Below the pieces are notes generated by a model, which had not been told where the DNA came from, made no database searches, and was given only the letters and a program-made list of their open reading frames with translations. This document shows, one piece after another, positions 1-64,000 of a stretch of 64,000 bases of DNA. This DNA comes from Spirochaetales bacterium (GTDB taxonomy: Bacteria; Spirochaetota; Spirochaetia; JABEVK01). The stretch spans positions 128,001 through 192,000 of the forward strand of contig JBAXAI010000002.1 of the NCBI GenBank assembly GCA_037142615.1, written 5' to 3'. Position 1 is the first letter of the stretch; the number at the start of each line of letters is the position of its first letter. A program made the translations under genes and the position numbers.

Positions 1-128
1 TCGCCCGGGAGCAAGAACAGCAACACCGGCATCAATAGGAAGCCGCCGCCGATTCCCGTCAGGCTGCCGAGGAAACCCAGACCGAAGCCCAGCGGGAGCC
101 CCAGCAGCAACAGTCCAAATCCGCTCAC
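1..128 (-). CDS. Sulfite exporter TauE/SafE family membrane protein (5' part; runs off window)
   Basis: Manual translation from GTG at 128: [42 protein letters not shown]; the G-x-G-G-G...P first-TM motif is typical of TauE/SafE. Confidence 0.75.
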
Positions 129-192
129 GACTCCCCACTTTCCGGTTGAAGTTCAGGTGGATTCACTGGTACATTGCCCCACCGGAGGCAAC

Positions 193-777
193 ATGACCGC
201 AAACGATACGACCGCCAACCCCGCGCCCCTCGGCCTGCTGGGTTTTGGCATGACCACCATCCTGCTCAACATTCATAACGCAGGGTTCACGCCCTTGACC
301 AGTGCCATTATGGGCATGGGGATTTTCGTCGGAGGGCTGGCGCAGGTCATCGCCGGGGTGATGGAGTTCAAAAAGAACAACACCTTCGGCGCCACGGCGT
401 TCACCGCCTACGGCTTTTTCTGGCTGTCGCTGGTCGCAATCTGGACGCTCCCCAAGATGGGGCTCGCCACCGCCAGCGACGAAGTGACCATGGGGTGCTA
501 TCTGGCCATCTGGGGGCTGTTCACGCTGGGCATGTGGTTCGGCACCTGGAAGCTCAACCGCATGCTGCAAGTGGTGTTTGGCACCCTGGTCGCGTTGTTC
601 TTTCTGCTCGCGGCGCGCGACTTCTTGAACGCCAGCGGCCCGGAAGCCGGCAAGACCGTCGGCCTCGTCGCCGGGTGGGTGGGACTGGCCTGCGGGTTCT
701 CGGCAGTCTACGGCTCGCTGGCGCAAGTGCTCAACGAAGTCTACGGCCGCACGGTGTTGCCGTTGGGCCCCCGCTAA
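193..777 (+). CDS. satP: Acetate/succinate uptake transporter (GPR1/FUN34/YaaH family)
   Basis: [19 protein letters not shown] and [15 protein letters not shown] signature; GGAGG RBS before ATG 193. Confidence 0.92.
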
Positions 778-794
778 AGGTATTCTAGGGCGTC

Positions 795-3023
795 ATGGAC
801 GCCCATACCGAAAAACAAAAACTCGCCTCGGGCCGCAACATGTCGGTCGCCGAAGGGTTCATCCAAACCATCGGCATCAACATGGGCGGCGTCTACCTGC
901 CCAACTTCATCCTGACCGCGTTTCTGCTCGAAGTGATGCACGCCTCGCACGCTCTCATCGGGCTGGCGACCAGCGTGCAGTTTTTCGTCGGCCTGCTGCA
1001 GCCGCTGGCCAACATCTTTGTGCACAAGGTGCGCTCGCGAAGGCTCGTCGCCGCCATCGCTGGCACGGTCAGCCGCCTCTTGTTCGTCAGCGCCATCTTC
1101 TACGGCATGGCCAACTCAGGCCCGGGTGCCGAGACCGTGTTCATGGTCATTCTGGTGCTGGGGGCCCTCCTCATGGCGGCTGCCAGTTCCACCTGGAGCA
1201 CCTGGATCGCCGACCTGGTGCCCGAGAGCATCCGCGGCCGGTACTTCGCCTTGCGCAACTCGATCGCCTCGGTGGCCGGCATCATCGCCGTGCTCGTGGG
1301 CGGCTGGTTGCTCAAGACCTTCCCCGGCACCGAGGGCTACGTCGTGGTGTACAGCATCGCCATTGTCACGGCCGTCATCGGCGGAATCCTCGTCCTTTTG
1401 CAGTATGAACCCGCGCAGGCCGAGCAGCCTCAGGGCTCCATGTGGTCGAGCTACAAGGAGATCCTGAAGGACCGCAACTTCATGGCCTTCGTTCGCATGG
1501 TGCTGTTCTTCAACCTGGCGCTGGTCATTGCCGGTCCGTTCTTTACCGTGCACTTCCTCGAGGTGCTGCGTCTGCCTATTGATCAGCTGGCCTACCTGAC
1601 CGCCGGCGCGGCCGTGGCCGGTATTCTGGGCAACTTCTTCTTTGGCAAAATGAGCGATATTCTGGGCAACCGCTTCATCATCCGTTTCAGCTTGCTGATG
1701 CTCATGGTGCCCACCGCGCTGATGCTGTTCATTCCTGCCCGCAACCCGCTGCCGATGGTGGCGGCCGTCATTTTACTGCAGGCGTTTTTCGGGGCCGGTT
1801 GGGGCCTGGCGACGTTCAACACCTCGTTGTCGATCTCGCCACGGGGCAAGCGGGCGCTCTACATCGGCGTGTACAATTCGCTGAACTCGGTATCGGCCGT
1901 GGCGGCGCCTATTTTGGGCGGTTTTCTCATCGACCTGTACAAGAACAACCACATTCCCGTGCTGGGGTTTGTGTTCCCGCCGACGTACGTGGTGTTCGCC
2001 ATCAGCTTTGTGCTGTTGCTGGTGGGCCTGATCACCTTCCCGTTCTATTCCGAGGGCAGCCGCCACGAGGACTACTCGCTGCGCGACGTGGTCTTCCGCA
2101 TGAACTTTCCCGAAATCCTGTACCGGCTGTTCGTGAGCACGTTTATGCCGCGCATCAGCTCACGCCACCGCCTCACCGAAGACATCGCCGACCTTCGTAG
2201 CCCCGCCGCTGTCAAACCGCTCGAGCGCCTCTTGGACGACATGGACCCCGAGGTGCGCATGAGCGCGCTCGAAGGCCTGGGCAAAACCGGGTCCGACGAC
2301 GCGGTCGAGGCCTTGCTCCACTACCACCCCCGGGCCGGCGTGCTCGAAAAGGTGGAACTGCTCAAGGCCTTCAAGGCCTTTTCGGCCGACCCCCGCGTCA
2401 AGGCCATCTTGCTCGAAGAAACCCGCTCACCGCTGTTGACCCGCCGCTTGCGCGCGCTGCGGTCGCTTGGTCCTGCGGCGTCCGAGCCTGAGGTCGCCTC
2501 GCTGGCTTTGGCCCAGCTGCAAGGGATTGGTGCGGGCAACCTCGAACTTGACGAGGAAGAGTACCTGGCCTGGGTCGAACTGTGCGTGTTGGCCAAGGAA
2601 TGGGACGTGCTGGGGCACACGTTGCCTCGGTATCCGCTGCTGAGTTTCCCGGCTGGCCGGCGGGGTCTGTTGTTCCACTGGAGCACGCTGTTCGACTTCC
2701 GCGACGACTTTTACCGCTACCTCAGCTACGAAACCCCCGACGACCGCGAAGCCATCCGCGACGAGTTGCGCGCCTCGAGCATGGAAGCCCTGGCCCGCAG
2801 CAAGACCGTCAGCGAGATCCGCCACAGCCTCAAAACGCAGGCCAAAGTGCAGGGAACCCACGCGCTGGAGTACTTCCGCACGATGGAAAAGGCCCTGTTC
2901 CACGCCCTCAAACCCTGGAACGCCAGTGTGCAGGCGCTCGTGAAGGCCCTGCTCCACCAGCCGGCCCTCACCGAGGAAGAGGAAGTGTTCCTGCTGATGA
3001 CCATCAAGAAATTGCTGGAGTAG
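795..3023 (+). CDS. MFS transporter fused to a C-terminal HEAT-repeat domain
   Basis: About 12 hydrophobic helices with DLVPESIRGRYF and GKMSDILGNR MFS motifs, then LERLLDDMDPEVRMSALEGLGKTG HEAT-like repeats. Confidence 0.8.
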   Translation: MDAHTEKQKLASGRNMSVAEGFIQTIGINMGGVYLPNFILTAFLLEVMHASHALIGLATSVQFFVGLLQPLANIFVHKVRSRRLVAAIAGTVSRLLFVSAIFYGMANSGPGAETVFMVILVLGALLMAAASSTWSTWIADLVPESIRGRYFALRNSIASVAGIIAVLVGGWLLKTFPGTEGYVVVYSIAIVTAVIGGILVLLQYEPAQAEQPQGSMWSSYKEILKDRNFMAFVRMVLFFNLALVIAGPFFTVHFLEVLRLPIDQLAYLTAGAAVAGILGNFFFGKMSDILGNRFIIRFSLLMLMVPTALMLFIPARNPLPMVAAVILLQAFFGAGWGLATFNTSLSISPRGKRALYIGVYNSLNSVSAVAAPILGGFLIDLYKNNHIPVLGFVFPPTYVVFAISFVLLLVGLITFPFYSEGSRHEDYSLRDVVFRMNFPEILYRLFVSTFMPRISSRHRLTEDIADLRSPAAVKPLERLLDDMDPEVRMSALEGLGKTGSDDAVEALLHYHPRAGVLEKVELLKAFKAFSADPRVKAILLEETRSPLLTRRLRALRSLGPAASEPEVASLALAQLQGIGAGNLELDEEEYLAWVELCVLAKEWDVLGHTLPRYPLLSFPAGRRGLLFHWSTLFDFRDDFYRYLSYETPDDREAIRDELRASSMEALARSKTVSEIRHSLKTQAKVQGTHALEYFRTMEKALFHALKPWNASVQALVKALLHQPALTEEEEVFLLMTIKKLLE

Positions 3024-3138
3024 TGGCGCAATCCCTGTCTACTAGGTAGTCATCACCTGTATACTTAATTGACATTGACATTTCCCCAAACTCACCACAC
3101 AGTTGACGTTAGTCGCGCCGGCGACAGGGGGATTTCGC

Positions 3139-4329
3139 ATGGCCATGATCGACATGCTCAAGTGGGATACGTCGAACGATCAGTTCGCCTGGAAGCATCC
3201 CGAGCAGAATCTGAGCACCTTTACCCAGTTGATAGTTCACGAGACCCAAGAGGCTGTCCTTTTTTCCAAGGGAAAGCTTATGGGTAAGTTTGGACCGGGA
3301 AAGCACACCCTCGACACCGAGAATCTTCCGATCCTCCGAAGCCTTTTTGGTCTTCCTTTCGGCGGAAAGAACCCGTTTACCGCCGAAGTCTGGTACGTCA
3401 ACAAGGTTGCCCCGCTGAATATCCCTTGGACCACCGACGCGATGCGCTACATGGACCCCGGTTATGGCGTGATGGTACCCGTTCGTGCCGAAGGACAGTA
3501 CGGGCTGCAGATCACCGACGCCGAGAAGTTCCTGCTGAAGCTCGTCGGAACCGTGCCCAGCTTCGATTCGCGGGCCCTGACGGCCCAGTTTCGCGGAGAG
3601 TTGATCAGCAAGACCAAGAGCACCATCATGGCCAAGATGACCCAGGAGAAGATCAGTGTTCTGGAGATCTCGGGTTACCTGTCGGGCATCTCGGACTACC
3701 TGAAGCAGATCATGACGGAGTTCTGGAGTGAAGTCGGCTTCCGTCTCAACTCGTTCTATGTGACCAGCATCGATGTCGACAACTCGACTGCCGAAGGCCA
3801 AAAGATCATCGAAGCCATGACCTCGAAGTCAGCCCGGCAGATCGAGGGCTACACCTACCAGCAGGAACGCTCGTTCGACACGATGCAGGTCAGTCCGTTG
3901 GCCGGAATCGGGCTGGGCCTCGGAGTCGGTGCAGGCATGGCCGGCTCGATGGCCACGCCGGGGTCCGCACCCGGCACCGTCGGCGCTTCAGGTCTCAGCG
4001 GGGTGGGGATGGGCACTACCGCCGGCGCTTCCCAGGTCTTCTGCGCCAAGTGCGGCACCAAGACCGGCGGGGCGAAGTTCTGTCCGTCTTGCGGCAAAGG
4101 ATACAACCCCTGTCCCGGCTGCGGCGGCGACAACTTGGCCGACGCCGTCAAGTGCGTCATGTGCAGCCGACCCCTCGGAAAGGCCTGCACCAAGTGCAAG
4201 GCACCCCTGGCTCTCGATGCTAAGTTTTGCCCCAACTGCGGCAACACCCTGAAAAAGACCTGCGGCAAGTGCGGCACAGTCAGCGAAGAAGGCGTGAAGT
4301 TCTGTCCCAACTGCGGGAGCGGGCTGTGA
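3139..4329 (+). CDS. SPFH/Band-7 (virion-core-like) protein with C-terminal multi zinc ribbon
   Basis: QLIVHETQEAVLF...FGPGKHTLDTENLP...PFTAEVWYVN SPFH subtype motif; Gly-rich segment; 8 CxxC motifs. Confidence 0.85.
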   Translation: MAMIDMLKWDTSNDQFAWKHPEQNLSTFTQLIVHETQEAVLFSKGKLMGKFGPGKHTLDTENLPILRSLFGLPFGGKNPFTAEVWYVNKVAPLNIPWTTDAMRYMDPGYGVMVPVRAEGQYGLQITDAEKFLLKLVGTVPSFDSRALTAQFRGELISKTKSTIMAKMTQEKISVLEISGYLSGISDYLKQIMTEFWSEVGFRLNSFYVTSIDVDNSTAEGQKIIEAMTSKSARQIEGYTYQQERSFDTMQVSPLAGIGLGLGVGAGMAGSMATPGSAPGTVGASGLSGVGMGTTAGASQVFCAKCGTKTGGAKFCPSCGKGYNPCPGCGGDNLADAVKCVMCSRPLGKACTKCKAPLALDAKFCPNCGNTLKKTCGKCGTVSEEGVKFCPNCGSGL

Positions 4330-5039
4330 ACCTGCCCGAACCTCGCCTGGCACGGCCCCCGCAAGGCCGTGTGACCACCTGGGTTACCTGGTCGGGCGCG
4401 GCTTTGGCCGTAGCTGGCTGCTACGTTGCCTGGGAATACCTGCTTCCTGCGGTGTGGCAGACCACCTCGGTTGCTTTTTCCCTCGGAGCGCTCTCGGTGG
4501 GCTTTCTGGCCTCGTGCTTCTCGTTTGGCGTGCTTCTCGACGAGGGCCGTGCCGATCCGAAATCGGTCCCAGTGTTGGCCGTGCGCCTGTCACTGGCTCT
4601 GGCTTTCACCGGCTGGATCACCTTTTTCGTCCTCGGTCGCTCCGTACTGGCGCCGTGGTCCGAAAATGTTTGGGTTTTGGTGGGAGCCTTGATTCTGGTG
4701 GGTCTCTACCTCGCAACCCTGCTGATGGGCGGCAAGGTCGATCAGGTGGCTGCCGCCGAAGCCGAAAAACTCGAGAACCTGACCCGCATCCGGGCCAAAG
4801 CCTCGCGCCTTCTCGCAGACCTTCAACTCGAGGGTTCGGCGTCAGCGCGTGAAAAGGCCGCGCGGGTCGTCGACGAACTCCGCTACCTGAGCCCCGCCGA
4901 AGGCACTGCCGCGTGGGAGACCGAAATGGAAATTCTGCAGGCGCTGACCGACCTTCCCGGCAGCCCTGCGTCCGAACAAGAAAAGCACTTCGACCGCCTG
5001 CTGAGCCTGATCAGCAACCGTCGCAAGTTTCTGAACTGA
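4326..5039 (+). CDS. Hypothetical membrane protein (4 TM plus C-terminal helical domain)
   Basis: GTGA overlap with the upstream stop; four hydrophobic segments; soluble tail VVDELRYLSP...ETEMEIL. Confidence 0.8.
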   Translation: MNLPEPRLARPPQGRVTTWVTWSGAALAVAGCYVAWEYLLPAVWQTTSVAFSLGALSVGFLASCFSFGVLLDEGRADPKSVPVLAVRLSLALAFTGWITFFVLGRSVLAPWSENVWVLVGALILVGLYLATLLMGGKVDQVAAAEAEKLENLTRIRAKASRLLADLQLEGSASAREKAARVVDELRYLSPAEGTAAWETEMEILQALTDLPGSPASEQEKHFDRLLSLISNRRKFLN

Positions 5040-5064
5040 ACCGATCTGACCACCACAGGGGGAC

Positions 5065-7194
5065 ATGATGAAGGGAAAGGTATTTCCGGGCTCGACGAGC
5101 CTGCACGAGGACAAGGCGCGGTTGCTCTTCGATTACTTCAAGGGGGCGGCACAACGTATTGTCACCCAAGAGCTTGAGTTCGAAGCAAGGATCGACGAAC
5201 AGCGGCGCGAGGTCGTCCGCCTTAAGGAAAAGGGCCGGAAAGATTTGCTGCTCAAGGGCTTGGTCGGCGGACTCGTCGGCTTGCTGATTCTTGGCTACGG
5301 TCTCTACGACCTGATCGCAAATGGTGGGGCGTTTGTGATTTCGCTGGTCGGGTTTGTCGTTGGCCTGGTGGCTGGCTTGTTGGTCTTCCTCGACAAGCGC
5401 AAGGAAACCGCCGGCATAACGCTCGCCGAAACCAAGATTGCGACTTTCGAAGAGGAACACCGGAACATTCGGCGCGACTTCAAAGTCCACCGGGTGGGCA
5501 CCGTCTACGTGCCAGTGGCCACGCGGGTACCCTTCCGGGGGCGCAGTTTCCTCCTCGATCATACCCGTCAGGTTCCGACGCAGAACTTCACCCTCGCCGA
5601 GATTCGCGACGTCGAGGAACTGAAGCAAGCCGTTTCGTCCATGGATTCCCTGCTCGAGGCCATTCCCGCTGTCGATGGCGGGACCGACAGTGAGACCATC
5701 GATACCAACGGCCTGTCGCGCTCGATTCCGAAGATCACCATGAACGAATGGTCGGCTTCGCTCGACAGGCAACTTCGCAAGATCAACTACCTATTTCAGG
5801 ACCTCATCCAGACGTCGATCGACATTCCCATCATCGCGCCCGACAGCGAATATGCCCGCTTCCTCGAAGAGTATGCAGCCGACGCCCGGGTGCCATCGCT
5901 CGAACTCAAGGTTTTTCCGACCGAGAACCTCGAATCGGCCCTTCAGGGCTTTCAAAAGCTGGCTGACCTTTCAGACTCCAAGACCACAGGTAACGAACGG
6001 GGCGTCGAGGACTTCTGCCGCAGCATCATGAAGAAGTCTTCGAACACTCTGCAACTGCTTTCGCAAACGCGGGCCAAGTCGCTGCAGACGCTCAACCTCA
6101 TCACCGAGGGCTTCTTTTCCTCGGTGGCCAAGGCGTCGTTCAACTACTACAACCCGGTGGCCGAGGCCGAGAGCATCGACCGCATCCGCCAGGAAACCTT
6201 CAACTTGGAAGACAGCGCCGAGAACTATGAAAACCTCGAGCTGAAAAAGAGCTCGAAGATGAGCTACGACCCCATTTCGGACAACTGGGTGGCTGAAGAC
6301 GGTTCCCGCTCGTCGTTCCCTTTTGGCATGAGCCAGGTGTTCGAAGAGGTGTTCGTCCCGATGATCACCAACCTGATGCAGGAAAACCGGCTTGAGCGCC
6401 TCAAGATCTACAACGCGATCAAGGATCAAAAGACCGACTACCTCAACCAATGGCATCGCGACACCGACACGTTCTACGCCAGCAATCGCGCCGAAATCAA
6501 CGAGATCTTCAACCGCATCCGCACGATCAGTTCTGACTTCATGAGCGATCTGAACACGTTCAAGGCCTACGCCGAGACGCTGAAGAATATGCGCCGCGGC
6601 CAGAGTTCGGCCGACGTTTCCGACGAGCTGAAAATGGGCGTAGAGGAACTTGCCGCCTTTGAGGCCCAGGCTCAGGTCAGCCAAGCTTTCCTTGCCCAGT
6701 TTGGCGAGACCCTCGATAACATCAAGGACGAGATCAACACGCTCGCCCACGAGTTCGAACACATCGAGTTTTTCGAGGCGTCGCTGCGTGACGGCGAAGC
6801 TCGTGACTACGCGCTGGCCATGGGCCGAACCGACTACGACGAACGCCAAAAGAAGCTGCTCGCGCTGGGGCCGCAGATCGCGTCGGGAGGCAACCTGCCC
6901 CCGGTGCCACAGGTTTCCGACCAAGTGGAGCGCGATTTGCTCATCAATCTCGACGCTGTGTTTGAAAATACGCTCCAGCAGATCCTCGAGAGTGAACGCA
7001 CTTTAACCGAGAAGGCCGCTGCCAAGGTTGCCGACGAGCCTGCACCCGCGCCCCAGCCCGAACCAACGCCTGAACCCGAAGCAACGGCTCCCCCAAGCGC
7101 CGAACCCGGGCCCGAAGAGGAAGACGAGGACGACGAGGACGACGAGGAAGACGAGGAAGACGAGGAAGACGACAGCGGAAAAGGAAAACGCTGA
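5065..7194 (+). CDS. Large coiled-coil protein with a two-helix hydrophobic hairpin and acidic tail; function unknown
   Basis: 709-aa ORF with G-rich RBS; two hydrophobic helices near residues 60-110; no NTPase motif seen. Confidence 0.85.
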   Translation: MMKGKVFPGSTSLHEDKARLLFDYFKGAAQRIVTQELEFEARIDEQRREVVRLKEKGRKDLLLKGLVGGLVGLLILGYGLYDLIANGGAFVISLVGFVVGLVAGLLVFLDKRKETAGITLAETKIATFEEEHRNIRRDFKVHRVGTVYVPVATRVPFRGRSFLLDHTRQVPTQNFTLAEIRDVEELKQAVSSMDSLLEAIPAVDGGTDSETIDTNGLSRSIPKITMNEWSASLDRQLRKINYLFQDLIQTSIDIPIIAPDSEYARFLEEYAADARVPSLELKVFPTENLESALQGFQKLADLSDSKTTGNERGVEDFCRSIMKKSSNTLQLLSQTRAKSLQTLNLITEGFFSSVAKASFNYYNPVAEAESIDRIRQETFNLEDSAENYENLELKKSSKMSYDPISDNWVAEDGSRSSFPFGMSQVFEEVFVPMITNLMQENRLERLKIYNAIKDQKTDYLNQWHRDTDTFYASNRAEINEIFNRIRTISSDFMSDLNTFKAYAETLKNMRRGQSSADVSDELKMGVEELAAFEAQAQVSQAFLAQFGETLDNIKDEINTLAHEFEHIEFFEASLRDGEARDYALAMGRTDYDERQKKLLALGPQIASGGNLPPVPQVSDQVERDLLINLDAVFENTLQQILESERTLTEKAAAKVADEPAPAPQPEPTPEPEATAPPSAEPGPEEEDEDDEDDEEDEEDEEDDSGKGKR
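7117..7170 (+). repeat. In-frame 9-nt tandem repeat (GAGGAMGAC x6) encoding an E/D tract
   Basis: Six consecutive GAGGAAGAC/GAGGACGAC units read directly. Confidence 0.9.
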
Positions 7195-8132
7195 TGGCAC
7201 GCTACGACTTTCTCGTTGACACCACCCCGATGGGCCACTCGTTGTCGACCTTGGCCGAAGGCGTGCGCACCACCAGCGTGACCGTGCTTTCGTCGGCCGA
7301 GGCCATCGCCTTGGCTGAAGCCGAGGCAGCGAAGAAGATCAGCTACCACGTGAGCGAAGGCTTCTTCAACCTCGTGGTCAGTCAGCTCAACCAGAAGATG
7401 GCACGGCTTCGCAGTTCGCTTCAGGCCAAGGATGCTCAACTGCTCGCCGAACGCAAAACGGCCGATCTCCTGCGGTTGCAGTTTCTCCGCGACTTCCAGA
7501 TGATCAAGAGGCGCTATCACAAGCTTTTCAACACCCTGAACAAGTCGCTCAAGCTACGGGTGTATGAACTCGACAAACCTCTGACGTCGGTGCTCGTCGG
7601 AGGCTTTCAGGCCAACATCAAGCAGCGCAATCAGAACCTGGCGATTCCCGCACTTCTGACCACCGAAGGTCAGTCGGCCGGGCAGGGTATGGAAATCGGC
7701 CGCACCAAACAACAGGCTCTACGGCTGATCGAGGCCATTCGGGCCTACCTTATGAAGACTTTCGAGGTTCAGGCCCACATCAACGCCATGCTCACCGACG
7801 ACCTGGCCGACGATCGGATCGACATCCTTTTGCCTTCGTTGATGTTCGAGTTTGATTCGCAGGCAGTGGGCATCCGCGGTACCCAGTTCCAGTTCGCCGG
7901 TGCCCCTGGCGAGTCGCAGGGACTCTACCATGACGTCGTTCAGGCCGTGAGCGGCGTTGAAATTGCCGAAGAAGCCTGGGAGCCGGTCGAGGTGACGGAA
8001 CGCGACCGCGTCGTCGCGGAGTTCCAGAAACTGCTCGATGCCTCGTCGCTCTCCGTTCGTGAAAAGGCCGAGGCTAGCCGCCTGATGGCCTCTCAGGAGT
8101 CGTGGTTCGAGGTGCGTGGAGAGCAAGCATGA
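7194..8132 (+). CDS. Hypothetical coiled-coil protein (paralogue A)
   Basis: TGATG coupling; VDTTPM...DFQMIKRRYHKLFNTLNKSLKLRVYELDKP. Confidence 0.85.
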   Translation: MARYDFLVDTTPMGHSLSTLAEGVRTTSVTVLSSAEAIALAEAEAAKKISYHVSEGFFNLVVSQLNQKMARLRSSLQAKDAQLLAERKTADLLRLQFLRDFQMIKRRYHKLFNTLNKSLKLRVYELDKPLTSVLVGGFQANIKQRNQNLAIPALLTTEGQSAGQGMEIGRTKQQALRLIEAIRAYLMKTFEVQAHINAMLTDDLADDRIDILLPSLMFEFDSQAVGIRGTQFQFAGAPGESQGLYHDVVQAVSGVEIAEEAWEPVEVTERDRVVAEFQKLLDASSLSVREKAEASRLMASQESWFEVRGEQA

Positions 8133-9166
8133 GCTATACACGACACTTTCAGGCTTCGATCACCGTCAGTGGCTCGAAGACCGTCAGCTACCCCAAGAGT
8201 GAGTCCGGCGGGTCGATGACTGTCAACTACTCCGAAACCGAACCCCTCGATTTCTACATCGAGGTCGACACCAACCCCGTGGACCATGGAGTATCTGAAA
8301 TGCACGGCCAAATCGCTGGCCTCAACGCGGCAGTCGTCGCCGGTGCCCAACAGCAGATCCGCGAGAAGCGCGCGGGAGCCGACAAGATTTCTACCACCGT
8401 GATCACTGAGTTCAGCAACTACATCACCGGTGACATCAAGCAGGAAATGGCCTCGCTCAAGAGCGCCATCGCCTCGCGCCAAGCACTGCTGCATGCCGAG
8501 GGCCAAGCGGCGGGTGCACGACACCAGCAGTTTATCGGCGACTACCGACGCATCAAAGAGCGGTACGCCACGCTGTTCCACAACCTCGACAAGGAGCTTG
8601 AACGGCGAGTCCGCGCCATTGACGAGCCGGTGTTCCGGCTGGTTCAAGATTCGTTCCTGCAGGGCATCAAAAATCGCTCGGGCACGGCCCTCCGGTCCTC
8701 GCTTCTGGGAGTATCCGAAAGCGGCGCCGCCCGCCAGGCGCTCGAAAACACCGGCGTCAAGCGTCGGAATCTGCAATTGCTGCAGTTGGCCGGCGAGTTC
8801 CTGCTCGGACAAAAGGAACTGGAGCACCGTATCGCGGCCATCTTGACTCCTGACGAGTGCGAAGACGCGACGGTTTTGTCGGTGCCGGTGGTCCTGCTCG
8901 AGACCGAGGACAGCACCGGCCGAAAGTCCCACGAGCGCCACGCCGCCGATTCTCCCCCGCTCGAAACCGGTCAGGCCGCCTGGGATTTAGCCGACTGGGG
9001 CACGATGTCCGAGACGGCCCGCGAGTCGCTCGACAAGGCCTTCTTGGAACTGGTGGGCGAAGACTCCGCCCATCTCAGCGAGCGCGAACTGGGACTCATT
9101 CAGCAATTGTGGTCGGATTGCCGGCCACTCACCAACGACGAGAGAGGAACCACATGGACAAACTGA
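8129..9166 (+). CDS. Hypothetical coiled-coil protein (paralogue B)
   Basis: ATGA coupling; VDTNPV...DYRRIKERYATLFHNLDKELERRVRAIDEP aligns by eye with the upstream gene. Confidence 0.85.
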   Translation: MSYTRHFQASITVSGSKTVSYPKSESGGSMTVNYSETEPLDFYIEVDTNPVDHGVSEMHGQIAGLNAAVVAGAQQQIREKRAGADKISTTVITEFSNYITGDIKQEMASLKSAIASRQALLHAEGQAAGARHQQFIGDYRRIKERYATLFHNLDKELERRVRAIDEPVFRLVQDSFLQGIKNRSGTALRSSLLGVSESGAARQALENTGVKRRNLQLLQLAGEFLLGQKELEHRIAAILTPDECEDATVLSVPVVLLETEDSTGRKSHERHAADSPPLETGQAAWDLADWGTMSETARESLDKAFLELVGEDSAHLSERELGLIQQLWSDCRPLTNDERGTTWTN

Positions 9167-10113
9167 AGACGGTCAGCTTCAACGACCAAAAAATCGTTCT
9201 CAAGAACAATCTTGTCGAGTCAGACATTCTCCCCGGGGCAATGAAAGACCTCGGCCGCGACATCACCGTGGACGGCGAAACTGTTGTCCAAGGCGCCATC
9301 TTCGCGCGCAATCTTCAAGTGAACCACGGACCGCTCAAGGTCGAGGGGGCCGTTTTCGTCAACAAGGAATTGCACGTCAATACCGACTGCACTGGGACCT
9401 TGACGTTTCGCAAGGCCGTGGGTTCCAGCGAGGCTATCAGTTGTCTTTTGGCCAAATCGAGGGCCTATTTCCTGAGCGATGTCAGCGGAAAGAAAATCAC
9501 ACTTCGCAATTGTTTTGTCTCGGGAAGCGTCCTCGCCGACGAGATTGATCTCGAGAATTGTGTTGTCGCAGGCGGGGCTTTTGCCACCAAAAAGCTCTCG
9601 CTCAAAAACTGCGTGCTGGGAACGTTCAACGCCACCTCGGTTCTGGTGACCGGCGTGAACTACCTGCTTATGCCCAGCGCGTTCAGCGTCGAGGCCTTGG
9701 TGAACAGCGGCAAGGCTGAGTTCTGGAACCTTACCACACTCGACTTGTCGGCGCTGGTTTTCGGCCAGGCCAACCCCGAAGGGTCGGGAAAGGTGGCCAT
9801 GAACTTCGAGAGCGACAGCCTTCCTATCAGCCTTTTCGATGCACAAGACAACAAGACCATGGTCCGCTCGTTCTCGATCGCGGGGAAAGTGATGATGGCC
9901 GATGTGTTGAAGCTCGAAGACCTCGAGAACCACTTCATCCTTCGGTCGGCAACGTTGGCAGGTCATCTGGAGAAAACCTACCGCACCAGCGTAGGCGAAC
10001 TCGACCCGGTCAAAATCGCTGACAGCCTGTTTACTCTCCTTGAAGGAAAGGCACTGATACCCGAGGTGAAGCGAACTGTCAGTCTCGACGACCTGCGGGC
10101 CCTGTCAGTCTGA
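9154..10113 (+). CDS. Hypothetical beta-helix protein (bactofilin/polymer-forming-like)
   Basis: AGAGGA RBS before ATG 9154; repeated VxGxxxxxGxIxA-type short beta strands (ITVDGETVVQGAIFA, LKVEGAVFV, FVSGSVLA, VVAGGAFA). Confidence 0.7.
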   Translation: MDKLKTVSFNDQKIVLKNNLVESDILPGAMKDLGRDITVDGETVVQGAIFARNLQVNHGPLKVEGAVFVNKELHVNTDCTGTLTFRKAVGSSEAISCLLAKSRAYFLSDVSGKKITLRNCFVSGSVLADEIDLENCVVAGGAFATKKLSLKNCVLGTFNATSVLVTGVNYLLMPSAFSVEALVNSGKAEFWNLTTLDLSALVFGQANPEGSGKVAMNFESDSLPISLFDAQDNKTMVRSFSIAGKVMMADVLKLEDLENHFILRSATLAGHLEKTYRTSVGELDPVKIADSLFTLLEGKALIPEVKRTVSLDDLRALSV

Positions 10114-10579
10114 GAACTGCCAAGCCAGCTTCGAGCCGCTCTCGGGCCTCCGCCTTGCGGTCGCTCGCGAGTTGCTCGAACACATCGATCAACTCGTCGA
10201 GCGCACGCTCGATCTCGGAGCTGGTATTTCCCGCCGCCAACGCCCCTTGCAAGGCTGCGGTCAGGGCCTCGGCGTAGCGGAGCTGAAAGTCGGTCTCGGA
10301 GCCCGGGGACGCCTGAGCCCAAAGCAGGTTCAGTTGCTCGAGCCGCTGGCGAAAGGCACCCGAAGGAAACTCGCTGATCAGTCGCTGGTAGTCGCGAAGG
10401 TCTGGCGCTTCGGCAGGCCTTGTGGCCCCGGGTCGCAACCCCCGGTTCACCAGAAGCCCCAGCGCGGCGCCCGCTGGCAGAGCCAGCCAGGAGCTTAGTC
10501 CCAGAAAAAGGCCTAGCAAGGCCGCGCCCCCCAGGCCGACGACAAACGCGATGATGATCCGGTCCGACGCTTTCATCAC
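10079..10579 (-). CDS. XpaC-like (5-bromo-4-chloroindolyl phosphate hydrolysis family) membrane protein
   Basis: Two N-terminal TM helices; C-terminal IERALDELIDVFEQL...LEAGLAVL resembles the XpaC C-terminus (by eye). Confidence 0.55.
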   Translation of the reverse strand: MMKASDRIIIAFVVGLGGAALLGLFLGLSSWLALPAGAALGLLVNRGLRPGATRPAEAPDLRDYQRLISEFPSGAFRQRLEQLNLLWAQASPGSETDFQLRYAEALTAALQGALAAGNTSSEIERALDELIDVFEQLASDRKAEARERLEAGLAVLRLTGPAGRRD

Positions 10580-10707
10580 CCTATTGTAAGTTCAATCGCA
10601 ACTGTGTCCAAGGGCTGGGTGCGCCCCGTCAGTTCGACCCCGTCTACCGGCAGTTCACCACGAACAATCCCTGAATCTGCCCAAAATGGGCATCGTGTCC
10701 GCAGCGT

Positions 10708-11541
10708 CTACTTCTTTTTAGGCGCCTTTGCCGGGACGAGCGCCGCACGCAGCGCCTCCGCGTTGCGGGCATGGAACTCAAGCAGAAGCTGCTGAACGTC
10801 GCTGAACCATTTCTTCTGGACAGTGCACGCGGGGACCCCGAGATAGCGGAAGTGCCAGGGCTCATATTGGTAACCGGTGACCGCCTCCCCTCCGTTGGGG
10901 TAACTCATCGACAGCCCGTACTCCCCGGCGTGTTCGGCCATCCACTTGCCTTCGGGCGTGTCGGCAAACTCGGGCGTGATGCTGCCAAAGTCGACCACGG
11001 TGCCCAACTGATGTTGGCTGTGGCCAGCCCGGGCCGAGTACCGGTCGGCGGTCGCCACGCCGTCCTTTTGCACGTACGAAGTAAACAGGTCACGCTGGTA
11101 GATCCAGCTGCGGTACGCCGACGAGAACACCAGGTTGAGTCCGGCTTTTTTGGCGGCCTTGCTCAGAGTTTGCAGGGCGGGCACGTAGGCCTTGCGGAAC
11201 TTCAGGTCGCTGCGGTTCAGCGGAAGGCTGTAGTTCTTGAGCAGCACCAGGTCTTTTGGCTCGTAGTCGTTGGCAAGCGAGGTCTTTTTATCGACGAGAA
11301 CCAGTTGGTCGGCGGGCGCGGTGAGCAGGGGAAGGTAGTCCTTCAGGAACCCGGCCGGGTCCGCCAGGATGGTGGCGCGAGCGGGCTCGGGTACGGCCTC
11401 GACCAAGGGGGCAAAGGTCGTCACTGTGAAGGTAAACAGCGGTGACACAAGAGGTTGTGCCGTTGCAGCAGCCGGAAGGGCAGCCAGGACCCCGAACAAG
11501 ACGGCGGCCGGCAGAACGGAACCACCAACGCGACGCCTCAC
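10708..11541 (-). CDS. D-alanyl-D-alanine carboxypeptidase, M15B/VanY family
   Basis: SAYRS, SARAGHSQHQLG..D and YEPWHFRY motifs; signal peptide. Confidence 0.92.
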   Translation of the reverse strand: MRRRVGGSVLPAAVLFGVLAALPAAATAQPLVSPLFTFTVTTFAPLVEAVPEPARATILADPAGFLKDYLPLLTAPADQLVLVDKKTSLANDYEPKDLVLLKNYSLPLNRSDLKFRKAYVPALQTLSKAAKKAGLNLVFSSAYRSWIYQRDLFTSYVQKDGVATADRYSARAGHSQHQLGTVVDFGSITPEFADTPEGKWMAEHAGEYGLSMSYPNGGEAVTGYQYEPWHFRYLGVPACTVQKKWFSDVQQLLLEFHARNAEALRAALVPAKAPKKK

Positions 11542-13979
11542 TCCCAGTCCGCCTTGGGGGCCTTCAGGGGCCGGGGAGGGCGTGGTGGCAATTTGCGCTC
11601 ACCGGGTTTGAGCCCGAGCAGAATCTCGATCACCGAGTCCATGCGGTCGACCAGGTGGAACTCGAGCCCCTTGCGGATGTAGGCGGGAATCTCTTCCCAG
11701 TCCTTGAGGTTGCTTTGGGGGAAGATGACGGTCTTGATGCCGGTTCGACGCGCCGCGATCACCTTTTCTTTGAGGCCGCCGATGGGCATCACCTTGCCGG
11801 TCAGGCTCAGCTCGCCGGTCATCGCGTGGCTCTTCTTCACTACCTTGCCGATGGCCAAGCTGGTGAGCGCGGCCGCCATGGTCACACCGGCGCTCGGGCC
11901 GTCTTTGGGCGTGGCACCCTCGGGGATGTGCAGGTGCACCAAGTACTTATCAAAGAAGCTCTCGGGAATGCCGTAGTCGGCCGTGTGGCTGTGAACCCAC
12001 GTGTAGGCAATCTGCGCGCTCTCTTTCATGACCTCGCCCATGCGGCCGGTGAGCTTGATGCCGCCTTTGCCTTCGGTTCTCACGGCCTCGATGACCAGCA
12101 CAGCGCCGCCCATGTTGGTCCACGCGAGGCCCAGCACCATGCCCGGAAGCACGGGCGGCAGGTCTTCTTCCTCGGGAAAGTAGGGTTTTCCCAAGAAGGC
12201 GTTCAGGTCGGCGGTATCGACAGGGAAAGGCGGCTCAAGGCCTTCGACCACCACCTTGAGCGCCAGCTTGCGGTGGATCTTGTCGAGCGACTTTTCGTAG
12301 TTGCGCATGCCCGACTCGCGGGCGTAGCGGCGGCCGATCTCGGCCAGCGCTTTCTTGGTGTACTTGACGCTTCCCTTGGGCAAACCAGCGGCAGCGGCGC
12401 TCTTGGGCACGAGGTACTTTTGCGCGATGGCGACCTTTTCCTCTTCGATGTAGCCCGACAGCCTTATGACCTCCATGCGGTCCAACAGGGGCTTGGGGAT
12501 GCTGTCGAGGCTGTTGGCCGTGCAGATGAACAGGATCTGCCCCAAGTCGAAAGGAAGGTCGAGGTAGTGGTCGCGAAAGGCGACATTTTGTTCCGGGTCA
12601 AGGACTTCCAACAGCGCGCTGGAGGGGTCTCCCTGGTAGCTGGTGCCGAGTTTGTCGATCTCGTCGATCATGAACACCGGATTTTTTTTGCCGGCAATCT
12701 TGAGTCCCTGAAGCACCTTGCCCGGCATGGCGCCCACGTAGGTGCGCCGGTGCCCCTTGATTTCGGCCTCGTCGCGCATGCCTCCTACCGAAAAGCGAAA
12801 GAACGGACGTCCAAGGGCCTTGGCAATGCTCTTTCCGATGCTGGTTTTGCCAACGCCGGGAGGGCCCATGAGCAGCACAATGCTTCCCTTGTTGTCGTGC
12901 TTGAGCTTGCGCACCGCCAGAAACTCGAGCACCCGCCCCTTGACGTCTTCGAGCCCATAGTGGTCGGCCTCGAGGATTTTTTTGGCACGGGCCATGTCGA
13001 TCTCGTCGGTCTTCTCGTCGTTCCAGGGTAAGGCGCAGATCGTCTCGAGGTAGTTGCGGGTCACGAAGAACTCGCTGCTGTTGGGGTCCATTTGAGCGAA
13101 CTTTTCGAGCTCGGTTGCCGTGGACTCGCGGGTTTCACCGGTGAGATGGTAGCTGTCGATTTTTTCGCGGAACCGGGCCAGATCCTGGCTCTTGGGATCG
13201 GTGGTGATGCCGAGCTCTTTCTGGATGGCCTTGAGCTCCTCGCGAAGGAAAAACTCGCGCTGGTTCTTTTCAATCTTCTCGTTGATCTGTTTGCTGATGC
13301 GCTTCTGGATGCGCAGCAGTTCCTGCTCCTTCTTGATATGGACGAGCACCTGCTGCATCCGCTCGCGCAGGTCGATGGTTTCGAGCAGTTTCTGCTGGCC
13401 CTCGCGGGGAATGTTCATGATGCTGGCCACAAAGTCGGCGAGCTTGCCGGGTTGGTCGATGTTGACCATGTTGAGCCGCACTTCCTCGCTGAACAGGGGG
13501 TTGTTCTCGCTGAGGGTTTTCATCTCGCTGAAAATACTCCGGGTGAGGGCCTTGATTTCCTGGGCGCTGGCGGTGCCGGTGTCGTCGTCCAGGTATTCGA
13601 CGGCGGCCGTCCGCCAGGGGCTGTCGGACAACATCTTCTTCACCTCAAAGCGTTTGATGGTGCTGACGAAGATGCTGAGCCCACCATCGGGCAGGTGGAT
13701 CTTCTTGAGGATCTTGGCCGCCGTGCCCACCTTGAAAAAGCGGTCGGCCGAGGGCGGGGCGTCGTCTTCCGACTCCTCGATGAGCAGCAACAGTCCGATC
13801 ACCTTGGTGGTGGCCATCGCGTCTTCAATCACGGCGACGTCGTCTTTGTCGGTGATCATCAGCGGGGTGAAAATACCCGGAAAAATGGGACGGCTTTCGA
13901 GCGGAATGAGCGAGATCTTGCTGGGAAGCACCTTATCGGCCGGTACTGGCAGGGGAGGGTCAAGGAGAGGGTCAGACAT
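11538..13979 (-). CDS. lon: ATP-dependent protease La (Lon)
   Basis: GPPGVGKTS Walker A, IDEIDK, PKDGPSAG catalytic Ser, PIGGLKEK; start placed at ATG 13979. Confidence 0.97.
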   Translation of the reverse strand: MSDPLLDPPLPVPADKVLPSKISLIPLESRPIFPGIFTPLMITDKDDVAVIEDAMATTKVIGLLLLIEESEDDAPPSADRFFKVGTAAKILKKIHLPDGGLSIFVSTIKRFEVKKMLSDSPWRTAAVEYLDDDTGTASAQEIKALTRSIFSEMKTLSENNPLFSEEVRLNMVNIDQPGKLADFVASIMNIPREGQQKLLETIDLRERMQQVLVHIKKEQELLRIQKRISKQINEKIEKNQREFFLREELKAIQKELGITTDPKSQDLARFREKIDSYHLTGETRESTATELEKFAQMDPNSSEFFVTRNYLETICALPWNDEKTDEIDMARAKKILEADHYGLEDVKGRVLEFLAVRKLKHDNKGSIVLLMGPPGVGKTSIGKSIAKALGRPFFRFSVGGMRDEAEIKGHRRTYVGAMPGKVLQGLKIAGKKNPVFMIDEIDKLGTSYQGDPSSALLEVLDPEQNVAFRDHYLDLPFDLGQILFICTANSLDSIPKPLLDRMEVIRLSGYIEEEKVAIAQKYLVPKSAAAAGLPKGSVKYTKKALAEIGRRYARESGMRNYEKSLDKIHRKLALKVVVEGLEPPFPVDTADLNAFLGKPYFPEEEDLPPVLPGMVLGLAWTNMGGAVLVIEAVRTEGKGGIKLTGRMGEVMKESAQIAYTWVHSHTADYGIPESFFDKYLVHLHIPEGATPKDGPSAGVTMAAALTSLAIGKVVKKSHAMTGELSLTGKVMPIGGLKEKVIAARRTGIKTVIFPQSNLKDWEEIPAYIRKGLEFHLVDRMDSVIEILLGLKPGERKLPPRPPRPLKAPKADWE

Positions 13980-14064
13980 ACGGGTGAATTTAGGGATTTT
14001 GGAGCCCCTTGGCAATGGGCTCCGCGTTCTGTGCAGAAGCTCGGGCTTCTGGTATTGTGGCCCC

Positions 14065-15270
14065 ATGCCCGTTCCCCGCTTCCACTGGGTTCTTTTCGCT
14101 GCGTCGTTCCTGCTGCAGTTGGCCTGCGGCATGGAGAACTACGCCCTGATCTTCTACGTCCGCGACCTGTTTGGCGCCGACAAGACCGCCGTGGGCTGGA
14201 TCTCGGGGGGGCTCGACCTGGCGTACCTGTTCGGCCTGTTGGCCTTTTTGCGCTGGAGGGCCCCGCACCCCCGCAAGGTCCTGTGGCTATCGACGTGGTC
14301 GATGGCCCTTACCATCGCCGTGTACCTGGTGGTCCCCAACTGGACGGTCACGTTTGTGTTCCACGCGCTGTTCGGCCTGGCCATGGCGCTGTTTTGGCCC
14401 CGCGTGATGGGCTGGCTGAGCTGGGGGGTGGAAGGGTCTTCGCTGACGCGAACCATGGGTCTGTTCAACATCAGTTGGTCGCTGGGAGCCATTTTGTCAC
14501 CGTGGCTGGGCGGGCTACTGGTCGAGCTGGGCCCGCGCTGGCCCTTTGTCGTGGCGGTGGTCTTGCTGCTGCTCACGGGCTTGCTCATGCCGATCGGCAG
14601 TCGGCTTTTTCCTGCCATGCGGGCTCCCGCCCAAGCGCCTGCCTCGGCCCATGCCGGTGGTGCTCCGGTTGGTGCTCCCCTGGACCCTTCGTCGCGTCCT
14701 TCGCCGCTGCGTTACGCAGCCCGGCTCGGCATTGGCGCCACGTACTTTCTCAGTGGTTCACTTCTGTTCATTTTTCCCGCCTGGGCGCAGGACACCCTGG
14801 GTTTTTCGGAGTCCACCTCGGGCGGGCTCTTGCTGGTACGGATGGCGGTGGCCTCGCTGGGCTTCAGCCTGTGGGGACGCTTGAGCTTTTGGCATCACAA
14901 GTTCTGGCCCTTGGCTACCGGCATGGGGCTGCTGATCGTCCTTACACTTCTGTTTCCGCTGGGAACGTCGTTGTGGGAGTTTACCTTGCTGTTCGCCGCT
15001 TCGGGTTTCCTGTTCAGCTTCTTGTACAGCACCACGCTGTTCCATGGCGTGTCGGGCAGCGTTCACCGCGAACGGTCCACAACCCTGCACGAAGCGATGA
15101 TCAACATCGGCCTGTTTCTCGGCACGGTCGCCGGCGGTTGGGTGAGCCAGACCTGGACCATGGGCACGGCGTTTGTGCTGTGCGCGGCCGTGCTGGCCGG
15201 CCTGTTGGGGTTGCAGGGACTGATGTACAAGGCTACGCTGAACCATGCTCGAAATCACGGCCCAACATAG
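14065..15270 (+). CDS. MFS transporter
   Basis: About 12 TM helices starting at MPVPRFHW; divergent from lon. Confidence 0.85.
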   Translation: MPVPRFHWVLFAASFLLQLACGMENYALIFYVRDLFGADKTAVGWISGGLDLAYLFGLLAFLRWRAPHPRKVLWLSTWSMALTIAVYLVVPNWTVTFVFHALFGLAMALFWPRVMGWLSWGVEGSSLTRTMGLFNISWSLGAILSPWLGGLLVELGPRWPFVVAVVLLLLTGLLMPIGSRLFPAMRAPAQAPASAHAGGAPVGAPLDPSSRPSPLRYAARLGIGATYFLSGSLLFIFPAWAQDTLGFSESTSGGLLLVRMAVASLGFSLWGRLSFWHHKFWPLATGMGLLIVLTLLFPLGTSLWEFTLLFAASGFLFSFLYSTTLFHGVSGSVHRERSTTLHEAMINIGLFLGTVAGGWVSQTWTMGTAFVLCAAVLAGLLGLQGLMYKATLNHARNHGPT

Positions 15271-15538
15271 CAGTTCCCGAGGTTCCTTCGTCGCCACGCT
15301 GGAGGGCCAGGTCATCGGCCGTGTCGACTACGTGCGCTTGGGGACGGAAGCCGAGCCGGGCACTTTCGACCTGATCCACACGGGTGTCGAGCCGGCTCAC
15401 GAGGGCAAGGGGTATGGCCGTCAGTTGGTGCACGCCGCCGCCGAGTGGGCCGAGGCCCAGGGCCACACGCTGGTCGCCAGTTGCCCGTACGCGGCCAAGA
15501 TCCTGGAACGCAGATCGCGCGCGCCGCGCCCCGAATGA
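15245..15538 (+). CDS. Small GNAT N-acetyltransferase (YjdJ/Acetyltransf_CG-like)
   Basis: HTGVEPAHEGKGYGRQLV and CPYA motifs. Confidence 0.85.
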   Translation: MLEITAQHSSSRGSFVATLEGQVIGRVDYVRLGTEAEPGTFDLIHTGVEPAHEGKGYGRQLVHAAAEWAEAQGHTLVASCPYAAKILERRSRAPRPE

Positions 15539-16296
15539 GCCGCGACTACACCTTCGAAGCCCTGGTGCTTCGCCGTTTTCCTGTCGGCGAAGCGCACCGC
15601 TCGGTGACGTTTCTCACCCGCGAACGGGGTCTGCTGTCGGCCATCGCCCACGGCGCCGCCAAAAGTACCGGCCGCCTCAAGCTGCTCACCACGCCCCTGC
15701 GCCACGTGCGCCTCAAGGCGTATCACGATCCTGTGGCCGACAGTTGGAAGGTGGTCGATCTCGAGGGTTTGAACCTGCTCGGCGGGCTGGGCGAGGTGCT
15801 CGAGCGAAGCGCCACCGCGAGCTTTTGGACAGAACTTCTGTTGGCCAGCTGGGAATCGGGAGGGGTGTTCGACTTGTTCGCCGAAGCCTTGAGCCTGCTC
15901 GACACCGCCCCGGCCCACACCATCACGTGGCTCGATGCCCAGGTGCTGTGGCGAGCCCTCGACACGGCGGGGCTCATGCCCGACTTTTCTCGTTGTTCGC
16001 AGTGCGGCGAACCTCTGGCCGGCCAAAGGGTGCGGCTGTCGGGCGAGTCTGGTGACCCGCTGTGTCCGGCCTGCGGGGGTGCTCGCGGCCGCACCGAGGC
16101 AGGGCTTTCGCCGCAGGCCCTCGACACCCTGCTCGCGACGCTTGTTTTTCCTCTCGGGGAGGCACTCGCGGCGCCTGCTTCAACCGACGACGCAGACCAC
16201 CTCGAGCGCGAGGGCGTCCGGGCTTGGGAGCGGGCGCTCGGGCGCTCGTTCCGCTCTTTGCGGTTGACCAGAGTTCCACCGCCGCCCCATACTTGA
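15535..16296 (+). CDS. recO: DNA repair protein RecO
   Basis: EALVLRRFPVGEAHRSVTFLT...AIAHGAAKS; CxxC...CxxC zinc finger. Confidence 0.9.
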   Translation: MSRDYTFEALVLRRFPVGEAHRSVTFLTRERGLLSAIAHGAAKSTGRLKLLTTPLRHVRLKAYHDPVADSWKVVDLEGLNLLGGLGEVLERSATASFWTELLLASWESGGVFDLFAEALSLLDTAPAHTITWLDAQVLWRALDTAGLMPDFSRCSQCGEPLAGQRVRLSGESGDPLCPACGGARGRTEAGLSPQALDTLLATLVFPLGEALAAPASTDDADHLEREGVRAWERALGRSFRSLRLTRVPPPPHT

Positions 16297-16316
16297 CCGA
16301 TTGTAGGAGGTGGCTT

Positions 16317-17642
16317 ATGCGCGCTGTCGAATTGATCATGGACAAAAGATCGGGGGTCGAACTGAACGAGGCCCAGATCCGTTTCCTCGTTCAGGGCTAC
16401 ACCAAGGGCGAGATTCCCGACTACCAGATGTCGGCCTGGCTCATGGCCGTTTTTTTTCGAGGCATGACCTTCCGCGAGACCGGCTACCTCACCAGGGCAA
16501 TGATCGACAGCGGCGAAGTCCTTCCGCTCGAGGGAATTGCCGGTCCCTTGGTCGACAAGCATTCCACCGGCGGCGTCGGCGACAAGATCAGCCTGATGCT
16601 GGCCCCCTTGGCGGCCGCCTGCGGTCTGCGCGTGCCCATGATGTCGGGCCGGGCCTTGGGGCACACCGGCGGCACGCTCGACAAACTCGACGCCATCCCC
16701 GGCTTTTCGACCCGCCTGAACAACGAGCAGATCCGCCGCGCCCTGCTTGAGGTCGGGTATTTCATGACCGGGCAGAGCGAGGCTGTGGTGCCCGCCGACC
16801 GGTTGATGTACGGCCTGCGCGACGTGACGGCCACCGTTGAGTCGGTTCCGCTGATTACCGCCAGCATTTTGAGCAAAAAGTTCGCCGAAGGGGCCCAGGC
16901 GCTGCTGTTCGACGTGAAGTCGGGTCGGGGCGCGTTCATGAAGACCACCGAAGAGGCGCAGAACCTCGCCGAGAGCCTGGTGAAGACGGCGCAGAGCTTG
17001 GGCCGCAAGGCTGTGGCCCTGCTGACCAACATGGAACAACCGCTGGGTCGCATGACCGGCAACTTCCTCGAAGTCGAAGAGGCCGTGCTGTTCTTGCGGG
17101 GCGAGGGGTACGGCGGCAAACCGGCCGACGACCTGATGTCGCTCACCCTGCGGCAGGTGGCCTGGATGCTGGTCGCCGGAGGGCTCGTCAAGTCGGTGGA
17201 AGAAGGCGAGAGGCTGGCCAAGGCCCGCCTCGACGATGGTTCGGCCCTCAAACTGTGGGAAAAGAACGTGGCCTTCCAAGGTGGCGATGTCGCGGCCCTC
17301 AACGCGCAGTTGGGCAAACGCCGCGCCAAGTTTCACGCCGAGCTCCGGGCCGACCAAAACGGCTACCACGGCGGCTGGGACGCGCTGACCTGCGGGCTGG
17401 CCGCGACCGCACTCGGCGCCGGCCGCAGCACCAAGGCCGACCTTGTGTTGCCCGATGTGGGGCTCGAGTTCCACAAAAAGCAGGGCGATTCGGTGAAGAA
17501 CGGCGAAATTCTGCTCACAGTCTGGGCCGATAGTGAAGCAAAACGCGACGAAACGCTGTCTCGGTTGTCACAGGCCTGGTCCATCGTCCCCCAGCCCCCC
17601 GTGGCTGCCCCGCTTTTGATGGGAGAGGTCACCGCCCTGTGA
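16317..17642 (+). CDS. pdp: Thymidine/pyrimidine-nucleoside phosphorylase
   Basis: DKHSTGGVGDK and SGRALGHTGGTLDKL signature. Confidence 0.93.
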   Translation: MRAVELIMDKRSGVELNEAQIRFLVQGYTKGEIPDYQMSAWLMAVFFRGMTFRETGYLTRAMIDSGEVLPLEGIAGPLVDKHSTGGVGDKISLMLAPLAAACGLRVPMMSGRALGHTGGTLDKLDAIPGFSTRLNNEQIRRALLEVGYFMTGQSEAVVPADRLMYGLRDVTATVESVPLITASILSKKFAEGAQALLFDVKSGRGAFMKTTEEAQNLAESLVKTAQSLGRKAVALLTNMEQPLGRMTGNFLEVEEAVLFLRGEGYGGKPADDLMSLTLRQVAWMLVAGGLVKSVEEGERLAKARLDDGSALKLWEKNVAFQGGDVAALNAQLGKRRAKFHAELRADQNGYHGGWDALTCGLAATALGAGRSTKADLVLPDVGLEFHKKQGDSVKNGEILLTVWADSEAKRDETLSRLSQAWSIVPQPPVAAPLLMGEVTAL

Positions 17643-19795
17643 AGAAAGGTTCCTCGATGAACAAGGCTGCGTCTATGACCTGGGTCCGCAAGGATGTTCC
17701 CGCCGAAGAAGTGCGCCAGTTGGCCCTTCGTTACGATCTCAATCTGCTCGAAGCCTCCATTTTGGCGCGTCGGGGCGTCACGCAGCCCGAAGACCTGTTG
17801 TTCTACCTCGAGGACGACCTTCGCTTTGTGCCCAACCCCTTCCTGTTTCAGAACATGGAAGACGTCGTCGACCGTCTGAACGGCGCGCTCGACGATGAAG
17901 AATCCGTGCTGGTGTTTGGCGACCGCGACGCCGACGGCATCACGAGCACGGTTCTGCTGGTCGAGGCCTTCACCGAGCTCGGGCTCAAGGTCAGCTGGAA
18001 GGTGCCTCAGGGCGACGAGGCCTACGGACTCACGCTCGCGGCTGTCGAGGAGTTTGCCGAGGCCGGCGGCGGGCTGATTGTCACCGTCGACTGTGGCATT
18101 TCCAACTTCAAGGAAGTGGCGCGTGCCAACGATTTGGGCGTCGATGTGCTGATTCTGGACCACCACGTGGCCCCCGGCGAGCTGCCCGACGCGCTGGCCA
18201 TCGTCAACCCCAAGGTGCCCGGCGAAACCTACCCGTTTGCCACCATGGCCGCCTGCGCAGTGGCCAGCAAGGTCATCTGGGCGCTGCGGTTCGCGCAAAC
18301 GCCGCTGTACAACCAGCGCATGTGCGTGCTGCATTGCCACCAGGAAGAAGAAGGCCTGCACGTCGAGGCCGTTCGCCTGGTCAACCTGACCGAGCGCCGA
18401 CGGCTCCGGCTCGTGTTCAACGACAAGAGCGGCACCAGCGACCTTCAGGCGCTGGTCGATTTTCTGCAAGACCAGGAAATTTTCGTGTACGACGAAAGGG
18501 CCCAGACCAAGCTGCTGCGCCAGCTTTTCGGCCCAGGTGTCGAGATCGGCCTGTTCGACCTGGCCCCCGAGATCCGCAAGGCCTTCCCCAGCCTCGCGGG
18601 CCTCGACTTCCGCACCGTCAAGGCCAAGAGCCGCCTGCCGCGCTACCTTACCGGCGCTGGCGACCTCGATATCCTGGTGAGCCTGTTCACCAGCAGCGTG
18701 TACAAGGCCTACCCCAGTCTGGGGGCCGACTTCACGCCGCTGCTCGATCTGGTGGCGCTCGGCACGCTGGCCGACCTGATGCCGCTGGCTGGCGAAAACC
18801 GGATTTTGGTCAAGTTGGGCATGCAGGCGCTGCACACCACGCGCCGCGAAGGGTTGCGGGTGCTCCTGCTCAAGCTCAAACTGCTGGGCAAGCCGCTGAC
18901 GACCACCGATGTCAGTTGGCAGTTCATTCCGACCCTCAACGCGGCCGGTCGGCTGGGAGCCCCCGAAAAGGCCGTCGAACTGCTGCTGACCACCGATGCC
19001 GCCCGCCGCCGGGTGTTGGCCGACGAGCTCGATTCCCTCAACCAGCAGCGAAAGCAGATGAGCCAGGACGCCTGGGAGCTCGTGTTGCCCCTGGCGCGCA
19101 CCTCGCTCGAAGCCCTCGGCGGTTCGCTGGTGCTGGTCATGTCGCCCGAGATTCCCCGGGGCATCACCGGCCTCGTGGCCTCGCGTCTGGTGAGCGGTTT
19201 TGGCGTCACGTCGGTGGTGATCAGCCGGCAGGACGACCGGTACATCGGTTCGCTGCGCGCCAAAAGCGGGTTCGAGACACGCCGGTTCCTCGACAGTTTT
19301 TCGGACATTTTCACCGACTACGGCGGCCACGACCAGGCGGCCGGCTTCAACCTGCCCCTCGAAAAGTTCCCGGCCTTCGAAAAGCGGGTCAAGGAAATCT
19401 TGCCCGGCTTTTCCGTGAGCGGCGTGAGCGAACAAACCCTCGACATCGACGCGGAATTGCCGCTGGCCTTCTTCACTCCCGACCTCATCCAGACCGTCGA
19501 CAAGCTCGAGCCCTATGGCGAGGGGCATCGACCCCTGGTGTTTGTGGCCCGCGGCCTGGGCATCATCGCGCTCGACCTGGTGGGTAAGCTGGGGGCGCAG
19601 CACGTCAAGATGACCCTCGACGCCGGCGCCACCAAGTGGCCGGCCATCTTCTTCCACGCGCTCGACCGGCTGGAAGCGGGCGAGTTTCACTTGGGCGACA
19701 AGGTCGACGCGGCCTTTCACCTGAACCGCAACCTGTTTCAGGGCCAGGAGAAGCTTCAGCTCACCTTGCTCGACCTGCAGCGGAGCAAGGCTTGA
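17639..19795 (+). CDS. recJ: Single-stranded-DNA-specific exonuclease RecJ
   Basis: GDRDADG, TVDCG, DHH, GTLAD, NAAGR, GGHDQAAG motifs; start may be ATG 17657 or 17675. Confidence 0.95.
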   Translation: MKKGSSMNKAASMTWVRKDVPAEEVRQLALRYDLNLLEASILARRGVTQPEDLLFYLEDDLRFVPNPFLFQNMEDVVDRLNGALDDEESVLVFGDRDADGITSTVLLVEAFTELGLKVSWKVPQGDEAYGLTLAAVEEFAEAGGGLIVTVDCGISNFKEVARANDLGVDVLILDHHVAPGELPDALAIVNPKVPGETYPFATMAACAVASKVIWALRFAQTPLYNQRMCVLHCHQEEEGLHVEAVRLVNLTERRRLRLVFNDKSGTSDLQALVDFLQDQEIFVYDERAQTKLLRQLFGPGVEIGLFDLAPEIRKAFPSLAGLDFRTVKAKSRLPRYLTGAGDLDILVSLFTSSVYKAYPSLGADFTPLLDLVALGTLADLMPLAGENRILVKLGMQALHTTRREGLRVLLLKLKLLGKPLTTTDVSWQFIPTLNAAGRLGAPEKAVELLLTTDAARRRVLADELDSLNQQRKQMSQDAWELVLPLARTSLEALGGSLVLVMSPEIPRGITGLVASRLVSGFGVTSVVISRQDDRYIGSLRAKSGFETRRFLDSFSDIFTDYGGHDQAAGFNLPLEKFPAFEKRVKEILPGFSVSGVSEQTLDIDAELPLAFFTPDLIQTVDKLEPYGEGHRPLVFVARGLGIIALDLVGKLGAQHVKMTLDAGATKWPAIFFHALDRLEAGEFHLGDKVDAAFHLNRNLFQGQEKLQLTLLDLQRSKA

Positions 19796-20769
19796 CCTTA
19801 GGGCCAGTCCCGGGCCCGCGCCCCCTTGGGTTGCTGGTCGTCTTGCTGCTGCTGAGTTCGCCGCTGTCGGCCGTGATCCGCACCTTTGTACCGGTCAGCC
19901 TCAAGCCGGGTGCTCTCAACGAGGTGTACGGCTGGGACTCCGCCTTGCCCTCGTTCCAGGTCGAGCTTTCGCGCTCCGGCAAGGTGCTCGCCTCGGCAAA
20001 GTCCTTCGCCTGGCCTCACGACGTACTTTCGCCAGCAGGTCTGCCCCTCCGGGTGGCAGCCGCGTTCGTGGCCTTCGACGTGCTCACCAAGCCCGGAACG
20101 GCGCTCGTGCGCATTCTGGACGCCAAAGGCCGTGAGACCTCGCGGCAAAGCGTCGAAATCGCGGCCCGGAGGTTGCCCGAAGAAAAGATTCCGCTCACCA
20201 AGTCGATGTCGGAACTCCGCTCGGTCCCCGATCCGCGCAAAGACCGCGAGGCGCAGCAGATCTGGGGCGTGTACCTGACCATCGTCCCCGGCAACCTGTG
20301 GACAAGTGGCCGTTTTTTGCTGCCGGTTCGCGAAATCCCGTTTTCGGCGGCTTTTGGCGACGTGCGCACCTATGAGTACACCGACGGCACCTCGGCCTCG
20401 GACTACCACCGGGGCACCGATTTCGCGGCCCCGGTGGGCACACCCGTGCAGGCCCCGGCCGGTGGAAAGGTCGCGCTGTCGGCCGATCGGATGCTCACCG
20501 GCGGCACCCTCGTGGTGGAACACGCCCCCGGACTCTACTCGGTGTACTTTCACCTCAGCCAGCGGCTGGTCAAGACCGGCGACCAGGTGACCCCGGGCCA
20601 ACGCATCGCCCTCAGCGGCAAGACCGGGCTGGTGACGGGTCCCCACCTGCACTGGGAGGTGCGTTACAACGGGATTCCCGTCGATGCGCTCGATCTGGTG
20701 AACGACGGTCTGCTTGACACGGATCGCATCGCCGGGCTAATTTCTTCCATCGAACGAAAAAGGGGGTGA
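19792..20769 (+). CDS. M23 family peptidoglycan metallopeptidase
   Basis: HRGTDF and GPHLHWEV motifs; N-terminal signal/TM. Confidence 0.9.
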
Positions 20770-20984
20770 TTACTATCGCCGTCATCCAGTTGGACGACAA
20801 CGAAGCCTTGGAAAAAGCCATCAAGCGCTTCAAACGCATCGTCGAAAAAGAAGGCATTATCCGCGAATGGAAGAAACGTGAGTTCTTCGAAAAGCCTTCT
20901 ACCATCAACAACCGTAAAAAGAAGGCCCTTCAGCGCAAGCAGTTGAAGAAGCTTCGCAAGGTGCAAACCAGCACCAGGGGTTAA
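20766..20984 (+). CDS. rpsU: 30S ribosomal protein S21
   Basis: [11 protein letters not shown]...REFFEKPS. Confidence 0.96.
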
Positions 20985-20990
20985 GAAACG

Positions 20991-21019
20991 GGTCGTCCAC
21001 CAGGACGGCCTTTTTTTTT
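20991..21019 (+). terminator. Intrinsic terminator after rpsU
   Basis: GGTCGTCC-ACCA-GGACGGCC stem followed by T9. Confidence 0.85.
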
Positions 21020-21073
21020 CCCGTTTCCGCCGCCTTTCGGTCGATACTATGTAGAAAATGTGAGGAGTGCCGG

Positions 21074-21478
21074 ATGTATCGAACCCACCGCTTGTCGCTG
21101 ACTCTCGTCCTGTATACGGCCTGTTGCCTGCTCGTGGCTTTTCCACTGGCGGCTCAAGAGGTGAAGCCGGCCCCCCTGAGCGATTACGAGACCCTGGCGC
21201 TGGCGCTCAAGAACGGCACGGTCAAGAACCTGCTGGTTGTCGATATCCGCTCGCGGGAACTGTACAAGCAGGGCCACATTCCCAAAGCCATCAACCTCCC
21301 TCTCGACGAACTGTGGGACAAAGTCCCCGGCAAGGCCGGCATTCAGCCGGTTCTGGTGGTCTACGGCAAACCGGCCAGCTCAGACGTCCGCAAGGCGGTC
21401 GATATCCTGCTCAGCAACGGGTTCACCAACGTGATTGCGTTCGGCTCTATCTCTCTCTGGAAAGGACCTCTCGAGTGA
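21074..21478 (+). CDS. Exported rhodanese-like domain protein
   Basis: Signal peptide; VVDIR...Y..GHIPKAINLP; GFTNV; the active-site position reads VVYG instead of VVYC. Confidence 0.85.
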   Translation: MYRTHRLSLTLVLYTACCLLVAFPLAAQEVKPAPLSDYETLALALKNGTVKNLLVVDIRSRELYKQGHIPKAINLPLDELWDKVPGKAGIQPVLVVYGKPASSDVRKAVDILLSNGFTNVIAFGSISLWKGPLE

Positions 21479-24411
21479 AGTTTCCCTCTAGCTACGAACT
21501 CCTCCAAACCGACGACCTGCCGGAATTCCGCTGCCAGGGCACGTTGTACCGCCACAAGAAGACCGGGGCCCGGGTGTATCATTTGGCGGCCGCCGACCGC
21601 GAAAACCTGGTGGCGTTTGTGTTCCCCACACCCCCCGGCGACAGCACGGGCGTGGCCCATATTCTGGAGCATTCGGTGCTGTGCGGGAGCAAACGTTACC
21701 CCACCAAGGATCCCTTCCTTTATCTGTACAAAAGCAGTCTCAACACCTTTCTCAACGCCATGACCTACCCCGACAAGACGGTGTACCCCGTGGCCAGCAC
21801 CGTGTCCAAGGACTTCACCAACCTGCTGCAGGTGTACGCCGACGCGGTGTACTTTCCGCTGCTGAAGCCCGAAGTGTTCGCCCAGGAGGGCCACAGGCTC
21901 GAGTGGAACGACGAGGGAGGCCTCGTTCGCAGCGGTGTGGTCTTCAACGAGATGAAGGGCAACTACTCGAGTTCCGACAACGTGATTGGAGACCTCGTGC
22001 AACAGGCCGTTTTTGACCAGGGCCCGTATTCTCACGACTCGGGTGGCAACCCCAAACACATCCCCGAGCTTACCTACGAGCAGTTTCTGGCCTTTCACCG
22101 CACCAACTACCACCCGTCGCGCGGGCTTGTGTTCCTCTACGGTGACCAGCCTGCGGCGCCTTCGCTGCGCCTGCTCGACAAGCATTGGTTCCGGGCCTTT
22201 TCGGCAGCCCCGGCAGCCCCACCGATTTTGCCCCAGCCCCGCTGGACCGAGGCGAAATCGGTGCGCGGTACCTACCCGGCTGCGAAGGAAGAAGAGGCCG
22301 ATCCCGGGACTCTGGCGCTGACTTGGCTGTGCGCCGACGCCACCGAACCCGAACGCATCCTCGAGCTCGATATTCTGTCGGAAGTGCTGATGGGCGATGC
22401 GGGCCTGTTGCAGAAGGCGCTCGTTGAGTCGGGGCTCGGCCAGGATCTGTCGCCGGTGAGTGGCTTGCAGACTGAACTGCGAGACATCGGGCTGACGGTG
22501 GCCCTGCGAGGCGCGCCGGAGTCGAACGCAGGGGCCTTCGAGGCGCTGGTGTGGCGCGAGCTGAAAGCTCTGGCCGCCGGGATCCCCAAGGACCTCATCG
22601 AGAGCGTAATTTCGAGCTACGAGTTTGGCATGCGCGAAATCAAGGGCAGCGGGATGGGCTTGCGCTTTTTGTCGCGCCTGGCCCGGGGCTGGCTGCACGG
22701 CCAGGACATCGGCGACAGCCTTCGGTTCCAGTTCCGCATGGATGCGCTCAAAGCTCGGCTGGCTGCCGGGGAGCCGGTGCTCGAGAACCTGATCCGCACC
22801 GCCCTGCTCGACAATCCGCACCGGGCCCTGGTGGTCTGCGTTCCCGACGCCGAGCTGCAAACCCGCGACGAGGAACAGGCCCAGGAAGAGCTCGGGCGGT
22901 TGCGCATCGCGCTGTCGGCCACTGACATCGAGGCCCTCAAACGGCGACAACAGGAACTGAAGGACTTTCAGGAACTGCCCGATGCCCCCTCGGCCATCCG
23001 CAAGCTTCCCGAGCTCAAATTGTCGGACATTCCGTCGCAGGTCGACCGGGTGGCCCTCGACTGGCGCAGTCTGGGCACCGGAAGCGCTGGCCTTCCGCAG
23101 GTGGGCCTTCACCGGGCGTTCACCAACGGCGTGCTGTACCTCGATCTGTCCTTTGATCTCGGCGGCCTTTCGGAGTCCGAAACCTTGCTCCTGCCGTTGT
23201 TCCAGCGGTCACTGGAGGGTCTGGGCCTCCGGGATCTGTCGTACGACCTGCTGGCCCGCGAGCTGGCTTCGGTCACCGGCGGGCTGTACTTCCGCAGCAA
23301 CACCGACACCGCGTTGGGCACTCGCCAACTGGTGTCACGCTTCTACGTGCGGTTGCGCATGCTCGAAGCTCGCCGCGACCAGGCGCTGGCCTTGCTGCGG
23401 CGGGTGCTGACCGAAACCGCTTGGAGTCACGGGGCACGGTTCCGCGAGCTGGTCGAAGAAATGCGCAACGATTATCAGGGGGCTCTGGTGCCCCGAGGCC
23501 ACGCCTACGCCGCCACGCGGAGCGCTCAGGGTTTCAGCCCCGCCGGCCGGGTGTCGGAGCTCACCAACGGCCTGACCCAGATGGAACACCTGGTGGCACT
23601 CGGCAACGCCAGCGACGACGAGCTCAAGCTCGTGCTCGGCCGTTTGGCCGCCCTGGCCCGCCGCGTGTTCCGCAGTCCCGCGCTCGAAGCGGTGGTCACC
23701 GGCGACGGCGGTGCGCTCGAACCGCTGGTCGTGGAAACCCAGGGGTTGCTCGCCTTCCTCGATGCGCAGCCGCTCGTGGCGTCACCGGGCGCGACTTCTG
23801 ATGCCTTGCTGACCGCCGCTGGGTCGGGGAGCTCGCCCATCATCAAGGTCATCCCCGCCACCGTGGGTTTTGTGGCCCACACCGTGACCGGGAGCCTGAG
23901 CAGCGACCCGTGGCACGCGGCCGACCTGGTGTTGTCGCACCACCTGCGCACAGGGTTCCTGTGGGAAGAGATCCGCATGAAGGGCGGCGCGTACGGGGCC
24001 TTTGCCAGCCCCAACGGCCTGGAAGGCGTGATGACCTTTGCCACCTACCGCGATCCGGGTCTGCTCAACAGCCTTGCGGCTTTCCGCGCGGGCCTGGAGT
24101 CGCTCACCACGCCACTGCCCGGCGCCGAGCTGAAGAACACCATCATTGGCACCGTCAGCAACGACCTGACCCCGCGCTCGCCCGCCGAAGAGGCATTCCT
24201 CGCGTTGCAGCGCCGTCAGTTGGGCATTACCGACGCCATGCGCCAAACCAAGCGTGAGGCGCTGCTCGGCCTCAAGGCCACAGACGTCACCAGGGCCTCG
24301 GCGCGCCTGCTCGAAGGGTTTGACCGTGGAACGACCTACATCCTGACGGGACGCAAGATCGCCGACGAGGCCGTGGCCAAGGAGCCCGGGCGCTTCACGC
24401 TCGAAGAATAG
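21475..24411 (+). CDS. Insulinase-family (M16C, presequence-protease-like) metallopeptidase
   Basis: [11 protein letters not shown] inverted zinc motif, [27 protein letters not shown]; GTG start coupled to the rhodanese stop. Confidence 0.93.
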
Positions 24412-24428
24412 CCTTCACGCCGCACCGC

Positions 24429-24461
24429 TTGACAGTCTATCAATGTGATATCATATTGATA
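24429..24461 (+). promoter_or_regulatory. Sigma70-type promoter with overlapping 24-bp palindromic operator
   Basis: TTGACA at 24429; TATCAATGTGAT|ATCATATTGATA at 24438-24461 (one mismatched pair). Confidence 0.7.
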
Positions 24462-24476
24462 CCAGAGAGGTGTAAC

Positions 24477-25367
24477 ATGAACTCCATACTTGAGAAGAAG
24501 GCCTGGGCCATCAACGGCCTGCTGGTGCTGATCGTCACGCTTTTGGCGGCGGCAGGCTTTGCCACGGCCCTGGTCAACGTGATCCAGCTGGACGGGGTCG
24601 AAGGGGCCAACCTGGCTCCGTGGATGGTCTTGCTGTTTGGCAGCATTTTGGGTTTCGCTGCCACGGTCCCCGGCTACTTTGTCAATGCACCCAACGAAGC
24701 CAAGGTACTGACCGTGTTCGGCGCCTACACCGGGACCGTCACGCTCGGCGGTTTCTGGTGGGCCAACCCCTTTGCCTTGAAGAAGCGGATCTCGCTCAGG
24801 CTGCGCAACTTCTCGAGCGAGCAGATCAAGGTCAACGACCTGCACGGCAACCCCATCGAAATTGCTGCCGTGGTCGTCTGGCAGGTCACCGACACCGCCA
24901 AGGCCAGCTACGACGTCGAAAACTACGAGCAGTTCGTCACGGTACAGAGCGAAACGGCACTGCGGGCGTTGGCTTCGGAATATCCCTACGACGGGCAGGA
25001 TGAAGAACGGTCCTCACTGCGGGCCAACCCGACCGAGGTGGCGGGCGTCTTGCAGACGCAGTTGCAGGCCAGGCTCGATGTCGCCGGCGTGACGGTGCTC
25101 GAAGCGAGGCTCACCCACCTGGCCTACGCCCAGGAAATCGCGCACGCCATGCTGCGCCGCCAACAGGCCCGAGCCGTGATCGGGGCCAAACAACTCATCG
25201 TTGACGGGGCCGTCGGCATGGTGGAAGGGGCTCTGAAAGCCCTGAGCGAGCGCAACATCGTTACCCTCGACGACGAGCGCAAAGCCGTCATGGTGAACAA
25301 CTTGCTGGTCGCGCTCGTGTCCGACAAAGACACCCAGCCGGTGCTCAACACCGGGTCTCTTTACTGA
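24477..25367 (+). CDS. SPFH domain membrane protein
   Basis: Two TM helices, then [18 protein letters not shown] and [17 protein letters not shown]. Confidence 0.92.
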
Positions 25368-25558
25368 TGGCAGAAAAGAAGAAGTTCCTGCTGCGGCTCG
25401 ATCCGGCCCTCTACGCCGCACTCGAAACCTGGTCGGCCAACGAACTGCGGAGCGTCAACGCCCAGATTGAGTTCCTGCTGGTCGAGGCCGCGAAAAAGAC
25501 CGGCCGCCTGCGCAAGTCCGCTTCAGGCGAAGGGCTAGAGGATGGTGGCGCCGAGTAG
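25367..25558 (+). CDS. Arc-like ribbon-helix-helix DNA-binding protein
   Basis: KKKFLLRLDP..Y..LE.W...ELRSVNAQIEFLL. Confidence 0.85.
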   Translation: MAEKKKFLLRLDPALYAALETWSANELRSVNAQIEFLLVEAAKKTGRLRKSASGEGLEDGGAE

Positions 25559-26443
25559 GCTGCAGAGCATCTCGACGGCCACCAGAGCCGTCTGGTTGCG
25601 CACGTCGAGGATGGGGTTCACTTCGACCACCTCGGCGCTCGTGACCCGGCCGTCGGCGGCCAGCAGTTCCATCAGCAGGTGGAGCTCCCGGTAGGTGAGG
25701 CCTCCCTTGACGGGGGTACCCACCCCGGGGGCTACCTCGGGGTCCAGGCTATCGACGTCGAAGCTCACGTGCAGGGCGTCGACCCGCGGACTCAAATGGG
25801 CGAGCGCCTCGCGGGCCACGGCGGCCACCCCCAACTGATCCACGTCGGCCATGGTGAAGGTTTTGACCCCGGCCTCGCGCAGGTTTCGTTTTTCGCCGAC
25901 ATCCACGTCGCGTAACCCGATGATCACGATGTTCGCGGGGTCGATCTTGCGCCAGTTGCCGGCCAGCGCTGTGAGCTCGGGTTCGCCCAGCCCGGCCGAC
26001 GCGGCCAGGCTCATGCCGTGGATGTTTCCCGACGGCGTGGTGACCTTGGTGTTGAAGTCCCCGTGGGCGTCGATCCAGATCACCCCTGCGGTCTTGCCCG
26101 CCTCTCGGCAATAGTTGCCATACCCCGCCAAAGTGCCGACGGCGATCGAGTGGTCTCCGCCCATCACCAGAGGGAATCGACCGGCCGCGAGCGACTCCTG
26201 AACCAGTCCCGCCAGTTGTTCGCAGCCGGCGGCGATAGGAAGCAGGAACTTCATCCGCGGGTCGCCTTCCTCGGTGTGTTCCTGGATGGGCACTCTCACG
26301 GCCCGTTTTTCTTCCTCGACCTCGTGGCCGAGTTTCTGGATCGCCTTCTTGAGGCCGGCCTGCCGGAGGGCCGAAGGACCCATGTCCACTCCCCGGCGGT
26401 TTGCCCCAAAATCCATGGGAACTTCGATCAAGCGGATACGCAT
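25535..26443 (-). CDS. rocF: Arginase
   Basis: GGDHS, DAHGDFN, SGNIHGM, SFDVDSLDP...PGVGTP, EVNP. Confidence 0.95.
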   Translation of the reverse strand: MRIRLIEVPMDFGANRRGVDMGPSALRQAGLKKAIQKLGHEVEEEKRAVRVPIQEHTEEGDPRMKFLLPIAAGCEQLAGLVQESLAAGRFPLVMGGDHSIAVGTLAGYGNYCREAGKTAGVIWIDAHGDFNTKVTTPSGNIHGMSLAASAGLGEPELTALAGNWRKIDPANIVIIGLRDVDVGEKRNLREAGVKTFTMADVDQLGVAAVAREALAHLSPRVDALHVSFDVDSLDPEVAPGVGTPVKGGLTYRELHLLMELLAADGRVTSAEVVEVNPILDVRNQTALVAVEMLCSLLGATIL

Positions 26444-26522
26444 GTCGCCCAGCGTAGTCAATTCGTCCCGGTGGGGCAAGTCAGGCAAGGAAAATCCCAC
26501 CGACTTGTAGTACAGTGGAGGC

Positions 26523-29429
26523 ATGAAAGGTAGGTTTCTCGTTCTCCTGCTGGTATTCACGGGGGCGTGCGCAGTTGAGTCTGTTGGTTGGGAAACCCTT
26601 GGGGTGCATCAGGGGCTGGCCAGTTCGTCGGTCACCGCCGTGACCCAGGACGACGACGGCTTTCTATGGTTTGCCACCCAGAACGGTCTCAACCGGTGGG
26701 ACGGCTACCACATGAACGTGTGGCAGAACGATCCTTTTGTCGAAAACACGCTGGCCAACAACCTGGTCCAGACGATGACCGCTGACGGTGGCGTCTTGTG
26801 GCTGGGCACCTACGGCGGGCTGGACCGTTTTGACCGGCAGACCGGCGCGTTCCGCCACTTCCGGCATTCCGACGCGGATCCGACCAGCTTGCCCGACGAC
26901 GTGGTTCTCTCGATCCTGCGGGATTCCCGGCAAAGGCTCTGGGTGGCCACCCTTGGTGGCTTGGCCTTGCTCGACGAAAAGGAGGGTACCTTCCGGCGCT
27001 TTCCCAGCGTCTCCTCGGTCCCGACAACCCTTTCGGCGGCCACAGTTCGGTCGCTGGCTGAGGACCGCCGTGGACGCCTGTGGGTAGGAACAGCCGGTGG
27101 ACTGGATCGCCTTTCCGACGACGGGAAGTCGGTCGAGCGGTTTGGCCAGCTTTTCCCGGGCCATTCGATACCCCTGGGAGCCGTGATGGGCCTGCTGGCC
27201 GATACCGACAGCGATACGCTGTGGCTGGGTGTGTGGGGCCAGGGCTTGGTTCGCCTGGATCTCCAGACCGGTGAGTCGTCGCTGGTTTCCCTTTCTGATA
27301 ACCGGGTTTTTCACCTCAGCCGTGGCCTGGGCGATGAGATTCTCGTTGCCACTTGGGGCGGAGGGCTGGTGTCGTTTGAGCCCGCCACGGCGGCGCAAAC
27401 CGTGTTCCGCCACCAGGCCAGCGAGCCCGAAAGTCTGGCTCATGACGTCGTCTATGGGGCTTTTTTCGATCGGGGTGGCCTGCTTTGGGTGCCCACCAAC
27501 GGGGGCGGGGTCAGCTTCCGCAACCCACAGCGGCCCATTCTCCCCACCTTCGCCACCGATTCCAAGGTGACCGTGCTTTTTCAGGATTCTGCGAAGCGCC
27601 TCTGGGTTGGCCTTTACAACCGGGGAGTCGTGCCGTTCGACCCCCAGAAGGGTCTGGGTACCCCCGTGAGCACCGACATTGTGAATGCTGTCGCCGAAGA
27701 CCGCCAAGGGCTGCAATGGTGGGCTACCAACAACGGGTTGGTCCGCTTTGACCCCCGCAGCCGGTCGCTCAAGCGCTACTCCACGGCCGACGGTCTGCCC
27801 GAAGAGATCCTCACCAGCCTCCGCCTCGACGCGGACGGCAGCTTCTGGATCGGCACCTTCCGCAATGGTCTGCTCCACCGGCCTGCCTTTGGCGCCGACG
27901 GGCCAGTCGAGACTCTGGTCCCCGGCAGTCTGGTCAACTACAGTCTGGTCGACCGCAGCGGTCACCTTTGGGTCGGCACCAACGACGGTGTGGTGAGGGT
28001 CAAGGCCGGCGTCGCCCGGAGTTGGGTCCATGACTCGACCAACCGAGCTTCGTTGGCCGGAAACTCCGTTCGCGTGCAGCTGCAAGACTCCTCGGGACGC
28101 CTCTGGTTTGGCACCAACGGTGGCCTGTCACTTTTCGACGACAAAACCGAGACCTTCACGACCTTCGGCCGGGCCGAAGGCCTGGAAAACCTGACCATTG
28201 TGGGAATCCAGCAGGACAACGCGGGTGACCTTTGGGTATCAACGGTCGATGGGCTCTACCGTCTGCGCTTGGCGGACCGGCAGTTTTCCCGGTTCGACGC
28301 CTCCGAAGGTCCTCTCGGCTCCGAGTTCTACCGAGGTGCCGAAAGTCTGCCCGGCGGAACCCTGGCCTTTGGAGGAGTAGGCTTCCTCACCGTCTTTTCA
28401 CCCGCGCTCCTGGGTCCACCACTTCCGTCCACGCCCGTCACCGTCACCGGAATCACCATCGTCAACCACGAACGTCCGGTCACCGAAACGGTGAACCTCG
28501 CTTGGAACGAAAACGATCTGTCCTTCTCCTTCTCGCTGATGGAGTTTTCCAGGCCCAACCACCATCGCTATCAGTACCGGCTCGAGGGCCATGACAAGAC
28601 TTGGATCGACGCCGGCAACCGCCACGAGGCGATCTACTCCGACTTGCCCGCCGGGAAGTATCTGTTTCGGGTCAAGGCCAATAGTGGAGGCACCGACTGG
28701 ATCGAGACGGCAAAACCCGTCCGACTCCGGGTCGAAGTGGCTCCCTGGAATACTTGGTACGCTTGGCTGGGCTATGTCGCAATTCTGCTGTCGGCGCTGG
28801 TTTTGTCGGGCAAAATCTACTCCGACCGGCGCTGGAAGCACAAAGCGTTCGAGCTGGAAAATCTCAAGAGCCAACTGCTTGACGTGAACCGTCAGCTCGA
28901 CCAGTTGTCGCGCCTCGACGGGCTGACCAACATTCCCAACCGGAGGGCCCTCGACGCCTGGCTCGACAACGAGTGGGCTCTCGCCCAGCGGCAAAAGCAG
29001 ACGGTGGCGCTGATCATGCTCGATATCGACTACTTCAAACGCTACAACGACAACAAGGGTCATCTCGCCGGCGATGCCTGCTTGCGAAGCGTCGCGAAGA
29101 TTCTGGCCGACAGCCTCCACCGCACCACCGACTTCTGTGCCCGCTATGGGGGCGAGGAGTTTGTCGTGATTCTGCACGACACCGAACTCGATGGGGGAGT
29201 GATCGTTGCCCAGCGCCTGCTCGACGCGGTCGATGAACTTCGGGTGCCGCACGAAACTTCGGTGGAGTCCTGGGTTACCGTCAGTTTAGGGGTGGCGGCG
29301 ATGCGGCCTTCCTCGGATTCGCTTCCTCAGGACCTGCTCCAAGCCGCCGACAAGGCCCTGTACGAGGCCAAAGCCCAGGGCCGCCACCGAGTTTGCTTGG
29401 CTTGGAGCCCACCGTCTCCTAGCTCTTGA
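26523..29429 (+). CDS. Diguanylate cyclase with periplasmic Reg_prop beta-propeller and Y_Y_Y sensor
   Basis: Repeated D..G.LW.GT propeller motifs, YSDLPAGKY, one TM, DGLTNIPNRR, RYGGEEF. Confidence 0.93.
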   Translation: MKGRFLVLLLVFTGACAVESVGWETLGVHQGLASSSVTAVTQDDDGFLWFATQNGLNRWDGYHMNVWQNDPFVENTLANNLVQTMTADGGVLWLGTYGGLDRFDRQTGAFRHFRHSDADPTSLPDDVVLSILRDSRQRLWVATLGGLALLDEKEGTFRRFPSVSSVPTTLSAATVRSLAEDRRGRLWVGTAGGLDRLSDDGKSVERFGQLFPGHSIPLGAVMGLLADTDSDTLWLGVWGQGLVRLDLQTGESSLVSLSDNRVFHLSRGLGDEILVATWGGGLVSFEPATAAQTVFRHQASEPESLAHDVVYGAFFDRGGLLWVPTNGGGVSFRNPQRPILPTFATDSKVTVLFQDSAKRLWVGLYNRGVVPFDPQKGLGTPVSTDIVNAVAEDRQGLQWWATNNGLVRFDPRSRSLKRYSTADGLPEEILTSLRLDADGSFWIGTFRNGLLHRPAFGADGPVETLVPGSLVNYSLVDRSGHLWVGTNDGVVRVKAGVARSWVHDSTNRASLAGNSVRVQLQDSSGRLWFGTNGGLSLFDDKTETFTTFGRAEGLENLTIVGIQQDNAGDLWVSTVDGLYRLRLADRQFSRFDASEGPLGSEFYRGAESLPGGTLAFGGVGFLTVFSPALLGPPLPSTPVTVTGITIVNHERPVTETVNLAWNENDLSFSFSLMEFSRPNHHRYQYRLEGHDKTWIDAGNRHEAIYSDLPAGKYLFRVKANSGGTDWIETAKPVRLRVEVAPWNTWYAWLGYVAILLSALVLSGKIYSDRRWKHKAFELENLKSQLLDVNRQLDQLSRLDGLTNIPNRRALDAWLDNEWALAQRQKQTVALIMLDIDYFKRYNDNKGHLAGDACLRSVAKILADSLHRTTDFCARYGGEEFVVILHDTELDGGVIVAQRLLDAVDELRVPHETSVESWVTVSLGVAAMRPSSDSLPQDLLQAADKALYEAKAQGRHRVCLAWSPPSPSS

Positions 29430-30765
29430 TTCCGGGAACCGGGCCGAGGTTCAGCGAGAAGATCCGGCTCTTGCGGGCGTGGTTGTAGGTGGCACGCTTC
29501 TTTTCGGGCAGCGATTCCAGGGGCGCCTCGACGAAGCCTAACTGCTCGAACCAGTCCACGGTGCGCGTGGTGAGCACGAACACCCGTGCCCAACCTGCGC
29601 GTCGGGCCTTGTCGACCAGGAACGACAGAATCTTGCGCCCCATGCTCAGGTGAGCGTAGTTGGGGTTGGTCGCGATGGCCGCCACCTCGCCCTGGTTGCC
29701 CTCGTAGGCGTGCAGGGCCCCGCAAGCGTGCACGACCCCGTCGATCTCGTACACCACGTAGTCGGCCTGTTGGCCCAAAAGCTCTTCTTCGCTGCGGCGG
29801 ATGAGAATTCCTTCCTCCATAAGAGGTTGCATCAGCCGTAGCACATCGCTGATGTCGGTGGCACGCATCGGGCGGATCGACTCGTAGTCGTTGCCGTACA
29901 CCATGGTTCCGATGCCCAGGTTGCTGAAAATCTCGCGCAAAATGGCCCCTTCGAGGCGGCCGTCGACCACATGGGCGCGTTCGGTGCCCTGGCGGCAAGC
30001 CCGCAGCGCCAGCTCGAGGTACTTCAAGTCGGGGTCGCTGCTCCCGGCGTTCAGGTCGAGCACCGTTTGCGCTTCTTCCAAACTCAGGCGCGCCACCCGG
30101 CCGTCGCTGTTCTTCACCAGACCGTCGGGCAGTTTGAACCGCGTGTCCATAAAACCATCGCTATCGTTGACGAAAAACAGCTTCTCGGCCTGCAGCGCCT
30201 CGGCCACCGCCAACGCGATCTCGTCGCTCGACAGGTTGTACGGCTTGCCGGCCGCGTTCCAGCCAATGCACGGAAAAATCGGAATCATGCCCTGGTCGAG
30301 CACCTTTTGCAGCGGCTCGGTGAGGATTTTCTCGACACGGCCCGTGTGTTCGAAGTCGTGACCATCGACCACGCCTAAACCCCTGGCACGGATGAAGTTA
30401 CCGATCACCGCGTTGGCCTGGAAGGCCGTCAGCAGCGTCATCAGCCGGTTGGCCACGTCGAAGGCCGCCATGCGGATGAAGGGGATGGCCTCGGCCGTCG
30501 CGACCCTCTTGCCCTCGTGATAGTCGGTGACGATGTCGTATTCCTTGAGCACCGAGTCAATCCACTGCTTGGCGCCGGGCACCAAGATGATCTCGATGCC
30601 CGTGGCGCGCAGCATCGCGAGGTCTTTCATGAACTGTGGAAAGTGCGGCTCCTGCAAAATCGGCTCGTCGATCTTGAGCACGATGGTTTTGCCGTCGAAC
30701 CGGCTCTGGTAGTAAAAAACCTCACGGATCAGGTCGACTTGCTCGCGGTGCTTGATTTCATCCAT
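29419..30765 (-). CDS. argA: Amino-acid N-acetyltransferase (N-acetylglutamate synthase)
   Basis: AAK-like domain plus GNAT (LTTRTVDWFEQLGF, YNHARKSRI). Confidence 0.92.
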   Translation of the reverse strand: MDEIKHREQVDLIREVFYYQSRFDGKTIVLKIDEPILQEPHFPQFMKDLAMLRATGIEIILVPGAKQWIDSVLKEYDIVTDYHEGKRVATAEAIPFIRMAAFDVANRLMTLLTAFQANAVIGNFIRARGLGVVDGHDFEHTGRVEKILTEPLQKVLDQGMIPIFPCIGWNAAGKPYNLSSDEIALAVAEALQAEKLFFVNDSDGFMDTRFKLPDGLVKNSDGRVARLSLEEAQTVLDLNAGSSDPDLKYLELALRACRQGTERAHVVDGRLEGAILREIFSNLGIGTMVYGNDYESIRPMRATDISDVLRLMQPLMEEGILIRRSEEELLGQQADYVVYEIDGVVHACGALHAYEGNQGEVAAIATNPNYAHLSMGRKILSFLVDKARRAGWARVFVLTTRTVDWFEQLGFVEAPLESLPEKKRATYNHARKSRIFSLNLGPVPGIKS

Positions 30766-30780
30766 GCCGCATTGTAGCGC

Positions 30781-30865
30781 GACCGACCAGCTTGGCAAAG
30801 GTGCCAAGCTGTTCGGTCGGCCTCCTCCGGGGTTCCGGGGACAGTTTTGGCTTGGCCAAAACTGT
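30781..30865. repeat. Palindromic (REP-like) intergenic hairpins
   Basis: GACCGA-C-CAGCTTGGCA-AAGG-TGCCAAGCTG-T-TCGGTC (30781-30818) and ACAGTTTTGGC-TTG-GCCAAAACTGT (30841-30865). Confidence 0.75.
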
Positions 30866-30989
30866 GGGCGTAAGGCGGCCCTCAGGCCGACGTCGCCATC
30901 GCCTCGCGCAACTTCAATGCCAGATCAACAAATGACACCCTATTCGAAACGTTGTATAATCCTCAGCAATTCGCGATTGGGGGAGTTCT

Positions 30990-33770
30990 ATGGGCAGAGT
31001 TCGAGCGAGCGGTGTGTTCTTGGCGGCCCTTTGGGGAATCGTTCTTGCGGGAGTGGGGTCAGACCTCGCCGCGCAGACGGCTCCAACCATTGAAAGCATC
31101 CGTGGGGTGGCCCTTGTGGTGGGCAATGCCAACTACGCCAATGTGCCGGTGCTGACCAACCCCGTGAACGACGCCACCGACATGGCGACAGCCCTCAAAG
31201 ACCTCGGCTGGGACGTCATCCTGGTCAAAGACGCCAAACTGACAGGCATGAAGCAGGCCGTCCGCGACTTCAGCGCCAAGCTGGCTGGCAAAAAGGCTGG
31301 GCTCTTCTACTACGCCGGACACGGAATTCAAGTCGATGGAACGAATTACCTGGTCCCTACCGACGCCGACATTGGCACCAAGGCTGAAATTCCCGACGTC
31401 ACGTACTCGGCCGACACGGTGCTGCGCACCATGGACGACAGCCGTGTCCCCGTCAAAATCGTCATCCTCGATGCTTGTCGGGACAATCCGTTTGCGAAAT
31501 CCCGCTCCGCCACGGGCGGCACCCGAGGTCTGGCACCAATTCCCAGTACCGGCGGAACCGTCGTGGTCTACGCTACAAGCCCGGGGGACGTGAGCCAGGA
31601 CGGCACCGGCCGCAACGGTGTGTTCACCTCGGCGCTGCTCAAAAACCTCAAAACCCCCGGCGTCGAGTTCGGCGAGATTTTCGACCTGACGGCGCAGGCG
31701 GTCAGCTTGGCCACCGGCGGCGCGCAAAAGCCTCGCCTCGACAAGGGCTACTACGGCAAACTCTACCTGATATCGCCCGACGAGGCGCAAAAACAGGCCG
31801 AGACCCGGTTGGCAGCACTCAAGGCCGAGCAAGACAAGCTCACCGCCGACATGGCCGCCCGCGACACCGCCATCGCCGGGGCCAAAACCCAGGCCGAAAA
31901 AGACAAACTGCAGCTGGCCCAGCAAAAGGCACAGGCCCTCGCGGCGGCCCAGAAGCAGGAACAGGCCGACCTGGAACGCGCCGAAGCCTTGGCCGAGAAT
32001 CGAGCCGCCGAAGAGGCCAAAAACAAGGCCGCCGCCACCGCCCGAGCCAACGACGCCGAAAAGCAGTTGGTGTCGTTGCGCCAGCAAGCCGAAGCCCAAA
32101 AGCAGAAAGCCAGCGCCGCCAGCGCCACCGACGACCCGGCGGCGGTGATCGCCCGTGTGGCCGACCTCGATGCCAGCTTGAACGACATTGGGGCGCAGTT
32201 CGCCGCCAGCCTCGACCGCCGGGTGGCCGAAGCCACCAAAGCTGCCGATGCTCGTGCAACCCTCATCGACACCTACGAAGAGGAGTTCTGGGAAAACGAC
32301 CGCGAGTTTACCGACCGCAAGAACCAAGCCAAGGCGCTGGCCGCGCGCGACCGCGACAACGAGATCGCGGGTCTCAAGGCCAGCTTTGCGCAAGCGGCAA
32401 CTGTGCAAACCGGCCCCCTGCAAAAACAGCGCGATGCCCTTGCCAGCAGCCTGACCACTCGCGACTGGCCCATCGCGGCCGCCAATTTGAGCGTGACCCG
32501 CAGTGACTTCGACAAAGACAACAAGAGCTGGGACTTCACGATCACCTGCACCCAACCGGCCTTCACCCAAAAACTGACCTACAAACTGGTGTACAGCACC
32601 TCCGACGAATTGAAGACCCTGGCCGTGGCCGCCGACAATGCGTGGAAGGCCGGAGCCTTCGCGGCGCAGGCCGTTTACTCGGTACGGCCGTCACCAGGCC
32701 TCGCAGGCTACTTTCTGGCCAGCGTCAGCCGCCTCGACCTGGTCGATGTCACGAAGACTGGCAAAGACAAAAAACCGCTGGTGGTTGTCTCGGCCGCGGC
32801 AGGGGTACCGCTGAGCTGGGTGGGAAAGGCTCCTGAGCCGGCGAGAGTGTTCATCACGGTGCCCAGAACCGCGTCCATTTGGCTTTCTGGCAACAAACTG
32901 GCAGACCTCAGTCCGGGAATTGTCTCAGAATGGTCAATCAGTACGTTTGGGCGAGCTTCGCTGGAAGCCCGCTACACCAACGGCGACACCGAAACCTTGG
33001 GCGTCGTGCTGTCTCCCGGTGCGATCTTGCCAGCGAACTTCGTTCAGCGCGAAAAGCCGCTTCTCACTTGGGTCCGCATCCAAGGCGGCACCTTCCAGAT
33101 GGGCAGCACCAGCGGTGAAAACGACGAAATCCCCGTGCATTCGGTGACAGTGGGCAGTTTCAGCATGAGTGCTACCGAAGTCACCCAGGCCCAGTACCAA
33201 AAGGTGATGTTCACGAACCCCAGCCAGTTCAAGGGCGACAACCGACCCGTAGAGAAAGTGAGTTGGTTTGACGCGGTGGCCTTCTGCAACAAGCTCAGTG
33301 AACGTGAAAACCGGGCCCCGGCCTACATCATCAACGGGACGACCGTGACGCTCAACTCCGGCGCCAACGGCTACCGCTTGCCCACCGAGGCCGAGTGGGA
33401 GTTTGCCGCCCGGGGCGGCGTGCAGAGCGCGGGGTACACTTTGGCCGGGAGCGACAATCTTGACGTCGTCGCGTGGTACAGCGCCAACTCGGGTAGCCAG
33501 AGTTGGCCGGTGGGCACCAAAAAAGCCAACGAGTTGGGTTTGTTCGACATGAGCGGCAACGTGTGGGAATGGGTTTGGGATTGGTACGGGAGCTATACCG
33601 TAGGCAGCAAAAAGGATCCGACGGGCGCCTACTCGGGCTCGTCCCGGGTGATTCGGGGCGGTGGTTGGGGCTTCGACGCATGGAACGAGCGTTCGGCGTT
33701 TCGCAGCTACTACAGTCCCGACGGCAGATACGGCTACCTGGGCTTTCGTGTCCTTTCCCCCAGTTTCTGA
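30990..33770 (+). CDS. Exported caspase-family (C14) peptidase / coiled coil / FGE-sulfatase (CLec) domain protein; putative DGR target
   Basis: Signal peptide; FYYAGHG and ILDACR dyad; C-terminal FQMGS, RLPTEAEWEFAARGG, DMSGNVWEW, RGGGW...LGFRV. Confidence 0.9.
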   Translation: MGRVRASGVFLAALWGIVLAGVGSDLAAQTAPTIESIRGVALVVGNANYANVPVLTNPVNDATDMATALKDLGWDVILVKDAKLTGMKQAVRDFSAKLAGKKAGLFYYAGHGIQVDGTNYLVPTDADIGTKAEIPDVTYSADTVLRTMDDSRVPVKIVILDACRDNPFAKSRSATGGTRGLAPIPSTGGTVVVYATSPGDVSQDGTGRNGVFTSALLKNLKTPGVEFGEIFDLTAQAVSLATGGAQKPRLDKGYYGKLYLISPDEAQKQAETRLAALKAEQDKLTADMAARDTAIAGAKTQAEKDKLQLAQQKAQALAAAQKQEQADLERAEALAENRAAEEAKNKAAATARANDAEKQLVSLRQQAEAQKQKASAASATDDPAAVIARVADLDASLNDIGAQFAASLDRRVAEATKAADARATLIDTYEEEFWENDREFTDRKNQAKALAARDRDNEIAGLKASFAQAATVQTGPLQKQRDALASSLTTRDWPIAAANLSVTRSDFDKDNKSWDFTITCTQPAFTQKLTYKLVYSTSDELKTLAVAADNAWKAGAFAAQAVYSVRPSPGLAGYFLASVSRLDLVDVTKTGKDKKPLVVVSAAAGVPLSWVGKAPEPARVFITVPRTASIWLSGNKLADLSPGIVSEWSISTFGRASLEARYTNGDTETLGVVLSPGAILPANFVQREKPLLTWVRIQGGTFQMGSTSGENDEIPVHSVTVGSFSMSATEVTQAQYQKVMFTNPSQFKGDNRPVEKVSWFDAVAFCNKLSERENRAPAYIINGTTVTLNSGANGYRLPTEAEWEFAARGGVQSAGYTLAGSDNLDVVAWYSANSGSQSWPVGTKKANELGLFDMSGNVWEWVWDWYGSYTVGSKKDPTGAYSGSSRVIRGGGWGFDAWNERSAFRSYYSPDGRYGYLGFRVLSPSF
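33641..33770 (+). other. Putative DGR variable region (VR)
   Basis: Positions that are Asn in typical FGE-type template repeats are all NNC/NNT codons here; GC-rich hairpin starts 12 nt after the stop. Confidence 0.6.
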
Positions 33771-33782
33771 AAATGGCAGCTA

Positions 33783-33990
33783 GAGGGTGGGGCGGTCGGC
33801 CGGTGCCCCCCCCTCGAGAGGGCTTGGCGACGCACCTGCGGTGCTTACGCCTGGAGAATTGCGGGGCAATTCTCCACGGGCAGAAAAAGCAGTACCCCGC
33901 AGCAAGCCCGGCCACGCCGCGGCGCGGCTTGGGCCCGGCCACGCCGCAGCGCGGCTTAGGCCTCAGTTTCCGGGCAAAGCCCGAAAACTG
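33783..33990. repeat. Cluster of hairpins and a 27-bp tandem repeat
   Basis: Stems at 33783-33815, 33852-33876 (perfect 11 bp) and 33964-33990; direct repeat 33906-33932/33933-33959 with 2 mismatches. Confidence 0.8.
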
Positions 33991-34010
33991 TCCCACTCCT
34001 TGGAAATCTT

Positions 34011-34074
34011 CCCAAATCGCAAGCAAGACCACTCCAACCGCTGTCTTGTCAGTTGCACAGTTGGGGGGTATTAT
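34011..34074 (+). promoter_or_regulatory. Sigma70 promoter, copy 1 of a duplicated upstream block
   Basis: TTGTCA-17 bp-TATTAT; 39-bp block 34011-34049 resembles 34506-34544. Confidence 0.6.
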
Positions 34075-34089
34075 TTGCGTGAGGATGAT

Positions 34090-34281
34090 ATGACACTGAA
34101 ATACGTGCATTGGCAGGAAAAGGAGCTCTTTTTGGGCTACTTGGAGGACTATCCGGATTATCCGACGCAAGGCACTTCGGAAGAAGAGCTCCGAGAAAAT
34201 CTTCTTGATATTTACTCCGATATTGCCGGTGGGCTTGTCGAAAACGTTCGCCGAGTCGATACACTGGTGGTTCCCGTCTGA
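34090..34281 (+). CDS. HicB-like antitoxin (short form)
   Basis: YVHWQE...FLGYLEDYPDYPTQGTSEEELRENL. Confidence 0.8.
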   Translation: MTLKYVHWQEKELFLGYLEDYPDYPTQGTSEEELRENLLDIYSDIAGGLVENVRRVDTLVVPV

Positions 34282-34456
34282 AAAGGGCCGAGTTAATCAA
34301 GCGAATGCTCCGGAAGGTGCGGTTTTCGTTCGGCATGGGGGCAAACACGACTGGTATCGCAATCCCTTGACGGGAATCCAACAAGCGGTTCCACGTCACC
34401 GTGAGATAAGTGAGTTCCTTTCACGTTCCATTCTTCGGGCTCTCAGTCGACCTTGA
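34278..34456 (+). pseudogene. HicA-like toxin, frameshifted
   Basis: (CTG)KRAELIKRML continues in another frame as EGAVFVRHGGKHDWYRNP...VPRHREI; shift near 34311. Confidence 0.7.
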
Positions 34457-34505
34457 GCTTTGGTGCTTACGTCCTGGCCCTCGCACTCGCCCCAAAAATA
34501 GTTCA

Positions 34506-34569
34506 CCCAAACCGCAAGCAAACCACCTTCTATCGCTGTCTTGTAAGGCAAGGGTTGCGGAGGTATCCT
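34506..34569 (+). promoter_or_regulatory. Sigma70 promoter, copy 2 of the duplicated upstream block
   Basis: TTGTAA-17 bp-TATCCT; same 39-bp block (31/39 identical ungapped). Confidence 0.55.
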
Positions 34570-34573
34570 TGCC

Positions 34574-34759
34574 ATGGGAAACAAGTCGCTCAAGAAACGG
34601 ATTTCCAGTCTCGTATTGAGGATTGCTGAACACGAAGATAAAATCCGGCTTGAAATGCTCAAGGAAGAGCCCGACTGGGGAAGTATCAATCACTGGGGTT
34701 CTGAAATCCGGGCCTTCACCGGAAATCGGACCATCGCACTCAGGAGGTTACGAAAATGA
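34574..34759 (+). CDS. Small basic hypothetical protein (putative TA component)
   Basis: 61 aa, GGAGG RBS, coupled to the next gene by ATGA. Confidence 0.7.
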   Translation: MGNKSLKKRISSLVLRIAEHEDKIRLEMLKEEPDWGSINHWGSEIRAFTGNRTIALRRLRK

Positions 34760-34968
34760 TTCTAGAAGCGGGAACCCTCGAGGTTCTTCTCGATGAGCTG
34801 GCCGAGGCCTGCGTCAAGACGGCGAACACGGTCGAGGCCCTCAAAAAGCCCGGGCTCACCGAAGACGAAATCGACGATCAACGCGCCGATTTATACGTCC
34901 TGCTGGTTCTGCTCGAGGTCAAAGCCCGGATGCTCAAGGAAGACCTGGACGACCTCGAAGGGATCTGA
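34756..34968 (+). CDS. Small acidic helical hypothetical protein (putative TA component)
   Basis: 70 aa, ATGA overlap, host-like codon usage. Confidence 0.7.
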   Translation: MILEAGTLEVLLDELAEACVKTANTVEALKKPGLTEDEIDDQRADLYVLLVLLEVKARMLKEDLDDLEGI

Positions 34969-35075
34969 CTCAGCCCTGACCCCGCCCAAGAAAATTGCGA
35001 GAGAAGGAAGATTTTCTGTAGAGGATTCTTCCCCAAACTCCGTGCTTTCGTTCACAATAGTTGCAGGAGCACGGA

Positions 35076-35870
35076 ATGAAAGACAAGATCAATGTCGTGG
35101 TTTGGAACGAGTTTGTGCACGAGAAGGAACACGAGGCGGTTCGGGCGGTTTACCCCGACGGCATCCATCAGGCCATTGCGGGTTTCCTAAGGACCGACGC
35201 CACGCTGAACGTCGAAACCGCCACCCTCGACCAGCCGGAACATGGCCTGACCGAAGAACGCCTGGCCCGCACCGACGTGCTGCTCTGGTGGGGCCACATG
35301 GCCCACGACAAGGTCAGCGATGCCATCGTCGACCGCGTGCAGCGCCGCGTGCTCGAGGGCATGGGGCTGATCGTGCTCCACTCCGCCCACTATTCCAAAA
35401 TCTTCCGGCGAATGCTGGGCACCACCTGCTCGCTCAAGTGGCGCGAGGCCGAAGAGCTCGAGCGCCTGTGGGTGGTTGAGCCGTCGCACCCCATCGCCGC
35501 CGGGCTCGACCAGTATTTCGAGCTCCCCTACGAAGAGATGTACGGCGAGCGCTTCGATATTCCGGCTCCCGACGAGTTGGTTCTCGTCAGTTGGTTCGAA
35601 GGCGGTGAGGTGTTCCGCTCGGGTTGCTGCTGGACGCGTGGTCACGGGCGCATTTTCTACTTCCGCCCCGGGCACGAAACCTACCCCACGTACCACAACG
35701 AGAATGTCCAGAAGGTGATCCGCAACGGCGTGCGCTGGGCCGCCCCGAGGGTCAACATTCTGGGCGTGGAGTCGAGCCCCAACATCACCGTTCCCCTCAG
35801 TCCCATCGCCCCAAAAAACGTACACATCGCCAAGGCAGGCGTAGTTCAGCATGGAGGAAAAAACCAATGA
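35076..35870 (+). CDS. thuA: ThuA domain (trehalose utilisation) protein
   Basis: [46 protein letters not shown]. Confidence 0.92.
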
Positions 35871-36952
35871 GCATCCGCAAACCCAAGATCGGCATCATAG
35901 GCTGCGGCGGCATCGCGCAGCAAAAGCATCTGCCCGCACTTGCGGCCCTGAGCGACAAGTGCGAACTGGTCGCGTTTTGTGACGCCACCGAAGAGCGGGC
36001 CGTGAAGTCGGCCAAGCAGTATGGAGTCCCGGGTGCCGTGGTGTACACCGACTTCAAAAAGTTGCTGGCCGACGGTGCCATCGACGCGGTGCACGTGCTC
36101 ACGCCCAACAACTCCCACGCGCCCACCACCATCGCAGCTCTGCAAGCCGGCAAACACGTGTTGGTCGAAAAGCCCATGGCTGCCACCTCGGCCGATGCTC
36201 TGGCCATGGTTGAGGCCGCCGAAAAGGCCGGCAAAAAACTCACCGTCGGCTACCAGAACCGTCTGCGCGCCGACAGTCAGACCCTCAAGGCTGCCTGCCT
36301 GTCGGGCCAGCTGGGCGACATTTACTTTGCCAAGGCCCACGCCATCCGCCGCAAGGCCGTTCCCACCTGGGGCGTGTTTCAAGACAAGGCTCAGCAGGGT
36401 GGGGGACCGCTGATCGACATCGGCACCCACGCGCTCGACCTCACGCTGTGGACCATGGACAACTGGAAACCCCGGGTGGTGACCGGTTCGGTGTACGCCA
36501 AGCTCACCGAACACACTGAAGGAAACGCGTGGGGTCCCTGGGACCCCCAGAAGTACGAGGTGGAAGACTCGGCTTTCGGCTTCATCCAGATGGAGAACGG
36601 CGCCACCGTGTACCTCGAAGCCTCCTGGATCCTCAACATCATCAACCCCCGCGAGGCCGCGACCACGCTCTGCGGCACCAAGGGTGGGGCCGAAATGTTT
36701 GCCGGCGAAAAGCTGGTGTTCAACCGGGCGGCGCACGGCGCCCTGCTCGAAGAGACGATTTCAGTGGGAAGCGGACCCGCCTACTTTGAGGGCAAGTCGA
36801 TGAGCCCCGCCGATGTCGAGGCCCGGGGTTGGCTGGCCAGCTTGATCGAAGACAAGCCTGTGCTCGTCGAACCCCGCCAGGCGCTGGTGACCACACAGAT
36901 CCTCGAGGCCATCTACACGTCGGCCAAGTCCGGCAAGGCGGTTTACTTGTGA
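35867..36952 (+). CDS. Gfo/Idh/MocA family oxidoreductase
   Basis: [33 protein letters not shown]. Confidence 0.93.
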
Positions 36953-37055
36953 ACCTTGGCTGAAGCTGGCCCTCGTCGGCCTGGGTCACACAGGCCCAGC
37001 CTATAAACTTGACATAAATACTCAGGTACGCGAAGCTATGGGGCGAGGTGCGACC

Positions 37056-38780
37056 ATGAAGATGACGTTGCGACTGGTCCTGATTTTTGGCATTTTGATG
37101 TTGGGAGTCGTTGGTACTTTGGCCCCGTTGCTGATGTACAACAGCTACACCGTCATGGTCAGCGCGGGTGAGGAACACGCCCGCTACATCCTGAAGTCCT
37201 TCGAGTCCCAGTTATTCGTGGCGGACGACAACATCGACGATGCATCGGTACAGGCCAGGATCGACGCTCTCACACGGGTGATCCCCGACGCCGTCGAACT
37301 GAACATTTATCGGATTGCGGCGGGCGGCAAGGCCATTGCCTCAAGCGACCGAGCCAATGTCGGCAAAGAGGCCGATCCCGAAGATCTTCTGGCCGCCGAA
37401 AAGGACCAGACTGTCGTGCTGTATTCCCGAGAGAACGGCGAGTTCCTCGTCGATGTGACGGCCCCGTTGCATTCGAAGGTCGGCATTCCTTTTGCCATGG
37501 GACTTACCCTCAACCTCAAAGACGACGAGGCCGCGCTGGTTGGCTTCTTCCTCGGTTCGAGCCTCCTCGCGGTCGCGTTGCTCCTGGTCAGTTTGCTGGT
37601 CACGCTCGCGGTTTCGCGGTCCATCGTCAGGCCCTTGAAGCAGATCGGCAGCAGCCTGCGCGACATGGCCGATTCGGAGGACTTGCGTTACCGGTTCAAT
37701 CTGAGGCGAAAAGACGAAATCGGCGAACTTTCGCTGGCCTTTGACGGCTTCCTCGACAAGTTTGCCACCCTTGTTCAGGGCATCAAGGCCTCCGAAGCCG
37801 AACTCTCGAGCGTCGCCCAGACTCTTGGTGAACACACGGTACGCACTGAGTCGTCGATCCGCGAGCTACTGGCTGGCCTGGATGGACTTCGGGGCCAGGC
37901 CCATGAGCTCGAGGACAGCACCGCCAAGTCGTCGGCTGCGGTCGAGAACTCGACGCAAAGCATCGGGGCTCTGGACGAAGTCATCGGTGGTCAGTCGAAC
38001 TTGGTTTCGGAGGCCAGTGCCTCGATCGAGCAGGTGATGGGCAACATTGCCTCGGTCACCGGCCTAACCGAAAAGATGGCGGGCCAGTTCGAGGTGGTCG
38101 TGCGGGCTTCATCCCACGGCAAGCAAGTGCAAAACGCGACCGCCCAACTGATCACCGACATTTCGCAGCACTCCGATTCGCTGATGGACGCCAACACGGC
38201 CATCGCTACCATCGCCAGTCAAACAAATCTGTTGGCCATGAACGCAGCCATCGAAGCTGCACACGCCGGCGAGGCCGGGAGAGGTTTCTCGGTGGTCGCT
38301 GACGAAATCCGCAAACTTGCCGAAAACGCCTCGACCCAATCGCAGGTGATCCGCAAGGACATTTCTTCGGTGCAAAAGTCCATCGGCGCCGTGGTGGCTT
38401 CGTCGAACGAGCTGGGGGTCGCCTTTGACCAGGTGGAGTCGCGCATTGTCGAAACCGGTGAAATCGTCAACACCGTCAAGAATGCCATGAAAGAACAGGA
38501 CGACGGTTCGCGACAAATCCTTCACGTGTTGGAACGCCTCAACACCGTCACCGACTCAGTACGGCAGGCGGCCACGATTCTGACTCAGGGGAACCAGACC
38601 TTGCGGGCGCAGATCGAACGGGTCCAGTCGAACACGGTGGCGATCGCCTCCGGAGTCGGAGACTCGGCCGATGGCGTCGCCGAGTTTTCTGCTTCGGTGC
38701 ACGAGGTCTCTACCAGTGCCGCCAAGGTCCGTTCGACGCTACAGGGCATCGAGACGTCGCTGGGCAAGCTGCAGGTTTAG
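37056..38780 (+). CDS. Methyl-accepting chemotaxis protein
   Basis: Two TM, HAMP (DEIGEL), [38 protein letters not shown]. Confidence 0.95.
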
Positions 38781-38844
38781 GTTGTCTGCTGACCTCGCGC
38801 CTGGGCGAAAGTTTGGGAACGGTTACCAACGACAAAGCCGAAGA

Positions 38845-39125
38845 GCTGCGCCGCGTGATTCTAGTTGAACCCTCGGCTCCCCGAAGGGACCCGGACGAAG
38901 ATTCCCCGCTGACAAGCCTGTTCAGGTCTCTTTCGGCCGTGTCGTGGGAGCAGTTGCAGAGCTTTGCCCACTTGCTTGTCGTCAGGTGACCCTCGAAGCC
39001 GTCGATCCAGGGGGACGGCTTCCGGAGGTGGAGCCTCAAAATGGATAATTTCTTTGTCCAGTCTTCCCGAGATCACCTGCCTCTCGTCTGCGGAGTCTAC
39101 ACCACGCACACCGGCCCGGACTTCC
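38845..39125 (-). pseudogene. Fic-family (DUF4172-type) gene remnant
   Basis: QVISGRLDKEIIHFEAPP joined out of frame to DGFEGHLTTSKWAKLCNCSHDTAERDL; the Fic core is missing; boundaries approximate. Confidence 0.7.
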
Positions 39126-39151
39126 GTCGATCCTTATAAGCACAGCCGACC

Positions 39152-39180
39152 TTGACAAGTTAGCCTCGTGTGCTTACTGT
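39152..39180 (+). promoter_or_regulatory. Sigma70 promoter of the mazEF-like operon (probably leaderless)
   Basis: TTGACA-17 bp-TACTGT, ATG follows at 39187. Confidence 0.6.
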
Positions 39181-39186
39181 ACTTAC

Positions 39187-39441
39187 ATGACAGCTCACCT
39201 TGTCCGCATCGGTAACTCCCGTGGAGTCCGGATTCCCCAGAAAACGCTCCAACTCTATGGCATGGCGGAGGGCGCCGAGTTGGAGCTCGAGGAGCGTCAG
39301 GAGGGTATCTTGATTCGTCTCGTGGTGTCGGCAGCGAAGGTGAGTTGGAGCCAGGCCTACGAAGAAATGGCCGAGGCAGTGGCCGAACGGGCCGAGTGGA
39401 GTGAATGGGATGCCTTGGCCGGAGATGGACATGCCGATTGA
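39187..39441 (+). CDS. AbrB/MazE family antitoxin
   Basis: LVRIGNSRGVRIP. Confidence 0.9.
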   Translation: MTAHLVRIGNSRGVRIPQKTLQLYGMAEGAELELEERQEGILIRLVVSAAKVSWSQAYEEMAEAVAERAEWSEWDALAGDGHAD

Positions 39442-39766
39442 GCGCTACGGGGTCTATTGGGTGAATCTTGACCCCGTGCAGGGTCATGAAATCGCCAAGA
39501 CGCGGCCAGCCGTCGTGGTAAGCGACGACGCCATGAACCGCCTGCTATCCACGGTGGTGGTGTGCCCGCTCACCTCGCGGCTGCATCCCCACTGGCCCTG
39601 TCGGGTGCAAGCCGATGTGGCCGGTCAACCCGGCGAGATTGCCGTGGACCAGATCCGCACCATAGACCGCTCGCGGTTAGGCAACAGCCTGGGGATCATC
39701 GCCCCCGAGAAAGCCGAGGAACTTCGCCATGTGATCACGCTGATGTACGGGGTGTTGGCGGGGTAG
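39431..39766 (+). CDS. PemK/MazF family endoribonuclease toxin
   Basis: WVNLDPVQGHEIAKTRPAVVVS...CPLTS...DQIRTID. Confidence 0.92.
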   Translation: MPIERYGVYWVNLDPVQGHEIAKTRPAVVVSDDAMNRLLSTVVVCPLTSRLHPHWPCRVQADVAGQPGEIAVDQIRTIDRSRLGNSLGIIAPEKAEELRHVITLMYGVLAG

Positions 39767-39809
39767 GTTAGGCCCCATCGTCCCATAATTGCGTGAGGCG
39801 GACGAAGGG

Positions 39810-40008
39810 TGGCCGAAGGCCAGTTCCTTTTGGCTCCGCCAAAAGAACGGAACCCCGAAGGAGGCCGGCCGCCTAGTCGCGGAACTTCTCGGGCAGCGAA
39901 GAGTGGGACGCCGGAGGGGAGGGGGTCGAACGATCCCGCAGGCTACTGCCGAGGACTAGTGAGCGCCCCCTCCCCTCCGAAGCTGGGGCCCGCTCTTCGC
40001 TGCCCGAG
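39810..40008. other. Highly structured intergenic element (possible ncRNA or REP/MITE)
   Basis: Arms 39888-39907/39989-40008 (20 bp, one G-U) and 39912-39925/39966-39979 (perfect 14 bp), plus upstream GGCC-GAA-GGCC and TTTTGGC-TCC-GCCAAAA hairpins. Confidence 0.65.
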
Positions 40009-40075
40009 CGGTGTTTGCACGCTAGGCAGTCACGCCCTTTTCAGAGGCTCCGGTTTCTGCTATTTTGACACCCCT

Positions 40076-41011
40076 ATGAGCCTCGAAGTTTTTGTTCTGG
40101 GTACCGGCGGTACCATGCCTTTGCCTCACCGACACCTCACTTCGGCTCTGGTGCGCCGCGACGGCGATTTGTTCCTTTTTGACTGCGGCGAGGGCACCCA
40201 GGTGTCGCTCAAGCGCATGAACCTGCGCTGGAAGAAGATCAACGCGATTTTCATCAGCCACACCCACGCCGACCACATCACGGGGCTGCCGGGCATGCTC
40301 ATGCTTTCGAGCCAGGTCGACCGCACCGAACCGCTGTACCTCATCGGCCCGGCCAAAGTCAAAGAGTTTTTTGACGCCAGCCGGCGCACCCTCGAGATGT
40401 TTCTCAACTACGAAATAATCGTGCAGGAAATTCGTAACCCCGAGGAACCTCAGGTGGTTTATACCGGCGACGGGTACAAGGTCCGTTCGTTCCCGCTCAA
40501 CCACAGCCGGGTCTGCGTTGGCTACACGCTCGAGGAAGACATCCGCCCCGGGATTTTCCATCCCGAGAAGGTGAAGGAACTCGGGGTGCCCATGGGTCCG
40601 CTGTGGAGCAAGCTTCAGGCCGGCGAAAGCGTGCAGACGCCCGACGGCCGGACGGTGACGAGCGCCGAAGTGCTTGGCGGTGCCCGCGAAGGGTGCAAGT
40701 TCAGCTACGTCACCGACACGGCGCCTCACCCGGGCATCAGCCGCGAAGTGGCCGGCTCGGACCTGCTTTTGTGCGAGGGTATGTTCACCCGGGATCTGGA
40801 GGCCAGCGCGCGCGAAAAACGCCACCTGACCAGCACCCAGGCGGGCGAGATTGCGAAGGCTGCCGGCGTGCGCGAGATGGGCTTGTTCCACTACTCGCCG
40901 CGCTGCAACGAAAAGGAACTCAAGCGTCTGTTGACCGAGGCGCGGGAAGTTTTCCCGCAGACCTTTCTGTCGAGAGACGGCCAGACGATAGAAATTCCCA
41001 ACCGGGAGTAA
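40076..41011 (+). CDS. rnz: Ribonuclease Z
   Basis: LGTGG, FDCGEGTQ, SHTHADH, TDT, HYSPR. Confidence 0.95.
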   Translation: MSLEVFVLGTGGTMPLPHRHLTSALVRRDGDLFLFDCGEGTQVSLKRMNLRWKKINAIFISHTHADHITGLPGMLMLSSQVDRTEPLYLIGPAKVKEFFDASRRTLEMFLNYEIIVQEIRNPEEPQVVYTGDGYKVRSFPLNHSRVCVGYTLEEDIRPGIFHPEKVKELGVPMGPLWSKLQAGESVQTPDGRTVTSAEVLGGAREGCKFSYVTDTAPHPGISREVAGSDLLLCEGMFTRDLEASAREKRHLTSTQAGEIAKAAGVREMGLFHYSPRCNEKELKRLLTEAREVFPQTFLSRDGQTIEIPNRE

Positions 41012-41036
41012 CTTCCGGCGGGGCGAGAGGGAAAAC

Positions 41037-41978
41037 ATGATCAAAGTCCACCAACTCGTGAGGTTCTACGGGAAGTTCACGGCCGTGAACGATGTCAGTT
41101 TCGAAGTCGGGAAGGGGCAGATCGTGGGACTTTTGGGTCCCAACGGTGCCGGCAAGACCACCCTGATGAAGATGCTGACGGGGTTTCACTTCCCCAAGAG
41201 CGGGGAGATCCGCATCGGCGGCATCGATATCCTCCAGGATCCGCAAAAGGCGCAGGCGCTCATCGGCTACCTGCCCGAAAGCTCGCCGGTGTACCCCGAC
41301 CTGACCGTCGGCGAGTACCTCGAGTTTGTCGCGGGTGTGCGGGGCATCGCCAAGGCTGAGCAAAACGCGGCCATCGAAAAGGCGTTGACGCAGACCGATG
41401 CCCTGGCCTTCCGCAACAAGGTCGCCAGCCACCTGTCGAAGGGCCAAAAACAGCGCGTGGGCCTGGCTCAGGCCATCCTCCACGACCCCGAGATCCTGAT
41501 CCTCGACGAGCCCACCAGCGGCCTCGACCCGCACCAGATTCTGGAGTTCCGCCAACTTATCCTGGCCATCGGCCGCGAAAAAACCGTCATCTTGAGCACC
41601 CACATCATGCAGGAAGTCGAGGCGCTGTGCGAACGCGTGCTCATCATGAACCGCGGCAAAATCGTCGCCGAGGGCAAGGCGGCCGACATCGCGCGGAACC
41701 TGCAGGGCGAAAACCGCTACGTGGTGCACTTCACCGGCGGTGCTGCCGCGACCGGGCCGTTGCTGGCCCAGCTTCCCGGTTTGCTGCGCGCCCCCGAGGC
41801 GGCCGAGGGTGGCGGGTTCTTGTGCTCCTTCCCGCTCGAGATTTCCGGCGGCGAGGTGCTGTTCGACTTCGCCGTGGCCCACGGGCTCAAGCTCGTGTCG
41901 CTGATTCCGCAAACCATCCGCCTCGAAGACCTCTTCGTGCAACTCACCAAGGAGGACACCCATGCAGTCCCTGCTTAG
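41037..41978 (+). CDS. ABC transporter ATP-binding protein (GldA-like)
   Basis: GPNGAGKTT, LSKGQKQRVG, LDEPT, STH. Confidence 0.93.
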   Translation: MIKVHQLVRFYGKFTAVNDVSFEVGKGQIVGLLGPNGAGKTTLMKMLTGFHFPKSGEIRIGGIDILQDPQKAQALIGYLPESSPVYPDLTVGEYLEFVAGVRGIAKAEQNAAIEKALTQTDALAFRNKVASHLSKGQKQRVGLAQAILHDPEILILDEPTSGLDPHQILEFRQLILAIGREKTVILSTHIMQEVEALCERVLIMNRGKIVAEGKAADIARNLQGENRYVVHFTGGAAATGPLLAQLPGLLRAPEAAEGGGFLCSFPLEISGGEVLFDFAVAHGLKLVSLIPQTIRLEDLFVQLTKEDTHAVPA

Positions 41979-42684
41979 CGTGTGGCGCAAAGAACTGCGC
42001 TCCGCCACCGGCAGCCCCGTCGCCGTCGGTGCCATTCTGTTCTTTCTGCTTCTCACCGGCATCTGGTTTTTGTGGATCAGCCAGTTCCTGGTGCAAAACA
42101 CCGCCAGCTTGCGCGGTTACTTCGCCACCTTTCCGGTGGCGTTCACCATTCTGATTCCCGCCATCACCATGCGCACGTGGGCCGAGGAACGCAAGCTCGG
42201 CAGCCAGGAGCTTCTGCTCACCTTGCCGGTCAAGACGGGTTACCTCGTCGCGGGCAAGTTTTTGGGAGCCTGGACCATCGTGCTGGCCATGCTGGTGCTC
42301 ACGCTGCCGATGACCTTTATGGTGACAGGCTTGGGCAACTTCGAGATCGGTGAGATTGTCGGCGAGTACCTCGGCATCGTGTTCTTGTCGGCCGCCGCCA
42401 CCGCGCTGGGCGTGTTTCTTTCGGGCCTGACCACCAACACCATTTCGGCCTTTCTGCTGTCGGTGGCCGGGCTGCTGCTGTTTGCCGTGGGGGGCAGCAT
42501 CGCCGCCATCATCAACCTGCCGAACGCTGTCGTGGAAGGCATCCGCTTTTTCAGTCTCGACAGCCGGTACTCCACCTTCCAGCGCGGCATTCTCGATAGC
42601 CGCGACGCGCTGTACTTTGTCTGGTTCACGGCGTTGTTCCTGTACTTGAACAGCAAGATCCTCATCCTCAGGAAGTGGAAGTAA
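41962..42684 (+). CDS. ABC-2 type permease (GldF-like)
   Basis: PAITMRTWAEERKLGSQELLLTLP. Confidence 0.9.
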   Translation: MQSLLSVWRKELRSATGSPVAVGAILFFLLLTGIWFLWISQFLVQNTASLRGYFATFPVAFTILIPAITMRTWAEERKLGSQELLLTLPVKTGYLVAGKFLGAWTIVLAMLVLTLPMTFMVTGLGNFEIGEIVGEYLGIVFLSAAATALGVFLSGLTTNTISAFLLSVAGLLLFAVGGSIAAIINLPNAVVEGIRFFSLDSRYSTFQRGILDSRDALYFVWFTALFLYLNSKILILRKWK

Positions 42685-42685
42685 G

Positions 42686-44215
42686 ATGAGTCACCAACAA
42701 ACGCACGAAAAGATCCTGCTTTGGCTGTCGCTCGGCATCTTCGCCGCCGCCGTGGTCAACCTGAGCGTGTTCGGATTCCGCCTCGACCTGACTTCGGCCG
42801 GCTCGTGGTCGATTTCGAAAGCGACGGTAGCAACGCTGGCCCAGGCCAAGGAAGAGCTGAGCATCACCTACTACCTCAGCAAGAAGCTCACCACCTACTA
42901 TCCCGTCACCCAGGGACTGGCAGACTTTCTCGCCGAGTACGCGGCCGCCTCGGGTGGCAAGGTCAAGGTGCACGTGGTTGATCCCGCCGACACCGGCGAA
43001 CTGAACGACATGGCCCGCTGGGGAATCCTGGGCAACCAGATCAACGTCGTCGAGCAGAGCCAGCAGACGCAGGCCATGGTGTACTCGGGCATCCTCATCC
43101 GCTACCTCGACCGTCAAGAAGTTCTTCCGCAGGTGCAGCAGGTCGAGACGTTGGAGTACGACCTGACAAGCCATATCGACAAGCTGATCACCCAGAAGAC
43201 CAAAACCTACGCCCTGCTGTCGGCAGACCCGGCCAAGACTCTCGAGAATACCTACCGGCTCCTGGCGCAAACCCTGACCAAGAACGCGTCGTTTGTCGCG
43301 CTGCAGCCCGGCGAGGCCATCGGCGAAAACGTCACCGCCGTCATCGTGGCAGGCAGCAAAGGCATCACCGAGGCAGCGCTCAAACCCCTCGACGACTACC
43401 TGATGAAGGGCGGCAAGCTGCTGATCGCAGCCGATGGCGTGTTCGTCGACATCGCGAACGCCCAAGCTGCCGCTGTACCCGCCGGTGACAACGCGCTGCT
43501 CAGGGCGCTGAGAGGCTGGGGTGTGCAAGTGGACCAGAGCCTGGTGCTCGACGCCTACAACGAGCTCGTGCAATTCCAGTCCTCACAGGGAGTTGCGCTG
43601 CGCCGCTATCCGGAATGGGTGCAGATTCTCCCCAAGAACACCTCGACAACAAACCCAGTGACCAGCCGGTTTGGGGGCCTGTCCCTGATGTGGGCGAGTC
43701 CGCTCACGGCAACGCCCGTCGCCGGAATCAAGGCCGAAAACTTGGCCTGGACAAGCGAGAAGTCGTGGCTCATGAAAGACAACCTCACGATTGATCCCGA
43801 CCAGTCGGCCCGCACCGGAGTCTTGCCGGGGGTTGTGCTGGGCAAGCAGACTGTGGTGATGGCCCTCACCGGGACCTTTGCTTCGTCGTTCCCCAACGGG
43901 GGGAGCAGCCCTGCTACCCGCATCGTCGTTGCTGGTTCTTCGAACTTCCTCACCGACCTGATGCAGATGATCCAGACCGACGCCAACGCCGCGTTCGCCG
44001 AAAACGCTCTGGGCTGGCTGGCTCAGGACGAAGGCCTGCTGTCGATCAAGACCCGCACTTATCGCGATAAGAACCTCACACTGTTGCAGGATCCGCAGGT
44101 TCGTAACCAGGCCGCCTTCGCGCTGTCGTTCGTCAACTTGGCGTTTGTACCGCTGTTGGTGCTCGGCTGGGGGCTCTTCCGGTTCCTGCGCCGCCGCCGC
44201 CGGGAGCAAGACTGA
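42686..44215 (+). CDS. GldG-family ABC auxiliary protein
   Basis: RLDLT....SIS, LEYDLTS, DDYLMKGG, C-terminal TM followed by RRRRR. Confidence 0.88.
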   Translation: MSHQQTHEKILLWLSLGIFAAAVVNLSVFGFRLDLTSAGSWSISKATVATLAQAKEELSITYYLSKKLTTYYPVTQGLADFLAEYAAASGGKVKVHVVDPADTGELNDMARWGILGNQINVVEQSQQTQAMVYSGILIRYLDRQEVLPQVQQVETLEYDLTSHIDKLITQKTKTYALLSADPAKTLENTYRLLAQTLTKNASFVALQPGEAIGENVTAVIVAGSKGITEAALKPLDDYLMKGGKLLIAADGVFVDIANAQAAAVPAGDNALLRALRGWGVQVDQSLVLDAYNELVQFQSSQGVALRRYPEWVQILPKNTSTTNPVTSRFGGLSLMWASPLTATPVAGIKAENLAWTSEKSWLMKDNLTIDPDQSARTGVLPGVVLGKQTVVMALTGTFASSFPNGGSSPATRIVVAGSSNFLTDLMQMIQTDANAAFAENALGWLAQDEGLLSIKTRTYRDKNLTLLQDPQVRNQAAFALSFVNLAFVPLLVLGWGLFRFLRRRRREQD

Positions 44216-44235
44216 TGAAAACAGGAGAACGATCC

Positions 44236-45168
44236 ATGGATTACCGAACCAAAGTCACCGTGCTGTCTGCCTTGTTGGGCCTGCTCACCCTCACCGCGGT
44301 TCTCGGTGTCGTCTTTTCGGGCCAGTCGATGGCCCAGCGTCAGGCGCAGGAGGCTTTGTTGCCTGGTTTTCAGGCCGACTTGGTGACGTCGTTGGAACTG
44401 CCCAAAGAAACCGTGCTGACGCGGACTCCCGCTGGCACCACGCAAGCCTGGGCACTCAAAGTGAGCGGTCAGGCGTATCCTGCCGCCCCCGAGCGGGTCA
44501 CGGACTACCTCAAGGCCTTGGGTGGCCTTCGACGCGAGCGGCTGGTGGGCCGTTCTGTGGCGTTGGCCGAGTTTGGGCTCGACGCTCCCCAGAGTGTTCT
44601 GGTGAAGGACAAAACCGGCCGCGTGCTGTTCGAAATCCTCGCCGGAAAGTCCGACGCCTCGGCGACCAAAGTGTATGTGCAGCTCAAGGGCTCGCCCGAG
44701 GTCTGGGAAACCGACGCCGCTCTGGTGCGACCGTTGCAGGTGGACTTCAACACGTGGGCAGACCTCACGTTGGCTCCTGGCAAGAAGCCTTCCGACCTGA
44801 CTCGGCTCACCTACACGGGCGCTCTCGAAGCCGCCGACAAGACGAAATATGCGGCCTTTGACCTGGTGAAGGGGGGAACTCCTGAAAAGCCCGAATGGAC
44901 CAATCAGCTCGACAAGTCAAAACCGGCCAAAGCCGTCACTTGGGTCAATCAGGTGGCCAGCTACCGTTTCGGTGTGTTCTTTTCGCCGGGCGAGGCCACG
45001 GCGATTGACGGCTCAGGGGGCAAGCTGGTGCTGGAATGGGGCGACAACACGCGAACCGAAGTTACGCTAGGTGCTCGCGACGCCCAGAACCGCTACCCGG
45101 CCACCGACGGCCAACGCAAGTTCTGGGTTTACGACTGGTCGCTGAGTCAGCTCCTGTTTCAGCCCTAG
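44236..45168 (+). CDS. DUF4340-like membrane-anchored protein
   Basis: N-terminal TM, LAEFGLDAP, YVQ...VW; usual fourth gene of GldAFG-like operons; alternative start 44215. Confidence 0.75.
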   Translation: MDYRTKVTVLSALLGLLTLTAVLGVVFSGQSMAQRQAQEALLPGFQADLVTSLELPKETVLTRTPAGTTQAWALKVSGQAYPAAPERVTDYLKALGGLRRERLVGRSVALAEFGLDAPQSVLVKDKTGRVLFEILAGKSDASATKVYVQLKGSPEVWETDAALVRPLQVDFNTWADLTLAPGKKPSDLTRLTYTGALEAADKTKYAAFDLVKGGTPEKPEWTNQLDKSKPAKAVTWVNQVASYRFGVFFSPGEATAIDGSGGKLVLEWGDNTRTEVTLGARDAQNRYPATDGQRKFWVYDWSLSQLLFQP

Positions 45169-45180
45169 TTCGACAGCCCG

Positions 45181-46377
45181 TTAGGCTTCGGGTGACTGGC
45201 GGGCCAAGTGCTCGCGGTACCGGTCCGGGTCGGTCTTGAGCCCGACCACGCGGGTGGCCCCGGTCATCGCCCGGCCTAGCGCCGAGGTTGCCTCGTCGGT
45301 GAGCGTTTTGGCGCTGACGAGGCGGCCTGTTCTTGCTGCCACGCCAGCGCGGAGTTTCACCTGCGGCAAGGTGCGCTCCACGCGCTGCAAGAAGGCCTGG
45401 GCTTCCGACAAACCCTTTTCCAGACTTCGGTTTGGGAGCACCACGGCGATGCCAGGCGCCTTTTCGCGGGTCTCAAAATCGAGGTCGACCGACGGGAAGT
45501 AGGCTCGAACTTCCTGGGCCACCGCGCCATACGTCGACTCCGAGGCGAGCTCGGCTCCACCAAACAGCAATACAGTAAGGTCTTGGTTGTCGGCTGCGCA
45601 GCGGTCGAGTTCGCCGCCCAAGCGGTCGGCGAAAAAATGCGACCAACCCAAACCGCTGTCGGCCGTCAGGCTCGGGCCTTCGGGTGAAACAAACGTGTCG
45701 GTGTTCAGCGGCGGAAGGTCCTCCATGCTCAGCGACTCGTCGAACCAGTACTCGTCTTCGTCTTCGGTCTCGGGCACTCCCGGGTCCCACGCCTCCTGCT
45801 CTTCCTGGGAAGGCGCTGGCGACGGGGCCGGGCGAGCGCTGTCGGTCGGCTCTGTTCGCCTTCGGAGCTGGAACGCGACGAGCAGCGTCGTCAGCAACAA
45901 CAACACAAAAAGGGTGATTCCAGAGGCTCGCAGAAGGCCCAGCACTTCGGTCGTCGAGTAGAACTCCACCACACCCTGCAGGGTCCAAGGCTGGCCTGAG
46001 GGTGTGTAGACCTTGACCTCGGCCAGAATTTCGCGGGGGAACCGGGGAGCCCAGGCGGGAGACTCCTTGGAAAGGTCACCGGTATTGCGGGGGCCGTAGT
46101 AGTATTCGGTGGCACGCTCGGGCGAGGTGAGCAGAACCATCTTCCAGCGGGTGTCGCCCAGAAGTTTAGCCCGAATCACGCCAGACAACGCCTTGGAGTC
46201 GGCCGGTGTGTGAATCGACCAGTCGGTCACAGAACCCGCGGCATCCCTGAGGGCCTCATAGGCTTGAGTCTCCGTTTTTGCTCGGAGCTGATACCAGTCG
46301 GTAACGGCCCAAGCGAGCAAACCGGTCAGTGTGAGGGCAACCAAAAGGGAGTACAAGCGCGTGACGGCCGTGTTCAT
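45181..46377 (-). CDS. Membrane protein with degenerate GGDEF-like domain
   Basis: Two TM, acidic linker, SGLGW..FF.DRL..ELDRC; no GGDEF motif. Confidence 0.65.
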   Translation of the reverse strand: MNTAVTRLYSLLVALTLTGLLAWAVTDWYQLRAKTETQAYEALRDAAGSVTDWSIHTPADSKALSGVIRAKLLGDTRWKMVLLTSPERATEYYYGPRNTGDLSKESPAWAPRFPREILAEVKVYTPSGQPWTLQGVVEFYSTTEVLGLLRASGITLFVLLLLTTLLVAFQLRRRTEPTDSARPAPSPAPSQEEQEAWDPGVPETEDEDEYWFDESLSMEDLPPLNTDTFVSPEGPSLTADSGLGWSHFFADRLGGELDRCAADNQDLTVLLFGGAELASESTYGAVAQEVRAYFPSVDLDFETREKAPGIAVVLPNRSLEKGLSEAQAFLQRVERTLPQVKLRAGVAARTGRLVSAKTLTDEATSALGRAMTGATRVVGLKTDPDRYREHLARQSPEA

Positions 46378-46407
46378 ACCCCCATTATACGGACGATGCA
46401 CCAAAAA

Positions 46408-48018
46408 TCAATCTTGGAGCGGGGCCAGGGCTTGTTCCACCAGGCGCTCGTGCCAGCCCTCTTTGCGACCCCACAGGCGGAGTTGGGCGAGGGCGAGAGG
46501 CCAGAGCGCCAGCCAGTCCTCCTGGCGGTCGGTTGGCAGCGAGGCCAGCCACACGGCCATGGGTTGACCTGCCGGCAACTTCGGCAGGGTTTGAAGCCGC
46601 CGGCGCCAATCGGCCTCCCAGGCTTCCAGATTCCCGGCTTTCGAGTAGGGGACAAACGGGACTGCGGGTTTGCTTGCCAGCTCAAGCCGGCGCTGGTCCA
46701 TGCGGACCCGGTATTCCCTCAGCAGGGGTGTCGTGTAGCACACTCCTTCCGTGTTCTCGTGGCGTTGCAAATCTTCTGCACCGTAGCAACCGGCCAGCAG
46801 CCTGGTTTCCCCTGGGCTGGTGCGAAGGGCCGCACGCAGGTGGAGGGGATACACGTACGTGCCGCGGGCGTAGCCTTTGGCCCACGGGTAGGCGAGGTTG
46901 ACACCCCAGAGCCGGGTTTCCTGGGCACCCCACGCGGCGGCGAGCTCCAAACCCAGCCCCGAGACGTTGGCCGTTGGGACCTCGATTCGCGGAAGGCCGG
47001 AAAAGTGCCTTTGAACGACCCTCGCCATGGGGTGGCCCGACAGAAACGGGAGCACCGTCAGCCCCAGCCGGTGAAAAAGGGGCAACGAGGCCACGTCGGT
47101 CAACAGCGGCAGACCGTCGGGCAAAGGAGGGTGAAAATGGTGGGCACTCGGCAGTTGGCCGTCGAGGCAGAGGACGACATCGGGTCTCCATCCCCGGGCC
47201 AGCAGGGCCGGTAGGGCGGTGTCGGTGGCCAACAGCTTCCAGCCGTTCGTCGGCCGGCCCTCAAGCAGGCGCCGGTTCGCGTCCAACGCCAAGCTCACCT
47301 CCAGGCCGGGGCCGGCACCCGCGATCACGGCCCCCGCAGGGCGCTCCTGAAACTGGTCGAGAACCCGACCCGGCTTCAGCGGCTCAAGGGTTCTCAGATT
47401 GAACAGCAGGTTGTGGTACCACCGCGCGCCGAACCGGGCTTGGGTCGAAAAGTCGCCGCTCCACGAGGCCAGGCGGCGCTGGGCCTCACTGGCGTGAGCT
47501 TCCCACCGGGTGTCGTCGCCTGAAGTGGCCGGCCGCCACCAACGAATGACCACCCCTCCATCCCACAACGGGTGGTAGCGACTCGCCAGCCAGTCCAACC
47601 ACCTGCCGGGCGCCTCGCAGGTGGCAAACCACAAAGGATCGGCGAGCTGGGCCCCAAAATCGCAAAGCGTGAACAGGTTTTGCCAAACCTCCAGCCGGGG
47701 TTCAACCGCCACAATCAAAGCCCGTCCCTTGCTGGCCTGTTTCCAAAGGGTGGGAGGCGCACCGCCGAAAACCACCAGAGTTGTGTCGGGTTCCAAGTCG
47801 CTCGACCAACGCTCGGCTTCTTTTTGCGCGTCGTAGGCCGACTCGAGTGCGAGCCGGCGCCCATTCGCGAGCACTGAAGGGAGCTCCTGCCCGGCACGCG
47901 AGCGCGGAGATTCTCCCTTCCAAGGTCCCAAAGCCCTCAGGCGCGTCCAGAGGCCATTCGAAAGTGCCTCCTGCCTCAGAGCCAGCGCCGCGAGGTTCGC
48001 CTCCCAAAACGAGTTCAC
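46408..48018 (-). CDS. Motility-associated factor (Maf)/MptE-like protein
   Basis: IAGAGPGL, ATDTAL...PDVVLCLDGQ, GVNLAY..G..YARG. Confidence 0.8.
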   Translation of the reverse strand: MNSFWEANLAALALRQEALSNGLWTRLRALGPWKGESPRSRAGQELPSVLANGRRLALESAYDAQKEAERWSSDLEPDTTLVVFGGAPPTLWKQASKGRALIVAVEPRLEVWQNLFTLCDFGAQLADPLWFATCEAPGRWLDWLASRYHPLWDGGVVIRWWRPATSGDDTRWEAHASEAQRRLASWSGDFSTQARFGARWYHNLLFNLRTLEPLKPGRVLDQFQERPAGAVIAGAGPGLEVSLALDANRRLLEGRPTNGWKLLATDTALPALLARGWRPDVVLCLDGQLPSAHHFHPPLPDGLPLLTDVASLPLFHRLGLTVLPFLSGHPMARVVQRHFSGLPRIEVPTANVSGLGLELAAAWGAQETRLWGVNLAYPWAKGYARGTYVYPLHLRAALRTSPGETRLLAGCYGAEDLQRHENTEGVCYTTPLLREYRVRMDQRRLELASKPAVPFVPYSKAGNLEAWEADWRRRLQTLPKLPAGQPMAVWLASLPTDRQEDWLALWPLALAQLRLWGRKEGWHERLVEQALAPLQD

Positions 48019-49520
48019 CGGACCTCCAACGTTGACAGAAACTCGGCCAGGGGTCCTGCCAAGTCGAGGTCAGCGGGCCGGGGTGAACTGGCTGCGGTCA
48101 AGTGCGCTTGCAGCAAGTCAGGCTGGGCGGTTTCGGACCAGCGCCGCAAGGTCTCCTTGGTCATTTGCCCCGCCAGGAGTCGGGTCCTCCAGCGAACAAG
48201 CATAGCCCGCAGGCGCGTCACACGGTCGGTCCTTGAGGGCCAACCTTGAACAGCCGACCAGGTAACCGGCTGCCCAGAACCTTCCACCGCCAACTCGGCA
48301 AGGGCGTTCCACTCCAGCGGCTGGGTTCCTGGCCACGTGACCTGCGTCGGCGCCAGGCGAAGCAGAGGCCGCGCGAACCGGGGTTGGGCACCGAGCCACA
48401 GGGCGTAGGTACGCATGGCTGGCGAAGTGTGGACTCCCGGCGCTACTTCCAGGGTCGCCTGCGAAAAGTAGCGCTCCGCCCAAAGCGCCTCCCACGGCGA
48501 CAGACGACCCACGGCGCTGGCAAGTCTCCGGTCGACCGTGTGTCCCGACACGTGCGCCCGAAAATCCCGGAAGGCCAGATCGAGGCCCGCGACCAGCACC
48601 GGACCGGACGTGAGGGCCTGAGCCCAATGGAGGGCGGTGACGGCCACGGTTCCTTGGCTGGGAACCTGCGTCGGTGGAAGCGGAAACTGAGAAAGGATTT
48701 CCGTTTCCCACGGGAGTCCCTGCCCAAAAAAGGCCGTCGGACGGGCCTCCAGCAGTGAGTCCGGAGCACCGGAAAGTGCTGAGACCACCTGGGCTTTTCC
48801 ACCCGCCAAACGCCGCAGGTGCTCTCGGGCGTAGAAACCCCCATCAGTGGTGATGCCGACATCGGGTTCCAGACCTCTGAGTCGCAGCGCCTCGAAGCTC
48901 GACGGCAGCGCCCACAAGTCGAACGACGAGCGGCAGCGTCGAAGCACTTCCAGCCCGTCCTGCAACGTCGGGCCCGAAGCGGCCACCACAATCGGTCTTG
49001 TTCCTGCCACTGGTGTCACGGCTGACTCCCAGCCGGCGGCATTGCGCAGGGCATTGCGCCACCAGCGGGTTCCGCTGTGTTTCCACGTGAGCCAGGAACC
49101 TTGAACCGTCCGGAAAACGTCGCGGAAGGTCGAGGTCCATTCCAGGCATTCGCTGGGGGCCGCCCGCTCAAAAGCCGGCCAGACTTGCCACCGGCAACTT
49201 GCCGGGCCCGTCTTTTCCAAAACCGCTTCCAAGAAAGTAGCGAGGGGTTGTTTTCCGGGCCACCACGACCACTCCTGGGAGGCACTGCCCGTTTTTTCGG
49301 GCACAAGACTCACAACCCTCACCGACGGGGAGTGGACCGCGACAGCCGCCTCCAGGTACCCACCGGCATCACCAAGCAGGAAAAGCGTTCCCGTGGGTGC
49401 GAGCTCGAGACTCCCGATCCATCGGGTGGCTTCCTTTTCCGGGTCATAGGCCGAGAACAACGCTTTTCCGTTCACCAGGAGCCGCGATCCTCCCGGACCG
49501 CTCTCGGTTCGAAGCTCCAA
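48015..49520 (-). CDS. Motility-associated factor (Maf)/MptE-like protein
   Basis: SAYDPEKEA, AASGPTL, TDGG, GTVA, GLDLAF. Confidence 0.8.
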   Translation of the reverse strand: MELRTESGPGGSRLLVNGKALFSAYDPEKEATRWIGSLELAPTGTLFLLGDAGGYLEAAVAVHSPSVRVVSLVPEKTGSASQEWSWWPGKQPLATFLEAVLEKTGPASCRWQVWPAFERAAPSECLEWTSTFRDVFRTVQGSWLTWKHSGTRWWRNALRNAAGWESAVTPVAGTRPIVVAASGPTLQDGLEVLRRCRSSFDLWALPSSFEALRLRGLEPDVGITTDGGFYAREHLRRLAGGKAQVVSALSGAPDSLLEARPTAFFGQGLPWETEILSQFPLPPTQVPSQGTVAVTALHWAQALTSGPVLVAGLDLAFRDFRAHVSGHTVDRRLASAVGRLSPWEALWAERYFSQATLEVAPGVHTSPAMRTYALWLGAQPRFARPLLRLAPTQVTWPGTQPLEWNALAELAVEGSGQPVTWSAVQGWPSRTDRVTRLRAMLVRWRTRLLAGQMTKETLRRWSETAQPDLLQAHLTAASSPRPADLDLAGPLAEFLSTLEVR

Positions 49521-49522
49521 GG

Positions 49523-50427
49523 TCAGCCCCCCAGATAGCGGGTCAGCTCACCCGGGGACCTCAACACCGTGAGTTCCCACCGAGCAGTGTAACCCTCTGG
49601 CCATTGGAGTGCTCCGAGAATCTGGTGCCACAGAAGGTCTTTGTCCATTTTTCCTGGCAGCACGAAGAACGAAGTCAGCAGAGGGCCATTTTCGAGCACG
49701 GCTCCCTGCTCGCCGGCCAATTCTGACAGCGCGGAAACCAGCAGCATTCTGACGCGATGGGGGAACAGAAGTTTCTGTTCCGCGTGGCGCATCAGCCCCG
49801 AAGTCTCCATGCGGGCTGCCAGCAGAAGATGACCCTTTGCCAAAGTCTGGCTCAGCGTTGTTGCCACGGGGGTCGTTCGGGCCCTGGGCTTGGGAAACAA
49901 CCACTGCAAGAAGGTGTACTTCAGCTGTGTCCAGGCCAACACGAACTTTTCGTCTTCCAGATCGAAGGGAGGAGAATCCACGAGCACGAGTACCCCGAGA
50001 AGAACCTGGGTGTCGGAAACCACGGGGAGCGCCAGTGGAAGCCCGGGTTGGGGCGTGAACTTGGACGAAAAAGCGATGAGTGCCGACTTCTCCGCTCCGC
50101 CGAGGATCTGCGGAACGCCGGCCGACAACCTCAGTCTGAGTGGAGGCGGAAGGTCCAGGCGAAACTCAGGTAGTGGTTTGTCGAGCGTCCAAGCCTTGAG
50201 GATCAGCTGCGGGGCGAGCACCGAATGGACCAAGAAGAAACCGACTCCCAACGACAGGAAGTCCGCAATCCGCGGCAGGGACTTGACCAACGGTGAAACA
50301 AAACCAGCGGTCTCCTGCCTATCCTGGGGTTGCTCCAGGTAGACCAAGACGTCTTTCCAGGTCAGCCCGGAAAAAGGTTTTTTTTTTCGGTGTCTTTGAG
50401 GCGTTGAGCGCGGTCAAGGAGTCCCAT
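49523..50427 (-). CDS. Hypothetical protein interrupted at an A10 tract (programmed frameshift/slippage, pseudogene or sequence error)
   Basis: ATG 50427 coupled via TAATG gives MGLLDRAQRLKDTEKKNLFPG*; the -1 frame after the tract is open to 49523. Confidence 0.65.
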
Positions 50428-52496
50428 TATTCTTTCAACCCCAGTTCCTCGAACAACTTCTTGTAAACTTCGAAATGCTCAGACTCAGCGAACTCCTGAA
50501 TCTTTTCGTCAGGCAGTGAGACCAGTAGCTTGTCCATGTACGCCAGAACGGCCTTGAGTTCGTCGCGAAGGCTTTCTGGAATGCCTCCTTCCGAACGAGC
50601 GGCCACTGGTGCGGGCGCGGGCGGGACGAACAAGGGTTCGGGGCGCTTTTCGGCGGGTTTGGCTGGTTCTGGCTCCATGTCAAACTCGTCAACGGTCTCA
50701 TAAATGGTCTCGTTGGGCAGTTGGGGCACTTCGAGTTCATCGTCGACCATGCGTTCTTGAGGCTTTTCCGCTGCCACAACAGGAAGTTCGTCGTCAAAGG
50801 GAATCTCGAGCCGTGAGTCGGAGGGGGGGAGGGGGTCGTCGAAGCTGGTATCGAAGCTGTCCTCGATGGAATCACCGGGCAAGAGATCGACCGTCAAGTC
50901 GTCATCCAAGGATTCCGGGAACGCCTCTTCTTCCAGCTCGATGCTCTCGGGAACACCCTTTTCCGTTTCGGGCTCGGGGTCGAAAATGGAGCTTTCGTCG
51001 TCTTCGAGTGACGTGCCAGCAAAGAACTCCTCATCGGTAACGTGCGAACTCGCGTCGGAGTCGTCCGAGCTCGGCAAGGGAGGCAGGTTGCCTTCCTCAT
51101 CGGTCAGGATCAGGTCTTCTTCCAAGCTTTCGCCGGTGTCTTCGGCCTCGCTGATTTCTGCGGTCGAAAGGATGTTGTCGAGTTCGTCGCCGGTCAGCGC
51201 GATAGTTTCATCGTCCTCTTCATCAAAGAACCCCTTGTGCTCCTTGATCTCTTCGTCGGCCGCTTCAAGCGATTCGGGCGTTACAGCAGGAGCTTGGGGA
51301 ACCGGCTCGGCGGCCACCGCAGCGGGAAGGCCTCGGAAGCCCGAAAGATCCTTCTTCAGATCCGAGATCTCCCGCTTGATCGAAGAGAGTTCCTGTTCGA
51401 TCTTGCTCAGAATGGCAGCGGCGGTGTCGGTGGTTCCCGACGGAGCCCCGGCGGCCTGGGGACGGATTCCGCTGGTGAGGTTTTCCTCGAGCGCCATCAG
51501 GTGGTCCATGTCGGTGTGGTCGTCAGGATTCAGCGACTCGTCCAGAATGGTTTCCTCAAAGTCGCCGGAGGCTTCCAAGGTCAAGTCGTTGGCGTCGAGA
51601 TCGACGTCGAAGTCCATCGGTTCGGAGGCCACGGAGTCTACTCGCGGCTGAACCGGGCCGTCGAAGTCGGTGATCTCCTCGAAATCGCCAAACTCCGCCA
51701 AGTCTACGTCTTGTGATCCGGCCAAGGGCTGCGGTACCGGGGCTTCGCGGACGGTCTGGGCACCTTCGAGGATTTCCAGTTCCTGGTCGCCGATATCGTC
51801 GTCGATGTCAATGTCGATGTCCAGGAACTCCTCGCCGAACTCTTCGTCGGCGCCCGCCATCGTGGTGGCTGTGCCGACCTCGGCCGGGCTTTCGGGCAAC
51901 TCGGCCTCGACGTCATCAAAGCTCACAAAATCGTCAAGGGATATTTCGTCGAACTCGGCTGAGCCCGCCGGGGCCTCGGTGGTCTTGGCCTCTGGCGAGT
52001 CCAGAACTTCCATTTCGTCATCGAGGGGATTCTGCTCGCCTTCCAACGGTTCATCGCTCACCGTGACAAAGTCAAACTGGTCATCCAAGCTGGCAAGCTC
52101 TTCGCTGGAAAGGAAATCTTCTTCGGGGAGGCCGTCGGAGGAGGCCGCGGAAACGGGGACAATCTCGTCAGGGAGGTCGAAGTCGGGCATTTCCATTTCG
52201 GGGATATCGCTGGGATCGGACACAGCCTCGCTCTTGGAATCCAGGTCGTCCATCGAGGGAAGGTCATCCATGGAAGGCAGGTCATCGAGGTCGGGCAGGG
52301 ACATTTCGTCCATTTCCGGCAGATCTTCCAGACCCGGCAGACCGTCTGTCACGTCCTCGGGAGCGCTCTTGACCCAGACGCCGAACTCGTCCCCGGCGCC
52401 CGACGCCGCTGCGCCTTCAGACTCGCCCTCCAGCGGGACTTCGTCAAAGGAGAAGGTGTCCAGATCGTCGAGTTCAAAATCCTTGTCTTCGGGCAT
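50427..52496 (-). CDS. Very acidic, largely disordered hypothetical protein with short helical islands
   Basis: 689 aa, D/E-rich; ILSKIEQELSSIKREISDLKKDL, EDDETIALTGDELDNIL, and C-terminal LKAVLAYMDKLL...FEELGL. Confidence 0.85.
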   Translation of the reverse strand: MPEDKDFELDDLDTFSFDEVPLEGESEGAAASGAGDEFGVWVKSAPEDVTDGLPGLEDLPEMDEMSLPDLDDLPSMDDLPSMDDLDSKSEAVSDPSDIPEMEMPDFDLPDEIVPVSAASSDGLPEEDFLSSEELASLDDQFDFVTVSDEPLEGEQNPLDDEMEVLDSPEAKTTEAPAGSAEFDEISLDDFVSFDDVEAELPESPAEVGTATTMAGADEEFGEEFLDIDIDIDDDIGDQELEILEGAQTVREAPVPQPLAGSQDVDLAEFGDFEEITDFDGPVQPRVDSVASEPMDFDVDLDANDLTLEASGDFEETILDESLNPDDHTDMDHLMALEENLTSGIRPQAAGAPSGTTDTAAAILSKIEQELSSIKREISDLKKDLSGFRGLPAAVAAEPVPQAPAVTPESLEAADEEIKEHKGFFDEEDDETIALTGDELDNILSTAEISEAEDTGESLEEDLILTDEEGNLPPLPSSDDSDASSHVTDEEFFAGTSLEDDESSIFDPEPETEKGVPESIELEEEAFPESLDDDLTVDLLPGDSIEDSFDTSFDDPLPPSDSRLEIPFDDELPVVAAEKPQERMVDDELEVPQLPNETIYETVDEFDMEPEPAKPAEKRPEPLFVPPAPAPVAARSEGGIPESLRDELKAVLAYMDKLLVSLPDEKIQEFAESEHFEVYKKLFEELGLKE
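52243..52296 (-). repeat. Degenerate in-frame 18-nt tandem repeat (x3; LPSMDD-like)
   Basis: AGGTCGTCCATCGAGGGA / AGGTCATCCATGGAAGGC / AGGTCATCGAGGTCGGGC as read on +. Confidence 0.75.
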
Positions 52497-52625
52497 AACG
52501 GTCTCCTGTCCCAGGCTTTCAATCCATTATCGGTGGGTCGTAGCCATTCTTAATGATACAGAAGAAGAAAGCTTTACGCCATGTTTTTTTCCAGTTTTCC
52601 AACGTTGGCGCCGATAATCACCCCT

Positions 52626-53114
52626 ATGAAGGGGAAAAAAATCCTCCTTTCCCTGTGGTTGGCCACTGCTGCCTTCTGTCTCCTCCAAATTGTCGCCGGA
52701 CCGAATGGGTTCCTCGTCACAGCCAAGCTACAGGACGACGCCCAGCGTCTCGACAAACGCCTCTCGGCTTTGGCCGAGGACAACGCGCGCTTGCAGGCGA
52801 GGTTTGACGCGCTGCAGTCCAGTTCTGAGGCCGTCCGTCTCGAGGCCCGGCGTCTGGGTTGGTTCCGGGCCGGCGAGATTCCCGTCAAAGTTATGGAGGG
52901 GCAGGGTTTCCATCTGCCAACCAAGGCACCCGACTTCACCTTGGCTCTACCGAGCGCAACCGAGGCCCCGGCAGAGGTGTTCTTCCGGTTGGCCTGGTTC
53001 CTGTTCGTCGCTCTGTTCTGGGGTCTGCTCACCCTCTGGGACCTCCTTCGGGACCGGGAGTTGCTTCCGCGCGGCCTCATTGTTCGCGGACGGCTAGATT
53101 TGTTCCGCCATTAA
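52626..53114 (+). CDS. Septum formation initiator (FtsB/DivIC-like)
   Basis: TM, G.NG, coiled coil ending EARRLG..RAGE; extra C-terminal TM. Confidence 0.75.
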   Translation: MKGKKILLSLWLATAAFCLLQIVAGPNGFLVTAKLQDDAQRLDKRLSALAEDNARLQARFDALQSSSEAVRLEARRLGWFRAGEIPVKVMEGQGFHLPTKAPDFTLALPSATEAPAEVFFRLAWFLFVALFWGLLTLWDLLRDRELLPRGLIVRGRLDLFRH

Positions 53115-53177
53115 CATTATAATGACGTGAATTTCTCTCTACGCGCCATCGATGCGCCGCTATTTTCAAAGGATTTT

Positions 53178-55124
53178 ATGACATTTGACGAGTATTCCTT
53201 TCACGACAAGCTCCTTGCGGGAATCAAGGACATGGGCTTTGTCGAACCTACGCCGGTGCAGGCGGAAACCTTCCAGCTGATTGCCCAGAACAAGGACATT
53301 GAAGCCCAGTCGCAGACGGGAACCGGCAAAACCGCCGCTTTTCTCATCTCGGGCTTCCAGTTGATGATGACGGACCCCAAATACCAGGGTCGCAAGATGT
53401 TGGTCATTGCTCCTACCCGCGAACTCGCTGACCAGATCGAAAAAGAGGCCCAAGCCGTGGGTAAGTACCTCGGCTTCCGCATTGGCAGTTTCTATGGAGG
53501 CGTCGGGTACGCCCAACAGGAAAAACTTCTGTCCGAAGGCGTCGATGTGATGATCGGCACTCCAGGTCGCCTTCTCGATTTTGTGGGGCAGGGCAAGGCG
53601 AACTTCGCCGAAGTTGGCGTGCTTGTCATTGACGAAGCCGACCGCCTGTTTGACATGGGCTTTTACCCTGACCTGCGCCAAATGCTGCGCACCATGAGCC
53701 CACCGGAAGACCGCCGCACCATGCTTTACAGCGCCACCCTTTCGCCCAACGTGATGAACCTCGCCTGGGAGTACATGCGCGACCCCGGTCAGATCGTCAT
53801 CGAGCCCGAACACATCACCGTCGAGAAGATTACCCAGGAGCTCTATCACGTCAGCACCGAGGAAAAGTTCGGTGTGCTGCTCGGCGTGATGAAGAAAGAG
53901 AACGCCAAGACGGTGATCATCTTCACCAACACCAAACACAACGCGGTGAGGGTGGCCAAGCGCCTGGAACTCAATGGTTACGAGACCGAGTACATCATGG
54001 GTGACCTGCCCCAAGCCAAGCGCCTGAAGATCATCGAGGACATGAAGGCGGGTAAGACGCCCGTGCTCGTGGCCACCGATGTGGCGGCCCGGGGCCTTCA
54101 CATCAACGGTCTTGACCTGGTGGTCAACTACGACTTGCCTACCGAAGCCGAAAACTACGTGCACCGCATCGGCCGCACCGCACGCGCCGGTCAATCCGGA
54201 AAGGCCGTGTCGTTGGCCTGCGAAAAGTACGTCTACGGACTCAAGGCCATCGAGGAGTTTGCCAACACCAAGATTCCCGTCTCTTGGTTCACCGACGCTG
54301 ATGCCGTAGCTGACAAGAGCAAAGGCGTCTACATTCAGGTCGACGAAGACGACCGTCCGCGCGATCGCGATGGTCGCGGACGTGGCCGGGATGGGGGCCG
54401 GGGTCGCGACAGTTCGCGCGGCGGTCCTCCCCGCAGCGGCGCTCCCCGCGAGCATACGGGAGAACGGCCTCCACGCCCCGAGGGGGCCAGGCCCGAAAGT
54501 GCCCGTCCCGATGGTGGCCGCCGTGATGGTCGGCCCGACCGAGGTGGTCGTGACCGCGACAAGCCTTTGACCATCCGTTCCTCACCGCTGGTGAATGAAG
54601 TCACCGGCATGCGTTTTCTGAAAGACGGCATGGAAACCAAGGGCAAACAGTCGTCGCAAGCCGACCGCATTGCGGCTGCGGCAGCCGCCGTTGGGCCCAA
54701 ACGAGGTCGAGGACCCCGGAAAGAAGGGGCTCCGGCGGGTGAAGGCGGCAAACGTCGCGATGGTCGAAACGGAGAGCCTCGCGGAAGGGCCCCCGAAGGC
54801 GCAGTCGCCCGCGAAGGCCAAGCTCCCCGGGCCGAGCGTCCCGCAGGCGATCGGGCTCCGGGCAACCGGCCTCCCCGTGACGGCCACGTGCGCGATGGGC
54901 AACCTCGTGACAACCGCGGTCGCGACAACCGGGGCAAGGATCCTCGCCGGGCGCCCCAAGGTGCCAAGGGTTCGGCAAAGCCTCAGGGTGATCGTTTGGA
55001 TTACTACAAGTCGAAGTATGGTGAGGACTTCAAGCCTGCCGCCTCGCAGGAAGGGTCGAAGAAAGGTCCGGGCCTGCTGGGCCGCATAGCCGGGATTTTC
55101 GGGCTGGGCAAAAAAGACAAGTGA
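53178..55124 (+). CDS. DEAD-box RNA helicase with long R/G/P/D-rich tail
   Basis: SQTGTGKT, PTRELA, DEAD, SAT, HRIGRTAR. Confidence 0.96.
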   Translation: MTFDEYSFHDKLLAGIKDMGFVEPTPVQAETFQLIAQNKDIEAQSQTGTGKTAAFLISGFQLMMTDPKYQGRKMLVIAPTRELADQIEKEAQAVGKYLGFRIGSFYGGVGYAQQEKLLSEGVDVMIGTPGRLLDFVGQGKANFAEVGVLVIDEADRLFDMGFYPDLRQMLRTMSPPEDRRTMLYSATLSPNVMNLAWEYMRDPGQIVIEPEHITVEKITQELYHVSTEEKFGVLLGVMKKENAKTVIIFTNTKHNAVRVAKRLELNGYETEYIMGDLPQAKRLKIIEDMKAGKTPVLVATDVAARGLHINGLDLVVNYDLPTEAENYVHRIGRTARAGQSGKAVSLACEKYVYGLKAIEEFANTKIPVSWFTDADAVADKSKGVYIQVDEDDRPRDRDGRGRGRDGGRGRDSSRGGPPRSGAPREHTGERPPRPEGARPESARPDGGRRDGRPDRGGRDRDKPLTIRSSPLVNEVTGMRFLKDGMETKGKQSSQADRIAAAAAAVGPKRGRGPRKEGAPAGEGGKRRDGRNGEPRGRAPEGAVAREGQAPRAERPAGDRAPGNRPPRDGHVRDGQPRDNRGRDNRGKDPRRAPQGAKGSAKPQGDRLDYYKSKYGEDFKPAASQEGSKKGPGLLGRIAGIFGLGKKDK

Positions 55125-55669
55125 AACAGGTTCTGGTCGTTCTGGCACCCGGCTTCGAGGAACTCGAGGCCGTGGCTCCGATTGACCTGGGCCGCCGAGC
55201 CGGCCTGATCGTTACCATCGCCGGGCTCGATTCCTTGACGGTCACCAGCAAGCGCGGGCTGACCGTCACCTGCGACGAGCTTCTGGACCCCCAAAAGCGC
55301 CATTGGGACGCCCTTGTGCTCCCGGGCGGGCTTCCAGGGGCCGACCATCTCGCAGCCTCCCCCAAAATAGCTGAGCTTTTGGCGTGGTTTGAAACCGAAG
55401 GCCGGTGGATTGCCGCTATCTGCGCGGCGCCTGCCCGGGTGCTTGGTTCCCAAGGCCTGCTGAAAGGTCGTCGATGGACAGGTTTCCCCGGAACTGACGA
55501 CCAGGCCTTCGGTGGGTTCTACCAGAGCTCACCGGTCGTCGTCGATGGTCACGTGTTGACCAGCCGTGGTGTAGGTACGGCAACCGAGTTCTCGCTGAAA
55601 CTGATCAGCCTGCTGCTGGGTGAAGTGGTGGCCACGCGTGTGGCCCGGGAAACGCTCCTAGCGGACTAG
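55121..55669 (+). CDS. DJ-1/ThiJ/YajL family protein
   Basis: GFEELEA, LPGG..GA, AICAAP, TSRG.GT. Confidence 0.92.
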   Translation: MKQVLVVLAPGFEELEAVAPIDLGRRAGLIVTIAGLDSLTVTSKRGLTVTCDELLDPQKRHWDALVLPGGLPGADHLAASPKIAELLAWFETEGRWIAAICAAPARVLGSQGLLKGRRWTGFPGTDDQAFGGFYQSSPVVVDGHVLTSRGVGTATEFSLKLISLLLGEVVATRVARETLLAD

Positions 55670-55780
55670 GGTCGCTGGAGCCTCGGCCGTCGCTCCCGCA
55701 GGGCCCGCGCCATCGTCGATGGCACCGACAAAGGTAAAGACGGCCAGCATCAAAACCAGACCAATCATGAACTTACGCAT
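55658..55780 (-). CDS. 40-aa exported small peptide (not in ORF track)
   Basis: GGAGGTG RBS; MRKFMIGLVLMLAVFTFVGAIDDGAGPAGATAEAPATLVR. Confidence 0.55.
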   Translation of the reverse strand: MRKFMIGLVLMLAVFTFVGAIDDGAGPAGATAEAPATLVR

Positions 55781-55855
55781 ATCACCTCCATGTGATGACG
55801 GCCAACTTGGTGGCCGTCGGGGCATTTATCGGCATCCTGCCTGCCCCGTGCAAAC

Positions 55856-56953
55856 TCAGTACAAGTAATTCAGCGGATTCAAAGGGTTGTTCCATTTGAA
55901 GATCGAGAAGTGCAGGTGTGTACCGGTGCTGTAGCCGGTGTTGCCCATCAGGCCGATCTGTTGGCCCTGGTTGACGTATTGGCCGGCTGACACCACAAAC
56001 TTCTTGAGGTGGCCGTACAACGTTTGGAAGCCGCCCTCGTGACTGACAAGTATGTAGTTGCCGTACGACGAATTGAACCCAGTGTCTGTGACGCGGCCTT
56101 CCATGGCTGCCCGGACGGCGGTTCCCATCGAGTTCGCAAAGTCCACCCCATTGTGGAAGGTTCGGATTCCGGTGAAGGGGTCCTTGCGGGTACCAAAACG
56201 GCTGGTGATGACACCATTGGTAGGCAGGATGAACAGCTCCCCAAGGGCTTCCCGGAGGTCTCGGGCCGAAAGACTGGCGCCGGGAAGGAAGACTTTTTGC
56301 CCGGGAGCAAGAACGGGCGTGGTAAGCCGGTTGGCCTCGAGAATTGTCTCGTAGGCGATCTTCCAGGTGCGCGCCAAGCCCGAGAGGCTGTCGCCTTTCT
56401 GTACGGTATACAACACTCCCACCGAGTTCGGGATCTTCAGGTCCGTTCCGATGCCGACCCGCCGGACATTCTTGATGCCATTGAAGCTGATCAGCGTGCT
56501 GAGGTTGAGGTTGTACTTATTGGCGATGGCCGAGAGCATATCACCCTTTTGAAGCACGTAGCTTTGCAGTTCGAGGGGAGGGGCCTTCTCGTTGGATACG
56601 GCCTGCTCGATTGTCATCGGCTCTGAGTCGTCTACCAGCAGCCTTCCCAGATCGGGCGCGTTGAGCAGAAGGTGGGGGAGCTTGATGTCCTGCGGAAAGT
56701 CCATGCCCGCGGGGAGGCGGAAGTCGCGAGCCGGCATCAGCACCGGAGACAGGAGGCCCAGCAGCAGGATAAACGTGAGCACCGCCATGCCGAACGGAAG
56801 AACCTGGAAAGGATTTCCCTCGAGTCGTTCGCGGAGCGTGCTGTCAAGCAAACGGAAGTTGTTGGGAACAGCCACTGCCCAAACCTGGGGCCGGTCAGCT
56901 CGTGGGGCATTGGGGCGTTTCTGAACGTTCTGAATCTGCATTGAAACCTTCAT
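55856..56953 (-). CDS. LysM-LysM-M23 peptidoglycan endopeptidase
   Basis: YVLQKGD/YTVQKGD LysM repeats, HNGVDF, HLHF. Confidence 0.93.
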   Translation of the reverse strand: MKVSMQIQNVQKRPNAPRADRPQVWAVAVPNNFRLLDSTLRERLEGNPFQVLPFGMAVLTFILLLGLLSPVLMPARDFRLPAGMDFPQDIKLPHLLLNAPDLGRLLVDDSEPMTIEQAVSNEKAPPLELQSYVLQKGDMLSAIANKYNLNLSTLISFNGIKNVRRVGIGTDLKIPNSVGVLYTVQKGDSLSGLARTWKIAYETILEANRLTTPVLAPGQKVFLPGASLSARDLREALGELFILPTNGVITSRFGTRKDPFTGIRTFHNGVDFANSMGTAVRAAMEGRVTDTGFNSSYGNYILVSHEGGFQTLYGHLKKFVVSAGQYVNQGQQIGLMGNTGYSTGTHLHFSIFKWNNPLNPLNYLY

Positions 56954-57002
56954 GCGCTCTCCCGTGGTTTCAGTATCGACAACCCCGGGTCACTTGATTA
57001 AT

Positions 57003-57512
57003 ATGAATCCTCGTATGAAGAAGCAGGGCAGGGTCTACCTGCTGATATTCCCCGTCTGCGCTGTCCTCATCGTCGCCGTCCAATCGTTGTTGGTGACCTT
57101 CGTCCAGGTAAAGGGCAACTCGATGGTTCCCACTTACCACGATGGGCAGGTCCTGCTCGTCAACCGGGCGGCTTTCGGGATCCGGTGGCCTATCATAGGA
57201 GATTCCGCTCTTTTCTGGAACCCCCCCCGCGACGGCGATGTCGTGGTCCTTCGCCGACCCGACACGTCACGGCTCGTGGTCAAGCGAGTGGTCGCGACGG
57301 GAGGCCAGGAGCTGTCTGTGAACTCGCATCAACTCCAGACTGCATCGAGGCTTGTTTCACTTTCCGAGGCCCAGGAATACTGGCTTTCTTCTGTTCGCAA
57401 AGTGCCTGCAGAAAGCCTGTTGGTCGTCGGCGACAACGCGGTTGACTCGGAGGATTCGCGCGACTGGGGCTTTGTTCCGCTTGACAACATCATAGGCGCT
57501 CCATGGCAATAA
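57003..57512 (+). CDS. lepB: Signal peptidase I
   Basis: GNSMVPT, VVKRVVA, GDN...SEDSRDWG. Confidence 0.9.
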   Translation: MNPRMKKQGRVYLLIFPVCAVLIVAVQSLLVTFVQVKGNSMVPTYHDGQVLLVNRAAFGIRWPIIGDSALFWNPPRDGDVVVLRRPDTSRLVVKRVVATGGQELSVNSHQLQTASRLVSLSEAQEYWLSSVRKVPAESLLVVGDNAVDSEDSRDWGFVPLDNIIGAPWQ

Positions 57513-59386
57513 AGCCTCGATTACCGCTACAGTTAGGCAGTCGTTCGTGGATCTTCCTGGGTCTGACCGGCTTGGTCGCGTTGCTCTTGCTGGGGCAGTA
57601 CGCCTGGATCATGCTCTTCCCTCCGGTGGGTGCGACCCCCGGGCTCACGTTCACCCAGGTGGAGCGCGGACCCATTCTCGACCGGGAAGGTCGCCTGCTG
57701 GCGGTGACCAACCGGGTCGATACTGCCACGGTTTGGAGGCCTCAGCTCCAGAACCCTCAGCAGGAGGCCGCGCAGTTGGCCGGCCTTCTCAATATTGACG
57801 CCAGCGACCTCACCGAGAAGCTTTCCAATGGACCGCAGTTTCAGTACCTCAAACGAAAGCTGACGCAAAAAGAGAGCACGGCGCTGCGGGAGCTCAAAGC
57901 AAAGGGTGACCTGGCGGGAGTCAACCTTGTGCAGGAGTTTGGCCGAAGCTACCCGGAAGGCGCGCTGGCCGCTTCGCTTCTGGGCTACGTCGGTGTCGAT
58001 AACATTGGTCTTGCCGGCATCGAGTACACGTTCAACAATGTGTTGGCCCCTGCCATCATTGGGAAAACTGACGAAAAGACGGGCGCCTCGGTATACCTGA
58101 CGCTGGATTCTGTTTTGCAGTACGAAGCCGAGAAGATCGCCGCCACCACCCTTGAGACCAACCAGGCAACCCGGGTCAACATCCTGGTCAGCGACGCGAA
58201 GAGCGGAGAGATTCTGGTGTGGGCCACCAGCCCCGGGTTCGACCTCAATCATGTCCAGGGGGTTCCCGACGAGGTGCGGAACAACGCCCTGCAAACGCGA
58301 GCCTATGAGCCCGGTTCGGTTTTCAAAGTCTTCTCGCTGTCGACCATGCTCGATGCTGGCGTGCTCAAGCCCACCGACACCTTTGAGGCCAACGGCTTCT
58401 ATGAACACACCATTGCCAGCACGGGTGAGGTGATTCGCATCCGTGACTTGGCCTCGTACGGACGCATCGATGTTGCGGGCATCCTGCTGCATTCTTCGAA
58501 CGCAGGCACTGGCTACGCGTCGGACCGCATCGAAGCGGCACCTTTCGAGGCGGGCCTCCGCCGGTACGGGTTCGGGCAGTCGACCGCGATCTCGCTCAAC
58601 GGCGAAACCCCGGGAATCCTTCAGCCCTCGACCACGTGGTCGGGACGCTCCAAGCCGACCATTGCCATGGGCCAGGAAATCGGCGTTTCGGCGCTGCAGA
58701 TTGTCCAGGCAGCGTCGGTCTTGGCAAACGCGGGGGTCATGGTGAAGCCTTGGGTGGTCAGCCGGGTGGTTTCGGCCACCGGAGAGGTGCTGGTCGAGAA
58801 CTCCCGTACCGAGGTCCGCCAGGTCATCCAGGCCAAGACGGCGGCACTCGTGCTCGACATGCTCAAGGGCACGGTGGAAACCGGTACCGGCAAGCGTGCT
58901 CGCATTGAAGGCTATGACTTGGCAGGCAAGACGGGAACCGCTCAAGTTCGCGACCCGGCCACCGGCCGCTATTCCGACCTGAACTATTTGGCGTCTGTCC
59001 TGTTATACCTGCCGGCCGAGGCTCCCCGCTACATCATCTACCTGACGATAGAGCATCCACTGGGGGCCAGTTACCTCGGAGGGCAAATTGCCGCGCCCGT
59101 GGGCAAGCAGATCGCTGAAAAGCTGATTCAGCTCAAAGCGCTTCCCCGAACCGGCGAGGACGTGGTCAGCCACAGCGGTTCGGTCAGGGTCGAGGTGCCC
59201 AAGCCGCTGGTCATCGGCGACTCCTTGCCCGACCTGACAGGGCTTTCCAAGCGCGCCTTGCTCCCCTTGTTGAGCCGCCCGGATCTGCAGGTTCGCCTTC
59301 AGGGCCAGGGCTGGGTCGTGCGGCAAAGTCCTGCGGCGGGTACCCCGCTGACGGCAGGGCTCGTGGTGACGGTCGAGCTGGAATGA
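57503..59386 (+). CDS. ftsI: Class B penicillin-binding protein (FtsI/PBP3) with PASTA domain
   Basis: RGPILDR, YEPGSVFK, SSN, KTGTAQ. Confidence 0.88.
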   Translation: MAIKPRLPLQLGSRSWIFLGLTGLVALLLLGQYAWIMLFPPVGATPGLTFTQVERGPILDREGRLLAVTNRVDTATVWRPQLQNPQQEAAQLAGLLNIDASDLTEKLSNGPQFQYLKRKLTQKESTALRELKAKGDLAGVNLVQEFGRSYPEGALAASLLGYVGVDNIGLAGIEYTFNNVLAPAIIGKTDEKTGASVYLTLDSVLQYEAEKIAATTLETNQATRVNILVSDAKSGEILVWATSPGFDLNHVQGVPDEVRNNALQTRAYEPGSVFKVFSLSTMLDAGVLKPTDTFEANGFYEHTIASTGEVIRIRDLASYGRIDVAGILLHSSNAGTGYASDRIEAAPFEAGLRRYGFGQSTAISLNGETPGILQPSTTWSGRSKPTIAMGQEIGVSALQIVQAASVLANAGVMVKPWVVSRVVSATGEVLVENSRTEVRQVIQAKTAALVLDMLKGTVETGTGKRARIEGYDLAGKTGTAQVRDPATGRYSDLNYLASVLLYLPAEAPRYIIYLTIEHPLGASYLGGQIAAPVGKQIAEKLIQLKALPRTGEDVVSHSGSVRVEVPKPLVIGDSLPDLTGLSKRALLPLLSRPDLQVRLQGQGWVVRQSPAAGTPLTAGLVVTVELE

Positions 59387-61095
59387 ACTGGCTCGAGGTG
59401 AACCTTGCGGTGCTGGAAGGCCGCTTTTCGGGCATAAGCAAGGAAATCCTGAGTCAAATCGCACCCATCGAACGGCCTGAGTTTCTCGACGCGAAGTCGG
59501 GCGCACGGACGGCACGCTGGAAGGGGCTCACGTGGGCGAGCACCTTTGATCCGGCGGCCGAAGCCCGCAAGACCCTGCCTGTCCTGACGGCCGAAACCGA
59601 CTTTGCCGTGGTCGGTGGGTTCGGCATGGGCTACTGGGCCGAAGCCCTTCGCGAAGAGCATCCGGACTTGCCAGTCGTTGTTGCCGAGCCGGATCCATGG
59701 TGGTTGGGGCAGGTTCTTGCGCAACGCGACCTGCGGTCGTTGTTGGCAGACCCGTTCGTCAGTTTCGTTCTCGGTGGTTCACCGCAGCAAATTGGTGACT
59801 ACCTGGGGCGCTTCGTGTGCCGCAACATTGCTTGGCTGCCCCACCGCCCGACCTTCGCCCTGCATTCGGTGTGGATGAACGGACTCGAAGCAGCGCTGGC
59901 CGATTTTCAGGCTCTCAGCCGGGTCAACCGGGCTACGCTGGACCGTTTCGCCGGGCTGTGGTTGCGCAACTTCGCCCGGAATGAGGCCCTGTGGGACTCC
60001 CCGCTCAGCGCACCGATTGCCGTCGGACGCTTGGCCGGCCTGGCCCCCGGCTCACGGGTGGTGATCGCCGCTGCCGGGCCCTCGCTGGGTGGCAGTTTGG
60101 ACTGGCTGAAGCGGCACCGAAGCCAAGTGCTTCTGATAGCAGTAGATACGAGCTGGAACACCTTGAAGCAGGCGGGTCTTGTCCCGGATTTTGTTGTGAT
60201 TATGGACGGCCAATACTGGAACGCCCGCCATGTCGATCCGCCCGTGGAGGCGCCGACCCGCATTGTGTGCGAAGGCGTCAGTCACCCGTCAACGCTCCGC
60301 CTGGCCCCGGAGCGGACCTACGTCGCCGCTACCAGCGTCCCCCTGCTTCGCTCCCGCGAAGAACGTGTGTGGGGCGAACTGGGAACTCTCCGGTCCGGAG
60401 GCTCGGTAGCCACCACGGCCTGGTCGTTGGCGCTTCTCTTGGGCGCCACGGAAGTCGTCTTTTGCGGCCTCGATCTTGGTTATCCCAAGGGCGGCAGCCA
60501 CGTTCAGGGCAGTCAGTTTGAAGAGCGAAAGCACCGTTTGGCCCGACGACTTCAACCGGCCGAAACCTGGGGCCACTCGTGGCTGGGCGAGCCCGGGTTG
60601 GTCCAGCGTCTTGCCACCACCGGGGGGCAGATCCTTTCGGACCCAAGGATGGACCTCTACCGCTCCTGGTTGGCCCTCTCGGTCGCAGAACATCCCGAGG
60701 TGACCGCCTGGAACCTGAGCCCCATCGGTTCACGAGTGCCTGGCCTGAGTACACCCCCAGCCCGTCTTGGCGAAGATTGGCCTCAACAACCAGTTCCCCG
60801 CTGGCCAGAGGGACCTCGTCTGGTGAGCCGCAGCGAAGTTCCCGACGCGACCAGCCTCCCACTACCGCTGGCGTTCCCCGCCGAAATGGGGCGCGCCTGG
60901 GTTGAGGCTTGGGAACTCAGGGGGCAGCGCTTGTGGGGACAAGGCTGGGAACTCGTGGCCGGACCTGCTCTTCGGACCTGGAAGCTGTTTCCGTCAGCAC
61001 GGAGCCTTCGAGCGCTTCGGGAAAGCTGGGACCTCGAGCAAACGCTGGAAAGTCAGATTTTCCGTTCAAGTCCTGCGGGGGCCGTCCGATCATGA
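59383..61095 (+). CDS. Motility-associated factor (Maf)/MptE-like protein
   Basis: AAAGPSL, AVDT, PDFVVIMDGQ, GGSVATTA, GLDLGY...H..G. Confidence 0.82.
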   Translation: MNWLEVNLAVLEGRFSGISKEILSQIAPIERPEFLDAKSGARTARWKGLTWASTFDPAAEARKTLPVLTAETDFAVVGGFGMGYWAEALREEHPDLPVVVAEPDPWWLGQVLAQRDLRSLLADPFVSFVLGGSPQQIGDYLGRFVCRNIAWLPHRPTFALHSVWMNGLEAALADFQALSRVNRATLDRFAGLWLRNFARNEALWDSPLSAPIAVGRLAGLAPGSRVVIAAAGPSLGGSLDWLKRHRSQVLLIAVDTSWNTLKQAGLVPDFVVIMDGQYWNARHVDPPVEAPTRIVCEGVSHPSTLRLAPERTYVAATSVPLLRSREERVWGELGTLRSGGSVATTAWSLALLLGATEVVFCGLDLGYPKGGSHVQGSQFEERKHRLARRLQPAETWGHSWLGEPGLVQRLATTGGQILSDPRMDLYRSWLALSVAEHPEVTAWNLSPIGSRVPGLSTPPARLGEDWPQQPVPRWPEGPRLVSRSEVPDATSLPLPLAFPAEMGRAWVEAWELRGQRLWGQGWELVAGPALRTWKLFPSARSLRALRESWDLEQTLESQIFRSSPAGAVRS

Positions 61096-61120
61096 AAGGG
61101 AGCTCAAAAAGCCACTAAAG

Positions 61121-61158
61121 CGGTATGCCGTCGACGTCCAGAGGCATACCGTTTTTTT
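61121..61158 (+). terminator. Intrinsic terminator
   Basis: CGGTATGCC...GGCATACCG stem followed by T7. Confidence 0.75.
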
Positions 61159-61184
61159 ATGCTCGGCTGGGCAGAAACTTCAGG

Positions 61185-61602
61185 CTACAATTCAAAACTC
61201 AAGACGCGGTTATTGAGCTCATCACCGACAACCAGCCTCGTATCGTCGAGGTACACCCCCCCACTGCCGCTGCTCAGGGTCGTGGACGAGGTGCCGCTTG
61301 CGGTGCTCGCGAAATCCGCCTGCCCGAGGACTAGGTCGGCCGCCTGGCCGGTTGTGTGCCCTGAGGGCGGTCACCGAGGTTCCCGCAGGAAGGCTCACGG
61401 CGATCGTCGTCGTACTCTCTGAAACCGTACCGGTTGCAGAGACAGTCAAGGCGCTGTTGAGGGCAGCCGAGAAGCCGAACGCGGTGATCTGTTTCATGGA
61501 CGAGAGGCCCGTCTGGGGTCCCAGACCCAGAAACTGACAGCCGAGGAGCAGAGCCGTTAACAGAACGAGTGAAGAGGCCTTCAGAAAGGTGACTAATTTC
61601 AT
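61185..61602 (-). pseudogene. Internally deleted lipoprotein gene (Ig/DUF5018-like start joined out of frame to a terminal NHL repeat)
   Basis: Lipobox LLGC; KQITAFGF...GTSVTAL; then in another frame GQAADLVLGQADF...RLVVGDELNNRVLSFEL*. Confidence 0.7.
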
Positions 61603-61774
61603 AATAATACTCTCCTAAGCTGAGAGTTCACCCACCCACTAATCTTGTCAAGAATTATCTCCAAAATGTTAATAATAGCCAAAAGCTCCAGTCTGGAAGT
61701 CGGCAAGGGTGCGATTTCCCACGCCGGGACTTTCCCGCTTGGCCAGCACGGCGTTTGTGCGCTATCTGTAATCC

Positions 61775-62281
61775 ATGAACATCCTGTTTGTCTGTACCGG
61801 TAACATCTGCCGGTCCCCCCTCGCGGAAGTGATCTTTCGCGAGCTGGTGCGCAACGAAGGGCTGGAAGCAGAAATCCTGGTCGACTCGGCGGGCACGGAA
61901 GGCTACCACGAGGGAGACCCGGCCGACGAAAGGTCGCGACGCACGGCGCGGAGCCGGGGCCTGGAAATTACTCACCGGTCCCGGGAAATCCGAGCGACAG
62001 ATTTCACCAAGTTTGACCGGATCATCGCCATGGACTCCCACAACCTGAGAGACCTGCAGCGTCTGGCCCGGGGTGAGCGGGAACGGCGGAAGATCAGCCT
62101 GCTCAGAGATTTCGACCCCAGCGGTCCCGGCGACGTGCCTGATCCTTACTACGGGTCGCTCGACGACTTCGAAATGGTGTGGCATATGTGCGAGCGGTCG
62201 GCGCCCCGTCTGCTGGACTACCTGAAGGCCTTCGGCCTGGAAGCGTTCGAGGAGCCTACGGGCCGTCTCACGGGCCGGTAA
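61775..62281 (+). CDS. Low-molecular-weight protein-tyrosine phosphatase
   Basis: VCTGNICRS, DPYY. Confidence 0.95.
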   Translation: MNILFVCTGNICRSPLAEVIFRELVRNEGLEAEILVDSAGTEGYHEGDPADERSRRTARSRGLEITHRSREIRATDFTKFDRIIAMDSHNLRDLQRLARGERERRKISLLRDFDPSGPGDVPDPYYGSLDDFEMVWHMCERSAPRLLDYLKAFGLEAFEEPTGRLTGR

Positions 62282-62990
62282 GGCCGCCGAAGCCGAGCGC
62301 AGCGATCCCCAGGGCCAGGCTGCACGCGGTTTCGGTCCGCAAGACCGAGGTGCCCAGCGAGGCGGAACTCCAGCCAGCAGTCTCGAAGCTGAGTTGCTCG
62401 CGGTCGCTCCAGCCCCTCTCGGGCCCGATGGCCAACCACAGGGGTCCGTTCTGAGTCAGTACCGGGTGCGAGGTCCACGGGGCCGCCTGTTCCCGGAAGC
62501 ATACCCGCCGGCCCGAAGAAATCAGGCTCAAGGCGGTGGACAGCCGTTGGTGTCGTTCAACCTGCGGCAAGCGGGTTCCCCGGTTCTGGGCCGCACCCTC
62601 CTTGAGCGCGTTTCGCCACTCGCCCTTCCACAAGGTACTCTGAAGGTAGGACTTATCACCCAGGTCGGTGGCGACAAAGTGCAGTTCGCAGGCGCCTAGA
62701 GTCGTCAGGTCTTTGAGAAGCCGCCGGGCGGTAGGAGGTCGCGGAGTGCCGATGAGCAACCGGATCTCCAGGAGGGCGGGCGGCTCAAGGGTGAACTCCT
62801 GTTCGCCGACTGCCAGGCCGGAGGCTCCCACCGACAAAAGGGCGGCGGTCCCCTTGCGCCCTTCCACCTCACCGGCCACAAAACGGTCTCCCGGAACCAG
62901 TTTCAGAATCTCGAGCAGATGCAGGGCTCGTGGGTCGCGGCGGTCCAGGGTTCCCGGCAGTTCGCCGGGTTCGAATAGCACCAGGTTCAT
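62268..62990 (-). CDS. rsmE: 16S rRNA m3U1498 methyltransferase RsmE family
   Basis: IGPERGWS, LG..VLRTETA. Confidence 0.88.
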   Translation of the reverse strand: MNLVLFEPGELPGTLDRRDPRALHLLEILKLVPGDRFVAGEVEGRKGTAALLSVGASGLAVGEQEFTLEPPALLEIRLLIGTPRPPTARRLLKDLTTLGACELHFVATDLGDKSYLQSTLWKGEWRNALKEGAAQNRGTRLPQVERHQRLSTALSLISSGRRVCFREQAAPWTSHPVLTQNGPLWLAIGPERGWSDREQLSFETAGWSSASLGTSVLRTETACSLALGIAALGFGGLTGP

Positions 62991-63035
62991 GGATTTTTCC
63001 CTTGCGATAGTGTATTGTCGCTGTCGGGGGTACCC

Positions 63036-63335
63036 ATGCCATTGAAAGGATACCAGCGGGGCTATTTAACCCGGAAAGCGCACCCGTTGCAACCGGTTGT
63101 GCAGATCGGAAAGAACGGCCTCACCGCAGAAGTCACCAAGGCCATCGACAAGGCACTGGATGACCACGAGCTCATCAAGGTGAAGTTCGTCCAGTTTCAG
63201 GACGAACGCGTGGAAATGGCCCGCGGCCTTGCCGAAACTCTCGAAACGACCCTTGTTCGGGTTGTGGGCAACATTGCCATTTATTACCGTCACCAACCAG
63301 ACCCCCAGAAGCGGGTGGTCCACCTGCCGAAGTGA
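63036..63335 (+). CDS. yhbY: YhbY/CRM RNA-binding protein
   Basis: AHPLQPVVQIGKNG...HELIKVK. Confidence 0.92.
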   Translation: MPLKGYQRGYLTRKAHPLQPVVQIGKNGLTAEVTKAIDKALDDHELIKVKFVQFQDERVEMARGLAETLETTLVRVVGNIAIYYRHQPDPQKRVVHLPK

Positions 63336-63348
63336 TCGCGGAGGCCGC

Positions 63349-64000
63349 ATGACCCTATTCCAAGTGAGGGCCGTTTGCGCCCTGTTTGTTGTGTTTGTCG
63401 CGGGAACGCTGAGCGCCCAAAACCTTGCCGAGGATGTGCTCAAGGGCAAGGAAATCCAAGGCATCGAGTTCAAGAGCTATGTAGGACCCCACAAGGTCAT
63501 TGAAAGTCGGCTCGCCATCCAGGGCATCGGCACCGAGTTGGGAACGCAGCTCAAGGCGGGCGGCACGGCGGCCGACTATGGCGGTAAGTATCGTCTCACG
63601 CGGTTGGTCGATCCCGCTTCCGCTCTGCTGAGCGCTGATCTGTTTGTGCTGGACGCGACGGCGGGTGTGGATCACATCCGCAACCTCAACTGGATCCTTT
63701 CGGCCTATTTGCAACAGGCGTTCGGCTACGCCCTGGCGGATGCCGACCTGCTGGCCGACTTCATCACCCGCTACAACGCCTTCTACCGGGGCAAGACCGA
63801 TTACTTTCCTCAGTACTACTCGCCCTTGATCACGGCCGCCTTGGTCCCGCCGGAATCGGCCGGGCTGGCCCTGGACTACCGCGACTGGCCGGGAAAAACG
63901 CGCATGCTGATTCCGCTGCGCAGCAGCCTCTCCAAGGGAGTTGCCGGCAGCGTGAACACCGAGGAGATCTCCAACAAGGCCATCGTCACCGATATGGGCA
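63349..64000 (+). CDS. P83/100 family spirochaete protein (partial; runs off window)
   Basis: Manual translation from ATG 63349: signal peptide, IEFKSYVGPH, ADLFVL...GVDHIRNL..ILSAYL..AFGY...DA..LA.FIT.YNA.YRG, WPGKT. Confidence 0.85.
   Translation, partial: MTLFQVRAVCALFVVFVAGTLSAQNLAEDVLKGKEIQGIEFKSYVGPHKVIESRLAIQGIGTELGTQLKAGGTAADYGGKYRLTRLVDPASALLSADLFVLDATAGVDHIRNLNWILSAYLQQAFGYALADADLLADFITRYNAFYRGKTDYFPQYYSPLITAALVPPESAGLALDYRDWPGKTRMLIPLRSSLSKGVAGSVNTEEISNKAIVTDMG

Follow-up and report, generated by a model that had tools for sequence, protein, structure and literature searches.

A six-gene module with an SPFH-zinc ribbon protein, membrane proteins and coiled-coil hairpin proteins is conserved across bacterial phyla and tentatively interpreted as a sub-membrane scaffold

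A six-gene module of conserved order, in which the first product alone could be assigned to a named protein family, is encoded in the genome of a Spirochaetales bacterium, in a 64,000-nucleotide stretch of DNA (hereafter the window). It joins an SPFH-zinc ribbon protein (A) to two membrane proteins (B and C), two helical-hairpin proteins (D and E) and a bactofilin-like protein (F). We tentatively read it, at a confidence somewhat short of even, as a polymeric scaffold that is anchored to the membrane at its cytoplasmic face, has the SPFH adaptor as its organiser and acts in membrane or envelope stress.

The module spans positions 3139-10113 and consists of six co-oriented ORFs on the + strand which overlap or nearly abut one another (Table 1). 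The preliminary description of this DNA had reported six coupled genes, and all ORFs and overlaps were found again at the same positions. The gap upstream of A was relatively AT-rich, as described (GC was 0.526 at 3001-3500 vs 0.56-0.65 in the remaining 500-nt bins of positions 1-16000), and the tandem TTGACA lies within it. However, a consensus scan of the + strand of this gap gave no complete sigma-70-like promoter, so that the repeat should be taken merely as a -35-like motif. No stress-responsive regulator was present within the six genes.

Table 1 Coordinates of the module genes, their junctions and the upstream motif in the window
Feature	Position	Strand	Description
Tandem TTGACA TTGACATTGACA	3069..3080	+	candidate promoter element, -35-like, in 115-nt intergenic gap 5' of A
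A	3139..4329	+	soluble SPFH protein, Gly-rich low-complexity linker, several C-terminal zinc ribbons
A/B junction	4326	+	GTG start of B; GTGA overlaps stop of A
B	4326..5039	+	integral membrane protein, four hydrophobic blocks, cytoplasmic C-terminal helical part
B/C junction	25-nt gap before 5065	+	gap contains AGGGGGA
C	5065..7194	+	709 aa; AF2 model, mean pLDDT 74.8
C/D junction	7194	+	TGATG
D	7194..8132	+	312 aa; long helical hairpin; paralogous to E but lacking its long N-terminal beta-hairpin
D/E junction	8129	+	ATGA
E	8129..9166	+	345 aa; paralogue of D; amphipathic beta-hairpin 3-46, helices 49-164 and 166-238, small C-terminal alpha/beta part
E/F junction	9154-9166	+	13-nt overlap
F	9154..10113	+	319 aa; N-terminal half weakly bactofilin-like, repetitive beta-helix-type sequence, then C-terminal domain

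Where genome loci had sufficient flanking sequence, the order A-B-C-D-E-F was kept in 51 of 54. In these complete loci all five genes were detected by direct tblastn, while B-like genes, whose homologues are weak by direct tblastn yet form one cluster covering 75 loci, were counted separately by clustering. Metagenome loci, which were reached through an independent anchor, gave the same picture (A-F in order in 33/34 with enough upstream flank), and the module was present in all five further Spirochaetota loci reached with F as independent anchor. Since gene order is kept in 51/54 loci across genomes, the arrangement is more than chance, and the counts go against the refuting outcome named in the preliminary description, as the homologues do recur together in one operon in different phyla. 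Taken singly, D was detected by tblastn in 73/73, E in 67/68 and F in 61/61 loci with enough flank, and A in 65/67 loci with enough upstream flank. A seventh conserved gene was not found, the next non-shadow cluster comprising five loci.

The distribution is nevertheless patchy, since C occurred in 2 of 41 relative genomes examined (0/4 of the same genus), F had seven strong matches among 401 genomes of the phylum, and C used as an anchor yielded 335 relatives in a genome collection of 185,579 species. By the names in sequence records, carriers span at least nine phylum-level groups; spirochaetes, Bacteroidota, Acidobacteriota, Coriobacteriia and Lachnospiraceae are among the carriers, whose samples came from gut, rumen, termite, soil and freshwater. 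A housekeeping stress system would not usually be so patchy, and accessory or conflict functions fit the pattern equally well.

As for A, Pfam identified Band_7_1 at residues 23-216 (E 1.2e-34) and DZR (E 4.2e-17), with a weak match to PF01145 (E 2.3e-5). The Cys pairs are invariant in the family alignment of 27 sequences, which also contains the Gly-rich linker, and hydropathy revealed no transmembrane (TM) or hydrophobic segment. By these sequence features, A has the architecture of YdjI/SamI of Bacillus subtilis, i.e. Band_7_1, a low-complexity linker, zinc ribbons and no TM segment; Band_7_1 was also detected in the B. subtilis control genome. Two loci (L011 and L042) have no A although their flanks are sufficient, from which it follows that the SPFH protein is dispensable.

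The two membrane proteins belong to no family known to Pfam, NCBIfam, PADLOC or PHROGs, and Pfam gave no TPM or zinc-ribbon match in either. B had been called a 4-TM protein: four hydrophobic blocks are present in the family alignment, whereas hydropathy of the single sequence gives three strong segments and a weaker N-terminal one. Its C-terminal helical part carries a conserved R-Y-L-S-P-like motif. In C, the AF2 model and hydropathy place a long helical hairpin at the N-terminus, with a membrane-spanning tip at about residues 62-110. An alpha/beta domain comes next (about 150-260), then helices and another long hairpin (422-565), and the chain ends in a disordered, acidic tail. Both termini of C are predicted to be cytoplasmic, and the loops of B and C obey the positive-inside rule (hydropathy and charge). 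Neither signal-peptide-like nor TM segments were seen in A, D, E or F.

That D and E are paralogues, as proposed at the outset, is evident from the comparison of their families (hhalign probability 100%, E 1.7e-58). The beta-hairpin of E is conserved and consists of two strands of about 19 residues with hydrophobic residues alternating with Ser/Thr. The family profiles of D and E had no sequence relative in the PDB. The E model gave no significant fold match in Foldseek, and VIA returned coiled coils alone; for the C model, matches in Foldseek (PDB, BFVD) and VIA were generic and none was significant. Across the PDB sequence and fold searches, whatever matched was of a generic coiled-coil or hairpin kind. 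As for a likeness to PspA/ESCRT-III, put forward for checking, profile comparison showed no similarity of D/E to PspA (hhalign probability 0.4%; 0.5% for C).

The description of F as a beta-helix protein is weakly supported. F (P0006) scores 13.3 bits against Bactofilin PF04519, below the Pfam cut-off of 27.9, and 20 of 35 family members match Bactofilin weakly (best E 2.6e-5). An Atlas feature search with F returned its own clusters first and then Bactofilin clusters at 0.82-0.85, scores which serve as leads only. A polymer-forming, membrane-proximal role as in bactofilins would fit the module. Unlike bactofilins, F continues into an additional C-terminal domain (about 130 residues), to which some lineages add a linker and a C-terminal zinc ribbon, and its constant companions in the module are families that have not been described as partners of bactofilins.

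Five of the six protein families (B-F) are thus new to Pfam, NCBIfam, PADLOC and PHROGs. Pfam, PADLOC and NCBIfam revealed no family of enzymes, NTPases or nucleases in any product, also when family alignments were used, in accordance with the motif-free appearance noted before. In PADLOC-DB 2.0.0 (systems up to 2023), none of the six proteins matched at E <0.01; A, B, C and F had no matches, and those of D and E were at chance level (E 0.034 and 0.016). The literature searched contained neither a description of the six-gene module nor papers joining SPFH and bactofilin. The original view of a non-enzymatic, membrane-associated structural assembly outside named systems therefore stands, in that no characterised system or published description matched.

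One part of that view has to be revised. The SPFH protein had been presented as the lead component, but a second, reduced form of the module exists in which C'-DE'-F' is kept without A or B (15 of 16 sister loci). Because these reduced modules retain the three genes, the triad of C, D/E and F forms the core, and the SPFH-zinc ribbon protein and the 4-TM protein are additions to it. In one sister locus (L121), a different gene, encoding a ZnR-Band_7-ZnR protein, lies directly 5' of C', which represents a second association with an SPFH-zinc ribbon protein. The long beta-hairpin of E is likewise outside the core, since neither D nor the single DE' of the sister modules has it.

The module may be compared with the pspA-ydjGHI (samGHI) operon of B. 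subtilis, in which PspA foci require YdjI, and YdjI in turn depends on two membrane proteins, YdjG and YdjH (PMC8581546, PMC13713150, PMC11237479). The two have the following in common: i) a soluble Band_7_1 SPFH protein with a low-complexity stretch and C-terminal zinc finger(s) (PMC8581546), ii) an SPFH gene beside genes for integral membrane proteins, iii) zinc ribbons on more than one component, iv) parts that are all membrane-bound or on the cytoplasmic side, and v) a long coiled-coil hairpin protein as the presumed effector. ZnR-TM proteins are occasionally encoded near the six-gene module, and the neighbours of this kind in sister loci resemble the ZnR-TM layout reported for YdjG. The module differs, however, in having no PspA/ESCRT-III gene (no PspA_IM30 match in the six products or family alignments), in that no counterpart of B-F is reported for the B. 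subtilis operon, and in that its SPFH gene is an add-on to a core that also exists alone. As the genome encodes its own PspA on another contig (G000:C23:19736-20401) and 31 of 41 relatives also have PspA, the module does not replace PspA, and nothing demonstrably ties it to PspA. With flotillin, HflK-HflC and stomatin-NfeD it shares an SPFH protein at the cytoplasmic membrane with operon partners; unlike these, A has no TM or hairpin anchor, belongs to the Band_7_1 branch and bears zinc ribbons, and Pfam found no NfeD-like partner or protease among the six products.

According to the model that we tentatively favour, the six products would together make a single self-contained assembly of non-enzymatic parts, lying against the cytoplasmic membrane on its inner face. 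C, whose long helical stalk bears the TM hairpin, and B, with four TM segments, would serve as anchors, and C, the coiled-coil hairpin proteins D/E and the bactofilin-like F might build a polymeric or lattice-like scaffold beneath the membrane. A may be recruited by its membrane partners and organise or gate the assembly, by analogy with YdjI and PspA in B. subtilis. Zinc ribbons on flexible linkers, which occur on A, on F of some lineages and on neighbouring ZnR-TM proteins, could act as tethers, and the whole module would stabilise or reorganise the membrane under envelope or membrane stress. As for the neighbourhood, Zn_Ribbon_1 was found in 8 of the 117 nearest flanking ORFs, ZnR-linker-TM proteins adjoin the module, and sister loci have neighbours of the types ZnR-TM-TonB_C and kinase-TM-SH3_3. 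The evidence leans mildly to an envelope or membrane role, because A has the YdjI/SamI architecture and neighbours with a zinc ribbon, a TM segment and an extracytoplasmic domain recur.

Some membrane-acting anti-phage systems with TM components, such as Kiwa and Zorya, raise a different prospect. The module resembles these in its several genes, integral membrane proteins, patchy occurrence and, as in some of their components, lack of an obvious nuclease. In a conflict system, the E beta-hairpins or B/C would breach the membrane when triggered, with the scaffold as sensor or regulator, and the cell would be killed or arrested. This is unlikely in our opinion, although the cassette is self-contained, the flanks of its loci are unrelated, and the C tree (FastTree only) contains some cross-phylum nesting, with Lachnospiraceae and Coriobacteriia among gut Treponema and a Deferribacteraceae sequence beside termite Treponema. 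The amphipathic hairpin of E also finds its only look-alikes among beta-barrel pore stems, over about 46 aligned residues, at non-significant values (Foldseek E 0.4-1.5); however, this hairpin does not belong to the core. Defence matches were sporadic in the 117 nearest flanking ORFs (two Cas3-type, one AbiEi, one PD-T4-6 and few others), where Pfam found mostly housekeeping or metabolic families and two integrases, and searches of viral contigs, PHROGs and plasmids turned up no relatives. The absence of PADLOC matches, flanks that are not defence islands and the absence of phage or plasmid copies argue against defence. In addition, no sensor, NTPase or nuclease is recognisable, nor is the motor or ATPase of membrane-acting systems, and the identity of A across phyla (44-65%) would be slow change for an arms-race gene. 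If the module were a conflict system after all, it would represent a type of defence without an enzymatic part.

A constitutive cytoskeletal, morphogenetic or intracellular-compartment scaffold, which positions machinery or shapes a membrane domain without a role in stress, is improbable as well. Very long coiled-coil hairpins, such as those in D, E and C, are typical of bacterial cytoskeletal elements, and F is bactofilin-like. Peptidoglycan-related neighbours are found in places (VanY at 10711-11541 of the window; Peptidase_M15_4 and SH3_3 in sister locus L112), and SPFH proteins organise membrane domains (PMC8581546). On the other hand, no client enzyme is conserved beside the module. The presence of C varies even between close relatives, and the hosts, among them spirochaetes, Bacteroidota rods, Lachnospiraceae and Coriobacteriia, differ widely in shape, which together argue against a core shape determinant. 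Still less credible, to the point of being very improbable, is a membrane-remodelling or export device (for vesicles, tubes, or protein or lipid translocation) with C/B as the active part on a D/E/F cytoplasmic platform: it would suit two conserved integral membrane proteins, the long stalk and large domain that C places beneath the membrane in the AF2 model and the only Foldseek trend of C, towards MscS/YnaI-type channels, but that trend is non-significant (E 0.3-1, TM-score <0.1) and neither an ATPase or other energy source nor a conserved cargo or secreted partner is present.

Should the module indeed be a membrane-protecting or membrane-organising scaffold, SPFH proteins of the YdjI/SamI type would be swappable organisers, serving PspA in Bacillus and C/D/E/F here, and this would offer a concrete handle on the role of soluble SPFH-zinc ribbon proteins. 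Going further, we can speculate, with considerable doubt, that the C-(D/E)-F triad is a hitherto unrecognised sub-membrane machine, widespread in bacteria and with its own function. It would then define a new class of membrane-anchored coiled-coil and beta-helix polymer, for instance a patch for membrane damage or a triggered breacher, distinct from the PspA, flotillin and bactofilin systems. It would exist in two forms, with or without the SPFH-zinc ribbon and 4-TM proteins, and in the six-gene form the E hairpins might enter the bilayer from the cytoplasm or seal it from there. The triad and six-gene forms provide a natural experimental comparison, and at least one carrier is cultured, named in its record as Treponema zioleckii kT3 (L049).

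The six ORFs A to F lie on the plus strand of the window, and an ORF check found all their coordinates in the preliminary description correct. Upstream of A there is a gap of 115 nt, which contains TTGACATTGACA at 3069-3080; the GC content dips in this region (0.526 over 3001-3500), and a consensus scan found no complete sigma-70-like promoter upstream of A on the plus strand. The genes flanking the module in the window, including the MFS/HEAT gene on the 5' side, were not kept beside it in any of the other loci.

Coordinates of the module genes, their neighbours and related features (window positions unless a locus, L, is named; ZnR, zinc ribbon)
Feature	Location	Strand	Length	Remarks
Gene A	3139-4329	+	396 aa	SPFH and ZnR protein
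Gene B	4326-5039	+	237 aa	4-TM protein; GTG start; GTGA shared with stop of A
Gene C	5065-7194	+	709 aa	TM-hairpin protein; preceded by 25-nt gap containing AGGGGGA
Gene D	7194-8132	+	312 aa	Helical-hairpin protein; C/D junction TGATG
Gene E	8129-9166	+	345 aa	Helical-hairpin protein; D/E junction ATGA
Gene F	9154-10113	+	319 aa	Weakly bactofilin-like; 13-nt overlap with E
5' neighbour	795-3023	+	742 aa	MFS transporter with C-terminal HEAT repeats
Convergent ORF	10079-10579	-	166 aa	35-nt overlap with 3' end of F; hydrophobic segment at N-terminus; no Pfam family
Promoter-like site	10610-10583	-
VanY-type D-alanyl-D-alanine carboxypeptidase	10711-11541	-		Two genes 3' of F
Joint in DNA contig of run X2	7121-7169		49 nt	'Goes back', with 20 extra letters
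ZnR-linker-TM neighbour	L021:15308-16627	-
ZnR-linker-TM neighbour	L026:8371-9237
ZnR-linker-TM neighbour	L030:15420-16781
ZnR-linker-TM neighbour	L036:9910-11319
ZnR-linker-TM neighbour	L041:5734-7065
ZnR-linker-TM neighbour	L073:11156-12535
Sister module	L112:7227-11308
Sister module	L114:7306-11128
Peptidase_M15_4 gene	L112:12619-13320	+		Two genes 3' of F'
SPFH-ZnR gene	L121:4254-6377	+	708 aa	Directly 5' of C'; N-terminal double ZnR, Band_7, C-terminal ZnR
Second SPFH-like ORF	L078:15220-16347	+	376 aa	Rikenellaceae locus; just 3' of F

The module is a real, strongly conserved gene unit. An alignment of C relatives, scanned against one genome per species, returned 335 relatives in 376 candidate stretches, and the best 80 of the 335 were kept. 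By record title, these best 80 comprised 37 spirochaete-type, 20 Bacteroidota-type, 7 Acidobacteriota, 6 Actinomycetota (Coriobacteriia-type), 3 Lachnospiraceae and 2 Ignavibacteria-type records, one each of Deferribacteraceae, Fibrobacteres and Desulfovibrionaceae, and 2 unlabelled ones; one title is that of a cultured carrier, Treponema zioleckii kT3. Within this set, the presence of the other genes was counted by tblastn with the window's proteins over those loci that had enough flank. D and F were found at the expected place in every such locus (73/73 and 61/61), A in 65 of 67 (absent in L011 and L042) and E in 67 of 68, the divergent copy of the remaining locus (L052) being recovered by clustering; A and C to F occurred all together in 51 of the 54 loci. 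B was mostly too divergent for direct tblastn, and all-against-all clustering placed a B-like TM protein of about 240 aa in one cluster covering 75 loci. The same clustering yielded no seventh conserved family, the next non-shadow cluster covering 5 loci.

Further scans took F as an independent anchor. Among 401 genomes of the phylum, including the window's own, there were 7 strong matches (the own one among them) and one weak match, and all five regions retrieved contained the module in order, one of them ending at a contig end and one lacking A. A metagenome scan from distant F relatives returned 63 canonical-type loci. As for the conserved operon, which the preliminary description had proposed to look for in neighbourhoods across phyla, the order A-B-C-D-E-F was kept in 33 of the 34 metagenome loci that extend 6.9 kb or more upstream of F, the exception (L151) being without a match to A. 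The other 29 canonical-type loci showed partial orders (BCDEF, CDEF, DEF, EF, F or ABCDE); since 28 of them are too short upstream of F and one (L170) stops before F, we read these as cuts by contig ends. Two variants were seen besides: the second SPFH-like ORF of the Rikenellaceae locus was placed in the A family by blastp, and a 578-aa protein (P0148) has an F-like N-terminus (1-205) running into ABC-F-type ATPase domains, which may be a fusion or a chimera of assembly or gene calling.

The scan from distant F relatives also returned 17 sister-type loci, several of them near-duplicates of one another. In 15 of the 16 examined (within L111-L129), C', DE' and F' follow in this order without A or B; the remaining locus is truncated at its start. 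C' is a distant C-like protein with 2 TM segments (570-860 aa), DE' a single D/E-like protein of about 315 aa without the long N-terminal hairpin, and F' is distantly F-like. Judged from these gene sets, the core of the module is the triad of C, D/E and F. In one of the sister loci, L121, the gene directly 5' of C' has an SPFH domain of the Band_7 type (E 1.2e-7), which makes it a second, distinct SPFH-ZnR association.

Among the six products, A was the only one with a named family in a Pfam scan (Band_7_1, residues 23-216, E 1.2e-34); several zinc-ribbon models matched it as well (DZR, E 4.2e-17). Scans of the six proteins against PADLOC, also suggested in the preliminary description, NCBIfam and PHROGs gave chance-level matches only. 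No consistent Pfam family was found for D/E across a 146-sequence alignment or for C across 63 sequences; scattered weak coiled-coil matches appeared in both, those of D/E including FliD_C (16/146) and PspAA (6/146). Every database name in the homologue lists for C and D/E was 'hypothetical'; the JGI label 'Csm2 small subunit' on one protein (P0288) was taken as a mislabel. D and E are paralogous (hhalign probability 100%, E 1.7e-58), and hhalign found no relation of C to D/E or of B to C. By hydropathy, A, D, E and F have no hydrophobic segment, B has hydrophobic blocks and C a TM hairpin at about residues 60-112. Since Lys and Arg are abundant on both sides of this hairpin, both ends of C and the C-terminal helical part of B are predicted to be cytoplasmic.

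In the AlphaFold2 model of E (146-row alignment, mean pLDDT 82.7), strands 3-21 and 28-46 make up a long beta-hairpin, helix 49-164, of 116 residues, folds back on helix 166-238, and a small alpha/beta part lies at the C-terminus; in the beta-hairpin, the alternation of hydrophobic with Ser/Thr-type residues is conserved (28 sequences). In the model of C (mean pLDDT 74.8), helices 13-85 and 90-133 pair into a long hairpin with the membrane segment at its tip; an alpha/beta domain, further helices, another long hairpin (422-512 paired with 519-565) and an acidic disordered tail follow. A complex prediction for D and E (score 0.25, mark 0.32) weighs neither for nor against binding. Searched against the PDB as sequence profiles, the families of D and E gave nothing under E 0.19, and an ESM Atlas search with C gave nothing beyond its own family. 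Of the structural comparisons envisaged in the preliminary description, Foldseek was run for C and E against PDB and for C against BFVD: no match reached E <= 0.001, and only generic coiled-coil or hairpin matches appeared. A profile comparison with 14 PspA sequences of the clade showed no similarity to PspA (hhalign probability 0.4% for D/E and 0.5% for C). As for F, weak matches to Bactofilin came from 20 of the 35 members of its family (best E 2.6e-5), the window's copy (P0006) staying under threshold, and an ESM Atlas feature search returned F's own clusters first and then, as leads, Bactofilin clusters at 0.82-0.85.

The architecture of A is that published for YdjI/SamI of Bacillus subtilis. 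In the published accounts, YdjI is recruited to the membrane by the membrane proteins YdjG and YdjH and is required for PspA foci (PMC8581546; PMC13713150; PMC11237479; bioRxiv 10.1101/2021.02.15.431232). However, PspA, the defining part of that system, is absent from the module. It is encoded on another contig of the same genome and in 31 of 41 relatives; because the genome has a PspA of its own, a PspA replacement was rejected. With this YdjI/SamI-like component, and with F possibly a bactofilin-like polymer, the module was grouped with membrane-associated SPFH or polymer scaffolds. It could be assigned to none of the named systems compared, and no description of this gene set was found in the literature on SPFH/Band-7, zinc ribbons, YdjI and PspA (supplements aside), nor any paper joining SPFH and bactofilin; the system may thus be called undescribed, as first proposed. 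That it is a categorically new machine seems rather doubtful to us.

Zinc ribbons are not confined to A. F carries a C-terminal one in Acidobacteriota and Actinomycetota members, and in a sample of 10 distant relatives of F, 7 have zinc ribbons. Zn_Ribbon_1 matched 8 of 117 nearest flanking ORFs, with ZnR-linker-TM proteins adjoining the module. At about ten loci, such neighbours consist of N-terminal ZnR(s), a low-complexity linker, one TM and an extracytoplasmic part, a layout reminiscent of YdjG; a ZnR-TM-TonB_C protein adjoins a sister locus.

From these data we infer complex formation, polymerisation and a function. The module would be a non-enzymatic assembly at the cytoplasmic face of the membrane, with B and C as its putative anchors; C, D/E and F may build a polymeric scaffold, to which A, by analogy with YdjI, would be joined as an extra adaptor or organiser. 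The zinc ribbons, borne on flexible linkers, could tether components of the assembly and, in some lineages, envelope-facing ZnR-TM proteins, possible reporters of envelope state. The role might be protection in membrane or envelope stress, or membrane organisation. We hold this explanation as a whole only tentatively, at somewhat below even chances.

A constitutive cytoskeletal or morphogenetic scaffold appears unlikely. We consider a membrane-breaching conflict system similarly improbable; the nearest flanking ORFs (117 of 119 surveyed, two of >1000 aa left out) were heterogeneous, with few defence matches and 2 integrases. A remodelling or export device is very improbable, and a small remainder of the probability goes to none of these readings. 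The module is patchily distributed: of 41 genomes, the window's own and its relatives, 2 have C, and of the 4 same-genus genomes none does. Prophage or plasmid cargo was rejected, relatives being absent from viral contigs (scan with the C alignment), PHROGs and plasmids (tblastn with C). The C tree (FastTree) is largely coherent by phylum, and the window's C clusters with two Spirochaetota MAGs. Exceptions are Lachnospiraceae and Coriobacteriia clades among gut Treponema and a Deferribacteraceae row with termite-gut Treponema, which are compatible with some transfer or binning errors. C of a Desulfovibrionaceae-labelled locus (L070) is near-identical to that of a Treponemataceae locus (L069; branch lengths 0.016 and 0.019), a sign of either transfer in the very recent past or faulty binning.

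Near-identical DNA was found in freshwater and lake metagenomes, with 5 runs containing at least half of the sampled words; all holders of such DNA together span 11 studies, one of them possibly the source. RNA-library contigs of runs X6 and X14 (one freshwater sample) match, among the pieces listed, parts of A, C, D, E and F at >=99% identity; among the same pieces, one contig begins in the final 52 nt of B, and the junctions B/C, C/D, D/E and E/F are spanned. RNA libraries may contain DNA, a two-gene contig is not equal to a single transcript, and uncovered bins carry no weight. Given possible DNA carry-over and the depth of X6 also 5' of the operon, these contigs are a weak hint of operon expression in the freshwater sample. 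Peptidase genes near F in the window and near F' in L112 are two cases only and may be due to chance. The X2 joint sits in a GAA/GAC-rich stretch coding for the acidic tail of C, suggesting that populations differ in the length of this repeat.
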